Positions 1 through 64,000 of a stretch of 64,000 bases of DNA are shown in pieces. The position numbers were made by a program, and so were the translations under genes. The notes beneath the pieces were generated by a model. That model did not search any database. It was not told the origin of the DNA and saw only the letters and a list, made by a program, of their open reading frames with translations. Location of the stretch: positions 16,203 to 80,202 of the IMG/VR virus record IMGVR_UViG_3300028388_003330. One strand, 5' to 3'. Every line of letters starts with the position of its first letter. The first letter of the stretch is position 1. Source of the DNA: a virus.

Positions 1-103
1 CCCAAGCACTCACGCAAGAAATTTTCATGATTCCTTACACCAGAAGCGGCCTTCGGTCGGTTCTTCAACCTAATGGTTTCTCGCTTTTTTTCCACAATAC
101 CTC

Positions 104-844
104 CTACGGTTTGCTAAGTGACTTGGCTGTGTTAACCAAGTCTTGACCAAAGAATTTAATTGCCAGTGGCTCCAGAAGAACCCGAGCCTCATACAGAACA
201 TGGCAAAGCACATAGCGCTTCTCTCGCCGCTTCGATATCACGGACAACAGATAGCGCTGAAAACCCTTCTGCTCGGGTCGACCTTGGTAGTTTTCAGCCA
301 GATAGAAGGGGTCGTTCGGAAGCACCAAGTCATACGTCAGACGTTCAGCCCAAGCCGTAATGACAGGCTCCCTCACCTTCTCGGAATACATCTGCGAAGG
401 TCTTGGGCATCTGGCCCAGCAGGTTTCTTCCGCGAATCGAATAATGGTTTTGCAGTAAAAGTCGTAAGGGACGCCAAGCTCGTCTGCAGATTGACGCCCT
501 TTCCAGTAGGCGGTGTAGTCGCGAGACTTGCCCTCAAAAATATTCTCCGTGTAACCCTTAACGGGTTTCATGTACTGGGAACGTTCAAGGTCAAGTCGAA
601 TTCTGTGGAAAAGCTGGTACGCCAGCAGATATTCATGGGCGTACAGTAGGGTGGCCTTGGTTGGATGAAGCCTGCGATAGTCAAACCACTTGGTTTGGAA
701 CAGCGGAGCTTCTTTCCCGAGGAAATGACGCCGCTCAATGTTCTGCAGGGCAAGAATCTCACACTCTTCTTGGGTTAATTGATCCCCGAAGAAGGGTCCA
801 GTAACAGACCGTGAGTCGTCCAGCGTTGGCAAAAACGCGGGCAT
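104..844 (-). CDS. Conserved phage hypothetical protein (SSU5-like, possibly replication-associated)
   Basis: 246-aa ORF with RBS (GAGAGGA) and an upstream promoter. The KWFDYRxLHP motif is recalled from SSU5-like phage-plasmids. Confidence 0.6.
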   Translation of the reverse strand: MPAFLPTLDDSRSVTGPFFGDQLTQEECEILALQNIERRHFLGKEAPLFQTKWFDYRRLHPTKATLLYAHEYLLAYQLFHRIRLDLERSQYMKPVKGYTENIFEGKSRDYTAYWKGRQSADELGVPYDFYCKTIIRFAEETCWARCPRPSQMYSEKVREPVITAWAERLTYDLVLPNDPFYLAENYQGRPEQKGFQRYLLSVISKRREKRYVLCHVLYEARVLLEPLAIKFFGQDLVNTAKSLSKP

Positions 845-877
845 TTCCGTCTTCCTCTCCTGTGTCTATACCAGTAA

Positions 878-906
878 GAGTATTCAGTAAGTGCTTAGTT
901 ATTTCA
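878..906 (-). promoter_or_regulatory. sigma70 promoter TTGAAA-N17-AATACT with an operator-like palindrome (884-901) over the spacer
   Basis: Read directly from the sequence upstream of the 844 start. Confidence 0.55.
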
Positions 907-944
907 AGAGAGCAGCACTTATGCCCGTGTTTCTGCCGTCTGGA

Positions 945-1700
945 TCAGTCTCGGTAAGCTAGGAGAATTTCGCGGGCAAGCCCAGAACGGACCACGTCAT
1001 CGACATGAAACTCGACCACGGAGACGTAACCGGAGTTTCTGAGCCTGCAGACAGCGTCCTCAAGGCCAGACCTTCCTTCGATGTCGCGCTGCGAAGGGTC
1101 GCCATTGACCACCACCTTGGCATTCTTACCGATGCGAGTGAGAAACATTTTCATCTGCATCGGAGTGCTGTTCTGCGCCTCGTCCAAAATAACCCAAGAA
1201 TTATCGAAGGTTCTGCCTCGCATGTAAGCCAAAGGAACGCATTCGATTTTCTTGTTCTTAAGCATGTACTCTATGGTGCCGGGATTCATTCGTTCATTAA
1301 GAACATCACGGAACGGTGCGATATAAGGCTCAAACTTTTCATCAATATCACCGGGAAGGAACCCTAGCGAATCACCAGTTTCAACTGTTGGACGAGTAAG
1401 AATGATGCGGTCAACTTCTTTACTCAGCAAAGCGTCTGCGGCCATTGCGGCGCAGACATATGTTTTCCCTGTTCCTGCTGGACCCAAGCCAAACGTCAGT
1501 TTGCTATTTTGAATGGCAATAATGTAATGCCCTTGAGCTTCAGTTTGTGCTTCTAACGGTTTAACTCTAGACGGTATATTTTCCATCCCCGATACGCTAG
1601 CTAGCCTTAGTCTGTTACTGTTCAAGCGATCCCTTTTCTCTAGTTTACGAAGTCGTCGGCGTTCGGCTTTTGTCAGGTAACTACTATTTGCTGAAGGCAT
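945..1700 (-). CDS. phoH: PhoH-family ATPase
   Basis: GPAGTGKT Walker A, RIILTRP, LGFLPGD, YMRGRTF, ILDEAQN and GDPSQ motifs. Confidence 0.95.
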   Translation of the reverse strand: MPSANSSYLTKAERRRLRKLEKRDRLNSNRLRLASVSGMENIPSRVKPLEAQTEAQGHYIIAIQNSKLTFGLGPAGTGKTYVCAAMAADALLSKEVDRIILTRPTVETGDSLGFLPGDIDEKFEPYIAPFRDVLNERMNPGTIEYMLKNKKIECVPLAYMRGRTFDNSWVILDEAQNSTPMQMKMFLTRIGKNAKVVVNGDPSQRDIEGRSGLEDAVCRLRNSGYVSVVEFHVDDVVRSGLAREILLAYRD

Positions 1701-1741
1701 ATATTTCCCCTGGTGGAAGAAACAATTAGCCCCTCTACTGT

Positions 1742-2050
1742 TTAACCAAGAGCTTGCTTTACGTTAACCGTAATCGTTGTACCTCTCAGTTTTTTCACCA
1801 CGCCTTCGAGTGTCACTACCTGTAACTCATGCTCACCGACGATGGAGAAATCGCCCTGCTCTACAGCGTATGAAACAATCCCTTTTGCTGGATCGGTAAT
1901 GCTGACCGCAGAATCTTTTGTAACAATTTCCCGGTTGGGCTTTTTAATAATAACCTGCGCATCCGTAGCGCTGGTAAGATCAACATCGGTTTCGAAGTTG
2001 ATAAGAACGCCGTAAGTGTCGGTGTAAATATCAATCATTTGTGTCTCCAA
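1742..2050 (-). CDS. BppU N-terminal-like Ig-fold virion protein
   Basis: DLTSAT..IIKKP..DPAKGIVSY...GDF...G pattern. Paralog of 16386..16688. Confidence 0.6.
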   Translation of the reverse strand: METQMIDIYTDTYGVLINFETDVDLTSATDAQVIIKKPNREIVTKDSAVSITDPAKGIVSYAVEQGDFSIVGEHELQVVTLEGVVKKLRGTTITVNVKQALG

Positions 2051-5000
2051 TACCTTTGGCGCTTCAACTTCAGGTTGATCTGATCTTTGAGGTCTATTTT
2101 AACTTGAGCGTGAATCGGCCACCAAGTTGAAGTTGCCCAAATACCCTTAATTACTTGACCTTCAGCATCAAAATTCGAATCTGCGGTAATTGACGCCGTC
2201 GCATTGGAAAGCTTGTAACGGTTTGCTGTAAGACTACCATCCGCTTCTATCAATGCGGTGCTGGGCTTGATCTTATACCGCTCAACGGTTAAGCCGCCTT
2301 CTGCATTGATGTATAGGGTAATAAGCCCTTTCGCTACGCTCGAAACCGAGCTTTCACCCTCAGAAGATGCTTGCCTTACATAAATCTTATAGTGCGTGCT
2401 ACTTTGAGAACCTTCACCATTAAAGATGATGGTGCTAACACCATGAATCTTGGTGAATTCACTACTAACAACCGCACTGGCTGTAATCGAAGCAAGCGCC
2501 TGCTTAAGCTTGTAAACCTGCGAATTGAAACTCGCCGTACTGGTAATCGACGCCGTTTTCGGCTTGATTTTGTACCTTATAGAGCTGACAGATGCGCTTG
2601 CCGAAGAGCTTGAATCGCGAACGCGAATCACCGTCCGCGTTGTAGAAACCCCGCCCTGCGCAAGAATGTTGACCGTTCCAGAGCTGGAAATTTCAGTATA
2701 AGAACTGTCAACCGACGCTTGTGCAGCGATGCTGACCGTTCTGGTAATGAACTTCTCGTAACTGGAATCAACCGTTGCGCTTGCAGCGATAGCCGCTGTG
2801 CGTACTCGAAAGATATTCGGAGTGGTTGCAACAACGCCTGTACCAGCAATGCCGGAGGCCGCAGGCTTGATGACAAAGCGATTTGCAGAAACCGCACCGG
2901 CCGCAGCAAAGCTCGCTGTTCCTTCTCCGGACTTGTTTGCAGCGGCAGTAACGCTAGAAGACGCTGTAACGCTCGCTGAGCGCACCTTGATAACGTGCGT
3001 ACTCGCGTCGTTAGTGCTAACAGAAGCGCTGGCAGAAACGCTTACAGAGCGTCCCTTAACAACGAAGCGGGCTGCAGTAACGCTGGCTGTAGCGGCGAAG
3101 GAAATCTGCCCAGCAAGCGGAATAACTTCACCCGAGATACTGACTGTATCCGGGCCGTCTTCAGCGGCAAGATCGCCTTGAACCAGTACCGATCCATCGA
3201 CACTGGCAGAGTCTTGACCCGACTCCCTGACGTTGATGGAACCAAGTATTCCATTTCCACCGTTCAGGGCTACTAAGTCTGAACCAACCTCTTGGACAGC
3301 AAGGTCACCCTGTATAAGAACAGAGCCGTCAACACTGACCGTGTCAGAGGTCGCTTCTTGGGCGGCAATGTCGCCCTGAACCAGTACCACTCCATCGATT
3401 GTCGCCGTATCAGAGCCAACCTCTTGAGCGACCAAATCACCGGAGACAATCAAAGAGGCGTCGATTGTCGCTGTATCGGAGCCAACCTCTTGGGCAGCGA
3501 GGTCACCCTGAATCAGTACCGACGCATCGACAGAGACAGAGTCCGCACCGGCCTCTTGGGCAGCAAGATCGCCTTGGATAATTGACGCTGCCGAAATGGT
3601 AACGTCGTCAGATCCAACCTCTTGGACAGCAAGGTCACCCTGAACCAGTACCGATCCATCCAAGGAAACAGTGTCGGAACCCGTCTCTTGGGCGGCAAGA
3701 CTACCGGCTATCAGTACATCGCCATCAAACGATACGGTATCAGATCCGGTTTCCTGTACAGCTAGATCGCCTTGAACAACAGCGATGACGTTACCGCTAA
3801 GCGATACAACGTCAGAGCCAACTTCTTGGGCGGCAAGATCGCCGCTGACGAGCACGTCACCATCAATAGAAACGGTGTCAGCGCCAACCTCTTGAGCAGA
3901 GAGATCACCCTGAACGATGAGAGAGGCATCGATTGCTGCAGTGTCAGCACCAGACTCTTGAACGGAGAGGTCGCCAGAGACAATCAGAGAGACGTCAATC
4001 GATACACTGTCAGCACCAGACTCTTGTGCGGTCAGAGTGCCTGTAATTGCGCCTGAAGTTGTTGTGAATTCAGCGGTTTCGACGCTATTGGTATAAGCGC
4101 CATCGGTGTTCTGCCAAACAAACGCTGCCTTATAGCTAGTGTCCGCTTGAAGCGCGTTGGCATCAAACGCAACCGCGTCTGTAAAGGTCGCCTGTTGGCT
4201 ATCACTGAACGCTGCAGCGCTGCCATTAACATCCAAACCAGCAACGATTTGATCGTCAGACGGCTTTGCTAAGGCGCTGTCATAGACAACCACATACAGA
4301 ATGCCGGGTACTGCCGTACTAAAGTGCGCAGTATCGGAGCCGGTTTCCTGAACCGCCAGATCACCCGATATTTCAACGCTTCCTGTAAGGCTTGCAACGT
4401 CCGCAGTTGCCTCTTGGGCGGAAACATCACCTTGTATAAGAACATCACCAGCAAGCGATGCGATGTCCTGCGCCGATTCCTGTACAGAAATCGAACCCGA
4501 AATAATGACATCGCCTGTAATAGCGATGGTGTCACTGCCGGATTCCTGTATTGAAATCGTTCCGCCAGCATATGTTCTGAAAGCGACGGTTTCAGAAACA
4601 CTGGAATCATTGCTTCCGTCAGACCAGACGGCAGCGGCTTTGTATTCGACGCCCTGTGTTAGAGCGGAAGGGTCAAAACTGTAGGTGTTATCGACATCCG
4701 CCGTTTTATCAAATGCGTAAACAGCAGCGCCATCTAATGCATCTGTCCCCGCTTTAATTTGTGCAGCAGTTGGCGTTGCTTTCTCACTGGTATAAACAAC
4801 GCAATAAATTCGATTGGTGGAGGGTTGTTCAACGGAACCGGTAATGTTGCAGGAATCAGAACCCGATTCTTGTGCAGCCAAATCCCCTTGAACGAATACA
4901 TCGCCGTCAAATGCAGCGGAATCTGCGCCGGTCTCTTGTACAGAGAGGTTGCCAGTAATATCTCCATCAGAAACGCTTCCACTAAACGAAAGCGAATCTG

Positions 5001-5835
5001 AACCTGTTTCTTGAGCGCCTAAATCTCCTGTTACCAGTACATCGCCGCTAAAAGATAAGGAGTCTGAACTAGCCTCTTGCGCTGATAAACCACCGCTTAC
5101 TAGCACATCACCATCGAAAGAGACGGAATCTGAACCTGTTTCTTGGACAGAAACATCGCCAGATATAAGTACATCACCATCGAAAGCCGCTGTATCTGCA
5201 CCGCTTTCCTGCGCTGACAAGCTACCGGTAATAGGCGCATCAGTGACGGCACCATCGATTGAAACACTGTCAGAACCCGTTTCCTGTGCTGACAGATCTC
5301 CGGTGATTGTTGCAGCACCCGCCGTATAGACGCCAGTAACTTCAGCAGCCGTAATGCGTTTTTCGAGAGTGTCGCCGCCTTTGACCTTAGTGACGACCAT
5401 CGTAATATTGACGATGGCACCATCCCAATCAGCTTTGGTCGCGCTGGTATCAACGCCAGTGAGCGTTATCGCCCCAGAGTTTGTTGGCGTGGTCGTCGTG
5501 ATATTAGTGGCAATGGAAACAGCATTGGTTAGCGGCGTCGTACGATCAGATTTAAAAATCTGAACCGTAATGCTGTCCCAGGTGTTTACCTGCGTGCCAG
5601 TTTGCCAGTGATAGCGCAGGTTGATTGACACCGAATCCATGGTGCCAAAATCGGCAGGCGTATCACCCAGCGCGAAGAAGCCAGATATCGCATTGTTGGC
5701 GTTATCAGTAGTATAGAAGTAGGTTGAATCGTTACTGGATGCAATAGCCTCCAGTACCGGCTCGGTACCCGTGATGGAGCACGCGGTCGAATTGACCGTG
5801 TCAAATGTACCCAGTAATAAAGTAAGATCAGCCAC
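2035..5835 (-). CDS. Long repetitive fibre/scaffold protein: ~23-aa GDLxxQExGxD repeats, two truncated FN3-like modules and Ala/Ser-rich C-terminal repeats
   Basis: 1266-aa ORF with more than 20 visible QE(T/S/V)G(S/A)D repeats. Confidence 0.75.
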   Translation of the reverse strand: MADLTLLLGTFDTVNSTACSITGTEPVLEAIASSNDSTYFYTTDNANNAISGFFALGDTPADFGTMDSVSINLRYHWQTGTQVNTWDSITVQIFKSDRTTPLTNAVSIATNITTTTPTNSGAITLTGVDTSATKADWDGAIVNITMVVTKVKGGDTLEKRITAAEVTGVYTAGAATITGDLSAQETGSDSVSIDGAVTDAPITGSLSAQESGADTAAFDGDVLISGDVSVQETGSDSVSFDGDVLVSGGLSAQEASSDSLSFSGDVLVTGDLGAQETGSDSLSFSGSVSDGDITGNLSVQETGADSAAFDGDVFVQGDLAAQESGSDSCNITGSVEQPSTNRIYCVVYTSEKATPTAAQIKAGTDALDGAAVYAFDKTADVDNTYSFDPSALTQGVEYKAAAVWSDGSNDSSVSETVAFRTYAGGTISIQESGSDTIAITGDVIISGSISVQESAQDIASLAGDVLIQGDVSAQEATADVASLTGSVEISGDLAVQETGSDTAHFSTAVPGILYVVVYDSALAKPSDDQIVAGLDVNGSAAAFSDSQQATFTDAVAFDANALQADTSYKAAFVWQNTDGAYTNSVETAEFTTTSGAITGTLTAQESGADSVSIDVSLIVSGDLSVQESGADTAAIDASLIVQGDLSAQEVGADTVSIDGDVLVSGDLAAQEVGSDVVSLSGNVIAVVQGDLAVQETGSDTVSFDGDVLIAGSLAAQETGSDTVSLDGSVLVQGDLAVQEVGSDDVTISAASIIQGDLAAQEAGADSVSVDASVLIQGDLAAQEVGSDTATIDASLIVSGDLVAQEVGSDTATIDGVVLVQGDIAAQEATSDTVSVDGSVLIQGDLAVQEVGSDLVALNGGNGILGSINVRESGQDSASVDGSVLVQGDLAAEDGPDTVSISGEVIPLAGQISFAATASVTAARFVVKGRSVSVSASASVSTNDASTHVIKVRSASVTASSSVTAAANKSGEGTASFAAAGAVSANRFVIKPAASGIAGTGVVATTPNIFRVRTAAIAASATVDSSYEKFITRTVSIAAQASVDSSYTEISSSGTVNILAQGGVSTTRTVIRVRDSSSSASASVSSIRYKIKPKTASITSTASFNSQVYKLKQALASITASAVVSSEFTKIHGVSTIIFNGEGSQSSTHYKIYVRQASSEGESSVSSVAKGLITLYINAEGGLTVERYKIKPSTALIEADGSLTANRYKLSNATASITADSNFDAEGQVIKGIWATSTWWPIHAQVKIDLKDQINLKLKRQRYWRHK

Positions 5836-6106
5836 CGCTTACCCCACAGGTTGCACAGGTCATGCCAGCCGGAGGCCAATCCCCGCAGTTATTAACAAAA
5901 CTAGGCATCAAAGGCTTGACGTTAGTTATGTAACGCGGGTCAGTATATACCGCTTTCCATGTGCCGTTCTCACGAAATAAACCGCAAGCCCAACGTCGAT
6001 TGGGTACGGTATTTTCTTCTAGGTATTGACAAACACCTCCACCGATATAGCAGCAGTGATCATCCGAATTGCCGGTGCAGATACTCATCAGAATGTCACA
6101 TCCCAA
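5828..6106 (-). CDS. Small Cys-rich metal-binding protein (YkgJ-like Cys spacing)
   Basis: C..HCC....C..L.......C...C..WP....CxxC pattern. Overlaps both neighbouring genes. Confidence 0.55.
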   Translation of the reverse strand: MGCDILMSICTGNSDDHCCYIGGGVCQYLEENTVPNRRWACGLFRENGTWKAVYTDPRYITNVKPLMPSFVNNCGDWPPAGMTCATCGVSGG

Positions 6107-8103
6107 CTAAGTGTTGCACTTGTTAATCCAGCAATTGTAACCGTTGGATTGTCTACTGTTGGCGTAGTGCTGACGTAGTAATCGAAACCGATGTCCCACG
6201 CGCCAGCAGCGGGCCATTCGTCGCCGTCGATGTCTGCGGTGAAGCTACTGTAGAGGTTAGCGCCCGCACCGATCAGCGACGATCCCGCTGCTAGGTGATA
6301 GTCATCGTTCGCAGCGTCGGCAAAGTCAGTGCTGACGATGTTGGTCGTCAGGGGGTTGGTGCCGGGAGGCGTGTAAGTGCTGGCAACATCTGACGCATTA
6401 TTGCTGCTGTTTGACGTGTCTATTGCGCCTTCTGTGTCGTACCCAACAGTTGCCCCATAGGCGACACAGTTTTTCAGAACGATAGGGCCAGTCGTTAAAC
6501 ACTCTAAAGCCGTAGTGTTTCCACCAGACACGAAAACACAGTTGTAATAATCCTGGTTTGTAAAATTTCTAACATAAACAGCCGGCGAATCCGACGCTTT
6601 ATTTATAAACGCACAGTTTTTCGCAACGAAATAATCGCCAGTTGAAGCGGTATTAAAATTAAGCGCAGTGTTGATGCGCGATGAACTATCGTTTGCCACT
6701 CTACAAAACACGGCATCAAACGAAACATAGTTTGCCTCAACATAAATACTGCTGTTTGCCGAGGAGGTTGCGCCGATCTCTCCGCAAAAGCCCTCAACGA
6801 CTGTATAATTTTGGGACACTTTCAACGGGTATCCATAGTTCTGATCGGTATAAACGTAAAACCCAGTAGCGGGTGTGCCATTGTGACGCTCTGCGCTTGG
6901 CACATACACCTTCACATAACGCTCGGAGTCCGTAGTCCATCCAGCTATAGTGGGGACATCGTTCAACCCACTCGGCCAGTCGTCGTAACACTCGGCGACT
7001 GCAATCTCGTCGGCAGCGACGAGGTCCACCTGTTCTCCAGACTCCCATGCTGACAGCGTCGTGTAGTCGCCACTGGACGAACGGATAGTCTTGGTAACGG
7101 CGATAGTCCCCCTGTGGGCACCTATGGGCCAGTGCTCTACACCATCACTGTCAGCGATAGGAACGCCTGTGATGTCGTAAATGGTAGTGCCATCACCGAG
7201 GTCACCCCCGGCTTCAAATAGCTGACTGGTTGTTGGATCAAGTGGTAGGCGGTAATCGTCGTTCGCAGCGTCTCGGAAGTCAGCGGACGTGACGTTGGTC
7301 GTCAGGGGGTTGGTGCCGGGAGGCGTTACCGTTGCGCCGTCGCTAGCGGCGTTATTAAAAGTACCCGCAGTGTATATCGCGCTCGCGCCATAAGAAAAAG
7401 AGGTTCCGCAGTTATACGCCACACAGTTCGCCCACGACACTCCCTGGTTGATGTCGTTAGAACCAGTGGAAGCCATGTAAAAACCTATGTCTGTGCAATC
7501 GACCGCGACACAGTTCTGTGCGATGTAGCCATAATAATTGGCGCGGGTCATAAACCCACGATAACCCATCCCGATGCAGTTTATGTAAATAGAACGCCTG
7601 TTTCTAAAGGCCGCGTAGGGTGTGCCGCCGTTAGAAGTGCCGTACCCAACGCAAGCAAAAGCGGTAAAATTATAAGTGCTGCTGTCGCAGTAAAAAGCGT
7701 CGCCATTTGCTGCTGTTTGCCACGCCTCGACGTACTCGATTAAAGTGTCGTTCCCAGTAACAACTTCAACTACCTCGCCGTAGTTGTCTGAGTAATACAT
7801 CCAAAACCCAGCTTTCGAGACGCCGTTATGCCGATGTCCTTCTGCGACCGTTACTTTCACATACCGCGTCGCATCCGTTGTCCACCCGTCGATTGTTAGT
7901 TTGTCGTTCAACCCACTCGGCCAGTCGTCATAGCACTCGGCTACGGCCATCTCATCAGCGGTAACAAGGTCTTTCTGCTCGCCTGCCTCCCATGCCGAGA
8001 GGGTGGTGTAATATCCATCGACGCCATACAGCGCCTCCATAGCGGACTGATTTGCCGTCCATGCGGCTGCGGTACGGATGGCATGTTTAACCTCGGTTGC
8101 CAT
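6088..8103 (-). CDS. Tandem beta-helix (pectin-lyase-like) receptor-binding/fibre protein with a C-terminal 24-aa tag
   Basis: Two homologous halves (YTTLSAWE...AECYDDWPSGLND ... PPGTNPLTTN..DAANDDY), NCVA-type helix rungs and a WDIG motif. Confidence 0.7.
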   Translation of the reverse strand: MATEVKHAIRTAAAWTANQSAMEALYGVDGYYTTLSAWEAGEQKDLVTADEMAVAECYDDWPSGLNDKLTIDGWTTDATRYVKVTVAEGHRHNGVSKAGFWMYYSDNYGEVVEVVTGNDTLIEYVEAWQTAANGDAFYCDSSTYNFTAFACVGYGTSNGGTPYAAFRNRRSIYINCIGMGYRGFMTRANYYGYIAQNCVAVDCTDIGFYMASTGSNDINQGVSWANCVAYNCGTSFSYGASAIYTAGTFNNAASDGATVTPPGTNPLTTNVTSADFRDAANDDYRLPLDPTTSQLFEAGGDLGDGTTIYDITGVPIADSDGVEHWPIGAHRGTIAVTKTIRSSSGDYTTLSAWESGEQVDLVAADEIAVAECYDDWPSGLNDVPTIAGWTTDSERYVKVYVPSAERHNGTPATGFYVYTDQNYGYPLKVSQNYTVVEGFCGEIGATSSANSSIYVEANYVSFDAVFCRVANDSSSRINTALNFNTASTGDYFVAKNCAFINKASDSPAVYVRNFTNQDYYNCVFVSGGNTTALECLTTGPIVLKNCVAYGATVGYDTEGAIDTSNSSNNASDVASTYTPPGTNPLTTNIVSTDFADAANDDYHLAAGSSLIGAGANLYSSFTADIDGDEWPAAGAWDIGFDYYVSTTPTVDNPTVTIAGLTSATLSWDVTF

Positions 8104-8897
8104 TAGCTCGCCTTGTCGAGTATCCGGCTAGCGAGTTGTGCAGGCGTCACTTCGATGACCCCGCCCATGCCAAGCGCCGTATCAACGTCAGCGTCGGACA
8201 CCCGCCAACGACGGCGGCGCACCGTCTTGCGCATGGCATCCTTCAGCGCATCGACAAAGTGCTGGCGCACGTCGGTACGAGTGAACTCTGCGGTGATGAC
8301 ATCGCCCGTCACATCAGTGATCGTCGCGTTGGCCTCCTGAATCTGGGCCTGCGCATTCTGCACCGTCACGCTAGACGCCGACACATCGACCGTGGCAACG
8401 TGAACGCCGGTACCCTGGTCGTAGGACTGCTCGGCGATGGTAATGCCCAGCGTCGTGGGGTCTTGCCCCCAGAACCCCTCCGACTTGTAGGCGTCCTGAA
8501 CGGTGATGTCGAACCGCACCTCGTTGGTCGTCGTGCTGACAACCGACGCACCCCACTTAGTGAGCCAGTTTTCCACCTGCTCGCGGGTGATGCCGTACTC
8601 ATTTGCCGCACCGGGGGTTTCGGTCCATATCCGTACCCGGACACCATCGACAGCGGCATCAGTAGCGACGATCTCGTAACCAAGTTCACGCCGCCAATCA
8701 TCGCGCCGGTCTTCTACCTGCTCGACCGTGACGCCAGGAACCTTGACGATGACGAACGTAGGCGGGCCTTCTTTACCGCCCCACTCATGCCCATCCGGCA
8801 TGACGACCACGATGTCACCCTTTTTGTAGCATCCCTGCTCGTCGGTATCCGGGTCCGGGTGGGTGGCGTCAATTGCTTTTATAAGGAATTCGGCCAT
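8103..8897 (-). CDS. Fibre-associated hypothetical protein, paralog of 53689..54489
   Basis: Start moved to MAEFL by alignment with the paralog. TAATG coupling to the downstream gene. Confidence 0.7.
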   Translation of the reverse strand: MAEFLIKAIDATHPDPDTDEQGCYKKGDIVVVMPDGHEWGGKEGPPTFVIVKVPGVTVEQVEDRRDDWRRELGYEIVATDAAVDGVRVRIWTETPGAANEYGITREQVENWLTKWGASVVSTTTNEVRFDITVQDAYKSEGFWGQDPTTLGITIAEQSYDQGTGVHVATVDVSASSVTVQNAQAQIQEANATITDVTGDVITAEFTRTDVRQHFVDALKDAMRKTVRRRRWRVSDADVDTALGMGGVIEVTPAQLASRILDKAS

Positions 8898-8913
8898 TTT
8901 GAACCTCAAATTA

Positions 8914-9246
8914 CTAGAATGTAATTGTACACCCTACAGTCGCACTAGTTGGCCCTGTCACTGTAAACACAGGCAAACTTAATACCGGGTTGCTTACATC
9001 TGAGACAAACGTTTGGTGAACAGCAGTGCTGTAATCGGTCCCGTCGTACCAGACGGCGCTGACGCGGTAGCTGACGCCAGCCGTCAGGCCAGAGGCGCTG
9101 AAGTTCTCGGTGCCCGATACGTCGGCCAGTTGGTTGCTGGCGTAGGTCGCGGCGTTACCGTCGGCACCCTGTCCTGCGACGATCTGCGCTGCGGTCGCCG
9201 TGCCTTGGCTGGATGGGTAGACCGAGAGGTAAAGCGTATCGGCCAT
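8914..9246 (-). CDS. Circularly permuted FN3-like adaptor protein
   Basis: LYLSVY..TAAQIVAG..GLTAGVSY core followed by the 24-aa PVLSLP...TITF tag. Confidence 0.65.
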   Translation of the reverse strand: MADTLYLSVYPSSQGTATAAQIVAGQGADGNAATYASNQLADVSGTENFSASGLTAGVSYRVSAVWYDGTDYSTAVHQTFVSDVSNPVLSLPVFTVTGPTSATVGCTITF

Positions 9247-10115
9247 TAGAACGTCACACCCACGGCAATATCAGCCGTGGTCTGCCCGATGTTAGTGATG
9301 ACCGGCGTGCCGAGGGTTGGGGCGTTACTGGTCGCGCCGGGGATGCTGAACAGGTAGGGTGCGTCGTTGGCTGGCTTCAGCCACGAATAGAGGTCTCTTG
9401 ATAACTGCTTGGCGACGGCAGAAGATGCCCCACGATGGTCAAGCATGAGAAACGATGCTATTTCACCATTAAACGCGGTTATAGGAGGCTCGTTTATTGC
9501 TGTCGCACCAATTTGTGCGAAAGCATCTAAATCCTGTACCTCCACGGAATGTGCGGTGTTATGAACTTCAACACCACCGACAAATGCAACAAGACAATTA
9601 TTTAAACGACCAGCGACTAAATGCTGCCACTCACCGTCACTAAAACCCGTAAATGTATAGTTTATCCCCGTGCTGTTGTGCGTAAGCGATACTCTGATAT
9701 CGTTCGACCAGTTCACCCTAGATATAACAAAAGAGTCTCCACTGTTGCTATTTATAGCAAAAATTATTCCGTTTCCGTCTCCGCCGGAGTGATTTGATTT
9801 GAATTCAACCGAAACTAAAAAATCGCCAGTAATGCTCGCCGCATAGTCTATCGGTATAGAATTATCAGAATCGTCCGCTACATCCCACGCAAACCCGCCG
9901 CTTGATGAAGTCCACGATCCAGTGGGACTTGCATACGTTTCGTTAACTTGCGCTGTGGCTAAGTCAAAGAAATCTCTTTGAAAGAGCATCGCGACCTTTA
10001 CACCGGGCACGTTTAACGCAACAGGCCCAATAGGCTTCCTTCCAGGCACCAACAAATTCGGCTCGCGCAACGCATACGCCAGTGCGGTCTGGCTGGGGAC
10101 GACTAGCTGGGCCAT
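9246..10115 (-). CDS. LamG/concanavalin-A-like lectin protein with a C-terminal 24-aa tag
   Basis: DGEWQHLV, FVGG and QIG...FNGEIA LamG-type motifs. Confidence 0.7.
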   Translation of the reverse strand: MAQLVVPSQTALAYALREPNLLVPGRKPIGPVALNVPGVKVAMLFQRDFFDLATAQVNETYASPTGSWTSSSGGFAWDVADDSDNSIPIDYAASITGDFLVSVEFKSNHSGGDGNGIIFAINSNSGDSFVISRVNWSNDIRVSLTHNSTGINYTFTGFSDGEWQHLVAGRLNNCLVAFVGGVEVHNTAHSVEVQDLDAFAQIGATAINEPPITAFNGEIASFLMLDHRGASSAVAKQLSRDLYSWLKPANDAPYLFSIPGATSNAPTLGTPVITNIGQTTADIAVGVTF

Positions 10116-10549
10116 TACGCAGCCGGGGCCATCGTGTACGGCGTCAGGTCAAGGTCCCAGCCAGTAGACGATGCGGTGGCGATCTCGTTCTTCAGAAAGA
10201 TTTTGCCTTTGCCCGACGACGGGAGCTTGATGTCGGCGATGCAGATTTGCTCTGTGGCGATGTTGTCCTTCACGCTGAACGAGCCGACGTAGTAGGCGCT
10301 AAAGTCAGCGTCCACGTCCTCGGGGTAGCTACTGCCATCCGCCGCGATGGGCAACAGGTAGATGCTGATCGTGCCGCCGGTCGTCGTTGTGTTGAGTGTG
10401 GCCCGCAGTTCAAGCTCTCCCAGCGGGTAAAGCGACGAACTTGCGTCGAACGTTGCGCCGGAAGTAAAGCCCGACGAGGGAATCGCCGACCCACCAGCAG
10501 TGACGACATTGATGGTCGTCGCTCGTGTGTACTTCGCTTCATTCGCCAT
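10115..10549 (-). CDS. Putative virion beta-sandwich protein
   Basis: 144-aa ORF coupled to both neighbours by stop/start overlap. Confidence 0.55.
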   Translation of the reverse strand: MANEAKYTRATTINVVTAGGSAIPSSGFTSGATFDASSSLYPLGELELRATLNTTTTGGTISIYLLPIAADGSSYPEDVDADFSAYYVGSFSVKDNIATEQICIADIKLPSSGKGKIFLKNEIATASSTGWDLDLTPYTMAPAA

Positions 10550-10953
10550 CAGATGGCCCTCGCTTTAGTCACTTGCCAATCTTCGATCACGCCGAGGCCA
10601 AGCTCGGTCGCACGGCTGATCGTCTCTTCGCGCAGCGAACTGAGGTTAGACACGGTCGTCGAGCCACCACCGTAGATGTAGGTAACAAACGCCTGCGCGG
10701 GTCCGCCAGCCTTGGGGTCGTGCTCGGCAATGCCGCAGAACCCAATCCACTCCTGTTTCTTGGAGTCGGTCAGAGCGGCGTACTCAGCCGAGTCAGTGGC
10801 CTCGAAGACCTCGCGGCCCGTCATGCTGGTGCGGATGCGGGTGATGTCAGCGGTGTTGAGCGCGGCGGCTACCTCGGCGTCAGTCATGCCTGCGTAGCCC
10901 CGCGCACCGGGGTCGTTGCTGATCTCGTCAGCCAGTATTTGATAGTCCATCAA
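10549..10953 (-). CDS. Phage fibre-cluster hypothetical protein
   Basis: 134-aa ORF (L..EI.NDP..RGYA.MTD.EVAAALN) with RBS and coupling. Confidence 0.6.
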   Translation of the reverse strand: MMDYQILADEISNDPGARGYAGMTDAEVAAALNTADITRIRTSMTGREVFEATDSAEYAALTDSKKQEWIGFCGIAEHDPKAGGPAQAFVTYIYGGGSTTVSNLSSLREETISRATELGLGVIEDWQVTKARAI

Positions 10954-11225
10954 TCGTTCCTTTCAGTTTGGTAGGCGAGTTCTCGCCGTTCAATTTCGAT
11001 CCTCGTCATGTGCATCATGGCCGCGACGGTTTCTCTTGGGATGTTCATGTTGCAGATGTCACATCGACGAGCGGTTAATTGGTCGAGTTTGTCTAAATGA
11101 TCTGCGAGTCTCGCCACATCGTCGTGCATTTCGTCTTCGAGCCTGACAAGCACGCCGAACAAACGGTGCAAAAAGTCAAGGGGTTGATGCGATAGTAGGT
11201 CAGCGAAAAGTTGAGGGACTCGCAT
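10950..11225 (-). CDS. Hypothetical protein
   Basis: 91-aa ORF with RBS AAGGAAG. Confidence 0.5.
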   Translation of the reverse strand: MRVPQLFADLLSHQPLDFLHRLFGVLVRLEDEMHDDVARLADHLDKLDQLTARRCDICNMNIPRETVAAMMHMTRIEIERRELAYQTERND

Positions 11226-11237
11226 GGCTTACTTCCT

Positions 11238-11468
11238 TTAGGCGTACTCATCAACGATAATTCCAGCCGTTTCATATCGACCAACCCAGAGGTATTCCTC
11301 TACTATGTAATTATACGATTTTCGTAGATTTATACCATCACGAAGGGCAGCGATTGCTGCCCTTGTTTGTGCGGTAGTACGTCTACTTCCTAAACCGTGA
11401 TATTTCTTTCCATTCGGAAATGTAAGAACTATCACGGTAGTCTCAGTAGCCACGGAAATGAGATCCAT
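11238..11468 (-). CDS. Hypothetical protein
   Basis: 76-aa AT-rich ORF in the operon direction. Confidence 0.4.
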   Translation of the reverse strand: MDLISVATETTVIVLTFPNGKKYHGLGSRRTTAQTRAAIAALRDGINLRKSYNYIVEEYLWVGRYETAGIIVDEYA

Positions 11469-11504
11469 GCCGCCACAAGGGCGGCATAGATCACTACAGC
11501 GATG

Positions 11505-11756
11505 TTAACGAAGAGCGCCGGGGTAAGGTTCTTTCGCATCAACCTGACCCTGACCCTGCCCTTGAACCGGACCACCCTGCTGCTTCTTTACTTCAGCAAA
11601 CTGAGCGATAACACCGTAAATGGCTTGACCCAACGCAAGCGAAAACTGATTCGCCTCTTCGTTGGAATCAAAATACCACTTGGCGTCAATATCGCTCAGA
11701 TATTGCCCGTCGGGTCCGACCTGATCCAAGGAAATGCTAACGACCTCTTTGCTCAT
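11505..11756 (-). CDS. Hypothetical protein
   Basis: 83-aa ORF with ATGA overlap to the upstream gene. Confidence 0.55.
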   Translation of the reverse strand: MSKEVVSISLDQVGPDGQYLSDIDAKWYFDSNEEANQFSLALGQAIYGVIAQFAEVKKQQGGPVQGQGQGQVDAKEPYPGALR

Positions 11757-12328
11757 CGGATGCTAGCCCCCGTCTTGGTCGAACCGCCAGAGCGAACACC
11801 ATAGTTCGAACCGGGCTCAGAGGTCTCAGGCAGATCAAGCATCGGGCGAGCCTTGATTTCGTCGAGCATCTTCTGAATCGACAGAATGTTCTGCTTACCG
11901 CGATTCTCATCGAATTCAGAGAGACCACCACCAAGACCAGCGGACTGCGACATCGCAAGCTCAGCGGCGAAAACCATCCAAGACTCCGCGAGGTACTGTG
12001 CGGCTTCATTCAACGGGACTTCCTCTCCGCCCACATTGGTCGTGAACGTGATGTACGGGTCCGACAGGTTGATGTCGAAGTTCGTCGGATGCGTGGCGGG
12101 GAGGTCCGGAATCGGGCTGGTGCCAAGAGCGTCCAGCATCGACGTAATGTGGTCGATGTAGCTCTGCTGGCGCTCAATTGCCTGCTGAGTCAGACCATAG
12201 CTGTGCGCAGCAGAGGATTCTTTTGCAATGGTCTTACCGAATTCGTAAGCCTGCTTCGCCACCGTACGCAACTCAAGGTTGCGGTTCGGGTACACCTTAA
12301 ACAAATCGTTAAATGCCATTTTAATCAC
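11753..12328 (-). CDS. Hypothetical, possibly virion protein
   Basis: 191-aa ORF with an internally repeated DLPxT motif. Confidence 0.6.
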   Translation of the reverse strand: MIKMAFNDLFKVYPNRNLELRTVAKQAYEFGKTIAKESSAAHSYGLTQQAIERQQSYIDHITSMLDALGTSPIPDLPATHPTNFDINLSDPYITFTTNVGGEEVPLNEAAQYLAESWMVFAAELAMSQSAGLGGGLSEFDENRGKQNILSIQKMLDEIKARPMLDLPETSEPGSNYGVRSGGSTKTGASIR

Positions 12329-12797
12329 CTTTTACTAGAGTTGATTTAGATAAACGAGAACCAAGTGTCGAAGACACCTTCTCAAGACCGCGAGAGCCGA
12401 AATAGGCGGCGTAAACGGTCAGCAGGATGACCGTAAAAAGATCGGTCCAAGTCGATAGAACAGCGATATTGATCGACTCGCTGTCAAAAATCGTCGCTGC
12501 CGCAATCAGTGTCACCATTACTGTAAGGAACACCACGGTAAGCGGACGAACGTTTTTGGCGAGCCAACTATCTGACTGCGTATCGGCTTGCCATCTTTTT
12601 GTAAGCTCTTGTTGTTCAACTTCATTGGCCTTAATGACAGATTGCTGCATTTCGACCATTTTACCCTGAATCGCCTGTTCGATTTTCAGGCGCTCTTCAT
12701 CGCTGGTGATGTTTTTGTCAAGCGCGTCACCGACAGCATCAACCAAACTTGAAGCGCCAGCCGAGAAAATCTTTCCTAATGCCGCTACAAAACTCAT
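12321..12797 (-). CDS. Holin (3TM-type family)
   Basis: RWxAD..SDSWL.KNVRPL motif, two TM segments and YFGSRG. Adjacent to the endolysin. Confidence 0.8.
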   Translation of the reverse strand: MSFVAALGKIFSAGASSLVDAVGDALDKNITSDEERLKIEQAIQGKMVEMQQSVIKANEVEQQELTKRWQADTQSDSWLAKNVRPLTVVFLTVMVTLIAAATIFDSESINIAVLSTWTDLFTVILLTVYAAYFGSRGLEKVSSTLGSRLSKSTLVKGD

Positions 12798-13123
12798 CGC
12801 CCTTCTCCATGTTTCCAGACACCATCTTTTGGGGCTTGATAATGATTTCCATCATTGAATCGACCACCCCAAATTCCGCCTTGAGATTCCCACCATTCGC
12901 CAAGCGGACGATGATCTTCGGTTTTCGTTAAGTAAACGCCGTCTTTGAAAAGGTTGAGATCAACTGCCAAACGACTCTTGTGATAGCTTTCTGGATGACC
13001 GTAAGGACAGCGCGGATCGCGAAAACAATCGCCAAGCGTCACTTCGAAACCCAATTCAAACGCCTTATCTATAAGACGCGGAATCATTTTGGTGAATGCT
13101 ATCTGTCGATCTCTTAAACTCAT
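12794..13123 (-). CDS. Endolysin, peptidase M15 family
   Basis: SYH..RLAVD and WGGRF.DGNH motifs. Start MSLRDRQ chosen for its ATGA overlap. Confidence 0.85.
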   Translation of the reverse strand: MSLRDRQIAFTKMIPRLIDKAFELGFEVTLGDCFRDPRCPYGHPESYHKSRLAVDLNLFKDGVYLTKTEDHRPLGEWWESQGGIWGGRFNDGNHYQAPKDGVWKHGEGR

Positions 13124-13815
13124 TGGTTGTCTACCACTCGCCAACTGACGCCGTAGAACTTATTGTTCTCGGCAACATTTCCAGACACACGATCAGGGAC
13201 GATCCAGCTTCGCAGCGTGACGAAGGGCCACTCTTTTCCGAAGATGAACCTGGGGTAAGGCTGTTTTGGAATATTCCAATTCCATACCCACTCGCCATTT
13301 AACGTGCAGCCCCAATTGCGCAAGTCGCGCCAGCGACGGCTGCCGAACCAGATCGCGACGTGGTTATTATAAAATTCGTTTTCTAGAATCCAGTTAGCGA
13401 CCGCAGGGCGTCGAGGTTCTGACCCGTATTCACCGCAATTAGAATACACCGTCACACCGTTGCCGACGCTATTGAAGACATTCCCTTTAATCAAGCACCG
13501 ACTAGAGCCATCAATAGCGATAGCCTCACGACGACCCCAAGAAATACGCTGATCACCGTTACCAACAAAACGACTGTCCCGAACTGTTACGTTCTCGCTA
13601 AAGGCAATATAGATGCCAATTCGATTCTTTTCGAAATGACAGTTTTCGATAATCAGGTCATCGCTGCGGCGGATATAGATGCCGTGGTCCGGGTCAAGCA
13701 GTTTGCAGTTGATGACCTTGACGCCGGGACTGTCGTGAATCACCAGCGATCTATCAAACGTCTGGTTCTCAATGACTGCGCCGGGTTTGAACTTGTATAC
13801 CCTTTCTTCGCTCAC
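13120..13815 (-). CDS. Right-handed beta-helix protein
   Basis: Repeating GIYI..S..xIxNxxF rungs. Confidence 0.7.
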   Translation of the reverse strand: MSEERVYKFKPGAVIENQTFDRSLVIHDSPGVKVINCKLLDPDHGIYIRRSDDLIIENCHFEKNRIGIYIAFSENVTVRDSRFVGNGDQRISWGRREAIAIDGSSRCLIKGNVFNSVGNGVTVYSNCGEYGSEPRRPAVANWILENEFYNNHVAIWFGSRRWRDLRNWGCTLNGEWVWNWNIPKQPYPRFIFGKEWPFVTLRSWIVPDRVSGNVAENNKFYGVSWRVVDNQ

Positions 13816-13895
13816 ACCACTTCTCCGAGAGCTAGGAAGAAAAACCCTAACAACAAAAGCGCGATACTGGCGAGTAGGACATCAGTAATTTTCAT
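13812..13895 (-). CDS. 27-aa membrane peptide (absent from ORF track)
   Basis: MKITDVLLASIALLLLGFFFLALGEVV, with ATGA/GTGA overlaps on both sides. Confidence 0.45.
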   Translation of the reverse strand: MKITDVLLASIALLLLGFFFLALGEVV

Positions 13896-14008
13896 CGGCT
13901 ATAAAACCCAGCTACAAACGCAAGACCAACAATTACAGCGACAATTAAACAAAGAACCTGCACACCAAAGCACATAGCTTTCAGATAAATGTCGCCGAGC
14001 TTGCGCAC
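13892..14008 (-). CDS. 38-aa membrane peptide (absent from ORF track)
   Basis: GTG start overlapping the upstream TAG. MRKLGDIYLKAMCFGVQVLCLIVAVIVGLAFVAGFYSR. Confidence 0.45.
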   Translation of the reverse strand: MRKLGDIYLKAMCFGVQVLCLIVAVIVGLAFVAGFYSR

Positions 14009-14226
14009 TATTCACTACCGCCTATTCGTGCGTCCCATTGATCGCACATATAACCAAGAGGCGCACCTTTATTACGATAAGGGTGGTCTTGACGATCCTT
14101 CACCGAATACAAAAGTTGTTCAACCTCTGAAAGACGGTTACGCAACGCAGAAACCTCACTGCGGAGTTCCGAAATGATCACCAGCATTTCGTCAGTAACT
14201 TCTCTGAAGGCGTTAGGGGACATCAA
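14008..14226 (-). CDS. Small coiled-coil hypothetical protein
   Basis: 72-aa coupled ORF. Confidence 0.5.
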   Translation of the reverse strand: MMSPNAFREVTDEMLVIISELRSEVSALRNRLSEVEQLLYSVKDRQDHPYRNKGAPLGYMCDQWDARIGGSE

Positions 14227-14588
14227 ATCGCACCCTGCAAATGAGCCAGAATTGCACCAAGAATTGCGCCACCGAACGTGATCATTACCGACCAGAACAG
14301 TTTTCGCTGTTCTCTGATAATAAGCTTCCGATCTTCGTTTTCTTGGGTAACGTGTGAGTTTAAGGTTCGATCAATACTTTCGATACCGTCTTTCATGCCA
14401 TCAAGGCGCTTATCTACACTATCGATACGCGCATCAAGCCTCGCATGAGATTCATGCGTCCTAACATCTTGGGCATCTACACGACCTTCCACCTTAGCGA
14501 TACGCGAATCCTGTTCGTATTGGCGTCGCTCAATGTGATGAACGGTGTTTTTGATGTCCTCTATGTCTTGGGCATGCCGCTCATCCAC
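14223..14588 (-). CDS. Coiled-coil protein with C-terminal TM (XhlA/holin-like)
   Basis: Heptad repeats followed by a hydrophobic C-terminus. Lies in the lysis region. Confidence 0.6.
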   Translation of the reverse strand: MDERHAQDIEDIKNTVHHIERRQYEQDSRIAKVEGRVDAQDVRTHESHARLDARIDSVDKRLDGMKDGIESIDRTLNSHVTQENEDRKLIIREQRKLFWSVMITFGGAILGAILAHLQGAI

Positions 14589-14599
14589 GACTCACACCA

Positions 14600-14977
14600 T
14601 TAGGCCGCGTGCTGGATCGTGCCGGAGTTGATGGTTACCGTTTGACCGTTCGAAATCGAAACCGAATCAAGAACGATATTTTCGGCACCAGTTCCCACCG
14701 TCAGACCAGTGATGACATCGTTAGAATCGCTATCGCGAATACGAGCCTCTGCAGCAGTGCCGCCAGCCGAAGCAGTGTTGCTCAGACCAGTTGCGTTCAG
14801 AGTCAGAGTATCGGTAGCAACCGTACCGCACGGGTCATTCAAGGTGATCGTCACAAGAACCTGAGCCATACCAGCGGTTCCGATTTCCAGCGTGCCAGCG
14901 CCAGCGCCAGCATCAATTTGATCGGCAACAGCCTGCATACGACTCGTCTTTACATCTGTAGCGTAAGTAACAGCCAT
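14600..14977 (-). CDS. Small virion structural protein
   Basis: 125-aa Gly/Thr-rich beta protein (GTA..ARI.DS...GLTVG...L...I..GQTVTI). Confidence 0.65.
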   Translation of the reverse strand: MAVTYATDVKTSRMQAVADQIDAGAGAGTLEIGTAGMAQVLVTITLNDPCGTVATDTLTLNATGLSNTASAGGTAAEARIRDSDSNDVITGLTVGTGAENIVLDSVSISNGQTVTINSGTIQHAA

Positions 14978-15000
14978 GATCTTTTCCTCAAGAAACGAAT

Positions 15001-15846
15001 TTAGACGTAACCAAATTCCGCCATTTGCTCACCAAAGGCGTCTTCAATTGCCTTTACCTGTGAAGTTGACAGAGCGTCTTTCCACCTGCCCACATTCACT
15101 CTTTCACTGAAGAAACCTGATCCGCTCTCTTTGTGATGACGGGAGGCTTCGTCAAACCCACCTTGAATTTCCTTTTCTCGGAGGTTTTTGAGCTTGCAGG
15201 CTTCAACCGCATGCTCGACTTTCTCTTGTGAAGGTTCGATTCCATACCGCTCCAGAATCCGCGTGAACTGCCCTACGGTGTCATGTACAAGGTCTTCGTA
15301 CTTAATCACCCGTGACTTAGGATTGCTGTTCCAACTATAAACATGACTGTCCCAACGAGAGATAAAGCCGTGGGTCGTCATTCTGTCTACCTTCACTTCT
15401 GGTTTTGAACCGGCGTTGGTCTGCATCATAATCTCAATGCAATCATCAAGGCTTATACCTAGATGTTTTGCATACGAAACTGCAACATCACGCGGGTCAC
15501 GAACCAAATAGACGATGGACTCATACAACCCCTCTGGAAAAAGGGGCATGTCCTTGATCATGGCATTGATGTTATGCGTCTTCACGATCAACGGTCGTCT
15601 ATCACTTCCAAACAACGCAATTAGGTTGACCAGCGTAGCGGGCCTCAAAAGCGCCCATTGGTAGATATCAAGAAGATCGTAGGGGATTGGTGCAAGATGC
15701 TGATACAGCGGGGGTCTATTCTCGCCCACCGTAGCCCTAAGATCGTTGATATCTATGTCATCAAAAAAATACGCCTCAATTAATGTCCTTACCCATGTGT
15801 TGCCACTTTTAGGGTAAGAGGCCAACCAGTTAATTTTTTGCTGCAT
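15001..15846 (-). CDS. PAPS-dependent sulfotransferase (Sulfotransfer_1)
   Basis: WLASYPKSGNTW (5'-PSB), KTH, YLVRDPRDVAVSY (3'-PB), KYEDL and FF...GRWK motifs. Confidence 0.9.
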   Translation of the reverse strand: MQQKINWLASYPKSGNTWVRTLIEAYFFDDIDINDLRATVGENRPPLYQHLAPIPYDLLDIYQWALLRPATLVNLIALFGSDRRPLIVKTHNINAMIKDMPLFPEGLYESIVYLVRDPRDVAVSYAKHLGISLDDCIEIMMQTNAGSKPEVKVDRMTTHGFISRWDSHVYSWNSNPKSRVIKYEDLVHDTVGQFTRILERYGIEPSQEKVEHAVEACKLKNLREKEIQGGFDEASRHHKESGSGFFSERVNVGRWKDALSTSQVKAIEDAFGEQMAEFGYV

Positions 15847-15851
15847 CTCGT

Positions 15852-16274
15852 TTAATCAAGCGAGATGTCAATGCCACCAGCCGCAAACTGGAGCTTTTCG
15901 TTTTGAGCAACGGAGGCGTCTGCCATATCGTTGTCGTAACAAAGCACCTTGTTGGAACTCAGCGTACCGGTCTCGCTGTCCACAATCGCAACACCGACAA
16001 CGTTCCAAGTTGTTGCAGCGTCGTTGGTGAATGTAATTGCAGAGGTATTGGACTTGACAGCAGGAGAGGTGCCACTTGCTGGGTCAAACGTAATAAGTTG
16101 TCGCGCGTAATTTCCGGTGGAGGGCTCTGAGATCGTTGCGCAGGTGTCGGAATCCGCAGCGGGAGAAGTGAGCAGCGCCAAATACAAGCTTGTCGGCGCT
16201 GTCCAAGCTCCACCAGCTCCACCGAAGGCATGATCCAGAAGCTCAGTTTCCAGATAATCGGTAAATTCAGCCAT
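15852..16274 (-). CDS. Phage tail-fibre-associated structural protein
   Basis: FTDYLE..LLDH...YLAL....E...GNYARQ.ITF...N..AITF family pattern. Confidence 0.7.
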   Translation of the reverse strand: MAEFTDYLETELLDHAFGGAGGAWTAPTSLYLALLTSPAADSDTCATISEPSTGNYARQLITFDPASGTSPAVKSNTSAITFTNDAATTWNVVGVAIVDSETGTLSSNKVLCYDNDMADASVAQNEKLQFAAGGIDISLD

Positions 16275-16385
16275 AATCTTTCACTCTGATGATCCTCGCC
16301 ATACGACGAAGCGGTTGAAATTTAAAGCAAGCTAACTCTACGTCAGTGCTGACTTATTTTCTCACCTTTGCTTTTACCAAGTCAA

Positions 16386-16688
16386 TTACTGCAAAGCCTG
16401 CTTGACATTGAAGGTTACAATATCAGATCGAAGCTTTCGTTCTACACCAAACAACACAACAACCTGCATTTTATGTAGACCCTGGCTTTCAAAATCGTTC
16501 GCCGCAGTCATGTATTTTACAATCCCATTTTGCGAATCATGAATGATTGCGGACTGATTTGTTACCAAACCCTGCGGATTTAGTATATCAACACTTGCTG
16601 ATGTTGCCTCTGTAAGATCTGCTCCAGTCTTAAAATAGAGAGCTACACCAAAAGTGTCGGTAAAAAGAAGATCTCTGACAACCACCAC
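16386..16688 (-). CDS. BppU N-terminal-like Ig-fold protein
   Basis: Aligns with 1742..2050 (TDT(F/Y)GV, DLT.AT, GIV.Y, H..QVV, KLR). Confidence 0.6.
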   Translation of the reverse strand: MVVVRDLLFTDTFGVALYFKTGADLTEATSASVDILNPQGLVTNQSAIIHDSQNGIVKYMTAANDFESQGLHKMQVVVLFGVERKLRSDIVTFNVKQALQ

Positions 16689-16930
16689 TACTCTCCTTCA
16701 CCGGTATTCAGATATACAGTCCGTTCAAACAGGAAATTCTGCGCCTTAATTTCGCCCCTGATGGGCGCTTCTACGATTGGACTTTCGACCATGTAGGCTT
16801 TCAGATTAATTCCATCTATCGGTGTAAGGTTAACAGATATTTCGCCTGTCAGCGATGCGGAGAGAGCAGATTCATCCCTAAGTGAAAGGTCTATGACTTC
16901 TACATGGGATTCAGTATTTACGTCACTCAC
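16688..16930 (-). CDS. Hypothetical protein
   Basis: 80-aa coupled ORF. Confidence 0.5.
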   Translation of the reverse strand: MSDVNTESHVEVIDLSLRDESALSASLTGEISVNLTPIDGINLKAYMVESPIVEAPIRGEIKAQNFLFERTVYLNTGEGE

Positions 16931-18231
16931 TGTTTTTCCTTACGGCCCCTGTAATACCACTGACCGCCAACTACAGCGATATCGGTTACAGGAATATATT
17001 CAAAATTCACCAGCTTATTCTGAACGTCGGCGTGAGCTAATGCAAAACCCATGTGCCATTTTTCCCCTTCAGTATAAGATGCTGAACGTTTATGACCGCA
17101 ACCTAGTTGATGCCATTCATATGCACCAAAAATGGGCGAAAACATCGGCCAAACCTGATGTGAGTGATGATGTCCATTGCAACCCGGCAGGCCCATGTTC
17201 CGAGCATAGGGGAAATGATGGAACAACATCGTTTCCCAGTAGACCTTATAGTTATTGCCCAATTCCTTGTCATGTTCGCGCTTAGTCCACGCTGAAAGGT
17301 CCGCTTTGGCAATGTAATTAATTTCGTACTCATCAAGCCCCAGGAGCGTCGCTATGCTCATCCCGTGCAGATCCGACAACACTGCGCGGAGCGCTGGAGT
17401 GGCGTCGGCCAAGAGCTTTAAAAGACGCGCCTCGTGATTCCCTTCGATAATGTCGATCTGCGTTGCTGGACACGCTTCTCTCAGAGGACCAAGAATGTAT
17501 TCATGGGCAAATTTGATCCGCCCCACTACATCCCATTCCCGTGGATCGACGTTGTACTTACCGAATTCTGGAAGATCGAACACATCCCCAACCAATACAA
17601 TGACATCGGGATGGACTCGCTCGGCCGTGTCAATGAATACTCTCAACCAGAACTGATCAACCTCAATATCGTGGATATCTGAGGCAATCAGTACGGTTTT
17701 AAAACGATTGTTGTTCTTGCGGTCATACTTGTTAGCGTACAACTCCCGTTCCCTGTTCAACTCACGGTAATGATCGACGCTGGCATGAACGGCAATATTC
17801 CGTTCTAAGGCGTGCTGCTGACGACTGAGCTTAATACTAGCTTGGCGTTTAAACTCTTCAAACGTACCGAAATATCGGTTCCAAGTAGACTCAGATATAA
17901 GGGAGTGGACGCGGAAGTAATTTCTGGTGACAACTTTGTCTGGGTCGATCTCTGCTACTCTGCGGAGTTCCCCAATACACTCTTCAGGCCCCCAATCCTC
18001 CATGAATCGGGTGGCATCTTCTGACATTGGGGACTTTGCTAGTGCTGCCCTGCTGACAAGCTTTGGCAGTTCGTCGTCTAGAGCCGCTTTCTTTCTTAGG
18101 CTTGCCGCCTTATTTTTGACGGTCTTCTTCGATAAGCCGAGTTGATCGGCTACATCGCCTATGGTTTCGAAGCTCTCAACGTCGTTATAAACCCTAGCAA
18201 ACTCACTATCGCTTACTGGAGGTTTTGACAT
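16927..18231 (-). CDS. Calcineurin-like metallophosphoesterase with N-terminal HTH
   Basis: SDIH, GDVFD, GNHE and GHHH motifs. N-terminal DVADQLGLSKKTVKN. Confidence 0.85.
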   Translation of the reverse strand: MSKPPVSDSEFARVYNDVESFETIGDVADQLGLSKKTVKNKAASLRKKAALDDELPKLVSRAALAKSPMSEDATRFMEDWGPEECIGELRRVAEIDPDKVVTRNYFRVHSLISESTWNRYFGTFEEFKRQASIKLSRQQHALERNIAVHASVDHYRELNRERELYANKYDRKNNNRFKTVLIASDIHDIEVDQFWLRVFIDTAERVHPDVIVLVGDVFDLPEFGKYNVDPREWDVVGRIKFAHEYILGPLREACPATQIDIIEGNHEARLLKLLADATPALRAVLSDLHGMSIATLLGLDEYEINYIAKADLSAWTKREHDKELGNNYKVYWETMLFHHFPYARNMGLPGCNGHHHSHQVWPMFSPIFGAYEWHQLGCGHKRSASYTEGEKWHMGFALAHADVQNKLVNFEYIPVTDIAVVGGQWYYRGRKEKQ

Positions 18232-18344
18232 TGTACTAACTTAAGCAGTCATACCAAACGCAACCGTAGCAGAAATCTCCTGACAGCTCAATCACCTGTG
18301 ACTGATCTTTCGATTTCTCTATCAAAAACCGCGTTTAACCTCTA

Positions 18345-18566
18345 CTACGGGCGAAATTCCTGAAATTCCCGACGAGCCAAGACGGACACCACCTGGGCCA
18401 GTTTGATGAGAATTTCTCTGGCTTCCTGTAGATCGGTGACGTTCGTCAGCATCCACGCTTCGATCTCAGCCGGAGTCTTCGTCATCAGCCCACGCAGAAG
18501 GGCGTCCTGACCGACGGTGAACTTGTCTGCCTGTTCGGCGTTACGTTTTATACTAAGTCGCGACAA
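18345..18566 (-). CDS. Tail-associated hypothetical protein
   Basis: 73-aa ORF. The exact start is uncertain. Confidence 0.45.
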   Translation of the reverse strand: MSRLSIKRNAEQADKFTVGQDALLRGLMTKTPAEIEAWMLTNVTDLQEAREILIKLAQVVSVLARREFQEFRP

Positions 18567-18954
18567 AGGACAGCTCCTTGGATTTAGCAGGGAAAGTGTC
18601 GATGGAGACGGTGTAGTCGCCGGGAAGCTCGGCAGTTATTTCCAGAACCCCATCGTCCACCGTAACTCGTTCAAGCACGCCCACTGCAGATAGGGTGACA
18701 ACGGCACCAACAGGCACGCCAGACAGCGTGGCAACGTCTACACCGTCAGCGACGATGGACGTCTTATCCAGTTGAGCGGGGTTGTCGGGTCGCAGGACAG
18801 GCTCGCCGTCAGGAAAATATGTGGACGCTGCGTCGAACTCTCCTTCATAGTGTCCCTCGTCGGCATTTACGTTATTCGCCAACCCGCTTTCAACGCCGAT
18901 GTGTATTTTGACGACGCGCCCGGTATCTGTTTTGTAGATGGTGTAAACGCTCAC
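18553..18954 (-). CDS. Tail-fibre assembly/chaperone-like protein
   Basis: YTIY...TGRV...EG pattern, directly after the gpJ-like gene. Confidence 0.55.
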   Translation of the reverse strand: MSVYTIYKTDTGRVVKIHIGVESGLANNVNADEGHYEGEFDAASTYFPDGEPVLRPDNPAQLDKTSIVADGVDVATLSGVPVGAVVTLSAVGVLERVTVDDGVLEITAELPGDYTVSIDTFPAKSKELSFVAT

Positions 18955-21900
18955 TTCTTCACCTCAAGCGCAGAGATAATTAGGTCGTCCACTTTTACTT
19001 CTATATCGTTTCGACCGCTTTCATAGGTGTTAGAAACATACAAATCTACTGAGTACCTACGAGTCCCAGCAGGCGGAACGTCCATGTACACAAACGTGAT
19101 AAAGTCGCCGCCCCCTTCGCGATACCTCGCTATTTGAGTGCCACCATATATGTGTACATCATCTCTTTTAAGGTCCATGTACAACGAATCGTACCCATCG
19201 CCGTTGGCGCTGGATATAACCATCCGCATACTAACTGTTATCAGCGCTTCGTTACCAGTAGCCGTATACGTTAAGTATCCGTACTCCGTCCAAGTGTTTG
19301 CAACAGTAGTAAGAGTTGTGAATTTATTCGTCGTTGGTATGGTGACCGCCCTGTCAGCTATCTTTAACGTAGTGACAGCAAGTTCATCTATCTGAAGCGT
19401 ACCAACCGCAAGCTCAGCGATATGCCCTCTTTCCACAATCTCCAGGGAGTCGGCCTTCAGAGAAGAGGCTTCGATATTCCCCCTGGCGTAGATGTCGTTA
19501 AACTGGGCGTTGCCGTTTTTGTTTATCCACCAGCCAGACGTTACGTTGACGAAGTTGGTAGACTGTATCGTGTTGCCGATATAGGCATCACCTATGGCGC
19601 CAGCGGCGATAACAGTAGAAACGTTACTCTGATTAATCTCGTCGATGAACGCGAAAGTACCACTCTCTGAGCCAGCAGACTGCAGGCAGGCCCTGGCCAT
19701 GTTCCAGGCTTGGTCCCTGTTCCAGAACTCGCGGTAGTACCGCGCCTCGGAGAAGATGCCCCCGTAGTACACACCGGAACCGAGAGAAGACGTATCCCAG
19801 TCGCCTTCGCTGTTTCCGCCAATAGCCACTGCACGGGCTGTCGTTGTGAAGCTGGACGTCGTGCCGAGCGTCGAGGTCTGGTATGACCCGTCGGCGTGGA
19901 ACATGTAGTAGTGGAGTTCGTTCGCGTCCTTGTCGAACGTGACGATCAGGCAGTGCCACTCGTCCTGGTATATCGCGTCAGTAAGCGTGCTGGGGTTGCC
20001 GAATGCAAGGCTGACATTCATCTTGCCGTTGCCGTCGTACGTGGATTCGGAGGTAGAAACCCCCCAGCCATCTGATAAGTCCCGAGTAACAATCCGCGCC
20101 CCTGAAGGGGGAGGCGTGGACGGGGCTTTAAAGACAAACACCCACGACTGCTGCGGGTAGGTCGCGTACGCCGTGTCCACATTCTTCGCGAGCTTGACCC
20201 CTGCGCTGTCTATCTGGACGCCTTTGCCAAGGTTGGCCTGGACTACACTTACCGAGTTCGCGCCGTTGCTCAGAGTCACATAGCCAAGTTTGGCGGTAGC
20301 GTCCTTGAACTCTCCGCTGTCGTCATCGCTGTAATCTGTTGCAAACGACCAACGCCCAGCAAGTTTTGTCGGGTTTGGTAGGCTGTCTGGATAGCCGGTG
20401 AAGTTATCCCAGAAGTCAGCACCAACAGTTGCACCGTCTTCGATGTTGTTTAGCTTAGTGCCCTCGGCGGTGCTGATTTCCGACAGCGAGGTGGGAGTGC
20501 CGGAGAGATCGTCGTACTCGGTTGTGCCGCCACCTGGGATCGCATAGGTCGATGGGTTGGACAATGCCCCGACCCGCTCCTCGAACATGATGCCGTCGAA
20601 CCACACGTCGCAACCCGCACCGCCTTCGTTGTCTACGCGAAGCAGAAGGCGGGTGGAGGTGGTATCCGCCGAAAGGTCTATCGTGGCCGTGATGCGCTTC
20701 CAATCACCGGGTGTAGCGGCGCAGGTGAAGTTGTAGCCGAGATAGGTATCGTTTAACTGCCGCCGGGTGTATAGCTGCACTGCCGCGTTGGCGGTGTTGC
20801 TGCGGACGTAGCAACTGAACAGCCACACTTTACCCGGCTCTATCGGGATGTTGTAGTTAGTTGCGCCATCACTAAGAAAGACGTACCCATTATCGCCGGT
20901 CGCCGCTATCTTTAGGCTGTGCCCACCGAAATAGCTGACAGTGGCGTCTAGGCTTACGGTAGCCGTCGACGCCTTAGCCAGCGTCGGGAAAATATTCTCG
21001 AACACCGAGTACCGATAGTTGGCAATGTTGACGCCACTACCTGCCGTGTTGTTGTAGGTACTGTCGGCGTCAAGCTCGCCCACGTAGTCGAGGTCGTAGA
21101 TCGAACTGTTGGTCTTCGCCAGGGCGCTAACAAGCGGGGCACCCTTGTAGATGCTGAACGGTATGTCGAGCCACGCATCGGGGTCGTCATCAACCTCGCC
21201 AGCGTAGGCTTCAAAACCGTTGCCTTCCCCACAGCCTGGGATGCCGATGAGAACGTAAGCGCTGCGGTTCTTGAACAGATTGGTCGAGCCGTAGACCGCC
21301 TTTGATGCGCCGCAGCGGTACATCGCCGCGTCTAAGCCGTTAGCCAGACGGTTGTTCTCTGGTTCGTCGAAGCCGTAAACGACCACGATCTTGGTGTTGT
21401 CAAGAGCGTTGAGCGCAGCGGCCATCGTTGTGGCGTTAGCGACGCTACCGTAAACATCGTAGGTCTGACCAGACTCTCTGAGTCCGGTTGTGCGGTTGAA
21501 CACAACCATGGTATAGGAACGCCCGATGCCCTGGATCTGGGTGTCGTCTTCGTCGTAAAGGCCATGCCCATGGGCGGAATAAGTGGCTTGGTTACCCTTA
21601 GTTACCACCCGGTACATCAGCGGACGACCTGACAAGTTGGCAGTCCAGTCAGCGCCAACGGTCGCTTCAGGCTGTACGCGGCTGACCTCGACGTGGGACA
21701 CCTTGACCGTGCCGGTACACGCGCCAACGATGATCTGCACGCTGACCTGACGGCAGTCAGGCTGCAGCGCGGCAGCAGAACCCTCCAGCCAGTACCACTG
21801 ACCTTTGGTTACACCACCATCGTCGCTTACTAGATCTGGCCACGAGCCAACGGCGGTGCTTGCGCCAGCGCTGGTTTTCTCATTCAGTTCGATCCGGAAT

Positions 21901-24900
21901 CCTGTCCCGTTGTAGTCGGTCGAGAAATACACCCGCGCGCGGCAGTACAGCTTCTCCCCTTGCAGCAGTGGGATGTACTCGCCCCTGTTGGTGTAGCATG
22001 TCTGACCATAGGCTGTCGCCGTGGGGTTGACCACTTGCCAGCAGGGACCGCCGTCTTCCGCCCCCGTAGCCGATACCGTGGCGCCCCCCGTGACGTTCCA
22101 GAACGACGTGTCGCCGGACGCGTACTTTATGAATCCCGGATCGCCGCAGAAGTTGTAGCCCATCGGCGCGTACTTGTTCAGCAACTGCTCGTCGGGCGGC
22201 ATGTTATCTAGGTTAGTGCCCCAGGTTGCACCTACGGTCGCGCCTTTCTCGTATCCACCGATAGGCCGTATCTGCACGGCGTCTACGTCGTAGTAACGTG
22301 ACGTTGCCGTCCAGTGGTACACAGCGAATGAGGCAAATTTGGCCCCGGCTGTTGGAGTGTATGTGTAGGTGTCTTCTTGCCACGTCGTTCCGGGGTACTG
22401 CCCGTTGTTATATACAGAAACGAACGTGGTTCTAGTATCAGTCAACGCACTAGTACCACCAGCTCCTATGTGAGTTTTGCCCTCCGCGAGCGCAGAGCTT
22501 TTCTCGTTGAACCGGAGATACAGCCCAGTAGTGCCTACGCTCTCAGCACGATGGCGAATCGTTACCTCGTAAGTTTGCTTGTCGTCGATGGGTATTGCGG
22601 GCCACCCGTAAGCAACGCTGGCGTCATTCGCGTGGGAAATACGCATCCACGTCTTAGTGGAATCGCCCCAAGCAAATGCAGCCTTGCTATTCGTGCTTTC
22701 AACCGCTTCTATACCAGCAGGTTTGCCGTCTGGGCCGTTTATGGACAGGTTCCAGTTCGGCAGCATCCCTGAAACAGCCGATACGTCCCAGGCCGGAGTA
22801 GCCTTGACGACGATGTTTTCCGTTGCAGCACCGTCGGCGTTTGACGCCCATATCGCGATGGTGTTGGTGCCTTCAACAGCGTCCCCAACGCGGTAAAACC
22901 ACCAGCTTGTGTTATCAGGCTGCGAGCTAACTTCGTTGTAGTGTAGGTTTGCGCCTATGGTCGTTCCATTGAGTGCGAGTTGCACCCCGCCTTCAGCATC
23001 GCGTATCAGGACGCCGATAATGATCTTACCCGCCACGGGGCAGTTGAATGTCCACGTATCGGCGCTAGCAATCGTCGTGCTCATGGGAATGCTGTCGTTG
23101 ATGGCCCCTGTAGTGAACAGAGTGGACCCAGCAGCGAACGCAGCCTCTAGCGCGTCATACCATTCCTGCTTGGTCTGGCCTACAGTCGCACCGTCTTCGA
23201 TGTTAGTTAACTTAGTGCCCTCGGCGGTGCTGATCTCCGACAACGAGGTTGGTGTACCAGAAAGGTCGTCGTATAAAGTTGTTCCACCTCCGGGTATCGC
23301 GTAAGACGAGGGGTTGGACAATGCCCCGACCCGCTCCTCAAACATAATGCCATCGACCCACAGATCACATCCTGCACCGCCGTCGTTATCAATACGAAGG
23401 CGAAGACGAGTTGAAGTGTCTGCGCTAAGGTCAAGCGTCCAGGTGATACGTTTCCAATCACCGGGCGTAGCCGCGCAAGTAAAACTGCCACCTGGGGTAG
23501 TGCCGTCGGAGTTCCTTACGGCACGCAACTGCACTGCGGAGTTTGCGAGACTGCTGCGGACGTAGCAACTGAACAGCCAAACCTTACCGGGTTCGATAAT
23601 TACGTTCCAGTCGCTAGCGTTTTCGGCAAGAAGAACATAACCATCATTGTCGGTTGCCGATATTTTCAGACTGTGCCCACCGAAATAGCTGATGGTGTCG
23701 TCGTAACTAACCGTTGCGCGGACAGGTACTAACGTCGGGAAAATGTCCTCGAATACCGAGCAACGGTAGTCGGCAATGTTGACGCCACTGCCTGCCGAGT
23801 TGTTATAGGTGTTGTCGGCATCAAGCTCGCCCGTGTAGCCAAGACCGAGAATAGTTACCTTTCCTCCACCGGCTCCAGACAGCGTCCCGTCGTCGGCTAG
23901 TTCAATGACGGTGTTGTCAATAGATTTATCAAAGAACGCAAACCGCAGGTTGTCGAAAATGACGGTGCCTTGGAACTGCCCACCGGACATGCCGGTATAA
24001 GACGCCATTAGGTGAATCTGTAATCTATATATCTGCTCGCCAGGGTTAAGGCGGGCGGTAAACGGTACTTTCTGCCAGCCGGTGGTCGTCAGCGGGGCTG
24101 TGAACGGTGTCCGCCTGTAGCTCCCGGAGGTGTTATAGAACAGATCAACCAGAATACCTGGGCGTCCGCCTGCGACATAGTTTTCAATGTATATGTCGAA
24201 CGCACCGGAGACGAAGGTATCAGCCGGAAGCGGGGTGTCGTAGAACGACACAGTGCGAACTATGCCGAAGTTAGTGGCAGCCGGTACGACAAACTTCACC
24301 GCGTAGGGGCCGATGCGCCTGAGCGTCGTCTCTTTTACTGGAGTGCCCACTCCGTAGCTGTTCCACCCTGTTGGCCTAGTCTGACCATCCGGCCAATCAC
24401 TGAACGTCGGGTTGAAGCCTAGAGCAACTGAATCGTCGTTGGTGTAGATGCTGTCGTAGGGGATGTTGGTGACGTTGCTGTTGAAGTCAGCGCCTACGGT
24501 CGCGCCGTCTGCTGGCAGGTTGGTGTTGGTTGCTATCAGCGAACTGAGTACGTCGATGCCAGTACCGGCTGCGGTAGTCCATTTTCTACCAATGGCGACA
24601 ATGCAGTCAGTGTCCAGCGGTGTGAACGTGTATTTCACATTGCCGTTATCAACCGCCTGCCATGTATCCGTGTCAATGTCATAAATCGCGCCGAAGAATT
24701 CAACGGCAGTTCCGAAATTGTTGGCGAACCGTGTGTTAGGGGACTCGTCCGTATAGATGATGTAGAACGGGTCTTGCTTAATCCCACCTTCCCACGCCGT
24801 GTTTAGCTGGGTGTCGTTGGTTATGCTGCGCTTCGTCCCATCCGGGTGATAGAACGTTGTGCCCGTTATGCGGATCTCACCGGGGTTCGCACTACCATCC

Positions 24901-27900
24901 CCAAGTTCGTTTTTAAGTAACCTAACATCGCCGAACCCACCAGTGTGCATCGACCCCAGCGCAGCGCGATTGAGAGCAACAGGAACACCAGACACTCCGT
25001 CCCAATTTGCCGTATCACCAAGACCTGCGCCGTCAGTCAGTTCACTAGTGTTTGTGATGTAATTGGCGTTGAGTGCGCCCGTATAGTCGAGGTCAAGAAC
25101 GCTACCGCCAGAAAAATTGATTCCATCCCAATTTATCTTGCCGCCCGACTGCAAGACGATATTGCCAGATGAATCGCGAATCGTTATTTGCGAAAATTCT
25201 GCCGATCCAGATTTATCAATCCTCCAACCACTTGTTGGCGTGTAGTTAAGGCTTTGAATGTAATCGCCGATTTTCGCAGTGGAAATAGTGCCATCTTGTA
25301 TATAAGTTTCATCGATATATACAACGCCATTGCGAACAATAAATGGTACAGATACATCAACGCCATTCGGATCAAGAATAGAAAACTGATTCGCAAGAAT
25401 CGCCACCTCTGAACTGGTGGTTCCAGATTGATCGTTTTCAACAGAGAGACCAATACCTGCTATTGCTGTTTTTCCATCAGCGGCACGAGCTTCTACTTTT
25501 ACGGTGTATTCTGAGGAAAGAAGCCCGTCTTTATCTGCACGCGCTTTGGCTTCTCGCTGAACTGCCGCTATTCCCAAGCCGTCATAGTCCCTAAGAGCCC
25601 GACGCATACCACGAGCAACATACTCATCGTCGCTCAGGTTGTTAAGCCGCAGCATGAAAGGGGCGGTTCCTTCAAACCGCACCGGGCCGCTGTAGAGCGT
25701 CGGGTCCACGCCGCCGATATTACCAACTTCGACTTTGCCGACGTTGTCGCGAGATGCGTAGGACAGGTCGTGGGTGGCGACTACGCCCGTGGAGTCGATA
25801 ACAGTGATAACGCAGGGCTCTACTGCCGCAACAACGTAGTCAGATACGTTATGGGCAATAAGATAAGTGTCGCCCAGCATCTTCGTCGAGATAGCGGGTT
25901 CGCAGTCGCCACCGGCGCTGTCGCCAATAGCCGTAGTCTGAACGAGTCCAGGGGAAGTGATGTAGTGCGAATTGCCGAGTGATGTTTTCTCGTACGACGA
26001 GTTTACGCTGTCATAAATAACACTGGTGTAGCGCGCCGCCAGAATCTCACGCGCCATCGGCAACAGACAGGTGTAGTCACCAGCGTTACCCTCGGCGAAG
26101 GCGACGATATCCGAACTGGACTCGATAATGACAAACGCCGGTTCAGTAACCGTCGTTGACCACGTCTGCACCGTGCCGGACGGGACCGTGACCGTAGCAG
26201 TCGGCGAGCTAAAATCATACAGCGGCGTGCCAGCATTGTTTATCTTGACGACTGCAGATCCCGACACCGCATAAAAATACAAAGTTACCGGCGAATAGCG
26301 GTTGTAGTAATGCCCGAAGTATCTGCCGCAATCAGAGAATGCTGGAACCTGATCGCCGCGATCCTGTAGCTCAAACTGCGTGGGCTTGTTCGCCGTGAAT
26401 ATGTCACCAAGAGACGCGGTACGAGTGATGACACTCATCGCGTCCAGCGGGCCAGCGGTCTCTACACTGTTTTGGTAGATGTAGGTGCCGTCTTCCAGCG
26501 CTGCGATGCGAATGGTCTGGTCTCCGGAGGACCCGAGCACCACCCTTGGAGACGTAAGCGCCTGCGCATTTATATAAGAAGGTTCATCAGATCGAACATC
26601 AGTCAATGCCGAAAGCTGTTGAATAGATTCTGCTCGGGCGGTTTGTTCATCAGAGATTACATCGTCGACATAGGTAATTGAGGCTTTGAGATCAATATCA
26701 GCCTGAAGACCGTCGTCGGCAGTTTGATAATCCGTTTCCAGTTGAGAGATTGCGGTAGCTCTTGCCGTCGTTTCATTAGAGACTGCCGTGTCTACATAAG
26801 TAATAGACGCCTTCGACGATGAAAGGTCGTTATAACCCCAGTCCGAATAAACAGGAACAACCTCATAACCTGCGGGTGTGTAGGTATGATCACCAATCGC
26901 ATCTGCAACAGCATCTTGGCGAGTATCGATCCAGCTATTACCTACAACGCCATAGACTGAAACCTGTACTCGACCAGCAATTTCTTTGGCGTTTTCCAGA
27001 TTCAGTACATAAATGGTTGTCTTGTTTGCTGTTGGGTCATGATAGACCGCCAACCGATCTGGAATTTCTACATCATTGCGCCAACGATATACAGCGGTTC
27101 CTACAAACGTACCAATACCGTCATGTACAAGACCGTTACTGTTTGTAAAAACAGAAATATCAACGTCTGCTGAATTATCTTGGCGACCAGCCCTTGTACC
27201 GTAACGGACGCGACCAGATAGAGCTAGTCCGTGATAATTACCGGTATTTGTATACTCAAATATCTTAAACGCCGCTGTTGTGCCACTGCCGTTATGAATC
27301 TTTAGATCAACGTTATAAACCGTTTCAACTGCAGGTAGCGAAACCTTATCAAAATCACCAATGGGCACACCGTTCTGCAGATCGGTAACATCATCGGCGA
27401 TAAGAGAATCGGCAGCTTTATAATCAGCGTCTAACTGCGACAACGCCGTGGCGCGAGCCTGCTGCTCATCAGAAATTACATCGTCGACATAGGTAATTGA
27501 TGCTTTGGCATCAATATTGGTCTGAAGACCTGCGTCAGCAGCTTTGTAATCGGTATCTAACTGCGTCAACGCTGTCGCACGAGCCTGCTGCTCATCAGCG
27601 ATTGCATCATCGACATAGGTAATCGACGCTCTGGTATCGATAGCGTAATCGGCGGTAGCGTCTTCCAGCATTATTGCGCCGACTTCCGTTGTTCCTGCTA
27701 CACCGCCATAGTTGGCAATGAAAACGGGACGCATATAGCGAACGTTTTCGTGAGCAAGATGCGGGGCCTCTGCTGTGCTAGCGCCCGAATAATCTCCAAG
27801 CGGCGAGCCGTACCCTTTGGTATAACCGGTAATAACTTCCCAAGTTGCTGCTATGGTGCTTTTACCACCGCCAGTGGTGTGATAGTGCTGATTGTTGAAA

Positions 27901-30900
27901 ACGTTATCGCCATTGATGTTGACATACGTCGTTCCATCGGACGCAATGCCCTCAAAACCCGCGTAGAAAGTACCGGTTCCAGCCGTCCTACGAATAATAA
28001 CGGTCCATTTATAGATACGCTCTGGATCAAACGGAATTAGGCTGTTATGAGCCAACCAGTGAAGATCATCGCCCGAGTTATCACCGATTCTTAGAAACTT
28101 ACCGCCCATATAGCTATCAGCGGCGGTTTGAATCGATAGCTCCCCAGTTCCTTGTCTGGTGATCCAGTAATTCAAGGCATTGGCGTCTTCCCAAGTTTCT
28201 TGGAAAATGAGATTGCCGGAGTTTGACGCCGTCGCTTCAAGCGCTTGGATTGCCTGAGTGTGCGAACTTAAAGTGCCTGCTTGATCAATATAAACTGTCG
28301 TTTCTAGGTTATCGATAGCCTGAGCGCTAGCACTAAGACCCGTTTCCGAGTCGTCAATTGACGCCTGAACAGCATCTAGACGATTGGCGTTAGCAACGAC
28401 GCCTCTTTCACTATCTTCTACCGTCGTTTCAAGATCGCTAATAGCAATAGAATGCGCTGCTACAGCGTCGCCAAGACTGGAGTAATCACCGATTTTCGTC
28501 CAGTAAGCGGTATCGGTAGGAAGAGGCGAAGGTGGAAAAACAGCCGTCGTATCCTGAATACACCGATAAAGCGAACCGTTGTAAGCAACGATATCGTCTA
28601 CAAAATATTCAGTATTCGCATCAAAATCAGGCGTACCTTCAAGCGCCGCCACTTGAGTCTGGAGAGTATCTACCGCGCCCTCTAGGTCTGTCGTTCTATC
28701 GTCAAGACCGGTAGTAGGCGTATCAATTAAATTAATTCTGCTATTGAGCGAAGCGGTTAATTCGCTCTCTGAAATCTGACCCTGAAGATCGGCTAATGTA
28801 ATACCGAAGTCTTCAATGACGACACTAACCTCAGAGCTAAACGTTAGATTGTCTTTGCCCCAAATGTCATACGCCGCAACACGGACATACCAAGTTTCAC
28901 CGTTATTGGCGGTTATCAGACAACCATTGCCAGTACCTTCATATACCTTGTTTGTATTTATATTTGGAGTAAAGCCAATGGTTTGAGATGCGCAAACGAT
29001 ATATCCGCCAACATCAACATCGCCTACACGATCCCAGCCAGCAGCATACTGCGTCTCAGCGTTATTAACGAAAAGATTGCTTGGCGCAGAACTAATCTGC
29101 GGGTTCGTAACGATAATACTTGCGGAGCTACCAGTGGTTCCGCTATAGAGTCTAGCTTTAACCCTAACCGTGATTGAACGATTAATCTGTCCGTCGTTCT
29201 GAGCATCCGCCCATGTATAGGTGTAAGACGGATCTCCAGTGTATGAAATTCGAACAACGGCTGAATTGATTTCAACCTGAACCTCGTAGTCGTAAGCCTC
29301 TTCCAGCTCGTCCCAGCGAACCGTAAAGCGATCCGAAATGAACGGACTTACCAGACCAAGATTCTGAACCTGACCGGGCGGGGCAACTTGAGTGCCGTTA
29401 ACAGCGTTAAAATCACTATAAACGCCATCTGTAGTTACTGCTTTAACCCAATAAAAATAACTGATGCCCTGATTAACTGCGGCATCTGTGAAAGTCGCCT
29501 CTTTTGTACGTCCTATTTCTACCGCCGTACCGTTATCATCACTGGCACTGCGATAAACAACGATTTCGTCGTATATGCCTGTTGGCGGCGTCCAACTAAG
29601 GCTAACGATTGTTCCAATTGCAGTCGCAGTAAGGTTTGTAGGCGTAGTTACATCTGGGCGCGCAGTAGAACTAAACGCGATGGTTGGCGCACCAGCAAAA
29701 GTGGCCCGACGACCAACAATGTCAAAAGCAACGACCTTAAAGAAGACAGAAACGCCAACAGGGATGCGATGACGATACTCCAATGTCCGCATATCAACCT
29801 GACCAACCTTCTCGTAAGGTGCGCCATCAACGGACATATGAATATCTGCACCGCCATAAACACCTGAAGCGGGATACGACCAATACAGATTTGCAACAGG
29901 AAGATAGCTGTTACCTATCTTCTCATATTCTTGGTAGACGCCTAGATCAACAACCTGCCCAATCTGTTGAGGTGCCTCATATATAGGCAACTCAATATTA
30001 TTGTCAACATTATATATTGCCGAATTATACTCAATGGCCCGGATTGTACGAACTTCATGACCAGAACCATTAATTGCAATAACGCGAAATGGACGCTTGA
30101 CTAGGGTAACCGGCCCTAGCATAAATTTTGCGTATTTTGGAGGGGCTGAACCTAACGACGAGGCTACGGTTACCGATGATGTTAAACCCGGCGCGTTTGT
30201 AATATCTCGCTCAATTATTACATCAGTATCGTAAATAGTATAATCATGACCAGCAACGATACCAATGGTGTTTTCTATTTCAACACCATAATTTCCAGAT
30301 CCGTCATCATATACAACGCGACGAATTCGATGATCAACGCCGTTAATAACAGCGCGTGTTACGTTGGTATTGCCGTCATAACTGTTCAACCATACAATGC
30401 CGCCTCCTACTGCTACGCCAGACACCGTACCGGTTGCGCGAGAAATCTTGTCGTAATTAATAAGCAGTCGGTAAGTAATACCGTCTAGTAACTCAACCTC
30501 TTGATCAAGGTTAACAACACTAACCGTGGAATTCGCTTCCAGCCGACCGCTGTACTCCCAATTCGGGAGATTATGCTGTACAAGTATCTGACTACCAACC
30601 GTACAAGCAATAGACTCTACCGGCGCATCAAACGTAATGCTTTTGGTAATGTACTTGTTTAAGTTAAGTTGAAATACCGCCTCATTAACGGCTTGTTGTT
30701 TATCGGTACAACCAAATAACGTTATCCTTGCCGTTTTTACGTCATCAGTTGGCAAAAGAGATGGGTCGCGAACCTTTAATGTGGTTCTTTCATAATCGTT
30801 TTCTGAATCAAAGTAGGTAACTTCGATTTCATTTGCCCTGTCAGTCATGGGCAACCAAGTCATCTTAAATGACTTCTCGACAATGTTACCTACGTTGAAC

Positions 30901-32615
30901 ATCATTACCGGGTCGTCCGCTTTTTCAAGCGCGACCTGATAACGCGTTCCAACGTTTACGATTTGCGCATGACCAAGGCGAAGGACATACTGCAAAACAT
31001 CCCAAACGTTTGAGGCTGTATCAAAAACGCCGTTAAATACTAAAGAGTTGTCATCGCAATGATCGGCCCACTCTTGCCAAGAATCGATATCAAGACGAGA
31101 CTCATCAATTCCTCCGCCATAACGCTTGTTCGTTAATATGTCATACGTTATCCAAGCGGGATTATTCGAAGCCTCATATGTCCAAGTGCCAACGTTATTA
31201 ACATAACGACGGACCTTTATATATTTGCCACCATGCAGATATGTAACGTTGGGAATTGAATTAACTTGATCTGAGGCGCGAAGCTTGACGGCAAGTAGAG
31301 CTGTGTGTCGATATGCGACCTTGTCATTTACGATTTCAGCCACATCGTCATAATTAACGATGTCAACCGTCTGTTCATCAGAAGACGGTGCATCACTGCG
31401 CCGGACGCGAATCTCATAAAAATCTTCAACCAGTTCTGGTGAAGTAAATGTTCTTTGAACGCGAGACCTTCCGCGACCAGAAATTGTAGTTGGTTCAGTA
31501 AAGTTGCCGATTTCTAACTTTTGACCAACAATTTGAAGAGTGGTGTCATCTTGAATAAGCCCGCTATCTAAAAGTGCGGTTCCCGCTCTAAGCGATGACT
31601 CATAGGTATCGGTGTCAGTGTAATAATATTGCGTAACGTATGTGGTTACAGCGTCGAAATTATAAAGCGTTATCCACTCTGCATCCCCAAGCCGACGATA
31701 TTGACAATCTAAAGCAACTGTAACGGTTGCGACATCGCCATTATCTTTGTAATGCGCAAGACCAGCAGGCGCAGAGAAATCTACTCGAAATTGATCAATT
31801 TCGGTTGTAGTTGTGTGAACTATCCAATCAACCTCATTTAATTCGATATTCTTTGCGTGCTCGGTGATATTCTGATTAAACCAAGGAATAACGGTCTGAC
31901 CGCCTGTACCCGGACGTACAGCAGTTTCCCAATCACTGAAATTTTCGATGGGTTGATCATTCAGTTTAATTTCCCCAACGCCAGCAATTGGACCTTCGCC
32001 AGCATTGAGAAGCATGTAAAGAATTTGATCATCGCCAGAATTAACCGTATGCAACGCAATTCGGTTTCCAGCGACTCTAAAGCGCCCATAAACCAAAGGA
32101 ATAGGCACTTCTTCAGATGATGTGTTTTTGGGGCCTGCGAATCCATAGGAGGGACTATCGTCCGCATCTTGGAAATTCTTCGGCATAATTGGCTTTATTG
32201 GCAACAGCGTATTGATCAGCAAACCGCCAATCATCGTGATGCCAGCGGTATACGCATAGCCGATGCCCGTTAGTGCCCCTGCAGCGGTTGCCCCACCCGG
32301 AAGCGCAAGAGCAATTTGGGGAGCAAAAATCGCAACAGCGAGAAACGCAACCAAGCGGAGAATGTTTTTGTCGTCACCGCCCTGCGGAACAGGACAAACA
32401 ACGATACTATCACCCGCCCTGACAGGAACCGAGTAAATTTCCTGCTCAGGAACTAAAGCGCCGTTAAGAGAAACAACAATCTCTTTGTAGGGCGAAGAAA
32501 TGTATTCACCGAGATTCTTGCCTGACGACCATTCGGGCTTACTACGCGTATAATCCCGTGGATCAAACGGGTTGTTAATTACGGTGAGAAAAATTGTTTC
32601 AGTTTTCACCGACAT
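18951..32615 (-). CDS. Giant tail-tip/host-specificity protein: gpI-like N-terminus, gpJ hub, FN3 domains, coiled coil, DUF1983-like region, several carbohydrate-binding modules, ILEI-like and LamG domains
   Basis: 4554 aa with PLVYG, GEGPI, NNPAW..YD.LTN.RYG and FN3 repeats. Follows the NlpC/P60 gene. Confidence 0.9.
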   Translation of the reverse strand: MSVKTETIFLTVINNPFDPRDYTRSKPEWSSGKNLGEYISSPYKEIVVSLNGALVPEQEIYSVPVRAGDSIVVCPVPQGGDDKNILRLVAFLAVAIFAPQIALALPGGATAAGALTGIGYAYTAGITMIGGLLINTLLPIKPIMPKNFQDADDSPSYGFAGPKNTSSEEVPIPLVYGRFRVAGNRIALHTVNSGDDQILYMLLNAGEGPIAGVGEIKLNDQPIENFSDWETAVRPGTGGQTVIPWFNQNITEHAKNIELNEVDWIVHTTTTEIDQFRVDFSAPAGLAHYKDNGDVATVTVALDCQYRRLGDAEWITLYNFDAVTTYVTQYYYTDTDTYESSLRAGTALLDSGLIQDDTTLQIVGQKLEIGNFTEPTTISGRGRSRVQRTFTSPELVEDFYEIRVRRSDAPSSDEQTVDIVNYDDVAEIVNDKVAYRHTALLAVKLRASDQVNSIPNVTYLHGGKYIKVRRYVNNVGTWTYEASNNPAWITYDILTNKRYGGGIDESRLDIDSWQEWADHCDDNSLVFNGVFDTASNVWDVLQYVLRLGHAQIVNVGTRYQVALEKADDPVMMFNVGNIVEKSFKMTWLPMTDRANEIEVTYFDSENDYERTTLKVRDPSLLPTDDVKTARITLFGCTDKQQAVNEAVFQLNLNKYITKSITFDAPVESIACTVGSQILVQHNLPNWEYSGRLEANSTVSVVNLDQEVELLDGITYRLLINYDKISRATGTVSGVAVGGGIVWLNSYDGNTNVTRAVINGVDHRIRRVVYDDGSGNYGVEIENTIGIVAGHDYTIYDTDVIIERDITNAPGLTSSVTVASSLGSAPPKYAKFMLGPVTLVKRPFRVIAINGSGHEVRTIRAIEYNSAIYNVDNNIELPIYEAPQQIGQVVDLGVYQEYEKIGNSYLPVANLYWSYPASGVYGGADIHMSVDGAPYEKVGQVDMRTLEYRHRIPVGVSVFFKVVAFDIVGRRATFAGAPTIAFSSTARPDVTTPTNLTATAIGTIVSLSWTPPTGIYDEIVVYRSASDDNGTAVEIGRTKEATFTDAAVNQGISYFYWVKAVTTDGVYSDFNAVNGTQVAPPGQVQNLGLVSPFISDRFTVRWDELEEAYDYEVQVEINSAVVRISYTGDPSYTYTWADAQNDGQINRSITVRVKARLYSGTTGSSASIIVTNPQISSAPSNLFVNNAETQYAAGWDRVGDVDVGGYIVCASQTIGFTPNINTNKVYEGTGNGCLITANNGETWYVRVAAYDIWGKDNLTFSSEVSVVIEDFGITLADLQGQISESELTASLNSRINLIDTPTTGLDDRTTDLEGAVDTLQTQVAALEGTPDFDANTEYFVDDIVAYNGSLYRCIQDTTAVFPPSPLPTDTAYWTKIGDYSSLGDAVAAHSIAISDLETTVEDSERGVVANANRLDAVQASIDDSETGLSASAQAIDNLETTVYIDQAGTLSSHTQAIQALEATASNSGNLIFQETWEDANALNYWITRQGTGELSIQTAADSYMGGKFLRIGDNSGDDLHWLAHNSLIPFDPERIYKWTVIIRRTAGTGTFYAGFEGIASDGTTYVNINGDNVFNNQHYHTTGGGKSTIAATWEVITGYTKGYGSPLGDYSGASTAEAPHLAHENVRYMRPVFIANYGGVAGTTEVGAIMLEDATADYAIDTRASITYVDDAIADEQQARATALTQLDTDYKAADAGLQTNIDAKASITYVDDVISDEQQARATALSQLDADYKAADSLIADDVTDLQNGVPIGDFDKVSLPAVETVYNVDLKIHNGSGTTAAFKIFEYTNTGNYHGLALSGRVRYGTRAGRQDNSADVDISVFTNSNGLVHDGIGTFVGTAVYRWRNDVEIPDRLAVYHDPTANKTTIYVLNLENAKEIAGRVQVSVYGVVGNSWIDTRQDAVADAIGDHTYTPAGYEVVPVYSDWGYNDLSSSKASITYVDTAVSNETTARATAISQLETDYQTADDGLQADIDLKASITYVDDVISDEQTARAESIQQLSALTDVRSDEPSYINAQALTSPRVVLGSSGDQTIRIAALEDGTYIYQNSVETAGPLDAMSVITRTASLGDIFTANKPTQFELQDRGDQVPAFSDCGRYFGHYYNRYSPVTLYFYAVSGSAVVKINNAGTPLYDFSSPTATVTVPSGTVQTWSTTVTEPAFVIIESSSDIVAFAEGNAGDYTCLLPMAREILAARYTSVIYDSVNSSYEKTSLGNSHYITSPGLVQTTAIGDSAGGDCEPAISTKMLGDTYLIAHNVSDYVVAAVEPCVITVIDSTGVVATHDLSYASRDNVGKVEVGNIGGVDPTLYSGPVRFEGTAPFMLRLNNLSDDEYVARGMRRALRDYDGLGIAAVQREAKARADKDGLLSSEYTVKVEARAADGKTAIAGIGLSVENDQSGTTSSEVAILANQFSILDPNGVDVSVPFIVRNGVVYIDETYIQDGTISTAKIGDYIQSLNYTPTSGWRIDKSGSAEFSQITIRDSSGNIVLQSGGKINWDGINFSGGSVLDLDYTGALNANYITNTSELTDGAGLGDTANWDGVSGVPVALNRAALGSMHTGGFGDVRLLKNELGDGSANPGEIRITGTTFYHPDGTKRSITNDTQLNTAWEGGIKQDPFYIIYTDESPNTRFANNFGTAVEFFGAIYDIDTDTWQAVDNGNVKYTFTPLDTDCIVAIGRKWTTAAGTGIDVLSSLIATNTNLPADGATVGADFNSNVTNIPYDSIYTNDDSVALGFNPTFSDWPDGQTRPTGWNSYGVGTPVKETTLRRIGPYAVKFVVPAATNFGIVRTVSFYDTPLPADTFVSGAFDIYIENYVAGGRPGILVDLFYNTSGSYRRTPFTAPLTTTGWQKVPFTARLNPGEQIYRLQIHLMASYTGMSGGQFQGTVIFDNLRFAFFDKSIDNTVIELADDGTLSGAGGGKVTILGLGYTGELDADNTYNNSAGSGVNIADYRCSVFEDIFPTLVPVRATVSYDDTISYFGGHSLKISATDNDGYVLLAENASDWNVIIEPGKVWLFSCYVRSSLANSAVQLRAVRNSDGTTPGGSFTCAATPGDWKRITWTLDLSADTSTRLRLRIDNDGGAGCDLWVDGIMFEERVGALSNPSSYAIPGGGTTLYDDLSGTPTSLSEISTAEGTKLTNIEDGATVGQTKQEWYDALEAAFAAGSTLFTTGAINDSIPMSTTIASADTWTFNCPVAGKIIIGVLIRDAEGGVQLALNGTTIGANLHYNEVSSQPDNTSWWFYRVGDAVEGTNTIAIWASNADGAATENIVVKATPAWDVSAVSGMLPNWNLSINGPDGKPAGIEAVESTNSKAAFAWGDSTKTWMRISHANDASVAYGWPAIPIDDKQTYEVTIRHRAESVGTTGLYLRFNEKSSALAEGKTHIGAGGTSALTDTRTTFVSVYNNGQYPGTTWQEDTYTYTPTAGAKFASFAVYHWTATSRYYDVDAVQIRPIGGYEKGATVGATWGTNLDNMPPDEQLLNKYAPMGYNFCGDPGFIKYASGDTSFWNVTGGATVSATGAEDGGPCWQVVNPTATAYGQTCYTNRGEYIPLLQGEKLYCRARVYFSTDYNGTGFRIELNEKTSAGASTAVGSWPDLVSDDGGVTKGQWYWLEGSAAALQPDCRQVSVQIIVGACTGTVKVSHVEVSRVQPEATVGADWTANLSGRPLMYRVVTKGNQATYSAHGHGLYDEDDTQIQGIGRSYTMVVFNRTTGLRESGQTYDVYGSVANATTMAAALNALDNTKIVVVYGFDEPENNRLANGLDAAMYRCGASKAVYGSTNLFKNRSAYVLIGIPGCGEGNGFEAYAGEVDDDPDAWLDIPFSIYKGAPLVSALAKTNSSIYDLDYVGELDADSTYNNTAGSGVNIANYRYSVFENIFPTLAKASTATVSLDATVSYFGGHSLKIAATGDNGYVFLSDGATNYNIPIEPGKVWLFSCYVRSNTANAAVQLYTRRQLNDTYLGYNFTCAATPGDWKRITATIDLSADTTSTRLLLRVDNEGGAGCDVWFDGIMFEERVGALSNPSTYAIPGGGTTEYDDLSGTPTSLSEISTAEGTKLNNIEDGATVGADFWDNFTGYPDSLPNPTKLAGRWSFATDYSDDDSGEFKDATAKLGYVTLSNGANSVSVVQANLGKGVQIDSAGVKLAKNVDTAYATYPQQSWVFVFKAPSTPPPSGARIVTRDLSDGWGVSTSESTYDGNGKMNVSLAFGNPSTLTDAIYQDEWHCLIVTFDKDANELHYYMFHADGSYQTSTLGTTSSFTTTARAVAIGGNSEGDWDTSSLGSGVYYGGIFSEARYYREFWNRDQAWNMARACLQSAGSESGTFAFIDEINQSNVSTVIAAGAIGDAYIGNTIQSTNFVNVTSGWWINKNGNAQFNDIYARGNIEASSLKADSLEIVERGHIAELAVGTLQIDELAVTTLKIADRAVTIPTTNKFTTLTTVANTWTEYGYLTYTATGNEALITVSMRMVISSANGDGYDSLYMDLKRDDVHIYGGTQIARYREGGGDFITFVYMDVPPAGTRRYSVDLYVSNTYESGRNDIEVKVDDLIISALEVKK

Positions 32616-32973
32616 ACTCGTATACGCCCATTATTTTATTAGACCAAACGCTCAAAGGCTCAATTACTACACCGCCAGACTTTTCCCATGTGTGAATAAA
32701 CTTACCATTACCGATAAAGTAACCCACATGAAGATTGCCCGGTACGCGAAACAAAATTGACGCACCCTCTTTTAATTCACAAGTTTTCCACAGATGAAGA
32801 TTACCCATCATCATGGCAGTAATCTCCGCGCCGTTTGAGGAACTTGGAAAATCTTTAATTTCAATGCCACGGCGTCGATGCAGAAGCATCAATAAACCAT
32901 AGCAGTCCAGCGCATTTTCATCGCGACCGCCATAAGCGAATGGAATGCCAATGAGATCTGCGTATTGTGACAT
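32599..32973 (-). CDS. NlpC/P60 tail-assembly protein (gpK-like)
   Basis: GIPF.YGGR....LDCYGL and HVG...G..FIH motifs. Confidence 0.85.
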   Translation of the reverse strand: MSQYADLIGIPFAYGGRDENALDCYGLLMLLHRRRGIEIKDFPSSSNGAEITAMMMGNLHLWKTCELKEGASILFRVPGNLHVGYFIGNGKFIHTWEKSGGVVIEPLSVWSNKIMGVYEYVGEN

Positions 32974-32991
32974 TTATTTAGCCATCGCAGA

Positions 32992-33612
32992 TCAATACTG
33001 ATTAATGCCGGGAAAACCGCCAAAGTTAAGATTATTATCATGCGCGGAGCAGCCATTTGGGCCATCAAGCGTGTAATCGCATGATTCCATGACACCAGAA
33101 TAACCACACTCTACGCTCTTATATGCCCAAGAGCATCGGCTTTTGATTTGTCTGCGACGCGGAAACGCCAAAGCAAGATGTGACTCCGTGCCAAGCGTCC
33201 ACTTAACCACATAGTCATCAACGTCAGCCGAGATAACACGAAATGTCTCAACAATCTCCGGGTCACCATCAAGATTCCCGGTATTGATAACCATGAGACG
33301 TACAACAAACCCCACACCACCGCCATAACCTTCCATCCGTTGCTTAATATCGCCAGTAAGGTCTTGAATGGTTAGGGTGACACTACTCTCTTCACCGGAT
33401 TCGGAACGAAGATCCGGAGTAAATGGGAAGGCAGTGTAAGTTTGACCGTTGAAAACGATATCCTCGTTGTTGTTAACGAGATACAGCGTTTCAATTAGCG
33501 TGCCGTTTGATTCGGTGACATCGATCTCAACCGCCGCTAGGAACGGAATATCCGAATCTATTCGGTTCTTTTCTTCAACGGTTGCAACAGAGATGTGGCT
33601 AGAGGATTTCAT
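32992..33612 (-). CDS. Minor tail protein (gpL-like)
   Basis: C-terminal CSW.YK..ECGY...C.....GC..H....FGGFP Fe-S motif. Confidence 0.85.
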   Translation of the reverse strand: MKSSSHISVATVEEKNRIDSDIPFLAAVEIDVTESNGTLIETLYLVNNNEDIVFNGQTYTAFPFTPDLRSESGEESSVTLTIQDLTGDIKQRMEGYGGGVGFVVRLMVINTGNLDGDPEIVETFRVISADVDDYVVKWTLGTESHLALAFPRRRQIKSRCSWAYKSVECGYSGVMESCDYTLDGPNGCSAHDNNLNFGGFPGINQY

Positions 33613-33619
33613 AGGGAAA

Positions 33620-33648
33620 AGTATCTAATTGATGACTTATGGTGTCAA
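33620..33648 (-). promoter_or_regulatory. sigma70 promoter TTGACA-N17-GATACT with operator in the spacer
   Basis: Read directly from the sequence. Confidence 0.65.
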
Positions 33649-33654
33649 GCCGCA

Positions 33655-34020
33655 TCAAACCTCACGAAGCTTGATGCTCGTAACATCAAAATAATGCGTA
33701 CCACCGACGCCCTTATACTTAAAATCCATTTCCTCTTCAAAGCGAACTGTGACCTCTTCAAGCGTTGTCGGAATCGTCCATGTAAAGCTCTTAGAGCCGC
33801 CCAACTGCGTGTTCCAGAACGTTTCCAGTAGCGCTCTATCCGCCTCTGAGATCTGCGTAAAACCCGTTTTAAACACTCTACGAGGGCGTCGCGTGTATCG
33901 TGGGCGAGTTAGTTGATAGCCGCCATCGGTACTGGTTCGAATTGCGGGGTCTTCTTGACTAACCTCGAAATATTTCGAATCTTCCTTGGATGTCATTCCA
34001 GCAGGAGGGAAATCACTCAT
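33655..34020 (-). CDS. Distal tail protein (gpM-like)
   Basis: GGY...RPR...F.W..P pattern, following the tape measure gene. Confidence 0.8.
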   Translation of the reverse strand: MSDFPPAGMTSKEDSKYFEVSQEDPAIRTSTDGGYQLTRPRYTRRPRRVFKTGFTQISEADRALLETFWNTQLGGSKSFTWTIPTTLEEVTVRFEEEMDFKYKGVGGTHYFDVTSIKLREV

Positions 34021-37000
34021 CGCACTGCACCCCGAAGACCATCACGGAAACCACCAGGACGATTAGCGGCTTCCAATACAACGTCAAGAATCATCTGTCG
34101 CCCATCAAATTTAGTCTGACCTTGATTGGCTTTAACAGGCTGTCCGCTTTGATTGATGACATTCACCTGAACATTAGGAACCTGTTGACCGGTTAGCGTA
34201 ACAGGGATGTTCTTGCCGTCAGGCAAAGGAACGTAGGCTTCGTTCATACGCCCTTCGCCAAATAGCGCCAACTGCGGACTGTCTGCGATACCGCCACTAG
34301 CGTATGAACGCAATGGCAACTTACCCGCAGGCGTCATAATGCCACCATCTGCGAATACAGGCGTTGGACCGCCGCCAAGACTAGAACTACCAATGAAGCT
34401 TCCGCCAAAGTCTGAAGCGCCAAACATTCCAGATACAGCACTCGAAAGAGCCGAAGTCAACGGCCCAACAATGTTTTTCTGAATCTGCAGTCGAATCAAT
34501 TCCCTGAGCATGGAAGTGATAAGATCGGCAAATTCAAACTTACCGGTTTCAACGAAATCCATAATGGCGTCGGTTGCGTTATTCGCAAAATCCACCCACG
34601 CCTGCTCCATTTCATCCGTAATATCCTGCCAATCACGGTTAAGAGCTTGGATCGCGGTTTCGGTGTCGCGCATATACTGATCTCTGAGCGCATCAAGGAG
34701 CCCATACAGTTCGCGCTGCATGGCAACCTGCGCTTCAGAGTCACCTTCAAAATCAAGAAGGCGCTGTTCCAGTAATTCCTTTTCGTACTCGTATTCGGCT
34801 CTGCGCATCTCACGCTCTGTGAGTAGCCCTTGTCGAATAAGTCGTGCTCGTTCTTTGAAATTGAAGGCGTCCTGTAAAGCTTTCCTATCCTGCTCTATCG
34901 TCAAGCCTTCCTGTAGTTCGCTGCGCAGTTCAGCGATTGCAGCTTCCGCCGCAGGACTCTTGGCAACTAGCGCATCCAGCCATTCAATCAACCCGCGAAT
35001 ACGAGCCTCAACCGCAGTTTCATTGTTATAGCCAGACTCTAACTGACGGCGCATTTGCAACATTTTTTGCAAACCCGCCTCATTGCTTTTCTGTGTGCTA
35101 TCAACAAGTTGGGTAATCTGAGTCGCCTGACGACGAGCCTCAATGGCGGCCTTGTAGGAGTTTTCCGCCTCTAAAACTTTCTCTTTTGCCTTATCCCAGG
35201 CTTTCGGATCACCAAGCAGTTGAACACCGGCTTTTCCAAACTGACCACTCTCAAGCATGAACTGGAACTTGGCAAGTTCGCCGTTCATTCCAGCCAGTTC
35301 TGCCTTAGCATCAATCGCTTTGTTCGCGAGACTATTCAGATAGGTTTCCAGCTTGTTGGCTTTCTTTTCTTCACCAGCGGAATCGGTAATAAAGACGTTA
35401 GCCAGCTCCATTGCCTTAAGTTCGCGAGCAGACTGTTCGCGGTGCTCTAGATACATCTCGCGCTCTACCGATAAACGCGCCTCAAGCTTTTTAATGCTAT
35501 CTTCTGCGCCTTGTTTACGCGCAGTCTCTAAAGCGGCTTCCGTTTCTTTCATCTCGCTAAGATATGCTTCGCCCATTTTGGCGTACATGGTCCTAGCGAT
35601 GTTGATCATGTTGGTTTTGTGCTGCTCGTTGGTAATCTCTTTTCTACGCAAGAATTCATCTTGAATTGCAGCGGTTGTCTGATATGCGTTCTTAGCCTCA
35701 ACAAGTTGTTCAGACATTGCCTGACGGGCGTTTCGTTTTTCCCGAGTAGTTACTTGTCTAGAAAACGCCTCTTCGATTTGCGCAAATTTAATCCTAGCAT
35801 TCAGATACTTAGACCGAAGATCGGCAAGCTTTCGCATATCATCCTGACTTTTAGCGGTTCCATCGCGCTCTGCCTTTTCGATTCGCGTAAGAACGCGATT
35901 ATACTCACCTTCAATCTCGTTAAGAGCCTGTTTGGCTGTCACCACATCTTGTGAAGAAACAAAATTCAGATCCATTTCGCTGATGGTTTCTTCAGCCGTT
36001 TTAGCGGCGGAATCCAACGCATAGAAAAGTGTGGTGAACGCAATGAGAATCGGCGCTACGAGCCCCAGAGCAGATACCAAACCTCGGATTGCAAAGGTGA
36101 ATGCGCCTATAGCAGCGGTTGTGGCGCTCAACGCGGTTGGAGCGGTCCTAATCGCAAACATCGCAACGCTTACATCTACGGCAAACTTTTTCATTGCCAT
36201 GCTAGAAGCGGCAATAGCGGGCACTACCGAAGCTCGTAATGCTCTGGAGAAATTCAACAGAGTGTTTATAGCAAAGGCGGTCGCTAACGCCTTGCCAAAC
36301 ACCTTTATGGCATCCCAGTTATTGACAAGGAAATCAATGAATGATCTTAGACCTCTAACCATTGCAGCAAGAGCCTGACCAATGTTCTCTGCGACAGATT
36401 TAAACTGCCCGTCGGCAAAAGCGTTAATCAGACTTTGAAATTCTTGTTTTGCGGCATCGAAGAAACCCGCTTGACCCACATCGTTCAAGAACACCATCCA
36501 CTGTGTTCTCATCTGTTGCGTCATCCCGATCCAAGTAGACATCAGTTCAAAGGCAGCGCCTTCATAGTTACGACGGAACTCGCCGAACATCTTCTCAAGC
36601 GCCGACATTGACTCAACCGTACCCTTTGAAATGGCGTTAACCAATTCTCGGAAGGTCATGTTCATGGAACGGGCAAGCAATTGAATAGCTCTCGGAACAG
36701 CTTCACCCAACTGCTGCCGAAGTTCTTCCATTGAGATGACGCCCTTACCCGCCATCTGCTGAATAGCGATAGTGGCTCGGTGTAGGATCTGATCGTTTCC
36801 ACCGAAACGTGCTACCGAATCAAGAAGCGCCTGCATGCTGCCATTGGTCGGATCGATGCCAACAGAGCGGAATTTAACAAAGGTGTTGCCAAGCTCGTTG
36901 AGTGAGAACGGAGCCTCTTGCGCTTTTGTGATCAACCATTGAAGGTTCTCACCGGCTTCTTTTACACGCTCAGAAGCGGTTGCCGCCTCCGACATACCCT

Positions 37001-37295
37001 CAAGAAGCTTGCCCATACGCTCAAGCGTGGCGTTGGCATCAATAATCTGCTGCTGCCAATCCCAAACAACAGCACGCATGTTAACCAGCGCATGACGAGC
37101 AAGACCGGTGATTGTAACGAAATCACGCATCTTCCCTGAAAAACTAGTGACATGCCGCTCCATGCGACGCACAGAGTTGGCAGTCCTGTCGAGATTGACG
37201 CCAAGGGTTCGAACCGTTTTACCAGCAACTCGGGTGCGCTCAACAAAACCACTGTCGTTAAGCTCAAGCTCTACTTTGATTCTGCTGGTAGCCAT
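34017..37295 (-). CDS. Tail tape measure protein
   Basis: 1092-aa helical protein with IQQMAGKGVISMEELRQQLGE tape domain and FADGG/GEG..EAYVPL C-terminus. Confidence 0.92.
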   Translation of the reverse strand: MATSRIKVELELNDSGFVERTRVAGKTVRTLGVNLDRTANSVRRMERHVTSFSGKMRDFVTITGLARHALVNMRAVVWDWQQQIIDANATLERMGKLLEGMSEAATASERVKEAGENLQWLITKAQEAPFSLNELGNTFVKFRSVGIDPTNGSMQALLDSVARFGGNDQILHRATIAIQQMAGKGVISMEELRQQLGEAVPRAIQLLARSMNMTFRELVNAISKGTVESMSALEKMFGEFRRNYEGAAFELMSTWIGMTQQMRTQWMVFLNDVGQAGFFDAAKQEFQSLINAFADGQFKSVAENIGQALAAMVRGLRSFIDFLVNNWDAIKVFGKALATAFAINTLLNFSRALRASVVPAIAASSMAMKKFAVDVSVAMFAIRTAPTALSATTAAIGAFTFAIRGLVSALGLVAPILIAFTTLFYALDSAAKTAEETISEMDLNFVSSQDVVTAKQALNEIEGEYNRVLTRIEKAERDGTAKSQDDMRKLADLRSKYLNARIKFAQIEEAFSRQVTTREKRNARQAMSEQLVEAKNAYQTTAAIQDEFLRRKEITNEQHKTNMINIARTMYAKMGEAYLSEMKETEAALETARKQGAEDSIKKLEARLSVEREMYLEHREQSARELKAMELANVFITDSAGEEKKANKLETYLNSLANKAIDAKAELAGMNGELAKFQFMLESGQFGKAGVQLLGDPKAWDKAKEKVLEAENSYKAAIEARRQATQITQLVDSTQKSNEAGLQKMLQMRRQLESGYNNETAVEARIRGLIEWLDALVAKSPAAEAAIAELRSELQEGLTIEQDRKALQDAFNFKERARLIRQGLLTEREMRRAEYEYEKELLEQRLLDFEGDSEAQVAMQRELYGLLDALRDQYMRDTETAIQALNRDWQDITDEMEQAWVDFANNATDAIMDFVETGKFEFADLITSMLRELIRLQIQKNIVGPLTSALSSAVSGMFGASDFGGSFIGSSSLGGGPTPVFADGGIMTPAGKLPLRSYASGGIADSPQLALFGEGRMNEAYVPLPDGKNIPVTLTGQQVPNVQVNVINQSGQPVKANQGQTKFDGRQMILDVVLEAANRPGGFRDGLRGAVR

Positions 37296-37299
37296 TGTC

Positions 37300-37623
37300 T
37301 TACCCCGTTTTCGCCATTCTCTTCAGTTCTGACCAACCCTCTGTGTCGAGCTTTTCTTCCTGTTTCACCACCGACGCAAGCTCAACCTCCAGAGTCTTCC
37401 GGAATTCTTTGGCGGCTTCAGGGTGATTAGAGTGAACGTTTACAGACAGCGACCGTATGTCAGATTCCGCCATGACACGCGTAATTTGCCCATTAAGGCT
37501 CCAAAACGCTTTGACGGGCATGTTCATGACATCGGCGTAATTGGCATGGAAGAAGTGCATGTACCGCGCCAGCAGAAAGGAGAAATCGACTTCTTCGACG
37601 GCGCTGTCATTTTTCAGTTTCCC
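37300..37623 (-). CDS. Tail assembly chaperone T segment, expressed by -1 frameshift
   Basis: The -1 frame is open from the slippery site GGGAAAC (37623-37617) into MHFFHANY. Confidence 0.75.
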   Translation of the reverse strand, partial: GKLKNDSAVEEVDFSFLLARYMHFFHANYADVMNMPVKAFWSLNGQITRVMAESDIRSLSVNVHSNHPEAAKEFRKTLEVELASVVKQEEKLDTEGWSELKRMAKTG

Positions 37624-37922
37624 TTGGGGGATTCCTCTTCGCCAACCTGCTCGCCTCGGGCGAAATCAAGAATCGCCGTAAGTTGAGAAAGATTAAGCGC
37701 GTCAAGCTTTTCTTTCGGGCAAGTTGGAAAGCGCCGCTGAATCATCTCAATACTGAGCCTTACCTGCTCAGACAGCGGCATATCCTCATCCATAAGACTC
37801 TCGTTGCTTGTTACTTCAACGAATTCCTTGACCGACATTTCGACCATCGGGTACTCGACACCGCCGAGCACCAGAGCACGTTCCTCACCTGCGAAATCAT
37901 CAAGGTTCAGCAATTTAGCCAT
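37614..37922 (-). CDS. Tail assembly chaperone (gpG-like)
   Basis: Lies between major tail and tape measure genes and ends AAG GGA AAC TGA. Confidence 0.8.
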   Translation of the reverse strand: MAKLLNLDDFAGEERALVLGGVEYPMVEMSVKEFVEVTSNESLMDEDMPLSEQVRLSIEMIQRRFPTCPKEKLDALNLSQLTAILDFARGEQVGEEESPKGN

Positions 37923-37945
37923 TGCTTTTACTCCGTTAGAGTTAC

Positions 37946-37967
37946 AGCCCCTCCTAATGGAGGGGCT
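37946..37967 (-). terminator. Hairpin downstream of the major tail gene
   Basis: AGCCCCTCC-TAAT-GGAGGGGCT. Confidence 0.55.
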
Positions 37968-37979
37968 TGGTTAGGGCGA

Positions 37980-38780
37980 TCAAGCAGCAGCCGGATCACC
38001 GAACTTGAACAGAAGGTCGTTGTTGGTGCTGTCGGGATAGCCCGTGAATTCGACGTTGTAAACGCGTTCTTCGTCGAGCTTATACGCGAAGGAAACGGCA
38101 CCAGCGGTCGCTGCCAGCGGAATGATCAGATCTTCAGATTGATCAGTCACAGGCAGCGAAACCGGATGGATAACCAGTTCCTTAGCGAGAGACAGCAGAT
38201 CAGTACCAACACCGTTGGTAACGTCTACACGCTTGGCACCGGCAGCGGCGGGCGTTGTTTCAACAGCGGCAAGCGTTCCGCCACTGACTGTAACGGTAGA
38301 GGTTACGCCAGATTCACGACCGGTCAGAACAAGAGAAGACCCGCCAGAGGCATCGGCAATCATAGGGGCAGCGCCCGACAGATTGATGCTCGCCTCAAGA
38401 CCATCAAGAATCTCGGCTTCATCCGGAGTACCGCTAGCCTCATAGCTGTAAGCAACTCCATCAATCGTAACCGTGTAAGTTGTCGGAACAGGCCCCGCTT
38501 CATCAAGAGTGTAAACCTGCTTGGTTCCGCTATCTACGAGAGTGGCACCCGGCATGATACGAACCATGTTTTCAACGGTTGTTTCAGCCAGAGGGGCTGT
38601 AACGACAATCGAACGCTTGGTAATGAGTTCGTTAATCTCCGACTCACCAAACTGATCAACCATCACCTTATAGGTGTCAGTTGTAACCTCAACCTCTACG
38701 CCGCCTTTGGTATAGCCCAAATCCACGCCGTCGAACCTGATGTTACATACACCCAATTTCACATTTTGAGTTGATGCCAT
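37980..38780 (-). CDS. Major tail (tube) protein
   Basis: VKLG.C...F.GVDLGYTKGGV.V pattern and position. Confidence 0.88.
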   Translation of the reverse strand: MASTQNVKLGVCNIRFDGVDLGYTKGGVEVEVTTDTYKVMVDQFGESEINELITKRSIVVTAPLAETTVENMVRIMPGATLVDSGTKQVYTLDEAGPVPTTYTVTIDGVAYSYEASGTPDEAEILDGLEASINLSGAAPMIADASGGSSLVLTGRESGVTSTVTVSGGTLAAVETTPAAAGAKRVDVTNGVGTDLLSLAKELVIHPVSLPVTDQSEDLIIPLAATAGAVSFAYKLDEERVYNVEFTGYPDSTNNDLLFKFGDPAAA

Positions 38781-38812
38781 CGAAAGTTCTCCTTTTGCAA
38801 AAGGTCTCTATC

Positions 38813-39196
38813 TCAAATCAAGACGTAAGCCGTCTCGAATGCTACTGCAAACTCTAGGTTGTCACCTGTGGAGTTTGGGTACACGACAGGGTCGTGCTGT
38901 GGGCGAATATATTTAACTAAAACGTCCGCTAGCTTGTCCGTTTCAGCCATGTTCAACAGCGCAGAAATTTCACTGCACAGTGCGAAACCCGTCTGATAAT
39001 CCGCTGCCCGGACAACGACCATAAACATGCCTTTCCGGTAGCCCGGTAGATCATGCTGGATCTGAGTTCCGGACAGCGGATTCAGAAGTAAAATGCCAGT
39101 GGTGGCCTCTTCTGGCATGTGATAGGCAAAGATATCAGTTCCTCGCCTACCGAAGCCTTCATCCTCAAGAAATTCCGCCACAGACTCAAGTTTCAT
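38813..39196 (-). CDS. Tail terminator-like protein
   Basis: Position and size. Confidence 0.65.
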   Translation of the reverse strand: MKLESVAEFLEDEGFGRRGTDIFAYHMPEEATTGILLLNPLSGTQIQHDLPGYRKGMFMVVVRAADYQTGFALCSEISALLNMAETDKLADVLVKYIRPQHDPVVYPNSTGDNLEFAVAFETAYVLI

Positions 39197-39618
39197 GACC
39201 GCCTGATCGCTTGATTGATCGCCTCCGAAATCTTCCTTCCTATCTCGGGCGAGTACCTGTCTACAGCGTCAGACAAGAAGTGCGTGCGGGAGCCAGGTTT
39301 ATTCTTGCCGTAGTTAGCGGTGTCAGGAATACCTTCATGAACAAGAGTGGCGTACTGCCCAACGTACTTTTTGCCATTCTTGATCGACTCATCCACAAAC
39401 ACATCGATGACGACCCGGTTTTTAATCCCTTCACGGGATTCCTCAATGCGGAATGAATCTTCCAAAACACCCTTGTCTCGGGGTGCCCACAACTCGGCAA
39501 GCGTTTTGATCGCTTGTGCCCCATCGCGCAACGCCTGTAGCGCTTTTTTGTTCGACAACACACCGACGTTTTCAAGCCGATTTGCCGTTGAACTGATCCC
39601 AGTTACTTTGAGGCCCAT
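39193..39618 (-). CDS. HK97 gp10-like tail completion protein
   Basis: AP.D.G.L..S and YA..VHEG...FL..A motifs. Confidence 0.75.
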   Translation of the reverse strand: MGLKVTGISSTANRLENVGVLSNKKALQALRDGAQAIKTLAELWAPRDKGVLEDSFRIEESREGIKNRVVIDVFVDESIKNGKKYVGQYATLVHEGIPDTANYGKNKPGSRTHFLSDAVDRYSPEIGRKISEAINQAIRRS

Positions 39619-39962
39619 TGCTTACAATCCACTTGCCAGTGATGGAGATCGCCGTTGACCGTGTGTCTTGGAAAGACCGATTCAACTTCAAGGTTAAATG
39701 ACATTATGGAAATCCTGTCTCCCGGTTCCACGATGTCGGTCGCCTTCATCATCAAGCGAGCAATGACCGTCCTCTCTTCGGCATTGGCTCTGCTGGCTGA
39801 AGCGTCGGTGCGTACCGTAGTTCTCTGTGCTCCAGCCTCAAGTCGGACAATGCCAACCTGCGTTTCGTAACTATCGCCTTCCTGGGTTTGACCATATAAA
39901 TCCGTCTCACCATTCATGCGAGTTACGATGCAATTGACATTGGCCTTAAACATACAGGGCAA
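39603..39962 (-). CDS. Head-closure (stopper) protein
   Basis: DLYG...GDRI...HHWQV pattern and position. Confidence 0.6.
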   Translation of the reverse strand: MPCMFKANVNCIVTRMNGETDLYGQTQEGDSYETQVGIVRLEAGAQRTTVRTDASASRANAEERTVIARLMMKATDIVEPGDRISIMSFNLEVESVFPRHTVNGDLHHWQVDCKQWASK

Positions 39963-39980
39963 TTATAAGTCACTGATTAC

Positions 39981-40748
39981 TCAACCCGCAACAACATAGC
40001 AACTGCTGTTAGGGTGAAAAATATCGTCCTTAATATCTTCGTAAAGAGGCAACCCCAGAGTGGGGTCCGCAATAGCGAATTCTATTCCATTATACTTATG
40101 TTTAGGGTCCGGATGCCTTACATAAGCGGAATTTTTACCGATCATTGCTAAAGAATATAAGTAAACCTCGTTATAGATCTTCATGGCGTAAGACCGGAAC
40201 AATCTATAAACAAAGGTTTCAGCACCCCAACGCTTTCCGCTTCTGTCCAAAAACACCATGTCGGGACGCTGACTTGTTAGCCGTACAGCGACTTGTGCGC
40301 TCCCCTGAGACATTCTTGAACTGTTCATAACGGAGAGCACGCGTAGCGCGAATTCCCGCGCATATCGCAGCACAGAGCGTCTGTCGCGCTCTAACTGAGC
40401 ATGATAGAACTCAGCTAGATCCCGTTTCTCGTTGAACAGGAAATCTTCGACTTCTTCCGCCATCAAACCTTCGAAAACGGAGATGGTTTGAACGCCAGCC
40501 TCTTTCTCCACGTTAGCAATTGCCAGCTTTCGCATTTCCTCTGTAAGGTCGGAAATTACCCCCACCATTTCTTGGTAGTGAGTTTCAATGACATTGATAA
40601 CTTTGAGAGAAAACCGCCCCCTGCTCCCCACATTCATGGCGCTCGCGGTGCTGACGTGACCGTCGAGCATTCCTAGAAGGGCGTACTGTAAGGAGCGGTA
40701 TTTACGAACTGCGGAATTTGCCTCCGCAGAAAAGAGTTCTGGATTCAT
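39981..40748 (-). CDS. Minor head/morphogenesis protein
   Basis: D.SG.RW and FHPN motifs typical of minor capsid proteins. Confidence 0.6.
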   Translation of the reverse strand: MNPELFSAEANSAVRKYRSLQYALLGMLDGHVSTASAMNVGSRGRFSLKVINVIETHYQEMVGVISDLTEEMRKLAIANVEKEAGVQTISVFEGLMAEEVEDFLFNEKRDLAEFYHAQLERDRRSVLRYAREFALRVLSVMNSSRMSQGSAQVAVRLTSQRPDMVFLDRSGKRWGAETFVYRLFRSYAMKIYNEVYLYSLAMIGKNSAYVRHPDPKHKYNGIEFAIADPTLGLPLYEDIKDDIFHPNSSCYVVAG

Positions 40749-41500
40749 GACCGCGCCAAGCGCTTCTTGAGGTATATATAACTAGCGAGATAACGCTGAG
40801 CCCTGCTCCGAATCGGCATCATAATGGGCTTGCCGGGGCGGAACATGTTAGAGCTTTCGCCTACGGTTTCCGACATGAGTCCGTCACGCCGACGATCTTC
40901 GATATATTCGCCGCCTAAAATTACATCGGATTCTGCAATTTGCGCCTTTTTTAGCGCAGAAGTGAATTCCACAGGCAATGAGGCGATATCTTCGTCCGTC
41001 AACTCGCTGAGCATGAAGGGTTCAGACCAATAATCTGAAACCAGGAACTTCATTTTCGCGATGGCGAAATAAGCCTCTTTAAGAGCAACAATCCGATCTT
41101 GTTCGGAAGCCGTATCCCATGCTTCGGTAGCCGGAACATCGAACGCCTCCAGAATCGCGTCGGAGTACGTCATGAAAGTGTTTTCCCAAGTCACCAAACC
41201 ATCGCCGGACTCAATCAAATAGCGATCTTTGATGATATGGACGCCATTGACGGTCGTAACCCGCAATTCAATCATGCGGATATCACGAACCTTCTCTGCC
41301 GGAAGTGTATTGTTGACCGCAAGAACGGTGACAGACACCTCAAGATCATCGGAATCGAAACCAATGTTGGTCGTTCCGATAATTTCTGTCTCCGAACCGT
41401 CCAAAAGACGATAGGAAAGCGCGGTCGGATAAACTTGCGACCCATTAACTGTTAACGGGATGGTCCTTACAATATCAACGCCAGACAGGAAGGTGTTCAT
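40745..41500 (-). CDS. Head-tail adaptor
   Basis: NT(F)..Y..A...W...AL..A and SETVGES motifs, plus position. Confidence 0.65.
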   Translation of the reverse strand: MNTFLSGVDIVRTIPLTVNGSQVYPTALSYRLLDGSETEIIGTTNIGFDSDDLEVSVTVLAVNNTLPAEKVRDIRMIELRVTTVNGVHIIKDRYLIESGDGLVTWENTFMTYSDAILEAFDVPATEAWDTASEQDRIVALKEAYFAIAKMKFLVSDYWSEPFMLSELTDEDIASLPVEFTSALKKAQIAESDVILGGEYIEDRRRDGLMSETVGESSNMFRPGKPIMMPIRSRAQRYLASYIYLKKRLARS

Positions 41501-41508
41501 GCGTCAAC

Positions 41509-41925
41509 TCATTCCGCAGCCAACTGTTGAGCGTTAATAATACCGGTAATCAGGCCCTTGATGCTGTTGGAGCGGATATCGAACTCTTCGCCAATTGCAC
41601 GCAAACCCTGAATGCCTTTTTCATCGGCAATTTTCTCCAGTTGTGCTCGGTCATATTTAATTACCGGCTTCTTTGGAGGTTCAACAGGATCAGGCTGACT
41701 TACGCGACTCGAAACAACCGGAGCGGGAGTGCTTTTGTTCGCTTCGTAGGCGCGGCTCGTTAGCTTATTGCCGTCGCCTTCGATAACTTCAACCCTGGTA
41801 AGCGCAGAAAGAAGATTAGCTTGCTGATAGCTAATCGGTTCAGAAACGCCATTTTCGAACTTGGTCATTCCAAGATCGCCGTTGAAATTATCGTATCCCT
41901 TGCCAACCAGTTTCACGCGAATCAT
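41509..41925 (-). CDS. Head-associated protein
   Basis: F.NGVS N-terminus and a HeH-like C-terminus (L..IAD.KGI.GLR.I). Confidence 0.6.
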   Translation of the reverse strand: MIRVKLVGKGYDNFNGDLGMTKFENGVSEPISYQQANLLSALTRVEVIEGDGNKLTSRAYEANKSTPAPVVSSRVSQPDPVEPPKKPVIKYDRAQLEKIADEKGIQGLRAIGEEFDIRSNSIKGLITGIINAQQLAAE

Positions 41926-41946
41926 GTTTTTTCCCCTGTAACGAAC

Positions 41947-41975
41947 AAGGGGGTGAGGAAAACCCCCACCCCCTT
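41947..41975 (-). terminator. Hairpin after the major capsid gene
   Basis: AAGGGGGTG...CACCCCCTT inverted repeat. Confidence 0.55.
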
Positions 41976-42011
41976 TGAGTTTGCTAGGTCATCGCTGACA
42001 TAGCTTATCGC

Positions 42012-42917
42012 TTAGATGTTGGTAACACCCTGCAGACGCGCCAGCGACTTGGTGGACTTCAGGGCGGTGCCGCAGTACCACTTCAGACGCGTGCGAGTGG
42101 CGTCTTTGTTCTGAACAGTACCGATGTCCTCGACAACGATACCGGCAGAGTTGCCACCATAGATGCCGTGCAGACCGTCAACTTCGTTCAGGCGCATAGC
42201 GTAGATGGAGCAACAAACGCCAGTCGAGCTACCCTGATCTTCGTCACCCGGCAGGAAGTCATTGATAATGACCGGAACGCCATTATGGGTGAGCATCGGA
42301 CGACCGAAGTTCTCCATCATGACGTGCGCGGGCTCAAGACCGCCAGAGGCACGGAGCAGAGTACGCAGAGCGCGAGCAGTGCCAGAACGCATCATGATGG
42401 CATCAGCGCCGTTCGGCACCATGTCCAGCAGTTCGTCCAGCATGTCGAGCGTCAGAGCCGCACCATTGACAGCAGCGTCGATAGTCTGACCAACGGTCAC
42501 CAGAGAGGAAACACCATCAAACTCTTTGGCGTTAACACCGCTATCGCCAATAGCGAGAGTAGCGCGGAATTTACGCGCAAGACCCTTGGCTTTAGCAGCG
42601 ATCTGAATCGCCTTCTGGTTGTTGGTGTCGCCCATGGTGGCGTCGAGGAATTTATCGACATCCACGTCACCAGCAAGGATCTTCAGATTCGCAGTAACCT
42701 GCGTGAAGGTGCTCGCCTCTTCGGTCACGGTCTCGTTCGGATCGATGAACGCGCCTTCAGAGATGACGTTCTCACGGTTGTAAACGTAAGCTTTACCCTC
42801 GGTACGGGTAAAGGGCAGTACAGCAAAGAGGTCTTCTTTATCGATGATCTCTTCGATGACGCCTGCCACCAGATCATTGTTAGAAAGCTTTTCAGCTTCA
42901 GTTTTGAGCAGAGCCAT
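42012..42917 (-). CDS. Major capsid protein (SSU5-like HK97 fold)
   Basis: EAEKLSNN, ILAGDVDVDKFL, EFDG and IGTVQNKDA.RTR.KWY motifs. Confidence 0.92.
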   Translation of the reverse strand: MALLKTEAEKLSNNDLVAGVIEEIIDKEDLFAVLPFTRTEGKAYVYNRENVISEGAFIDPNETVTEEASTFTQVTANLKILAGDVDVDKFLDATMGDTNNQKAIQIAAKAKGLARKFRATLAIGDSGVNAKEFDGVSSLVTVGQTIDAAVNGAALTLDMLDELLDMVPNGADAIMMRSGTARALRTLLRASGGLEPAHVMMENFGRPMLTHNGVPVIINDFLPGDEDQGSSTGVCCSIYAMRLNEVDGLHGIYGGNSAGIVVEDIGTVQNKDATRTRLKWYCGTALKSTKSLARLQGVTNI

Positions 42918-43008
42918 TGATTTTCTCCCTTAGAAAGAAATAAAAGTCGCAGGCGTTAAGTAACTGGGGACTTAATCATAACAAACTTTTCGCCGCATGC
43001 ACAAATAT

Positions 43009-43887
43009 TTATGCACCTGCTCGCAAACTGGCTGCAATACGTTCGTGACCACGAAGCTTCGGTTTCTCTTCCGGCGCTTTATCAGTAATGGTTTTCGAAC
43101 CTGCACCCGGCTTTGCTTTGGAGCGAATCAGTTGTTCACGATCAGGATCGGTCTCAATGATTTTCTTAAGGGCCTCTTCAAAACCAAGAGGTTCTCCTTT
43201 GCCATCAATGAGTTGCGTCCGACCCTCTGCGCCTCTCGGCTTGTCGTACCCAACAACCTGACCATCTTCAATATCGAAATGGCTGCCGTATACAATCCGC
43301 GCTTTGTTGGGCGTAAGAGTCAACTCTTCGGCAATGTATTTCGAATTGTCGAAATTATGACCGACGGTTAGCTTTTCGATGACCGAGTCTTTAGTTTGCA
43401 GACCATTTTCCAATTCACTAAGGCGCTCTTGGAGCGACTTGAGTTCGTTCTGGTGCTGCTCGACCATCTGTTGCTTGAGCTTGTCCCACTCACCCCTTTC
43501 CTCAAGTCGCTTGGTTTCGGCCTTCTTTTTGGACTCCACCAGTTCCTTGATTTCCTTCGGGTCGTAACCTTCCCACTGACCAAGAGCCTTTTTCATGGCA
43601 TCCATCTCGGAACGAAGTTCCTTAATGGTCTGCTTCTTCTGCATCACCTCTTTCAGGAGTTGAGCGTCGGCATCAGAAATTTTCTTTTTGCCTTCGTACT
43701 CTTCAGAGGAATCGTCAGAATCATCAGGGGAAGCCGTATCAGCAGAAGCTTTTACCGTATCGTCACCGCCTTCGCTGTCACTTGCTTCGACGGAATCTTC
43801 GGTACCACCTGCTGCATTGGCAGCGGTGTCATCTTCTTTGGCATCCCAGTAGCCACGATTGATCAGTTGTCGGATTGCAAACGGCAT
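43009..43887 (-). CDS. Capsid scaffolding protein
   Basis: Acidic N-terminus, coiled coil and GAGS motif. Lies between portal and capsid genes. Confidence 0.8.
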   Translation of the reverse strand: MPFAIRQLINRGYWDAKEDDTAANAAGGTEDSVEASDSEGGDDTVKASADTASPDDSDDSSEEYEGKKKISDADAQLLKEVMQKKQTIKELRSEMDAMKKALGQWEGYDPKEIKELVESKKKAETKRLEERGEWDKLKQQMVEQHQNELKSLQERLSELENGLQTKDSVIEKLTVGHNFDNSKYIAEELTLTPNKARIVYGSHFDIEDGQVVGYDKPRGAEGRTQLIDGKGEPLGFEEALKKIIETDPDREQLIRSKAKPGAGSKTITDKAPEEKPKLRGHERIAASLRAGA

Positions 43888-43907
43888 TTTTTAACCTCTC
43901 GCTTGGT

Positions 43908-45422
43908 TTAGCTTTGCTCAGTTTCTTGAGCCGGAGTTTCATCTTCCTCATTGACCAGTGAACGAGATCCGACCATTAGCGAATCCTGTACGGGCCAAGA
44001 TTTAAGATTGGCTTTGATCTGTTCCTTGAGATTTTCCGCAAGGTACGGGAACAGCTTCTCAACCACCTGCTCCATTTGATATCGACGAACATCATCAGGA
44101 GCATCGATAAGCGCCAACTGCGACGCAATTTCGAATTCATCAGAAAGACCGCGAACGTCGAAATCATCCGGATACCGGATCAACGGCTCTTCGGTGTGTT
44201 TGTTGCTTTGACCAGACCACAGATTGATCAGCGCGATCATTTTATTTTCCGCAGCCTCAAGCATTCCTGCCTTGGAGGTAAGCAGCGAATTGACACGCTC
44301 AAAATCGTAAGCCTTGGCGACACCAGAGGAATTATCGATCCCCATAGAGTTGTCTGATTTCGTTCGCTCGCCAGCAACTCCGACCGAATGATAAATTTCG
44401 TTGATAATTTGCTTAACCACCGAAATGATCAGTTCAGCCTGTTTCGGATCTGGCGACAGGAAAAACGGCTTGGCACCGTTTTCACCGTCAAACAGGAAAA
44501 TCCTCTTGGTGCCCATTTCCATGAGCTGGTCGTACTCGTCATCGCCAGGAAGAACGCCCTGTGCTGGCATAGCCAACTGCGAGAACGTTTGATCCTGAAT
44601 GATGGCGTCCAAATTTGACAAATAATTGGCTACAGCACGATCAAGATAGGCGATATCGCCAATCAGCGAAGGAGCGGTGTACTTGCTTTCATCGGTTGTG
44701 ATGTGATCAACGGGGAATACCGGAACAACGCCAAGATTGTGTACACCACTATCTTCAACGACGTAGTTGGTTTTGTTGCCGTCGGTCATCACACCAATAA
44801 GAACCCACTCTTCGCGAGTCCAAAGCCGATAACGGCTGGATACCTCACCTGACGATTCAAGCGGATCTTCGTCATCGCGGTATTGCTCACGGATCAGAAT
44901 CCAACGCAATTCACCGTCATCATCGAAACTCATATCCAGCGCATTCTGCGGAGACACCAGATACGAATAGATCCGACCGCTAGATTGTTTCTCGTCAGCG
45001 AGACTAATTGACTCTTCGTTTTTGGAAGAATCCACTACAACCCAAATTCGACCGTAAATCGATGATTTATCAGCAATTTGGCGAATGTAGTGTTCAATGT
45101 CCATGCCTCCGGGCGTTGCATTACGCCAGAACATTGCCACCGCATCAGAAGCGTCATCTTTGACCCGCTCAATCTTGGCTCGAAAAATATATTTCGACAC
45201 CAGATCCACAATCTCTCGGGAATGATTGAACCGATAGGCGCGCTCCACCCGATCTGCGTACTCTTCAGGGCCTTCTTTCAGATACTTGAAGATGTTGAAG
45301 TCAAACCAAGCCCTACCGCCTTCATAGGTATCATTGAGAAAATCCCAATGAGAGACTTTATCCTCATATTCAGGATGTCGCCTCTCAACGAGTTGCTTAA
45401 GCTTTTCTTCGGTGGTTTTCAT
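43908..45422 (-). CDS. Portal protein
   Basis: RHPEY..W, GVVP, SGVAK..DF and YP.DFD motifs. Follows the terminase. Confidence 0.9.
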   Translation of the reverse strand: MKTTEEKLKQLVERRHPEYEDKVSHWDFLNDTYEGGRAWFDFNIFKYLKEGPEEYADRVERAYRFNHSREIVDLVSKYIFRAKIERVKDDASDAVAMFWRNATPGGMDIEHYIRQIADKSSIYGRIWVVVDSSKNEESISLADEKQSSGRIYSYLVSPQNALDMSFDDDGELRWILIREQYRDDEDPLESSGEVSSRYRLWTREEWVLIGVMTDGNKTNYVVEDSGVHNLGVVPVFPVDHITTDESKYTAPSLIGDIAYLDRAVANYLSNLDAIIQDQTFSQLAMPAQGVLPGDDEYDQLMEMGTKRIFLFDGENGAKPFFLSPDPKQAELIISVVKQIINEIYHSVGVAGERTKSDNSMGIDNSSGVAKAYDFERVNSLLTSKAGMLEAAENKMIALINLWSGQSNKHTEEPLIRYPDDFDVRGLSDEFEIASQLALIDAPDDVRRYQMEQVVEKLFPYLAENLKEQIKANLKSWPVQDSLMVGSRSLVNEEDETPAQETEQS

Positions 45423-45446
45423 AGACAGGACTTTTTCATGGCGCTA

Positions 45447-45475
45447 AACATAAGTCATCACCTACTTATTTGCAA
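45447..45475 (-). promoter_or_regulatory. sigma70 promoter TTGCAA-N17-TATGTT with operator TAAGTCA-TCAC-CTACTTA
   Basis: Read directly from the sequence. Confidence 0.55.
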
Positions 45476-45478
45476 GGT

Positions 45479-46774
45479 TTAGATAGACAGACCCCTTATA
45501 TTGGTCAATCGCACCGGATATTCGTACTCAATGCAATAGCCAAGCGCATCTGTGGCGTGTTCCACACTCATCATTTTGTCGATCTCTGGCGACCCTTCCT
45601 TATAGATGGTCTGCTCGAAAGACTGGATGGTTTCCTTGCATTTTTCATCGACCCGCAAACGGACTCGACCGTCGGCTGACATGAGCATGCGATTCACGGC
45701 ATTTACTCTGTCTTTGACCTTTGGATGGCTGTAATGATATTTCATTCTCTTGAAACCGCGCTCCCTGAAAATATCCAGATCCGATTCACCCCTGGCGTGC
45801 TGACGATGCCCACCTGCGGGGTCAGGGTAGATGGTCGTACTCCGCAAATAACGCCAAAAGCGTCGCTCTAGCTCATTACAGGTTTCTTCTGTGTTGGAAC
45901 CGTACAGGATCACCTCGTCAACAACCCAAAGTTCGCCATTCCGCTGTGGCTGCATGATGATCGAAGTCATGGGGTCGATGTTGAAGTCCTGACCAACCCA
46001 GATAGGGAGATTCTCGTTAAATTGCAGCTTTCCAACGTGCAAACCGCGATCAAACGGGTAATAAACCCTACCCGACATGGTTTCAAAGCTAGCCTCAAAC
46101 TCCTGCTTGAAGGACTTGGCGTCCATGTCGCGGCGAGCCTGTTCGATCTCGGAATCAGGGATAAAAGGCGAGGAAATGCTCGGAAACTGCCAAGATTCCC
46201 ATTGATTTGTCGAAATATATTCGGGCTGTTGACCCAAAACGTACAGATCGTACAGGTGATTAAATGACTTCGGAGTCCCGATAAAAAGTGCATGACCTCC
46301 AGTGCTGGCGAGAGTCGGACGAACCGCTTCTTGCCACACTTCCCACTTCATGTCCTGAAACTCGTCCAAAACCACATAATCCAGACCAACGCCGCGCAGC
46401 GTATCCGGCTTATCAGCGCCCTTACACTCAATCATGGAGCCATTAATGAGCCGAACCGTCATGGTCGTCTCATTCAGCTTTTTGATCCATTGGGAGGGGA
46501 TGGCTTCGACAAGTTCATCCCAGATAATCTGTTTTGCCATTCGATAGGTTGGCGCGATGTACCAGACCTTCTGCTTGGCTTTGCGCGTACGATGGATCAT
46601 GGTGGTTTTGGCAAGCTGAGTTTTACCCCAGCGTCGACCGGCAACAACCACTTTAAAGCGCGCCTTAGATCGATAAACGAGTTCTTGACCTGGGTGCAGA
46701 AGAAGATTGTTCTTGGGTTTTTCAACCCGCGCCAATTCCTCCAATACAGGGTCTAAACTAGCCGTTGAGTGCAT
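45479..46774 (-). CDS. terL: Terminase large subunit
   Basis: AGRRWGKT, LRG.GLD.VVLDE, FIGTP, QEF.A.F, GQDFN.DP and H..DA motifs. Confidence 0.95.
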   Translation of the reverse strand: MHSTASLDPVLEELARVEKPKNNLLLHPGQELVYRSKARFKVVVAGRRWGKTQLAKTTMIHRTRKAKQKVWYIAPTYRMAKQIIWDELVEAIPSQWIKKLNETTMTVRLINGSMIECKGADKPDTLRGVGLDYVVLDEFQDMKWEVWQEAVRPTLASTGGHALFIGTPKSFNHLYDLYVLGQQPEYISTNQWESWQFPSISSPFIPDSEIEQARRDMDAKSFKQEFEASFETMSGRVYYPFDRGLHVGKLQFNENLPIWVGQDFNIDPMTSIIMQPQRNGELWVVDEVILYGSNTEETCNELERRFWRYLRSTTIYPDPAGGHRQHARGESDLDIFRERGFKRMKYHYSHPKVKDRVNAVNRMLMSADGRVRLRVDEKCKETIQSFEQTIYKEGSPEIDKMMSVEHATDALGYCIEYEYPVRLTNIRGLSI

Positions 46775-47411
46775 TCTTGATATCTTCTTCGGATTCCCGA
46801 CTGATTTCTTCTAACTCATCAACCGATGTTTCCAACTGCTCAAGCGGCACGACACCCGAACGCAATTCTGCTTCTCTTTGAACCTCTTTGACTTCGTCTT
46901 CGGTCATGCCGCGAATGATCAGTTCCGGCAAATCCCTTTCCTGTTCGTCCTCTTTGTCCATGTCAGTAGCCTTGGCTCTCTGATCAAAGGCTTTCTGCTG
47001 GATGCTCAAGGCTCGCTCAATGGAGCGAAGATCAGGCTCTACTGACGCTAGGCTAACGCCGTTTTTCATAGCATCGGCAACGATCTTCATTCCGGCCTTA
47101 GCCAACACCGTTGCGTTGTTGTAGTGGAACTGTTTGGTGTCGATTTGCCTTTTTGCAATTATTTTTGCATTCCAAACATCGGCGCGAACCAATTCCTCGT
47201 GAACCTTTTTCCGATGCTCTTCTGCCTTCTCACCGTAGCGAATCCCCCATTCCTTCATTTTGCGCGAAACGGTTTCACGCCGAACGCTGTATTTTTCAGC
47301 GATATCCATAAGGCGCATCTCACCCATTGCCCAAATAGCGGCAATTTCTTGCCACTGTTTTTTGGTCAGGCGATTACCTTTGTTGGTGTCTTTGTTTGTT
47401 CCGTCACTCAT
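46758..47411 (-). CDS. terS: Terminase small subunit
   Basis: N-terminal HTH, directly upstream of and overlapping terL. ATG start at 47411 is preferred. Confidence 0.7.
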   Translation of the reverse strand: MSDGTNKDTNKGNRLTKKQWQEIAAIWAMGEMRLMDIAEKYSVRRETVSRKMKEWGIRYGEKAEEHRKKVHEELVRADVWNAKIIAKRQIDTKQFHYNNATVLAKAGMKIVADAMKNGVSLASVEPDLRSIERALSIQQKAFDQRAKATDMDKEDEQERDLPELIIRGMTEDEVKEVQREAELRSGVVPLEQLETSVDELEEISRESEEDIKNALNG

Positions 47412-47427
47412 TCTCTTGGCTCGGGAC

Positions 47428-47457
47428 AAAAAAATGGGCGTATGCTGGGATACGCCC
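47428..47457 (-). terminator. Intrinsic terminator immediately upstream of terS
   Basis: GGGCGTAT-N6-ATACGCCC followed by ATTTTTTT on the minus strand. Confidence 0.6.
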
Positions 47458-47485
47458 TAACACAGGAGGGACTGCAATTAAGGGC

Positions 47486-47514
47486 ATTATAGGTTTGAGT
47501 ATAAATATGGTCAA
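47486..47514 (-). promoter_or_regulatory. Near-consensus sigma70 promoter TTGACC-N17-TATAAT
   Basis: Read directly from the sequence. Operator-like site 47511-47528 overlaps the -35. Confidence 0.75.
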
Positions 47515-47546
47515 TCATTTATGACTAATTTCCCGCAGCGAATGGC

Positions 47547-47639
47547 GTGGGCACTTTTTCGTTTTCCTCTAGTATTAATACTCTTGGTATTAAAATACTT
47601 AAATAATATTAATACTACGGAAAACGCAAAAGTGCCCAC
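47547..47639. repeat. ~33-bp-arm imperfect inverted repeat with an AT-rich centre
   Basis: GTGGGCACTTTTTCGTTTTCCTCTAGTATTAATA ... TATTAATACTACGGAAAACGCAAAAGTGCCCAC. Confidence 0.8.
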
Positions 47640-47642
47640 ACC

Positions 47643-47984
47643 TCACAGATCGAAGTCCTCGTAGGTAAGAGGAAGACCGCTCGGGGGGAAACAGGTTTCA
47701 TCCTTCGGATTAACCATTCCCATGATTCGGTATCCTGCTGCTGTCGGAGCGAGAATAACTCTTCGGCGACCTCTGCGAATCTCTTTTCCGTTTTTCACCA
47801 TCAATCCACGATTGATCAAGGCTCGGATTGAAAACTGCATCGACTGTTTCGTAGTTTTCCAACCATGCTGGTGATTCAATCTTTCAAGAAGTTGGTCAAT
47901 ATCAACAAACACCTCGTCATCCTCCATGCTGCCATCACACAGCACGGTAAGGATCTTCGTTTGTTTGTCGGTCAAAGTACCCAT
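47643..47984 (-). CDS. Winged-helix (MarR-like) DNA-binding protein
   Basis: LT.KQ..IL, SMQFSIRALI.RGL and R.GRRR...T..G motifs. Confidence 0.7.
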   Translation of the reverse strand: MGTLTDKQTKILTVLCDGSMEDDEVFVDIDQLLERLNHQHGWKTTKQSMQFSIRALINRGLMVKNGKEIRRGRRRVILAPTAAGYRIMGMVNPKDETCFPPSGLPLTYEDFDL

Positions 47985-47998
47985 TTCGCTTCTCCCAT

Positions 47999-49078
47999 TT
48001 AACTACCGACGTATTCGAAGCCAGCGGTCATTCGACCTACAGACTGACCAGTAATTTTTCCGTTAGCGCCCTTCTTTCCAACCATGCTGGGTGATCGGGT
48101 CAAGCGCCAGTTAGGATTCTTCATTCGAGAATGGAAAAAGGCGGGATGACTTGTCACGCTCGTATACCGTTTGCCAAGTGATTTGTAATAGCTGGCAATG
48201 GCGTCGCTCATCTTGTTGCCAATTCCGATTCCCTGATAGTCCGGCAAAACAACAGTTCGATGCTCTCTCCAGAGGTTTTTAACCTTGTCGTGAGGCTGAT
48301 AAATCGCTGCCGTAAAGCAAACCGGTTCATCTTCAAGAAAACCGACGTAGCAATGCGACGAACTATTCAGTTCGGCGCTCATATAGTGATGACCTTTGAA
48401 AATTCGCCACGCCGAGTGATGAACTCTGCGTATTTCGAGGTGGATTTCCGGTCTTCGAAGTCGCCCCCTAGTCCACTCAAAACTGTTGGTATCAACTTGA
48501 TACACCCAGTCGGGACGAAGCCATTCGATAATGTCGAAATGGCAGGACACGGCGACAAACTGCTTGTCGGTTTTTCGAATGTATTTCTGCACAGCTTCGC
48601 TGCCATATCTGGCGGCATTACGGTCCACAACCGATGTAAACTCGTCCATGACAATCAATTCCTTTTCAGGGTCACAAAGCAATCGTGCAACCTCGGAACG
48701 GAACTGCTGGCCGTTGCTAAGCAGGTGAAAGGGGTTCATCCAAGCCATTGGCGAAGAAAATCCGACGTGAGACAGGGCTTGAGTGATGTCTGCGGCGCTC
48801 ATGCCTTTGGGAAAATCATCGACGACGTGCTCTCCGGGCCACTCATAGCCCGTGTGATAGTTTTCCGAACCGAAGATGCGCTTCGCCAGCGTGGTCTTCC
48901 CAGAGCCGCTTGGACCGACGATCAGACCTATCTGCCACTCCTGTTCCTCAATCGGAATGTCCACTTCCCAAGATCGTTCGATTCGGTCATCAATGGGAAT
49001 GTCGAACATTCCCATCACCTTGTCGGATCGGAACGTGGGCTTATATTCATGAGAAACGGTATGCGTAAACTTAGGCAC
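47999..49078 (-). CDS. ABC-type ATPase fused to a GNAT/Mom-like acetyltransferase
   Basis: GPSGSGKTT, LSNGQ and VMDEFTS motifs, then F..HHY and R.VVLPDYQGIGIG acetyl-CoA motif. Confidence 0.85.
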   Translation of the reverse strand: MPKFTHTVSHEYKPTFRSDKVMGMFDIPIDDRIERSWEVDIPIEEQEWQIGLIVGPSGSGKTTLAKRIFGSENYHTGYEWPGEHVVDDFPKGMSAADITQALSHVGFSSPMAWMNPFHLLSNGQQFRSEVARLLCDPEKELIVMDEFTSVVDRNAARYGSEAVQKYIRKTDKQFVAVSCHFDIIEWLRPDWVYQVDTNSFEWTRGRLRRPEIHLEIRRVHHSAWRIFKGHHYMSAELNSSSHCYVGFLEDEPVCFTAAIYQPHDKVKNLWREHRTVVLPDYQGIGIGNKMSDAIASYYKSLGKRYTSVTSHPAFFHSRMKNPNWRLTRSPSMVGKKGANGKITGQSVGRMTAGFEYVGS

Positions 49079-49086
49079 AACTCACC

Positions 49087-49686
49087 TCACATCGACAGCA
49101 CGCGGCACTTATAACCTTTCTCAGAAAGCATGCTGTAGACGGTTTCTTGGTCTTCTTCTGATTCGCACTCAACAACCACTTGAAAGGCTTGTGAGTAATT
49201 TGCCTCTTTAGGCTCCCGATTCGTTGCTAGCTCATCAGATGAGTCACCAACGCCATCAAGATCGATGTCATCCAAAGGCAAAAGATCGTCGTCAGAAACC
49301 TCAAGCTTGATTTCGTCAGGGTCAAAACCAAGACTTTCGAACGTGTAGTCGCTGGATTTGAAAAGCGTGCTCAATTCACGCGCCAGAAGCTCTGAGTCGA
49401 TCTCTCCCAGCGCCACGCGATTATCTGCTAGTCGTGCTGCTCTTACCTGATCGTCGCTTAGATCGCTTCTCACAAGCACTGGCACTTCATCCATGCCAAG
49501 CTGCATTGCGGCTAGCCTGCGACCGTGACCTTTAATGATTACGCCGTCTTTATCAACGACGATTGGCTGATCCCAACCAAAGTTCTTAATCGACTGGGCG
49601 ATTTTGTCGATCTGACCCGGCGTATGGAGCTTCGGATTATTCTCGTAAGGTTTCAGGTCAAATATTGACCACGCTTCAAGCATCAT
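49087..49686 (-). CDS. ParB/Srx-like N-terminal domain protein
   Basis: LKPYENNP, SI..FGW.QPIVVD, GHGR..AA and RLADNR motifs. Confidence 0.85.
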   Translation of the reverse strand: MMLEAWSIFDLKPYENNPKLHTPGQIDKIAQSIKNFGWDQPIVVDKDGVIIKGHGRRLAAMQLGMDEVPVLVRSDLSDDQVRAARLADNRVALGEIDSELLARELSTLFKSSDYTFESLGFDPDEIKLEVSDDDLLPLDDIDLDGVGDSSDELATNREPKEANYSQAFQVVVECESEEDQETVYSMLSEKGYKCRVLSM

Positions 49687-49831
49687 CGGGAAAATCCTCT
49701 ACCGAGTCGTCATCGAAATCCAAAAGGTCATATTCGTCCTTTGGTTCAAAAAACTCACCGTCATCACACTCATCGCAAATACGATCTTCGTGCTGGTTGA
49801 TGCAGTCTACACAGTCGGGAAACTTGATCAT
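49676..49831 (-). CDS. 51-aa acidic CxxC/CxxC protein (absent from ORF track)
   Basis: MIKFPDCVDCINQHEDRICDECDDGEFFEPKDEYDLLDFDDDSVEDFPDDA. ATGA overlap with the upstream gene and GGGG RBS-like site. Confidence 0.6.
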   Translation of the reverse strand: MIKFPDCVDCINQHEDRICDECDDGEFFEPKDEYDLLDFDDDSVEDFPDDA

Positions 49832-50487
49832 TTTTCGCCCCATTCTTTAAACATTTGCACCAAAGCATCACCGGCTCTCTCAAGAGAGTCAGTGCTATCA
49901 AAACCTTGTTGGTTGATAATATTTTCAATAGCGTCGGTGATTAGATGAGCATCATCTACCGGCACTTTGAAACGAATAATCTGATGCGTTTGAAGAGGGC
50001 GCTCGGTTGGATCTTTTTCAGGTATTTCTTCTTCTGAGTCTTCAATTTCCAACTCTGATAGATCAATATCTATCGACGCGAAAATCGAATTCATTTCGGC
50101 ATCTGAATATGGCAAAAACGAAAGATCGGTTTCTCCAAGGCTTTCTAGGAGTTCAGCGAGCGCCAAAGTGTCGTCTGCCCCATACCTTCCGTTATCTACT
50201 AAACCAATTTCTTTGGCTTTTACGTCGTCAATGAACCCAACATTGATAATTGGCACCTCAGACATTTTCCGCTTGAGCGCCAATTCAACGCGATGCTGCC
50301 CACCGAGGATTTCCATTGAGCCGTCGCCCAGCGTTCGAACCAGAATTGGCTTGAACATTCCGAGCTTTTCTATTGATGCCTCAAGCTTTTTCTGGTTTTC
50401 GGGGGTAACCCTGTTAGTGTTCCAAGGGTTTGGCTTGAGCAATGAGGGCTCAACGTATTCAAATTGAAGGTTTTGTTGGTTCACCAA
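49828..50487 (-). CDS. ParB/Srx-like protein
   Basis: LKPNPWN.N, L..SI...G..KPILVR, GGQHR and DN.RYG motifs. Confidence 0.85.
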   Translation of the reverse strand: MVNQQNLQFEYVEPSLLKPNPWNTNRVTPENQKKLEASIEKLGMFKPILVRTLGDGSMEILGGQHRVELALKRKMSEVPIINVGFIDDVKAKEIGLVDNGRYGADDTLALAELLESLGETDLSFLPYSDAEMNSIFASIDIDLSELEIEDSEEEIPEKDPTERPLQTHQIIRFKVPVDDAHLITDAIENIINQQGFDSTDSLERAGDALVQMFKEWGEK

Positions 50488-50556
50488 GAAGCCTTATGGG
50501 TGCTAGTATAAGTAAGCCGTGAGTTATTCTGCCGCAATTATAAGAATGAGGTCAAG

Positions 50557-52257
50557 ATGACTTCCCAAGTGATTCAAATCGCACATAACGCCGTTACCGC
50601 TAAGGTGTACAACGCCCCACGCGACATTCGTCTCCAAATCGGCACTTGGCTGTCGTACAGAATCTTCGGCGCCGAACACACAGATGCGTATAAGGCGGGT
50701 CGCTGGGACGGACGAAGCACCTTCTTTGACTTCAAAACGGATAAGTTCCCGGCTGGCTTCGTAAATTTCATCTACGAAGGGCTTGTCAACCAGGGGCATA
50801 CGGTCCAACTGGTCAGAAAACCATTGCCGGAGCCACTCGGTAACAAAAAACCGGTTGTGGATAACTTTCCGGATGATCCTCGATACGACTATCAGCAGGA
50901 ATGCGTGGATAACCTATTGAAATACGGGCAAATGATCGCTCAGATCGCTACAGGAGGCGGAAAATCACGAATCGCTCGAATGGCGTACAAGCGGATCGCC
51001 CGCCCTACCCTATTCCTGACGACACGATCTGTGCTGATGTACCAGATGAAGGATAACTTTGAGAAAAACCTAAAAAACGAATCCAAAGCGGGGGTAATGG
51101 GTGATTCCGAATGGTCTCCCAATAATCATTTCAACGTAGGAATGATCCAAACCCTCTCCCAGAGAATTGAGAAGAAAAACGTCATCAAAGAGGTCGAGCG
51201 CTATTTCGAGGCCCTTAAAAACGCCGAAGACAAGGAAATCGACCAGCTTAAGCGCCGTCAGGTCAAGAACAAGGTTCCCCCGATGCAGCGCCGTGAGGAA
51301 CTGAACAAGCTCAAAGCCAAGCTGAAAGCAAAGCGACCGTCCGCAAAACTGATTAGCGAAGAGATGGCTAAGAAGGTCACCGAGCACAACAAACGACGGA
51401 TTGAGGTGCTTAAGACTCTCGAAATCTTTGAGCTGGTGATACTGGAAGAGGCTCATGAATCAGGCGGAAAGGGTTACTACGAGGTTCTTAAGCACTGTAA
51501 GAACGCCAACTACCGATTAGCGCTAACCGCAACTCCTTTTATGAAGGAGGACGAAGAAGCGAACATGCGTCTGATGGCCTGTTCCGGCCCTATTGGGATT
51601 CAAGTCTCTGAGAAGATGCTGATTGAACGCGGAATTTTGGCAAAACCCTATTTCAAGTTCATCCAAACGCCCAATCCTGGGAACGTTCTGCGCTCAGAGG
51701 GCTGGGCCTCCGCATACAAGGATGGCATTGTAGAAAACGTCGAACGCAATAGGTTGATACTCAGCGAAGCGATGGTCGCAAAATCTATTAACCAGCCGTG
51801 CATGATCCTTGTGCAACACAAAGCACACGGAAAAAAGCTCGAAAAAATGTGCCGCGATGCAAAACTTCGTGCAAAATTCATCTTTGGTGAGAGCAATAAG
51901 AAAGAACGCCAGGCTGCTCTAGATCAATTAGGTTCTAATAAATTAGATGTCGTCATTGGCTCCACTATTCTGGATATGGGCGTTGATGTCCCTGCGGTCG
52001 GTGTGGTAATCCTTGCTGGAGGTGGAAAAGCGGAAGTGAACCATCGTCAGCGGATCGGCAGAGGGTTAAGAGAGAAGAAAAAAGGCCCAAACGTGGCTTA
52101 CATCGTTGATTTCAATGACCGTTTCAACAACAAATTGGCCGCCCACTCTCTGCAAAGGCGTCAAATCATCGAAGACACACCAGGATTCGCGGAAAACATT
52201 TTAAAGCCTTTTTGCGATGATTTAAAAAGTCATTACGAATCTTTAACGGCAAAATAA
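50557..52257 (+). CDS. SF2 (DEAD/DEAH-like) helicase
   Basis: YQQE, ATGGGKS, LEEAH, LTATP, GVDVP and QRIGRGLR motifs. Confidence 0.92.
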   Translation: MTSQVIQIAHNAVTAKVYNAPRDIRLQIGTWLSYRIFGAEHTDAYKAGRWDGRSTFFDFKTDKFPAGFVNFIYEGLVNQGHTVQLVRKPLPEPLGNKKPVVDNFPDDPRYDYQQECVDNLLKYGQMIAQIATGGGKSRIARMAYKRIARPTLFLTTRSVLMYQMKDNFEKNLKNESKAGVMGDSEWSPNNHFNVGMIQTLSQRIEKKNVIKEVERYFEALKNAEDKEIDQLKRRQVKNKVPPMQRREELNKLKAKLKAKRPSAKLISEEMAKKVTEHNKRRIEVLKTLEIFELVILEEAHESGGKGYYEVLKHCKNANYRLALTATPFMKEDEEANMRLMACSGPIGIQVSEKMLIERGILAKPYFKFIQTPNPGNVLRSEGWASAYKDGIVENVERNRLILSEAMVAKSINQPCMILVQHKAHGKKLEKMCRDAKLRAKFIFGESNKKERQAALDQLGSNKLDVVIGSTILDMGVDVPAVGVVILAGGGKAEVNHRQRIGRGLREKKKGPNVAYIVDFNDRFNNKLAAHSLQRRQIIEDTPGFAENILKPFCDDLKSHYESLTAK

Positions 52258-52325
52258 CGGCAAATTACTTGCTTTCTGCATTTTTTTGCTAAAATATTAA
52301 TGCAGGACATTACAGGAGCGGATCA

Positions 52326-52580
52326 ATGGCTGTAAAAAGAGTCACTTTCCCCATCACCGAAGAACGGCACGCCGAGCTGAAGTCGATTGCCAAAAGTCAT
52401 GGCGTGAATTTCGTCGATATGATGAGCGACATCGTCAACCAGCTTCCGCTAGAAGACCCAATAATGAGTCAGATACTCGACAACGTTACCCGAGCGAAGA
52501 AGCATCGGCAGCAACTTGCCGAAAAACTCACCGAAACCTATTCAGAGGCAGAACTGGAACGAATCCTTAAGGGGCTGTAA
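52326..52580 (+). CDS. Ribbon-helix-helix DNA-binding protein
   Basis: KRVTFPITEERHAELK.IA...GV pattern. RBS AGGAG. Confidence 0.6.
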   Translation: MAVKRVTFPITEERHAELKSIAKSHGVNFVDMMSDIVNQLPLEDPIMSQILDNVTRAKKHRQQLAEKLTETYSEAELERILKGL

Positions 52581-52583
52581 TTA

Positions 52584-52730
52584 ATGACACTGTTGATCGC
52601 CTTTCTTTTGCTTTACATCGTAGACGCTAACGTTTGGGCCTATTTCGGAACGTTTGCTCTTTGGATTTTTCACCTTTGGGTCAATAGGTCGTTTGCTCTT
52701 TGGATTTTTCATCTTTTGGTCAATAAGTAA
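52584..52730 (+). CDS. 48-aa membrane peptide with a 13-aa tandem duplication
   Basis: FALWIFHL(W/L)VN twice, from a 39-bp tandem repeat at 52651-52728. Confidence 0.4.
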   Translation: MTLLIAFLLLYIVDANVWAYFGTFALWIFHLWVNRSFALWIFHLLVNK

Positions 52731-52740
52731 GGAGTGATTG

Positions 52741-52956
52741 ATGCCTAAAGAAGCAACCACGCCCGGCAGTATGAATTACTTCGCAAAACTCACCGAAGAA
52801 GACGTTATGTTGATTCGGGAATTGATAAAAGAACGTGAAGAGGCCCGTAAAAAAGCCAGTTCACTCTCCAATAAAAAAATTGCCGAAAAATTCGAGGTTT
52901 CCCAATGGACGATCAATTTGATAAGCGCCGGTAGAACGTGGACGCATGTATTCTGA
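52741..52956 (+). CDS. Small HTH protein
   Basis: AKLTEEDV..IR...IAEKF.VS..TI..I..GRTW.HV pattern. Confidence 0.7.
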   Translation: MPKEATTPGSMNYFAKLTEEDVMLIRELIKEREEARKKASSLSNKKIAEKFEVSQWTINLISAGRTWTHVF

Positions 52957-53165
52957 TGAATACAAGTAATTCACGAAATGATCATCAGGATGTGGTGATC
53001 TCAAATCTCACCAATCAGGTGTCCAGACTCCAACACGCGCTCAATGAAGCTCTGCGCGTTGCGGCTGAATATAACGGCACCTGTATTCAGTTACGAGATG
53101 AGGTTAAAGCGCTCAAAGCCAAGCTGGAAGAGTGCAGCCCGGTAAACAACACAGGTAACGAATGA
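52956..53165 (+). CDS. Coiled-coil hypothetical protein
   Basis: Start MNTSN chosen for its TGATG overlap. Confidence 0.5.
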   Translation: MNTSNSRNDHQDVVISNLTNQVSRLQHALNEALRVAAEYNGTCIQLRDEVKALKAKLEECSPVNNTGNE

Positions 53166-53422
53166 TGGCTTACGACCGAATGAGTGAACTGTCTGAAGAA
53201 ATTCGTAAATTGCGGGAGCTTATAGAATTTCTTCCAAATGAAACCGAAGAACCGCCAGTCGATTACGACGAATGTCTCGAAAAGGCCAGACGCTACGACT
53301 GGTTGAAGAAGTGGATGGTTAGAAGTTACGGGTTCTGGTATGTGGACATGATTCTTGAAGCCGATGGCCCTGTTGATCTGGATACCGCTATCGACATTCA
53401 AATGCAAAAGGAAAAAGAGTAA
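53162..53422 (+). CDS. Small protein of the (D/K)AxRYxWL family
   Basis: KARRYDWLK...LDTAID. Confidence 0.6.
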   Translation: MMAYDRMSELSEEIRKLRELIEFLPNETEEPPVDYDECLEKARRYDWLKKWMVRSYGFWYVDMILEADGPVDLDTAIDIQMQKEKE

Positions 53423-53565
53423 TGGCGTGTTGGTTCATACTAATTCCGTTATTGGCAATCGCTATTGCGCTTATTTATTGGGTTTATAAACGAACCAAGA
53501 CCCTAGAAACGCATATGGATAACTTGGACTCCCTTTTTAAGGAAGTATTCAAGGTGCATGACTAA
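53422..53565 (+). CDS. 47-aa membrane peptide
   Basis: TAATG overlap and a hydrophobic N-terminal helix. Confidence 0.4.
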   Translation: MACWFILIPLLAIAIALIYWVYKRTKTLETHMDNLDSLFKEVFKVHD

Positions 53566-53578
53566 AGTTAAAATTAAT

Positions 53579-53654
53579 GCCCTCATAGCTCAACTGGTAG
53601 AGCAACGCACTTGTAATGCGTAGGTTGTGGGTTCAAGTCCTACTGGGGGCTCCA
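53579..53654 (+). tRNA. tRNA-Thr(UGU)
   Basis: GCCCTCA/TGGGGGC acceptor stem, anticodon arm ACGCA-CTTGTAA-TGCGT, GTTCAAG T-loop and encoded CCA. Length 76 nt. Confidence 0.95.
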
Positions 53655-53688
53655 CTATTCAATCACCTCAATCAAAAGGTATACATCC

Positions 53689-54489
53689 ATGGCTGAATTT
53701 CTCGTTAAAGCGATTGACACCACGCACTCAAATCCAATCATCAACGAACAAGGGTGTTTTAAGAAGGGCGATATTGTTCAAGTTCAACCCAACAATCATC
53801 AATGGGGTGAAGCAGAAGGTTTACCCTCTTTTGTCATCGTTAAGGTGCCAGAGCTTGATCATAATCTTGTTCTGAATCGCATGAACAAGTGGGAAAAAAC
53901 CGTCAGTGTGAACGTGATTCAATCAGATCCCGTTCTTGACGCCGCCAGGGTGAGTGTGTCGGTTGATTTGCCCGGTGCAAGCAACAAGTACGCCATCACA
54001 CTGGAACAAATTCAGACATGGTTGAAAAAATGGGGCGCAACCATTTATTCCGCTGCTGAAAACGAAATTATTTTCGATATCAAAGTCAAAGACGCCTACA
54101 TGTCTGAAGGCTTCTGGAATCGAAACCCCGCCGCTTACAATATTTCAATAACCGAAATTGATTACGACCAAGAAACCTACACGCATACAGCAGAAATCGA
54201 CGTGTTTTCTTCTCAGGTGTATTTTGGCGAAATTGAACGCATCGTTTCAGTCAAAGGCGGTACCGTTGTAAACATTTACGATGACCTTATTACCGTCAAA
54301 TTCACTCGGTATGAAATCAGAACCGCCTTCGCAGAGGATCTACGCAACCTCATGAAAGGAATTATTCGCCGCCGCCGCTATAAGTTTACCGAAGAAGACG
54401 TAGATACAGCAGTAGGTATGGGCGGTGTGGTTGAGCTGACCACCGAACAACTCGCTACACATCTAATCGACAAAGCCAACGAATCATAA
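53689..54489 (+). CDS. Paralog of fibre-associated protein 8103..8897
   Basis: Colinear over the full length (MAEFL.KAID, GC.KKGDIV, FVIVKVP, WL.KWGA, DAY.SEGFW, GMGGV.E.T). Confidence 0.8.
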   Translation: MAEFLVKAIDTTHSNPIINEQGCFKKGDIVQVQPNNHQWGEAEGLPSFVIVKVPELDHNLVLNRMNKWEKTVSVNVIQSDPVLDAARVSVSVDLPGASNKYAITLEQIQTWLKKWGATIYSAAENEIIFDIKVKDAYMSEGFWNRNPAAYNISITEIDYDQETYTHTAEIDVFSSQVYFGEIERIVSVKGGTVVNIYDDLITVKFTRYEIRTAFAEDLRNLMKGIIRRRRYKFTEEDVDTAVGMGGVVELTTEQLATHLIDKANES

Positions 54490-54516
54490 ACATCCCTATT
54501 ACAGGAGGGAGAACAA

Positions 54517-55083
54517 ATGGGTGACCGTGAATGGTCAGAAATTGTCACTCGCTTGCGTCGCGAGCGTGACGAAGCCAGAGCCGAGTGCGAAGAGCAGGCC
54601 CGCTTGTTGGGTATGTCGGCCGAGCGTGAGGTCAGCCTTCGCGCCGAGAACGAACGCCTCCACCAGATAGAGGCGAGCGTGGATGTTGTGACTGCTGACT
54701 GGGCTCAGCGATGTCAGGAGCTTGAGCGGTTGCTCGCCGAGCGCGTTGACGACCACACCGCAGACCTTACGCGTATCACTCGCGAGCGCGACGAGGCAGA
54801 AAGGCATTTAGCGTCCCTGCAAAACAGATTCGCACAAGTGACAACCGAGAACGAGCGGTTGCAAAAAGCTAACAACGAACTGCGACATGGAATACTCGAC
54901 CACACCAACACGACGTTGATTGATAACGATGTGTTTTTATCAATCGCACAAGACGCAGAGCGGTATTGGTGGCTGAAACGGCAACAATATGTCACTTGGG
55001 CGCAACACGGGTACGGACTTGGACCAGGCGCAAGAGGCCATAAACTTGATGTCGTCATCGACGCGGCGCGGGAGGGTGAGTAA
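54517..55083 (+). CDS. Modular coiled-coil protein (DAERYxWL family)
   Basis: RERDE, LRAENERL, DAERYWWL and LDVVIDAAREGE blocks. Confidence 0.7.
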   Translation: MGDREWSEIVTRLRRERDEARAECEEQARLLGMSAEREVSLRAENERLHQIEASVDVVTADWAQRCQELERLLAERVDDHTADLTRITRERDEAERHLASLQNRFAQVTTENERLQKANNELRHGILDHTNTTLIDNDVFLSIAQDAERYWWLKRQQYVTWAQHGYGLGPGARGHKLDVVIDAAREGE

Positions 55084-55601
55084 TGGCAAATGGATTCGGT
55101 GAATGTAGCAGCCTTTGCGACTGCGTGTGTGCAGTTTCTCCGGACGGCAACTGCTTGGCTCTAGCCGAACTCCGCGCCGAGATTAAGCGACTCACCTTAG
55201 AGCGCGACGCTATAGAACGCCACGCGGCAAACGTCATATGGGACCTAGAGCGCGAGCGCGACCAACTTCGCGCCGAAAACGAGCGGCTGAGAGGAGAAGA
55301 CAATTATGTTCACACGCAGGACGTGATTGACGAGCTTGTTCGTGAGCGCGACCAACTTCGCGCCGAGAACGAGCGGTTGCGTGTAGATGTCGAACGACTC
55401 CGTAATGTGGATAGGCTCTACATGAAGGCGGAGGGTGTAATTGCGCACCTTGAGTCCGAGCGTGACGACCTGTTGTTGGACGCAGAGCGGTATCGGTGGC
55501 TAAGACAAAGCCGTGGACCTGCGTCACCGATTGGTGAAATTTGGAGGTATAGCGCAAAGGAACTTGATGTCGTCATCGACGCGGCGCGGGAGGGTGAGTA
55601 A
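55083..55601 (+). CDS. Modular coiled-coil protein (DAERYRWL family)
   Basis: Same blocks as 54517..55083, with a Cys-rich N-terminus. Confidence 0.7.
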   Translation: MANGFGECSSLCDCVCAVSPDGNCLALAELRAEIKRLTLERDAIERHAANVIWDLERERDQLRAENERLRGEDNYVHTQDVIDELVRERDQLRAENERLRVDVERLRNVDRLYMKAEGVIAHLESERDDLLLDAERYRWLRQSRGPASPIGEIWRYSAKELDVVIDAAREGE

Positions 55602-55771
55602 TGGAAATAGACAGCGCAGCAGTGTTCCGAGTAGCAGAGCTACATCGGGAGATCGCGGAACTCCGCGCCGAAAACGAAGAACTGCGCGGTGTTGTTTACA
55701 AGATCGTAGACCGTATCGTCCCTATGACGCCTGTCGTGTTGGCGGCGTTAAAAATGCGGGAGGGTGAGTAA
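55601..55771 (+). CDS. 56-aa array member (absent from ORF track)
   Basis: MEIDSAAVFRVAELHREIAELRAENEELRG...MREGE, with TAATG overlaps on both sides. Confidence 0.65.
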   Translation: MEIDSAAVFRVAELHREIAELRAENEELRGVVYKIVDRIVPMTPVVLAALKMREGE

Positions 55772-56055
55772 TGCCAATTTTAATGGACTCCGACGAAAAC
55801 CCCATTGAAGTCACCGATGGTGGAGCGGCTGAAATATTTCGCCTCCGCGCCGAGAACGAACGGCTGCGCGAAACAAACGACGCCATCAAGCGTGTTACGA
55901 AAGAATGGCGCGTTGATGCAGAGCGGTATCGGTGGCTCAAAACCTTTGCCCTTTACCAAAATGGTCATAACGCAGGCATCCAGTTTTTCTGGCCGCAAAC
56001 CACATACGAACTAGATGCCGACGCCGCTATTGATGCAGCACAGGAGAAAAAGTGA
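55771..56055 (+). CDS. Modular coiled-coil protein (DAERYRWL family)
   Basis: LRAENERL, DAERYRWL and DAAIDAA blocks. Confidence 0.65.
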   Translation: MPILMDSDENPIEVTDGGAAEIFRLRAENERLRETNDAIKRVTKEWRVDAERYRWLKTFALYQNGHNAGIQFFWPQTTYELDADAAIDAAQEKK

Positions 56056-56243
56056 TGGACGGTACCAACATGACGCCACATCAAATCGTCAGGGCGCAAC
56101 AGCGAGAGATTGCACAACTCACCCGCGAGCGCGACGAATTGCTGCGGGAGATTGGCTGGCTACAGGAAAGGTTGGAAACAGTAGGGAAGACTCTGACAGC
56201 GATTGAGCGCACGGCGCATGACGCACTGTGGGAGGGCGAGTGA
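56055..56243 (+). CDS. Small coiled-coil array member
   Basis: LTRERDE block and EGE end. Confidence 0.6.
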   Translation: MDGTNMTPHQIVRAQQREIAQLTRERDELLREIGWLQERLETVGKTLTAIERTAHDALWEGE

Positions 56244-56488
56244 TGGACAGGTTCCTTGTTGACTACAAGCGCAAGCTGATTAGGAGAGAAAAAATGATCG
56301 AACCAACGTGGGTTTGCAAAGAATGTGGCGAGAAGTGCCGTGCCGTGGAGGTTACGTTTGACTACGCCGGTACCCACTGCACACATGGTCAACGTGGTAC
56401 CCATCATACGGGTACCTATGTCAGTGACTGCTGCGGTACCGACTTTGCAGAATATGATCCGGAGGAAGCAGATGCCGAGTTATCGTGA
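56243..56488 (+). CDS. Small Cys/His zinc-finger-like protein
   Basis: CKECGEKC..HCTH..SDCC. Alternative start at 56294 with its own RBS. Confidence 0.55.
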   Translation: MDRFLVDYKRKLIRREKMIEPTWVCKECGEKCRAVEVTFDYAGTHCTHGQRGTHHTGTYVSDCCGTDFAEYDPEEADAELS

Positions 56489-56759
56489 TTTGGGTCGGAT
56501 CTTGGAAGCAGCAAAAGAGGATATTTGGCGCCTAACCCGCGAGCGCGACGAAGCACGGGCAGAGGTTGAGCAGCTCAACTTGGAATGTAACGCTCTCGCC
56601 CATCAGCTTAACCGCTGCAACGAACGCGGCGGGCAGATGCGCCGCCTGTTGGTTTGGGCTGAGGCGTTGATCCGCAGCCTGAGCGGCTGGCCGGAAACGC
56701 ACCCGAATGAAGTGGTCGAGTGGAAAGAAGATTGGCGCAAGGTGAGGGAGGGTGAGTGA
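56472..56759 (+). CDS. Coiled-coil array member
   Basis: RBS GGAGG before MPSYRD, LTRERDEARAE block and REGE end. Confidence 0.6.
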   Translation: MPSYRDLGRILEAAKEDIWRLTRERDEARAEVEQLNLECNALAHQLNRCNERGGQMRRLLVWAEALIRSLSGWPETHPNEVVEWKEDWRKVREGE

Positions 56760-57007
56760 TGTACGAAAACACAATTGATTTCGACGACGATCAATCCGGA
56801 TCGCAAGGCGGGTATACCCGGCACGGGAACTTTATACCTGCTGACGCAATGGTAGAGATCGTGGATCTTCGCGCAGAAAACGAGCGCCTGCGTGACCTGA
56901 TTAAGGACATGAGCCGCGCCATTGATTGCCTGTCCACCGGGACACCTTTACGTGACCTTGATGAGATTTTGTTGCGGGTTTGGAAAGTGCAAGGGGAGGG
57001 TGAGTGA
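56759..57007 (+). CDS. Coiled-coil array member
   Basis: LRAENERL block and EGE end. Confidence 0.6.
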   Translation: MYENTIDFDDDQSGSQGGYTRHGNFIPADAMVEIVDLRAENERLRDLIKDMSRAIDCLSTGTPLRDLDEILLRVWKVQGEGE

Positions 57008-57330
57008 TGGACAAGCTAATCGTCGATTTTGAGGACACCGTGTTTGAGCTTCGCGGAGTTGCGGCGAAAGCAATGCAGGCACTTATAGATGAAGTTGAAG
57101 ACCTTCGCGTAGAGAACGAGCGACTCACCTTAGAACGAGATCAGGTTATCAAAGAATTAAGCGAAGAAAACGAACGCCTAAGGGAAGCCTTACAACAAAT
57201 CGCCAATCACCTTGATAACGCATCTCGACGTGATCCCGCCAGCGCACCAGCAATGGCAGATATTGCTAAAGAAGCATTACAGAGAGGTAAGAAATGGATG
57301 ACCTTTGGTTTTTCCTTTGGGGAGCCTTAG
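57007..57330 (+). CDS. Coiled-coil array member
   Basis: LRVENERL, ENERLREAL and IAKEAL blocks. Confidence 0.55.
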   Translation: MDKLIVDFEDTVFELRGVAAKAMQALIDEVEDLRVENERLTLERDQVIKELSEENERLREALQQIANHLDNASRRDPASAPAMADIAKEALQRGKKWMTFGFSFGEP

Positions 57331-57594
57331 TCATGTGGGCCTTATGCGTTGTGTGGCACTACGGAGAAAAGTAGTGGATGCCCTTATCCACCACCTTGGC
57401 TACGCAGGAGTTTTCTGGCTCGGAATACTCATAGGCTGGGTTGCAAACCGTCGGTAACGACGGTTAGTTACCAGCCTTTCACAACAAAAAAGCCAATAAT
57501 CATGGAAGCCTTACTCACTCTAATCGTTTCCCTCATCGTTGCAGCACCAGTGGTGTTATGCGTTATCTACGCCATGAGAGACAAATAACACTCT

Positions 57595-57679
57595 GTATAA
57601 GGGCGATATCAAAAACCAACTCAGGGATATAAGTATAAGGGAAGTACAAAAAACCACTCTAGGGATATAAGTATAAGGG
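57595..57679. repeat. 38-bp-period direct repeats
   Basis: AGGGATATAAGTATAAGGG at 57623 and 57661. GTATAAGGG also at 57595. Confidence 0.8.
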
Positions 57680-57764
57680 CAATGTTGGGAGCCAGGGAAA
57701 ATGGTGGGTATGGTGGGCAGCAAAGTAAATTCGATCTAGGACTATCCTTTATTTTCCTTTATTT

Positions 57765-57794
57765 GTATATAGTCACTTCCTTGTGACTATATAC
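57765..57794. terminator. Perfect 12-bp inverted repeat between convergent units
   Basis: GTATATAGTCAC-TTCCTT-GTGACTATATAC. Confidence 0.5.
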
Positions 57795-57805
57795 TTTGCT
57801 ATTTA

Positions 57806-58327
57806 TTAGAAGTTACGAAATAGCGGATGATTCCAGTCTACTGTTATTTCGTTTCCTTTAGCAGGAGTCTTTTTAGTTCCAGAATTTGTTAAGGAAACGA
57901 AAGTTGCGAAATATCCAGCCTGCGTGATTGTAGTATGTCCAAAGATAGACTGTAAACGCTGATACGTCCATTTACTTTCCTTTCCGTTTTTCTCTACATG
58001 CATGCGCAAGCTATCTAGCGTTTTTTCCGTTACATTTCCGGAGTGTGCATGTTTAGTATATGCGATCAAGCGCTTATAGAATTCTCTACTTTGCGCTTCC
58101 GAAAGTTGATTAATTTCCTTCCATTGGAAGGAAACATTGTCCACGAGGAACTGCAATTCCGCGTCGCTTAAGCGCGCTGTAAGCGCTTGTAACGCGCGTT
58201 CGATTGTCGAGTAATGCTGCAACGTGGATTCCTTCACGCTATCGTCACTGATCGCAAGCGTAAGCGCGATAGTTCCAAGTTTATTAGCGCTTTTCGTAAT
58301 GATCGATTTAAGAGTAGAAGTTTTCAT
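57806..58327 (-). CDS. Hypothetical protein, distant paralog of 60599..61150
   Basis: 173 aa with RBS AAGGA. Shares H.T.TQA.Y with the paralog. Confidence 0.65.
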   Translation of the reverse strand: MKTSTLKSIITKSANKLGTIALTLAISDDSVKESTLQHYSTIERALQALTARLSDAELQFLVDNVSFQWKEINQLSEAQSREFYKRLIAYTKHAHSGNVTEKTLDSLRMHVEKNGKESKWTYQRLQSIFGHTTITQAGYFATFVSLTNSGTKKTPAKGNEITVDWNHPLFRNF

Positions 58328-58826
58328 TAGCGTTTCCTTATATAGTGAGTGTAACGTAAGCTTTTTGCTTACACTTATAATGATAGACTGCCTGCAATTT
58401 TATGCAAGCTTTTTTGCAAAATTTTATGCGACACTTTTTTTGTCGTTTTTAAAATCGAAAGTACAGCGCGATAAGAACCACTCTCGTTTGCGAACCACTA
58501 TCAACTGCGAACCACTCTCGTTTGCTAATCCCCCACAAATGCGAACCACCCGCCAATGAGAACCACCCGCGCCCGCAAACGGCCCACAAATGCGGGCGGC
58601 CCACGGTTGAGGGCGGCCCACGGCTGCGAACGGCCCGCATTTCCCACGGGAGCGCCCGGTACCCTGGAGGCCCTCTGGGCAGCCGCACCCTATGGCCTCG
58701 CCATAGCCTTTCGCATGGGCTTCCCATGGCGCTTTAAACGACAAAATTCCGGGCTTTAATGAGCCTTTCCCATGGCATCCCATGGTGAACGTTCCAACCG
58801 CCCCATGGTTTTATTAATAAATTAAT

Positions 58827-58850
58827 AAAACGGGGCTTCCTTGCCCCGTT
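58827..58850 (-). terminator. Intrinsic terminator
   Basis: AACGGGGC..GCCCCGTT stem with a U-tail on the minus strand. Confidence 0.65.
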
Positions 58851-58860
58851 GTTTGTGTGA

Positions 58861-59061
58861 CTACCTCCAATCGTCCTTGTGGGGCTTGTCACGACGGCGC
58901 ATGGGCTCGACTTCCGGCATGTCCTCATACTGGTCGAAACCCAGATAATCCATCCATCCGGTACGAACTGGCTGGATCGTGATTTCTTCTGCGGGGAGTT
59001 CTTCCACCAGAACTGCGTCGGTCAGCAGTTGGTCGAATTCTTCGTTAATGCGGTTTTTCAT
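58861..59061 (-). CDS. Small hypothetical protein
   Basis: RBS AAGGAG, with its own promoter and terminator. Confidence 0.6.
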   Translation of the reverse strand: MKNRINEEFDQLLTDAVLVEELPAEEITIQPVRTGWMDYLGFDQYEDMPEVEPMRRRDKPHKDDWR

Positions 59062-59258
59062 TATGGCTCTCCTTACGGTCAGTGAGTGGTTGAAGCGCTA
59101 TCTCTAGCGTTCAATGACAGTATGGAGCGCCCTATATGGGGTTTCTACAAAACCCCATGGCGTTTGAAAAAGCCCGTATTAGTTTTTACGAAGTAAAAAC
59201 CATGGGAACGCCGTATAAGATCCGGCTATAGGCCGGAATTGGAGAAACGTGGTCTGTT

Positions 59259-59489
59259 TTACATTACGTCTGCGGCGAACAATTCATGATTGTCCACCCA
59301 GCGTTGCCCCACTCTCGCAATACGCTCACGATCCCAGAACTCGCCGCTGAGTTCATACATGTCCGCTACTAACCATTCTCCCGAGAGATGGACATCATGC
59401 ATGAACAACACCAAACGCCAGTCAAAGCCAATGCGTTCAATGGCATACTTGCGGGGCGAGACATGTACACGATCTTGAAAATCCATCAT
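59259..59489 (-). CDS. Small hypothetical protein
   Basis: RBS CAGGAG. Confidence 0.6.
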   Translation of the reverse strand: MMDFQDRVHVSPRKYAIERIGFDWRLVLFMHDVHLSGEWLVADMYELSGEFWDRERIARVGQRWVDNHELFAADVM

Positions 59490-59757
59490 GGTGGTTCTCC
59501 TGTGCAGTGAGTTAGCAAGTTAATTATCCGACACGCCCTGCGGCATGTCCGTGGGTTCAAAACAACCCCACGGCAAAGCGAAGCTCTGTAATCGTTTCTA
59601 AGCGCTTCCCAGAGTCAGTCAGTAGTGAGATAGCACTCCAGTTGAGAAAACGTCTGGTAGACGCTCTCAGCGTCTCTCAGCGCATTCCCCAGATCCAATC
59701 TTTGCTGCATTCCGGACTCCAGCAGGAAAATCCAGCCCCATGGCGCGTCAAACAAAC

Positions 59758-59783
59758 AAAAAACGCCCCAGCAAGTGGGGCGT
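59758..59783 (-). terminator. Intrinsic terminator
   Basis: ACGCCCCA-N5-TGGGGCGT stem with a U-tail. Confidence 0.7.
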
Positions 59784-59792
59784 CGATGGCGA

Positions 59793-60245
59793 TCAGTAGA
59801 TGATCGGACAGGCGGGGTTTTCCAGGTTGTGGATGTTCTGCGGACACCCCGTCATGGAATCCATGAAAAACTGAAGGTGACTCAGTCGTGACTTACCGTT
59901 CTTGCGATCAAAAGCGGCTTGCAGCGTCCGCGCGTAATCCAGCGGCAGGTGGTCGAACATCACTTCGCGGATCTCATCCCCCATTCCGAACATTGCGTGG
60001 CGGTTGTCCTCGTCGCGGACATTCCACACGCGGTTCAGACACAATCCGCGATCTTTGACGGGATAGATGTCGTAACGGACGGTGGTGTAAACATCGTCGA
60101 TGTGATTCACCAGCGCGTCGAATTCGTTCATCACGCCGCGCATCCACGCGGCTTCGATGTCTGGGTCTTGGATGTCCATGTCTTCCTCAATGGCGCGCAT
60201 TTCGTCGATCAGCAGAAAAAGGCGATTCGTGAGATTCAGGTTCAT
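59793..60245 (-). CDS. Hypothetical protein
   Basis: RBS CGGAG before MNLNL, with its own promoter and terminator. Confidence 0.65.
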   Translation of the reverse strand: MNLNLTNRLFLLIDEMRAIEEDMDIQDPDIEAAWMRGVMNEFDALVNHIDDVYTTVRYDIYPVKDRGLCLNRVWNVRDEDNRHAMFGMGDEIREVMFDHLPLDYARTLQAAFDRKNGKSRLSHLQFFMDSMTGCPQNIHNLENPACPIIY

Positions 60246-60562
60246 GGTCAATCTCCGGTAGTGAGTGTGGTCGTCGGAAACGTTTCCGACAGATTCAGTA
60301 TGACGCAGCCCTTATGGCGTTTCTATAAGCTTCCGGAGATTCCCATGGCCTCGCGCGCGCGGTTTTTTTCTTCTTTTTTTTAAAAAAATGGTTTTAGAAG
60401 GTTATTACTAGAGGAAGCGTCGGAGTTGCCCGTGTTTCCTTATAGAAAGCCATTATTAGTATTATTAATTTATTAATAATACTAAAACCCCTTCGGAAAA
60501 CGAAAAACTGCCCGTGTTTCCTTATACAAGCCATGGGACGCCATGGTGAATCCTCCGGAATG

Positions 60563-60588
60563 AAAAAGCGGGGCTCGGAAGCCCCGCT
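60563..60588 (-). terminator. Intrinsic terminator
   Basis: AGCGGGGCT-TCCG-AGCCCCGCT followed by TTTT on the minus strand. Confidence 0.75.
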
Positions 60589-60598
60589 GTGTGGATGA

Positions 60599-61150
60599 TT
60601 AGCTCTGGTAGAGCGACTTCAGATCAGCCAACGTCTTGTTTTCCGGGTCCAGACGCACCTCCCAGACGCCTTTTCCGATCTTGTTAACCTCGGAAGCGAT
60701 GCCCAGGAACTTGAACGCCGTCTTCATGTAGTTCGCTTGCGTTGGCGTCTGATGCTGCGCCTCGCGCTGCATGTCCATCGTCGTGAGGCGTTCCGCGTTC
60801 TTCGCCACGATGAACTGGATCACGGCGTCCAGTGCGCGGTCGGAGAGTTCCGATCCGTTTCCAACCGCCTCCAGGATCGCAACGGTGCGCTTCTTCAGCT
60901 CTCGGCTCTGCGATTCGATCTCCGAGGCTTTCGCTGCTCCCAACTGCTCCAGCGCGTACTTGATAGCGGCGTCGGACATCTCCGCCAGCTTCATGTCGAA
61001 GTTGGCGTGCGTGAGCTGGGTCTTCACGCGATCCTGCTCGCGCTTCGTGGCGTCCTCCGGAAGCGCCTGACGAATGGAATCCGCGCGATCCGCGCGCACA
61101 AGCGCCTCATCCTGAAAGTACGAGCGAAAGCCGGTCATGGATTTTTTCAT
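60599..61150 (-). CDS. Hypothetical protein, distant paralog of 57806..58327
   Basis: 183 aa with RBS CAGGAG. Confidence 0.7.
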   Translation of the reverse strand: MKKSMTGFRSYFQDEALVRADRADSIRQALPEDATKREQDRVKTQLTHANFDMKLAEMSDAAIKYALEQLGAAKASEIESQSRELKKRTVAILEAVGNGSELSDRALDAVIQFIVAKNAERLTTMDMQREAQHQTPTQANYMKTAFKFLGIASEVNKIGKGVWEVRLDPENKTLADLKSLYQS

Positions 61151-61501
61151 GGTGAATCTCCTGTGTTGCCAGTGAATGTGTGCCTCGTCAGCAACGCGCT
61201 GACATCTATAGTGTGGACGAGCGCCTGTGGTAAATCTACGTCACCAGTGAGTTACCGCCTGTTTCCCATTTTTGTCGTTTTCTGGGGAAAACCACGGCTC
61301 CCATGGGAATTCCCGCAGCGGTTCCCATGGCTTTTTCCCATGGTCATGCCGCCCGTTTCCCTCGCCTTATTAGGAGCCTCGCCGATTATCATAGGCCGAA
61401 CCATAGGGCCGTTTACCAAAGCCTTTCCCCATGGCACGCCATGGCAGAAAATTTTGCAAAAAAATGCCTGCAAAAGCAGGCAAAAACACTCACTCACCAG
61501 G

Positions 61502-61819
61502 TTAAAGTCCCATTAGCAATATCTTTTCCCCGTATGTTCGTAGATAGTTGGTGACTGTTCCGCAGCCTTCATCCCGTGCTCCATTGACTGTTCGTTGTGC
61601 AATTTGGTCAATGAGAGTCTCATCGGAATAAGGTGATTTTGCGTTTGATAGCCACATTCCACCGTTCTGATGCTTGATTACCAGTCGTACCGGAAAGCAG
61701 ATCCATTCAAATACCGTATCGTCCTGGCGAACATCCACATCGATATCCACCACTTCCGTACAGAGCATCCCAACTCCAGTCAATTGGGTGTCCGCCATAC
61801 TGATCATTACTCGCCTCAT
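61502..61819 (-). CDS. Hypothetical protein
   Basis: 105 aa with RBS GGAGGG. Confidence 0.55.
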   Translation of the reverse strand: MRRVMISMADTQLTGVGMLCTEVVDIDVDVRQDDTVFEWICFPVRLVIKHQNGGMWLSNAKSPYSDETLIDQIAQRTVNGARDEGCGTVTNYLRTYGEKILLMGL

Positions 61820-62029
61820 TTTTTCCCTCCAGCGCGTTCACTTGCTTGAAATAAGTATTGATCAAATACAAAGGCAAATCAGCAACTTGCCATGGCTTAT
61901 AGGAAAAAATCAAAAAACGCCATATGCGTATTCGCCTGCGGCCGGAATTAGGGAAACCCCTATTTGCCATAGGCGAATTAACCCAAAAGCCTTGTTTTAT
62001 TCTCTCTCTGGTGTTCCGCCTCCCGCTTA

Positions 62030-62340
62030 CACTTGAGAGACTTGGTTACAGGCTTGGTTACAGGCTTGGTTACACTTGATTACTGCGGTTAAGAGGGTTT
62101 GATTACTTGGTTACACTTGGTTACTGCTCTTGAAGGACTTGGGAGACTTGGAAGGCTCTTCTCTTTGGTTTCTTCTCTTGGGAGACTTGATGGAGCTTAC
62201 TGGTTACTGCTCTTGAAGGACTTGGGAGCTTCTGAGGGCTTTTGTGTGGCTTTAACTGCTTCTTACTGGTTTCTTCTCTTTGATTTCTTCCTTGGTTTCT
62301 CCTTACCTCTCTCCTTACTTGATTCTTATTCCCTTGGTTG
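62030..62340. repeat. Low-complexity CTTGGTTACA-type repeat tract
   Basis: Multiple (C)TTG(G/A)TTAC units. A 28-bp exact repeat at 62118 and 62201. Confidence 0.75.
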
Positions 62341-62425
62341 AATTATTTTGCTCATGACCGTGTGGTTCTGGACATTAGTCATTACACGGTTCATTCCTTT
62401 GAACCGTTGTTTCTTCTGGAAAATC

Positions 62426-62734
62426 TTATGCGGTAAGAATCACATCATTACCGTCTGCATCTGAGAAAACATCTGGGTAAAACTCGGTATCTTCTCCTTC
62501 CTCATACCGGTTCCTGATAACGGAGGTAACTCTTGCCAGAATGTCCAAATTGTAGGTACTCATCAGCAGATCGGCGTCCTTGTCCATTGCGATGTTCATG
62601 GCTCCGTTCTCATCAAATCCGTACCGGATAAGAACACTCTTCCCGTTCTCATCGCGTACTTGTACGGTGAAGAACTGATCATCCCATCCGCCAATGGTGG
62701 AATCGACTAAATCAACAGTAAGTGGTTGTTTCAT
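62426..62734 (-). CDS. Acidic hypothetical protein
   Basis: RBS CAGGAG and promoter TTGATA-N17-CAGAAT. Confidence 0.65.
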   Translation of the reverse strand: MKQPLTVDLVDSTIGGWDDQFFTVQVRDENGKSVLIRYGFDENGAMNIAMDKDADLLMSTYNLDILARVTSVIRNRYEEGEDTEFYPDVFSDADGNDVILTA

Positions 62735-62912
62735 GAGGCTCTCCTGTGTTTTCCTTGGAATTTCATTCTGTTCTTCTGCCTTTGGGGTATCAACAGTTTT
62801 GCTTGGAATGCCTTGGCGTTTTTTAAAAATAATTAATCCGCCGGAATAAGAAAAACTGGCTGATTACTCTTGGTGCAAAAACATTTATGCGTTGGTAAAT
62901 GCAAAGGTGATT

Positions 62913-63089
62913 TTAAGTTTCGTCATCAAGGGTTTTTGTGATTTGCTTTTTGGCGTTTTGACGGTCCTCTTTATGCGCGGCGTGTTTGAGTTGGCGCATT
63001 TCGTGGCGTTTCATGATCACCCATTTCCGCTCATGTTTGGCGATGTTGAGAGACTGATTGTGTCGGTGTTTCTGATAATCGGATTTCAT
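62913..63089 (-). CDS. Small basic protein
   Basis: Start MKSDYQ preferred because AGGAG precedes it. Confidence 0.5.
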   Translation of the reverse strand: MKSDYQKHRHNQSLNIAKHERKWVIMKRHEMRQLKHAAHKEDRQNAKKQITKTLDDET

Positions 63090-63417
63090 GTTGGTTGAAC
63101 TCCTGTAATCGTTTCTAAGCGCTTCCCATCTTGAAGTATATCCGGATGCTGCTTCGTTGAGATCGTCGCTGGGAGAGCTTCCTGTCGCTTCCTGTGAACT
63201 GTGCCGGAACGTCATCATTCCTCATTTCCTTCTGGAACGGGAGTAGCATTGTGTTTTTGGGTTTTGCGTGACGTTTCTTGATTGGTTTTGTGACTGTTTT
63301 TGAAGGTTTTGTGGGAAACTTATAGTTACCTAAGTGATTGATTTTGATTGGCTGTAGACGCTGCGTGAGGTTGTGGTTTCTATGTATAAGGATATTTTGG
63401 GAGAAGTTGACGGTTTG

Positions 63418-63690
63418 TTAATCAAATGTGAGGTGCAGAACGGCTTTGGATAACCAACCCTGTCCATTACGGAGAATGGGGACGTTGTTGGATTGAAGAA
63501 TGGTGGAAGCGTGGAATTCCTGGTGCTCACCTTCCTCTTTTCGTTGTTGGGTTCCGACGAGGTGATGGCGGGGGGATTTTTCGTTGGGGGAGGTTTCTTG
63601 CTTCTGAATCTGGTCACGAAGCCAGTTTTCGTCCTTACCGGACTGAACTAGCCAGTAATGGAGAGTTCGGTTGTAAGTGAAGTCACCCAT
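63418..63690 (-). CDS. Hypothetical protein
   Basis: 90-aa ORF. Confidence 0.4.
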   Translation of the reverse strand: MGDFTYNRTLHYWLVQSGKDENWLRDQIQKQETSPNEKSPRHHLVGTQQRKEEGEHQEFHASTILQSNNVPILRNGQGWLSKAVLHLTFD

Positions 63691-63712
63691 TACTGACTAG
63701 TATACGCCGGAA

Positions 63713-63952
63713 TTAGAAGGCTTGTGCGTTGATTCCGAGAGCGGAAGTCACCTTGTGGAGGCTTTTTCCAGTAGGTAGAACACGCCCCGTTTCCCAACGC
63801 CAAATTGCGGACATGGACACATCGGCGCGCTTTGCGAGCCGTTCGCGAGTCCAGTTCTTTTTCATCCGCGCCAGCAGAATTTGCTTACCAATTTCGTGAA
63901 TGTCGAAAGCGTTCTGGGGGTTGAAGATTTCGTTGGATTCACCGAACTCCAA
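63713..63952 (-). CDS. XRE-family HTH regulator (true start may lie further upstream)
   Basis: IG..I..AR....WT...LA..A.VS.SAI.RWE.G...P motif. Confidence 0.8.
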   Translation of the reverse strand: MEFGESNEIFNPQNAFDIHEIGKQILLARMKKNWTRERLAKRADVSMSAIWRWETGRVLPTGKSLHKVTSALGINAQAF

Positions 63953-64000
63953 ATTGGTTTGCTGGGTAAGTTCCGCTGGGGTTTCGTCAATCTCCAGAAT

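Follow-up and report, generated by a model that had tools for sequence, protein, structure and literature searches.

A candidate FN3-like domain divided between proteins of a phage gene cassette, with a proposed plug-and-socket role

Anastellin, a fragment of fibronectin III-1 without strands A and B, is reported to bind the A-B strands of another FN3 domain (PDB 5j6z; Stine et al. 2017, PMC5612498, cited in PMC13233970). The fold and the cut are the same as those proposed below for a phage domain, in that a C-G fragment with an exposed core takes up the A-B hairpin of another chain by β-strand exchange, and anastellin differs in being a recombinant or proteolytic piece of an animal matrix protein that promotes promiscuous polymerization. 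The subunits of chaperone-usher and type V pili have an incomplete Ig-like fold that gains its missing strand from the next subunit; a subunit that carries both socket and donor can polymerize, and tip adhesins cap the fiber. A short terminal-strand peptide likewise reconstitutes a β-sandwich in engineered split Ig-like and FN3 domains (SpyTag/SpyCatcher; FN3 fragment complementation), and programmed frameshifts reportedly add Ig-like domains to structural proteins of phages. Literature searches returned no paper in which phage virions use a split FN3 domain or donor strands, and no described family.

Three otherwise unrelated minus-strand proteins in the window (the whole 64-kb stretch of DNA analyzed here), namely, a LamG-like protein of 289 aa, a protein of 110 aa, and one of 671 aa, have as their C-terminal end an ungapped 24-aa tag with eight invariant positions (P1, P6, T9, G12, T14, A16, T23, and F24). 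A six-frame search of the window found just these three segments ending in the tag pattern. Any two of the tags are identical at 10 of the 24 C-terminal residues. Among C-terminal 24-mers of the window, compared as 83,845 pairs, only 6 pairs have at least 10 identities, namely, the three tag pairs and three pairs of paralogues. Modules of ~86 aa also number three: the 110-aa protein begins with one at its Met1, and a 1266-aa repeat protein contains two. The 80-kb genome record holds these copies only. Three tagged proteins and three modules are what a preliminary description of this DNA had claimed, and its coordinates and sequences check out (Table 1). An HMM built from foreign tags alone gave the LamG tag as its top window match (E = 0.016) and missed the other two; 24-aa profiles are too short for HMMER. 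Tag 1, of the 671-aa protein, is recovered on its own neither by this HMM nor by the complete-domain HMM described below.

Table 1. Window coordinates of the cassette genes, the candidate sockets, and the candidate plugs
Feature	Coordinates	Strand	Remarks
1266-aa repeat "scaffold" protein	2035..5835	(-)	N-terminal domain, 24 units of 22 aa, two embedded modules, second repeat type in C-terminal half
QE(T/S)G(S/A)D array, 24 units of 22 aa, broken by two modules	3157..5316	(-)	AF2: low-confidence hairpins, pLDDT 55-72
Module C (candidate socket), scaffold residues ~517-602	4030..4287	(-)	HMM positions 17-113, E = 2e-15; AF2 pLDDT 91-98; matches FN3 residues ~25-95, Z 5.4-6.4
Module B (candidate socket), scaffold residues ~343-428	4552..4809	(-)	HMM positions 15-110, E = 6e-13; unit spacing 108 aa = 86 + 22
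86-aa Cys-rich ORF, translationally coupled to 671-aa gene and scaffold gene	5828..6088	(-)	ORF
671-aa protein with internal duplication, putative β-helix (label from the preliminary description)	6088..8103	(-)	ORF
Tag 1 (candidate plug), C-terminus of 671-aa protein: PTVDNPTVTIAGLTSATLSWDVTF	6091..6162	(-)	Stop TGA 6088-6090
264-aa ORF between 110-aa and 671-aa genes	8103..8897	(-)	ATG 8897 after GAGG ribosome-binding site
110-aa protein, module (socket) and tag (plug) only; candidate adaptor/extender	8914..9246	(-)	ORF; AF2
Tag 2 (candidate plug), C-terminus of 110-aa protein: PVLSLPVFTVTGPTSATVGCTITF	8917..8988	(-)	Stop TAG; HMM positions 1-22
Module a (candidate socket), 110-aa residues 1-86 from Met1	8989..9246	(-)	HMM positions 28-101, E = 2e-14; aligns as FN3-like strands C-G
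LamG/ConA-like 289-aa "head" protein gene	9246..10115	(-)	ORF; Pfam Laminin_G_3 E = 5e-6, just under cut-off
Tag 3 (candidate plug), C-terminal 24 aa of LamG-like protein: PTLGTPVITNIGQTTADIAVGVTF	9249..9320	(-)	Stop TAA; HMM positions 1-20

The virus that carries the cassette is a siphovirus, and in relatives the cassette adjoins head-tail connector genes. The LamG-like protein is homologous to a tag-bearing 276-aa protein of locus L017 (E = 5e-5). Pfam and PHROG searches gave no family match for the 1266-aa protein, the 264-aa ORF, or the 86-aa Cys-rich ORF, and the 671-aa protein, whose stop codon overlaps the next ATG (TGATG), was without match in Pfam, PHROG, and PDB sequence searches. 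The 1266-aa scaffold has partial homologues (P0003, P0050, and P0128); searches of viral and metagenome contigs did not recover the closest of them, P0003. Relatives with several modules are P0003, P0050, P0140, and P0039.

The tags and modules align with two consecutive parts of one domain. Its complete form, of the type "PxLSxP..TTA..V.TDEGNGT-LYxVV..PSxAQIKAGQ," was represented by an HMM of 117 positions, derived from a set of 60 homologous, foreign, complete domains, and both the modules and the tags of the window are in register with this profile. The three modules match it from position 15, 17, or 28 to ~101-113 (E = 6e-13 to 2e-15), and the tag profile aligns without gaps to the A-B region of the complete domains at positions 2-25 (hhalign, P = 2e-4). 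A tag-type sequence, PTLSAATVTDLGSTTARPRVTTT, stands in cis ahead of the module in P0130. The tag always ends at the C-terminus or one residue off, mostly in T-F/Y/W, whereas complete domains instead run on with TDEGNGT. These alignments agree with the assignment made in the preliminary description, that the tags correspond to strands A-B and the modules to strands C-G. The domain is widespread, with 140 cluster representatives at E ≤ 1e-3. Neither Pfam fn3 (PF00041) nor any other curated Ig/FN3 family matched the 110-aa protein, the scaffold, or the complete-domain homologues P0004 and P0010 (E ≤ 0.01-0.1); Pfam and PHROG searches with the module, the tag proteins, and the homologues gave no family match save Laminin_G_3 for the LamG protein; and megablast and tblastn found no match among GenBank phages. 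A search for homologous proteins at near lengths gave a single relative. The top foreign match, P0002, was discarded as an unrelated repeat protein whose score was summed over 14 repeats, and the sole PDB sequence match, EspR, as spurious. We regard the domain as an undescribed FN3-like family of phages and bacteria that is covered by no curated library.

Structure prediction is compatible with a truncated fold. AF2 models the 110-aa protein at a mean pLDDT of 85, with the module above 90 and the tag at 56-59, and module C of the scaffold at 91-98. VIA-align superposes the module on many FN3 chains (Z 5.4-6.4, middling by the tool's calibration; rmsd 2.0-3.3 Å over 64-76 residues), among them that of 5j6z, the anastellin complex introduced above, and it does so on FN3 residues ~25-95 only, from which it follows that A-B is absent. 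Foldseek returned nothing significant for the 110-aa model (all E-values >0.3), and FN3 dominated its list. The preliminary description had expected tags and modules to be predicted as complexes, and for one pair, the LamG tail with residues 1-88 of the 110-aa protein, the prediction passes the mark, with an ipSAE of 0.60, 0.60, and 0.65 against 0.02 for the best of three controls, at least 93% of contacts shared by the runs, and a partner pLDDT of at least 68. Solved complexes pass that mark in 58 of 80 cases and mismatched pairs in 2 of 110, counts that are only rough since custom alignments were used, and the passes at an ipSAE of ≤0.60 comprise only 7 of the 80 solved complexes and both passing mismatches. 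The prediction thus lends weak support to binding of the LamG tail by the 110-aa module. The predicted complex consists of two halves of one fold, and its score may be raised by resemblance to FN3 structures already solved.

We consider it somewhat probable that these proteins dock by fold complementation in trans, an FN3-like domain being split between polypeptides such that the tag of one completes the module of another. The β-sandwich would be divided in the B-C loop, with the C-terminal 24-aa tag as the A-B hairpin, or plug, and the ~86-aa module as strands C-G, or socket, the latter resembling anastellin as an FN3 fragment. Once translated, one protein would insert its tag into the A-B-less module of another and complete the sandwich, producing a noncovalent tether. 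The best-supported pair would be the LamG-like protein plugged into the 110-aa protein, which is made from the next, translationally coupled gene. Because it holds nothing but a socket and a plug, an architecture also present in P0017, P0067, and P0073, the 110-aa protein is most likely an adaptor, and its own tag would bring the LamG head to a further socket, whether on another 110-aa subunit or in one of the two modules of the 1266-aa protein. Docking of the 671-aa protein via its own tag would proceed likewise. We infer the physical binding, the assignment of tags to sockets, the exact wiring of three donors to three acceptors, and the place of the assembly on the virion; the heads would be receptor-binding proteins, the 1266-aa protein would be a tail fiber, and modules B and C of the scaffold would be open sockets.

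The co-occurrence of tag and module that the preliminary description had anticipated was found at the level of lineages. A C-terminal tag gene lies nearby in 11 of 14 lineages with A-B-less modules vs. 0 of 13 lineages with complete domains only (Fisher p = 3e-5), and a real tag is present at 0 of 14 loci with complete domains only. At 14 loci, a single tag gene accompanies a single A-B-less module gene, and counts of tags and modules are usually 1:1, the window having three of each. In a further lineage (L048, L051, L055, L056, L060, and L062), both tag and module are present in six of six loci with enough downstream DNA, and three lineages with A-B-less modules (L019, L020, and L021) have no tag in the DNA examined. 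Because many loci are near-identical, the independent lineages number about a dozen. The idea of a split domain is also backed by splits that recur at gene borders and by natural (Rosetta-stone) fusions, in which a LamG-like protein is directly continued by the module (P0020 and P0106).

At the LamG/110-aa border, the tag is followed by F-stop-MADT and LY with the loop spacing of the complete domain (..V.TTDEGNGT-LY..), the exact spacing being retained across the border by virtue of the overlap between the stop TAA of one gene and the start of the next (TAATG). This split is not a local accident, as a tag stop lies directly ahead of a Met1-module gene in four lineages, with differing frame offsets, and 39 of 112 occurrences of the homologue motif fall within 8 residues of the protein start. 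The overlap of stop and start codons, or their separation by 1 nt, and the loop spacing that would thereby be kept raise the question of whether translational recoding (a frameshift or a reinitiation artifact at the stop/start overlap) fuses the module onto the upstream protein, giving a complete domain in one chain as in the phage Ig-like domains made by programmed frameshifts. A 451-aa ORF in L015 and L016 that is followed by one in-frame TGA and then 66 codons ending in the tag is consistent with such a process. We nevertheless find recoding highly improbable, since the shift needed is -1 in the window and +1 in L008, L015-17, and L065, where the Met1-module gene begins 0-1 nt after the tag stop (TGA-n-ATG); since no slippery heptamer is visible; and since unrelated genes follow two of the three window tags, and in most lineages the tag and module genes are 0.7-2.2 kb apart with other genes between. 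Programmed frameshift or readthrough was rejected on the differing offsets and the non-adjacency. The mosaic nature of phage fiber genes, together with the differing bodies of the tag-bearing proteins (LamG-like, 671-aa, and 110-aa), would also fit tags and Met1 modules that are scars of recombination among such genes, the FN3-like domains being recombination linkers with no assembly function of their own. This, too, seems improbable to us, given that the three window tags have diverged in DNA yet are conserved in protein sequence, that the exact C-terminal end point is kept in about a dozen lineages, and that tag counts match module counts.

Whether the module needs the tag at all bears on an explanation that we judge unlikely and take more seriously than the two above. 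Here the modules would be self-sufficient five-strand domains and the tag a conserved docking peptide that binds by edge-strand augmentation or to another virion partner; only the LamG-to-110-aa junction would be an old gene fission, and the scaffold modules would be closed. The module is perhaps stable alone, since AF2 is confident of it without A-B and since modules without the A-B hairpin exist in the fusions P0020 and P0106 and inside larger proteins (P0007, P0048, and P0110). The scaffold modules are perhaps not free sockets, because their HMM alignments run at low posterior into the preceding unit, from position 15-17 and not 28, and because no tag gene lies within 4 kb in L020, a relative whose module is internal. 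With closed scaffold modules, at most one socket would serve three tags, and the heads would then be alternatives or competitors. Self-sufficiency is at odds with tags that are in-register A-B homologues and that are present where the domain is truncated and absent where it is complete, and proteins of module and tag only (110 aa, P0017, P0067, and P0073) make little sense without a second socket. A related possibility, raised as a counter-reading in the preliminary description, was that the 22-aa QETGSD units serve as A-B equivalents and close the scaffold modules in cis. This was not borne out: the units show no detectable relation to A-B (hhalign, P = 0.66) or to the tags (P = 0.91), the AF2 model has no pairing between the module and the unit ahead of it, although the flanks are modeled at low confidence, and FN3 superpositions begin at the module.

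If the tag does complete a truncated domain in trans, it would represent a previously undescribed phage route for attaching accessory or receptor-binding proteins, in which fold complementation across polypeptides is achieved with a very small C-terminal tag and a socket, both portable. Such docking would explain how unrelated heads are swapped among phages with no rebuilding of the anchoring protein, and it would provide an annotation rule for orphan structural genes, whereby a gene ending in the tag pairs with a gene starting MA-x-T-LY. It would also be a natural counterpart to engineered split-domain tags, of use in retargeting phages among laboratory strains and in protein assembly. We speculate, with considerable doubt, that phages possess a natural donor-hairpin system in which the split FN3-like domain is a universal plug and socket, small proteins with both (110 aa, P0017, P0067, and P0073) daisy-chain or polymerize like pilins, and interchangeable lectin-like or enzyme-like heads clip onto multisocket fibers while the fiber gene is unchanged. 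Such a system would make the exchange of host-recognition modules genetically cheap and would offer a ready-made orthogonal protein-ligation toolkit.

The likeness to chaperone-usher donor-strand exchange is an analogy of mechanism only. Pilins lack strand G, at the C-terminus, and take up a single N-terminal strand, whereas the phage module is without the N-terminal A-B and would be given a C-terminal hairpin, and no chaperone or usher family was matched among the neighboring genes in Pfam or PHROG. Cellulosomes resemble the proposed assembly in that a repeat scaffold bears several receptor modules and a short terminal docking tag is common to unrelated proteins with catalytic or binding roles, but no fold is complemented there, cohesin being a complete domain and dockerin a helical module that binds Ca; none of the nine proteins of the cluster has a cohesin or dockerin match in Pfam. 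The frameshift-added Ig-like domains share with this locus an accessory Ig/FN3-like domain at the border of phage structural genes; they are complete and added in cis by recoding, whereas here the domain is divided, the offsets vary by lineage, and the genes are often non-adjacent. SpyTag/SpyCatcher and FN3 fragment complementation are man-made, and SpyTag makes an isopeptide bond. Compared with anastellin, to which they have no sequence relationship, the phage halves are separately encoded, conserved, and genetically paired.

The tag/module cluster lies at the far end, in the direction of transcription, of a minus-strand siphovirus late region defined by PHROG matches in the window, which is the right-hand 64 kb of a virus record in IMG/VR (80,202 bp; estimated completeness 73%). 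Its order is 144-aa ORF, LamG-like gene, 110-aa gene, 264-aa ORF, 671-aa gene, 86-aa Cys-rich ORF, 1266-aa scaffold gene, 102-aa ORF and phoH. The three C-terminal 24-aa tags of the preliminary description proved exact, with eight invariant positions and stops that all differ (TGA, TAG and TAA), and no further six-frame segment in the window ends in the tag pattern. Each pair of tags has 10/24 residues in common; when the C-terminal 24-mers of the window are compared pairwise, only 6 of 83,845 comparisons reach at least 10 matches, and the three that are not between tags are between paralogues. The tags have diverged in DNA, and conservation therefore sits at the protein level. The modules occur in only three copies in the whole genome record, one opening the 110-aa protein and two inserted among the 24 units of 22 aa in the scaffold, where unit spacing becomes 108 aa (86 + 22).

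Features of the window and of related loci and proteins
Feature	Position or bearer	Strand	Remark
Large terminase	45479-46774	-	PHROG
Portal		-	PHROG
Scaffolding protein		-	PHROG
Major head protein	42012-42917	-	PHROG
Ig-domain major tail protein		-	PHROG
Tape measure protein	34017-37295	-	PHROG
4554-aa ORF	18951-32615	-	downstream of tape measure gene
~102-aa paralogue	16389-16697	-	14 kb upstream of the other
LamG-like gene	9246-10115	-	tag
110-aa gene	8914-9246	-	module and tag
671-aa gene	6088-8103	-	tag
86-aa Cys-rich ORF	5828-6088	-	
1266-aa repeat protein (scaffold) gene	2035-5835	-	two modules
~102-aa paralogue	1742-2050	-	directly after scaffold gene
Hydrophobic-leader module genes	L006, L007, L010-13, L018, L024/25, L027, L029		viral contigs
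Hydrophobic-leader proteins	P0051, P0062, P0063, P0072, P0084, P0093, P0125, P0131		homologues
..EEDxLLLLLAA tail	P0007, P0015, P0028, P0053, P0060, P0082, P0109, P0119, P0128; L009:4941-6287; L024:4962-6281		homologues; contigs

Several neighbouring features are recorded here in their own right. The 671-aa protein, for which Pfam, PHROG and PDB sequence searches detected no relative, is internally duplicated: TLSAWEAGEQKDLVTADEMAVAECYDDWPSGLND.. repeats about 340 residues on, and both halves finish with ..TPPGTNPLTTN..DF.DAANDDY.L. At TGATG its stop codon runs into the ATG of the Cys-rich ORF, which is coupled in turn to the scaffold gene by GTGGCTGA; this ORF has about 9 Cys, with motifs CTGNSDDHCC and CATC, gave no family match and may encode a Zn-binding chaperone or small structural protein. 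The ~102-aa paralogues (49% identity, E = 6e-26) have a weak BppU_N-like match. Out-of-frame segments inside the 4554-aa ORF have 15/24 C-terminal residues in common, which points to internal DNA repeats.

With the 110-aa protein as query, a full HMMER search across 1.84 billion cluster representatives found 140 matches at E <= 1e-3; in the homologues tested, neither Pfam nor PHROG assigns the module domain to a family. The homologues comprise complete domains, often in tandem arrays (DTTPPxLSxPxxxxxGxTTAxxxVxTDEGNGT-LYxVVxxSxxxPSxAQ(I/V)KAGQ), modules at or near Met1 (MA-x-T-LY..), and modules that follow straight after another domain without an A-B stretch. The motif begins at most 8 residues from the protein start in 39 of 112 occurrences and at most 45 residues in another 23, several of which sit behind an MLL(T/L)L(L/F) leader. 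On a 117-position HMM made from 60 foreign complete domains, the window modules align with positions 15-110 (E = 6e-13), 17-113 (2e-15) and 28-101 (2e-14), and the tags of the 110-aa and LamG-like proteins with positions 1-22 and 1-20, respectively; combined into a profile, 11 tags match the A-B part of complete domains across 24 columns with no gap (P = 2e-4). The early assignment of the tag to FN3-like strands A-B and of the module to C-G thus holds.

The AF2 model of the 110-aa protein (53-row alignment, mean pLDDT 85) has values above 90 in the module and 56-59 in the tag, and that of a 199-aa scaffold piece 91-98 in the module and 55-72 in the flanking units. By VIA-align against 48,161 PDB representatives, nearly all matches to the modelled module are FN3 (64-76 residues, rmsd 2.0-3.3 A), with Z of 5.4-6.4, middling by the calibration of that method, and an FN3 fold is likely rather than certain. 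Because alignments to single-domain FN3 entries begin at about residue 25 (3b83, 25-94; 1oww, 26-93), the model appears to comprise strands C-G without A-B. Also listed is 5j6z, in which anastellin binds strands A and B of a second FN3.

The split recurs in other phages, among 41 viral contigs fetched via the module alignment. In L008 and L015/16/17 an upstream gene finishes ..PTLSLP.VT.IG.T.A.PRVT.TY-stop and 1 nt on a gene opens (V/M)A..(L/I)YYVIY; in L065, ..LPTLSALTTKPGTLTSTGFTVQVTAS-stop is followed 1 nt later by MATTLHYILIG. The frame offset is +1 in these contigs, whereas it is -1 in the window. In L007, L009/14, L010/12/13, L022, L024/25 and L027 the tag ends a ~245-280-aa protein, LamG-like where tested, and the module gene follows 0.7-2 kb downstream, after 1-3 intervening genes; the window LamG-like protein matches the L017 tag protein at E = 5e-5. 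A further lineage, found via the homologue P0073, has ~280-aa proteins ending PTLSLPTYVPGSLTSSAFRPRVTATWS-stop, and all six of its loci that extend 2.3 kb or more downstream carry an A-B-less module gene ~2.1 kb away. One tag accompanies one A-B-less module in 14 loci, the window having three of each, and the 14 loci whose domains are all complete have no genuine tags. Counted by distinct lineage, delimited by eye from tag identity, tags are present in 11/14 with A-B-less modules versus 0/13 with complete domains only (Fisher p = 3e-5), bearing out the expected co-occurrence; in the three lineages L019, L020 and L021 an A-B-less module occurs and the fetched DNA shows no tag.

Module genes adjacent to a tag gene begin the module at Met1, and those that are not usually open with the hydrophobic leader MLL(T/L)L(L/F) plus ~6 residues before LY, which might be a cis placeholder strand. 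At L015:4700-5010 (also L016), a 451-aa ORF stops at TGA and is followed by 66 same-frame codons that close with the tag PTLSLPTVTAIGATQATPRVTLTY-stop immediately ahead of a Met1-module gene; a small tag-only protein could initiate at a GTG two codons past the TGA, or TGA readthrough could optionally tag the 451-aa protein.

The best reading of this arrangement is fold complementation in trans, for which comparative support is solid and physical support still weak. The tag's A-B hairpin would contribute two strands to the three-stranded A-B-E sheet and would cover the core of the C-G fragment. Three features are more consistent with a free terminus that evolved to dock than with a broken gene: overlap of the LamG-like stop with the 110-aa start (TAATG), suggesting translational coupling; the tag's confinement to the very C-terminus; and its final aromatic residue, which complete domains lack. 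Complex prediction, proposed at the outset, was run for one pair, residues 1-88 of the 110-aa protein (alignment A3) and a 40-aa LamG-like tail (alignment A4). It gave ipSAE of 0.60, 0.60 and 0.65, against 0.02 for the best of three controls, with at least 93% of contacts agreeing between runs and partner pLDDT of at least 68, and was graded 'weak support'; the output listed no interface. The mark is reached by 58/80 solved complexes and 2/110 mismatched pairs, with only 7 of the 80 and both mismatches passing at 0.60 or under, counts that hold only roughly because custom alignments were used. Resemblance to solved FN3 structures may account for part of the pass, because the two pieces form halves of a common fold.

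Natural fusions in P0020 and P0106, where a LamG-like C-terminus (..NDTPYLVSLPDAATQT) runs straight into LYVVVQPS.. without the hairpin, provide a Rosetta-stone argument that LamG-like and module-bearing proteins belong together; they also caution that a module lacking A-B can exist. The 110-aa protein is socket plus plug and nothing else, as are P0017, P0067 and P0073. P0050 is scaffold-like and combines 22-aa units and one module with a tag at its terminus. Such proteins make sense only as adaptors or polymerising links, which argues indirectly for more open sockets. The two scaffold modules are candidates. The QETGSD units preceding them, initially considered a possible source of A-B, show no detectable relation to those strands and are not modelled as such, and the 3:3 count matches; against open sockets here, HMM alignments run on at low posterior into the unit before each module, and no tag lies near the comparable internal module of L020. 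In P0017 and P0050 (and L066 and L068 ORFs), module and tag are separated by short His-rich repeats (..ATHSHTADNVTL.. / ..AAHSHTADSATV..), perhaps a linker that binds metal. A conserved tail, first acidic and then hydrophobic (..EEDxLLLLLAA), closes many module-bearing proteins and is perhaps an independent second motif for terminal docking.

Receptor-binding heads on a fibre are a plausible role; the LamG match of the LamG-like protein falls just under the Pfam cut-off. In relatives, genes for head-tail adaptor or neck proteins follow immediately downstream of the cassette, a position that would be compatible with tail fibres and also with head fibres or decoration. Neither family databases nor the literature yielded a curated family or published description of the tag/module system. 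Anastellin is reported to take up A-B strands from another protein (PMC13233970; Stine et al., PMC5612498; PDB 5j6z). This uptake, pilus donor-strand exchange and cohesin-dockerin scaffolding are nearest in mechanism; the phage system belongs to none of them.
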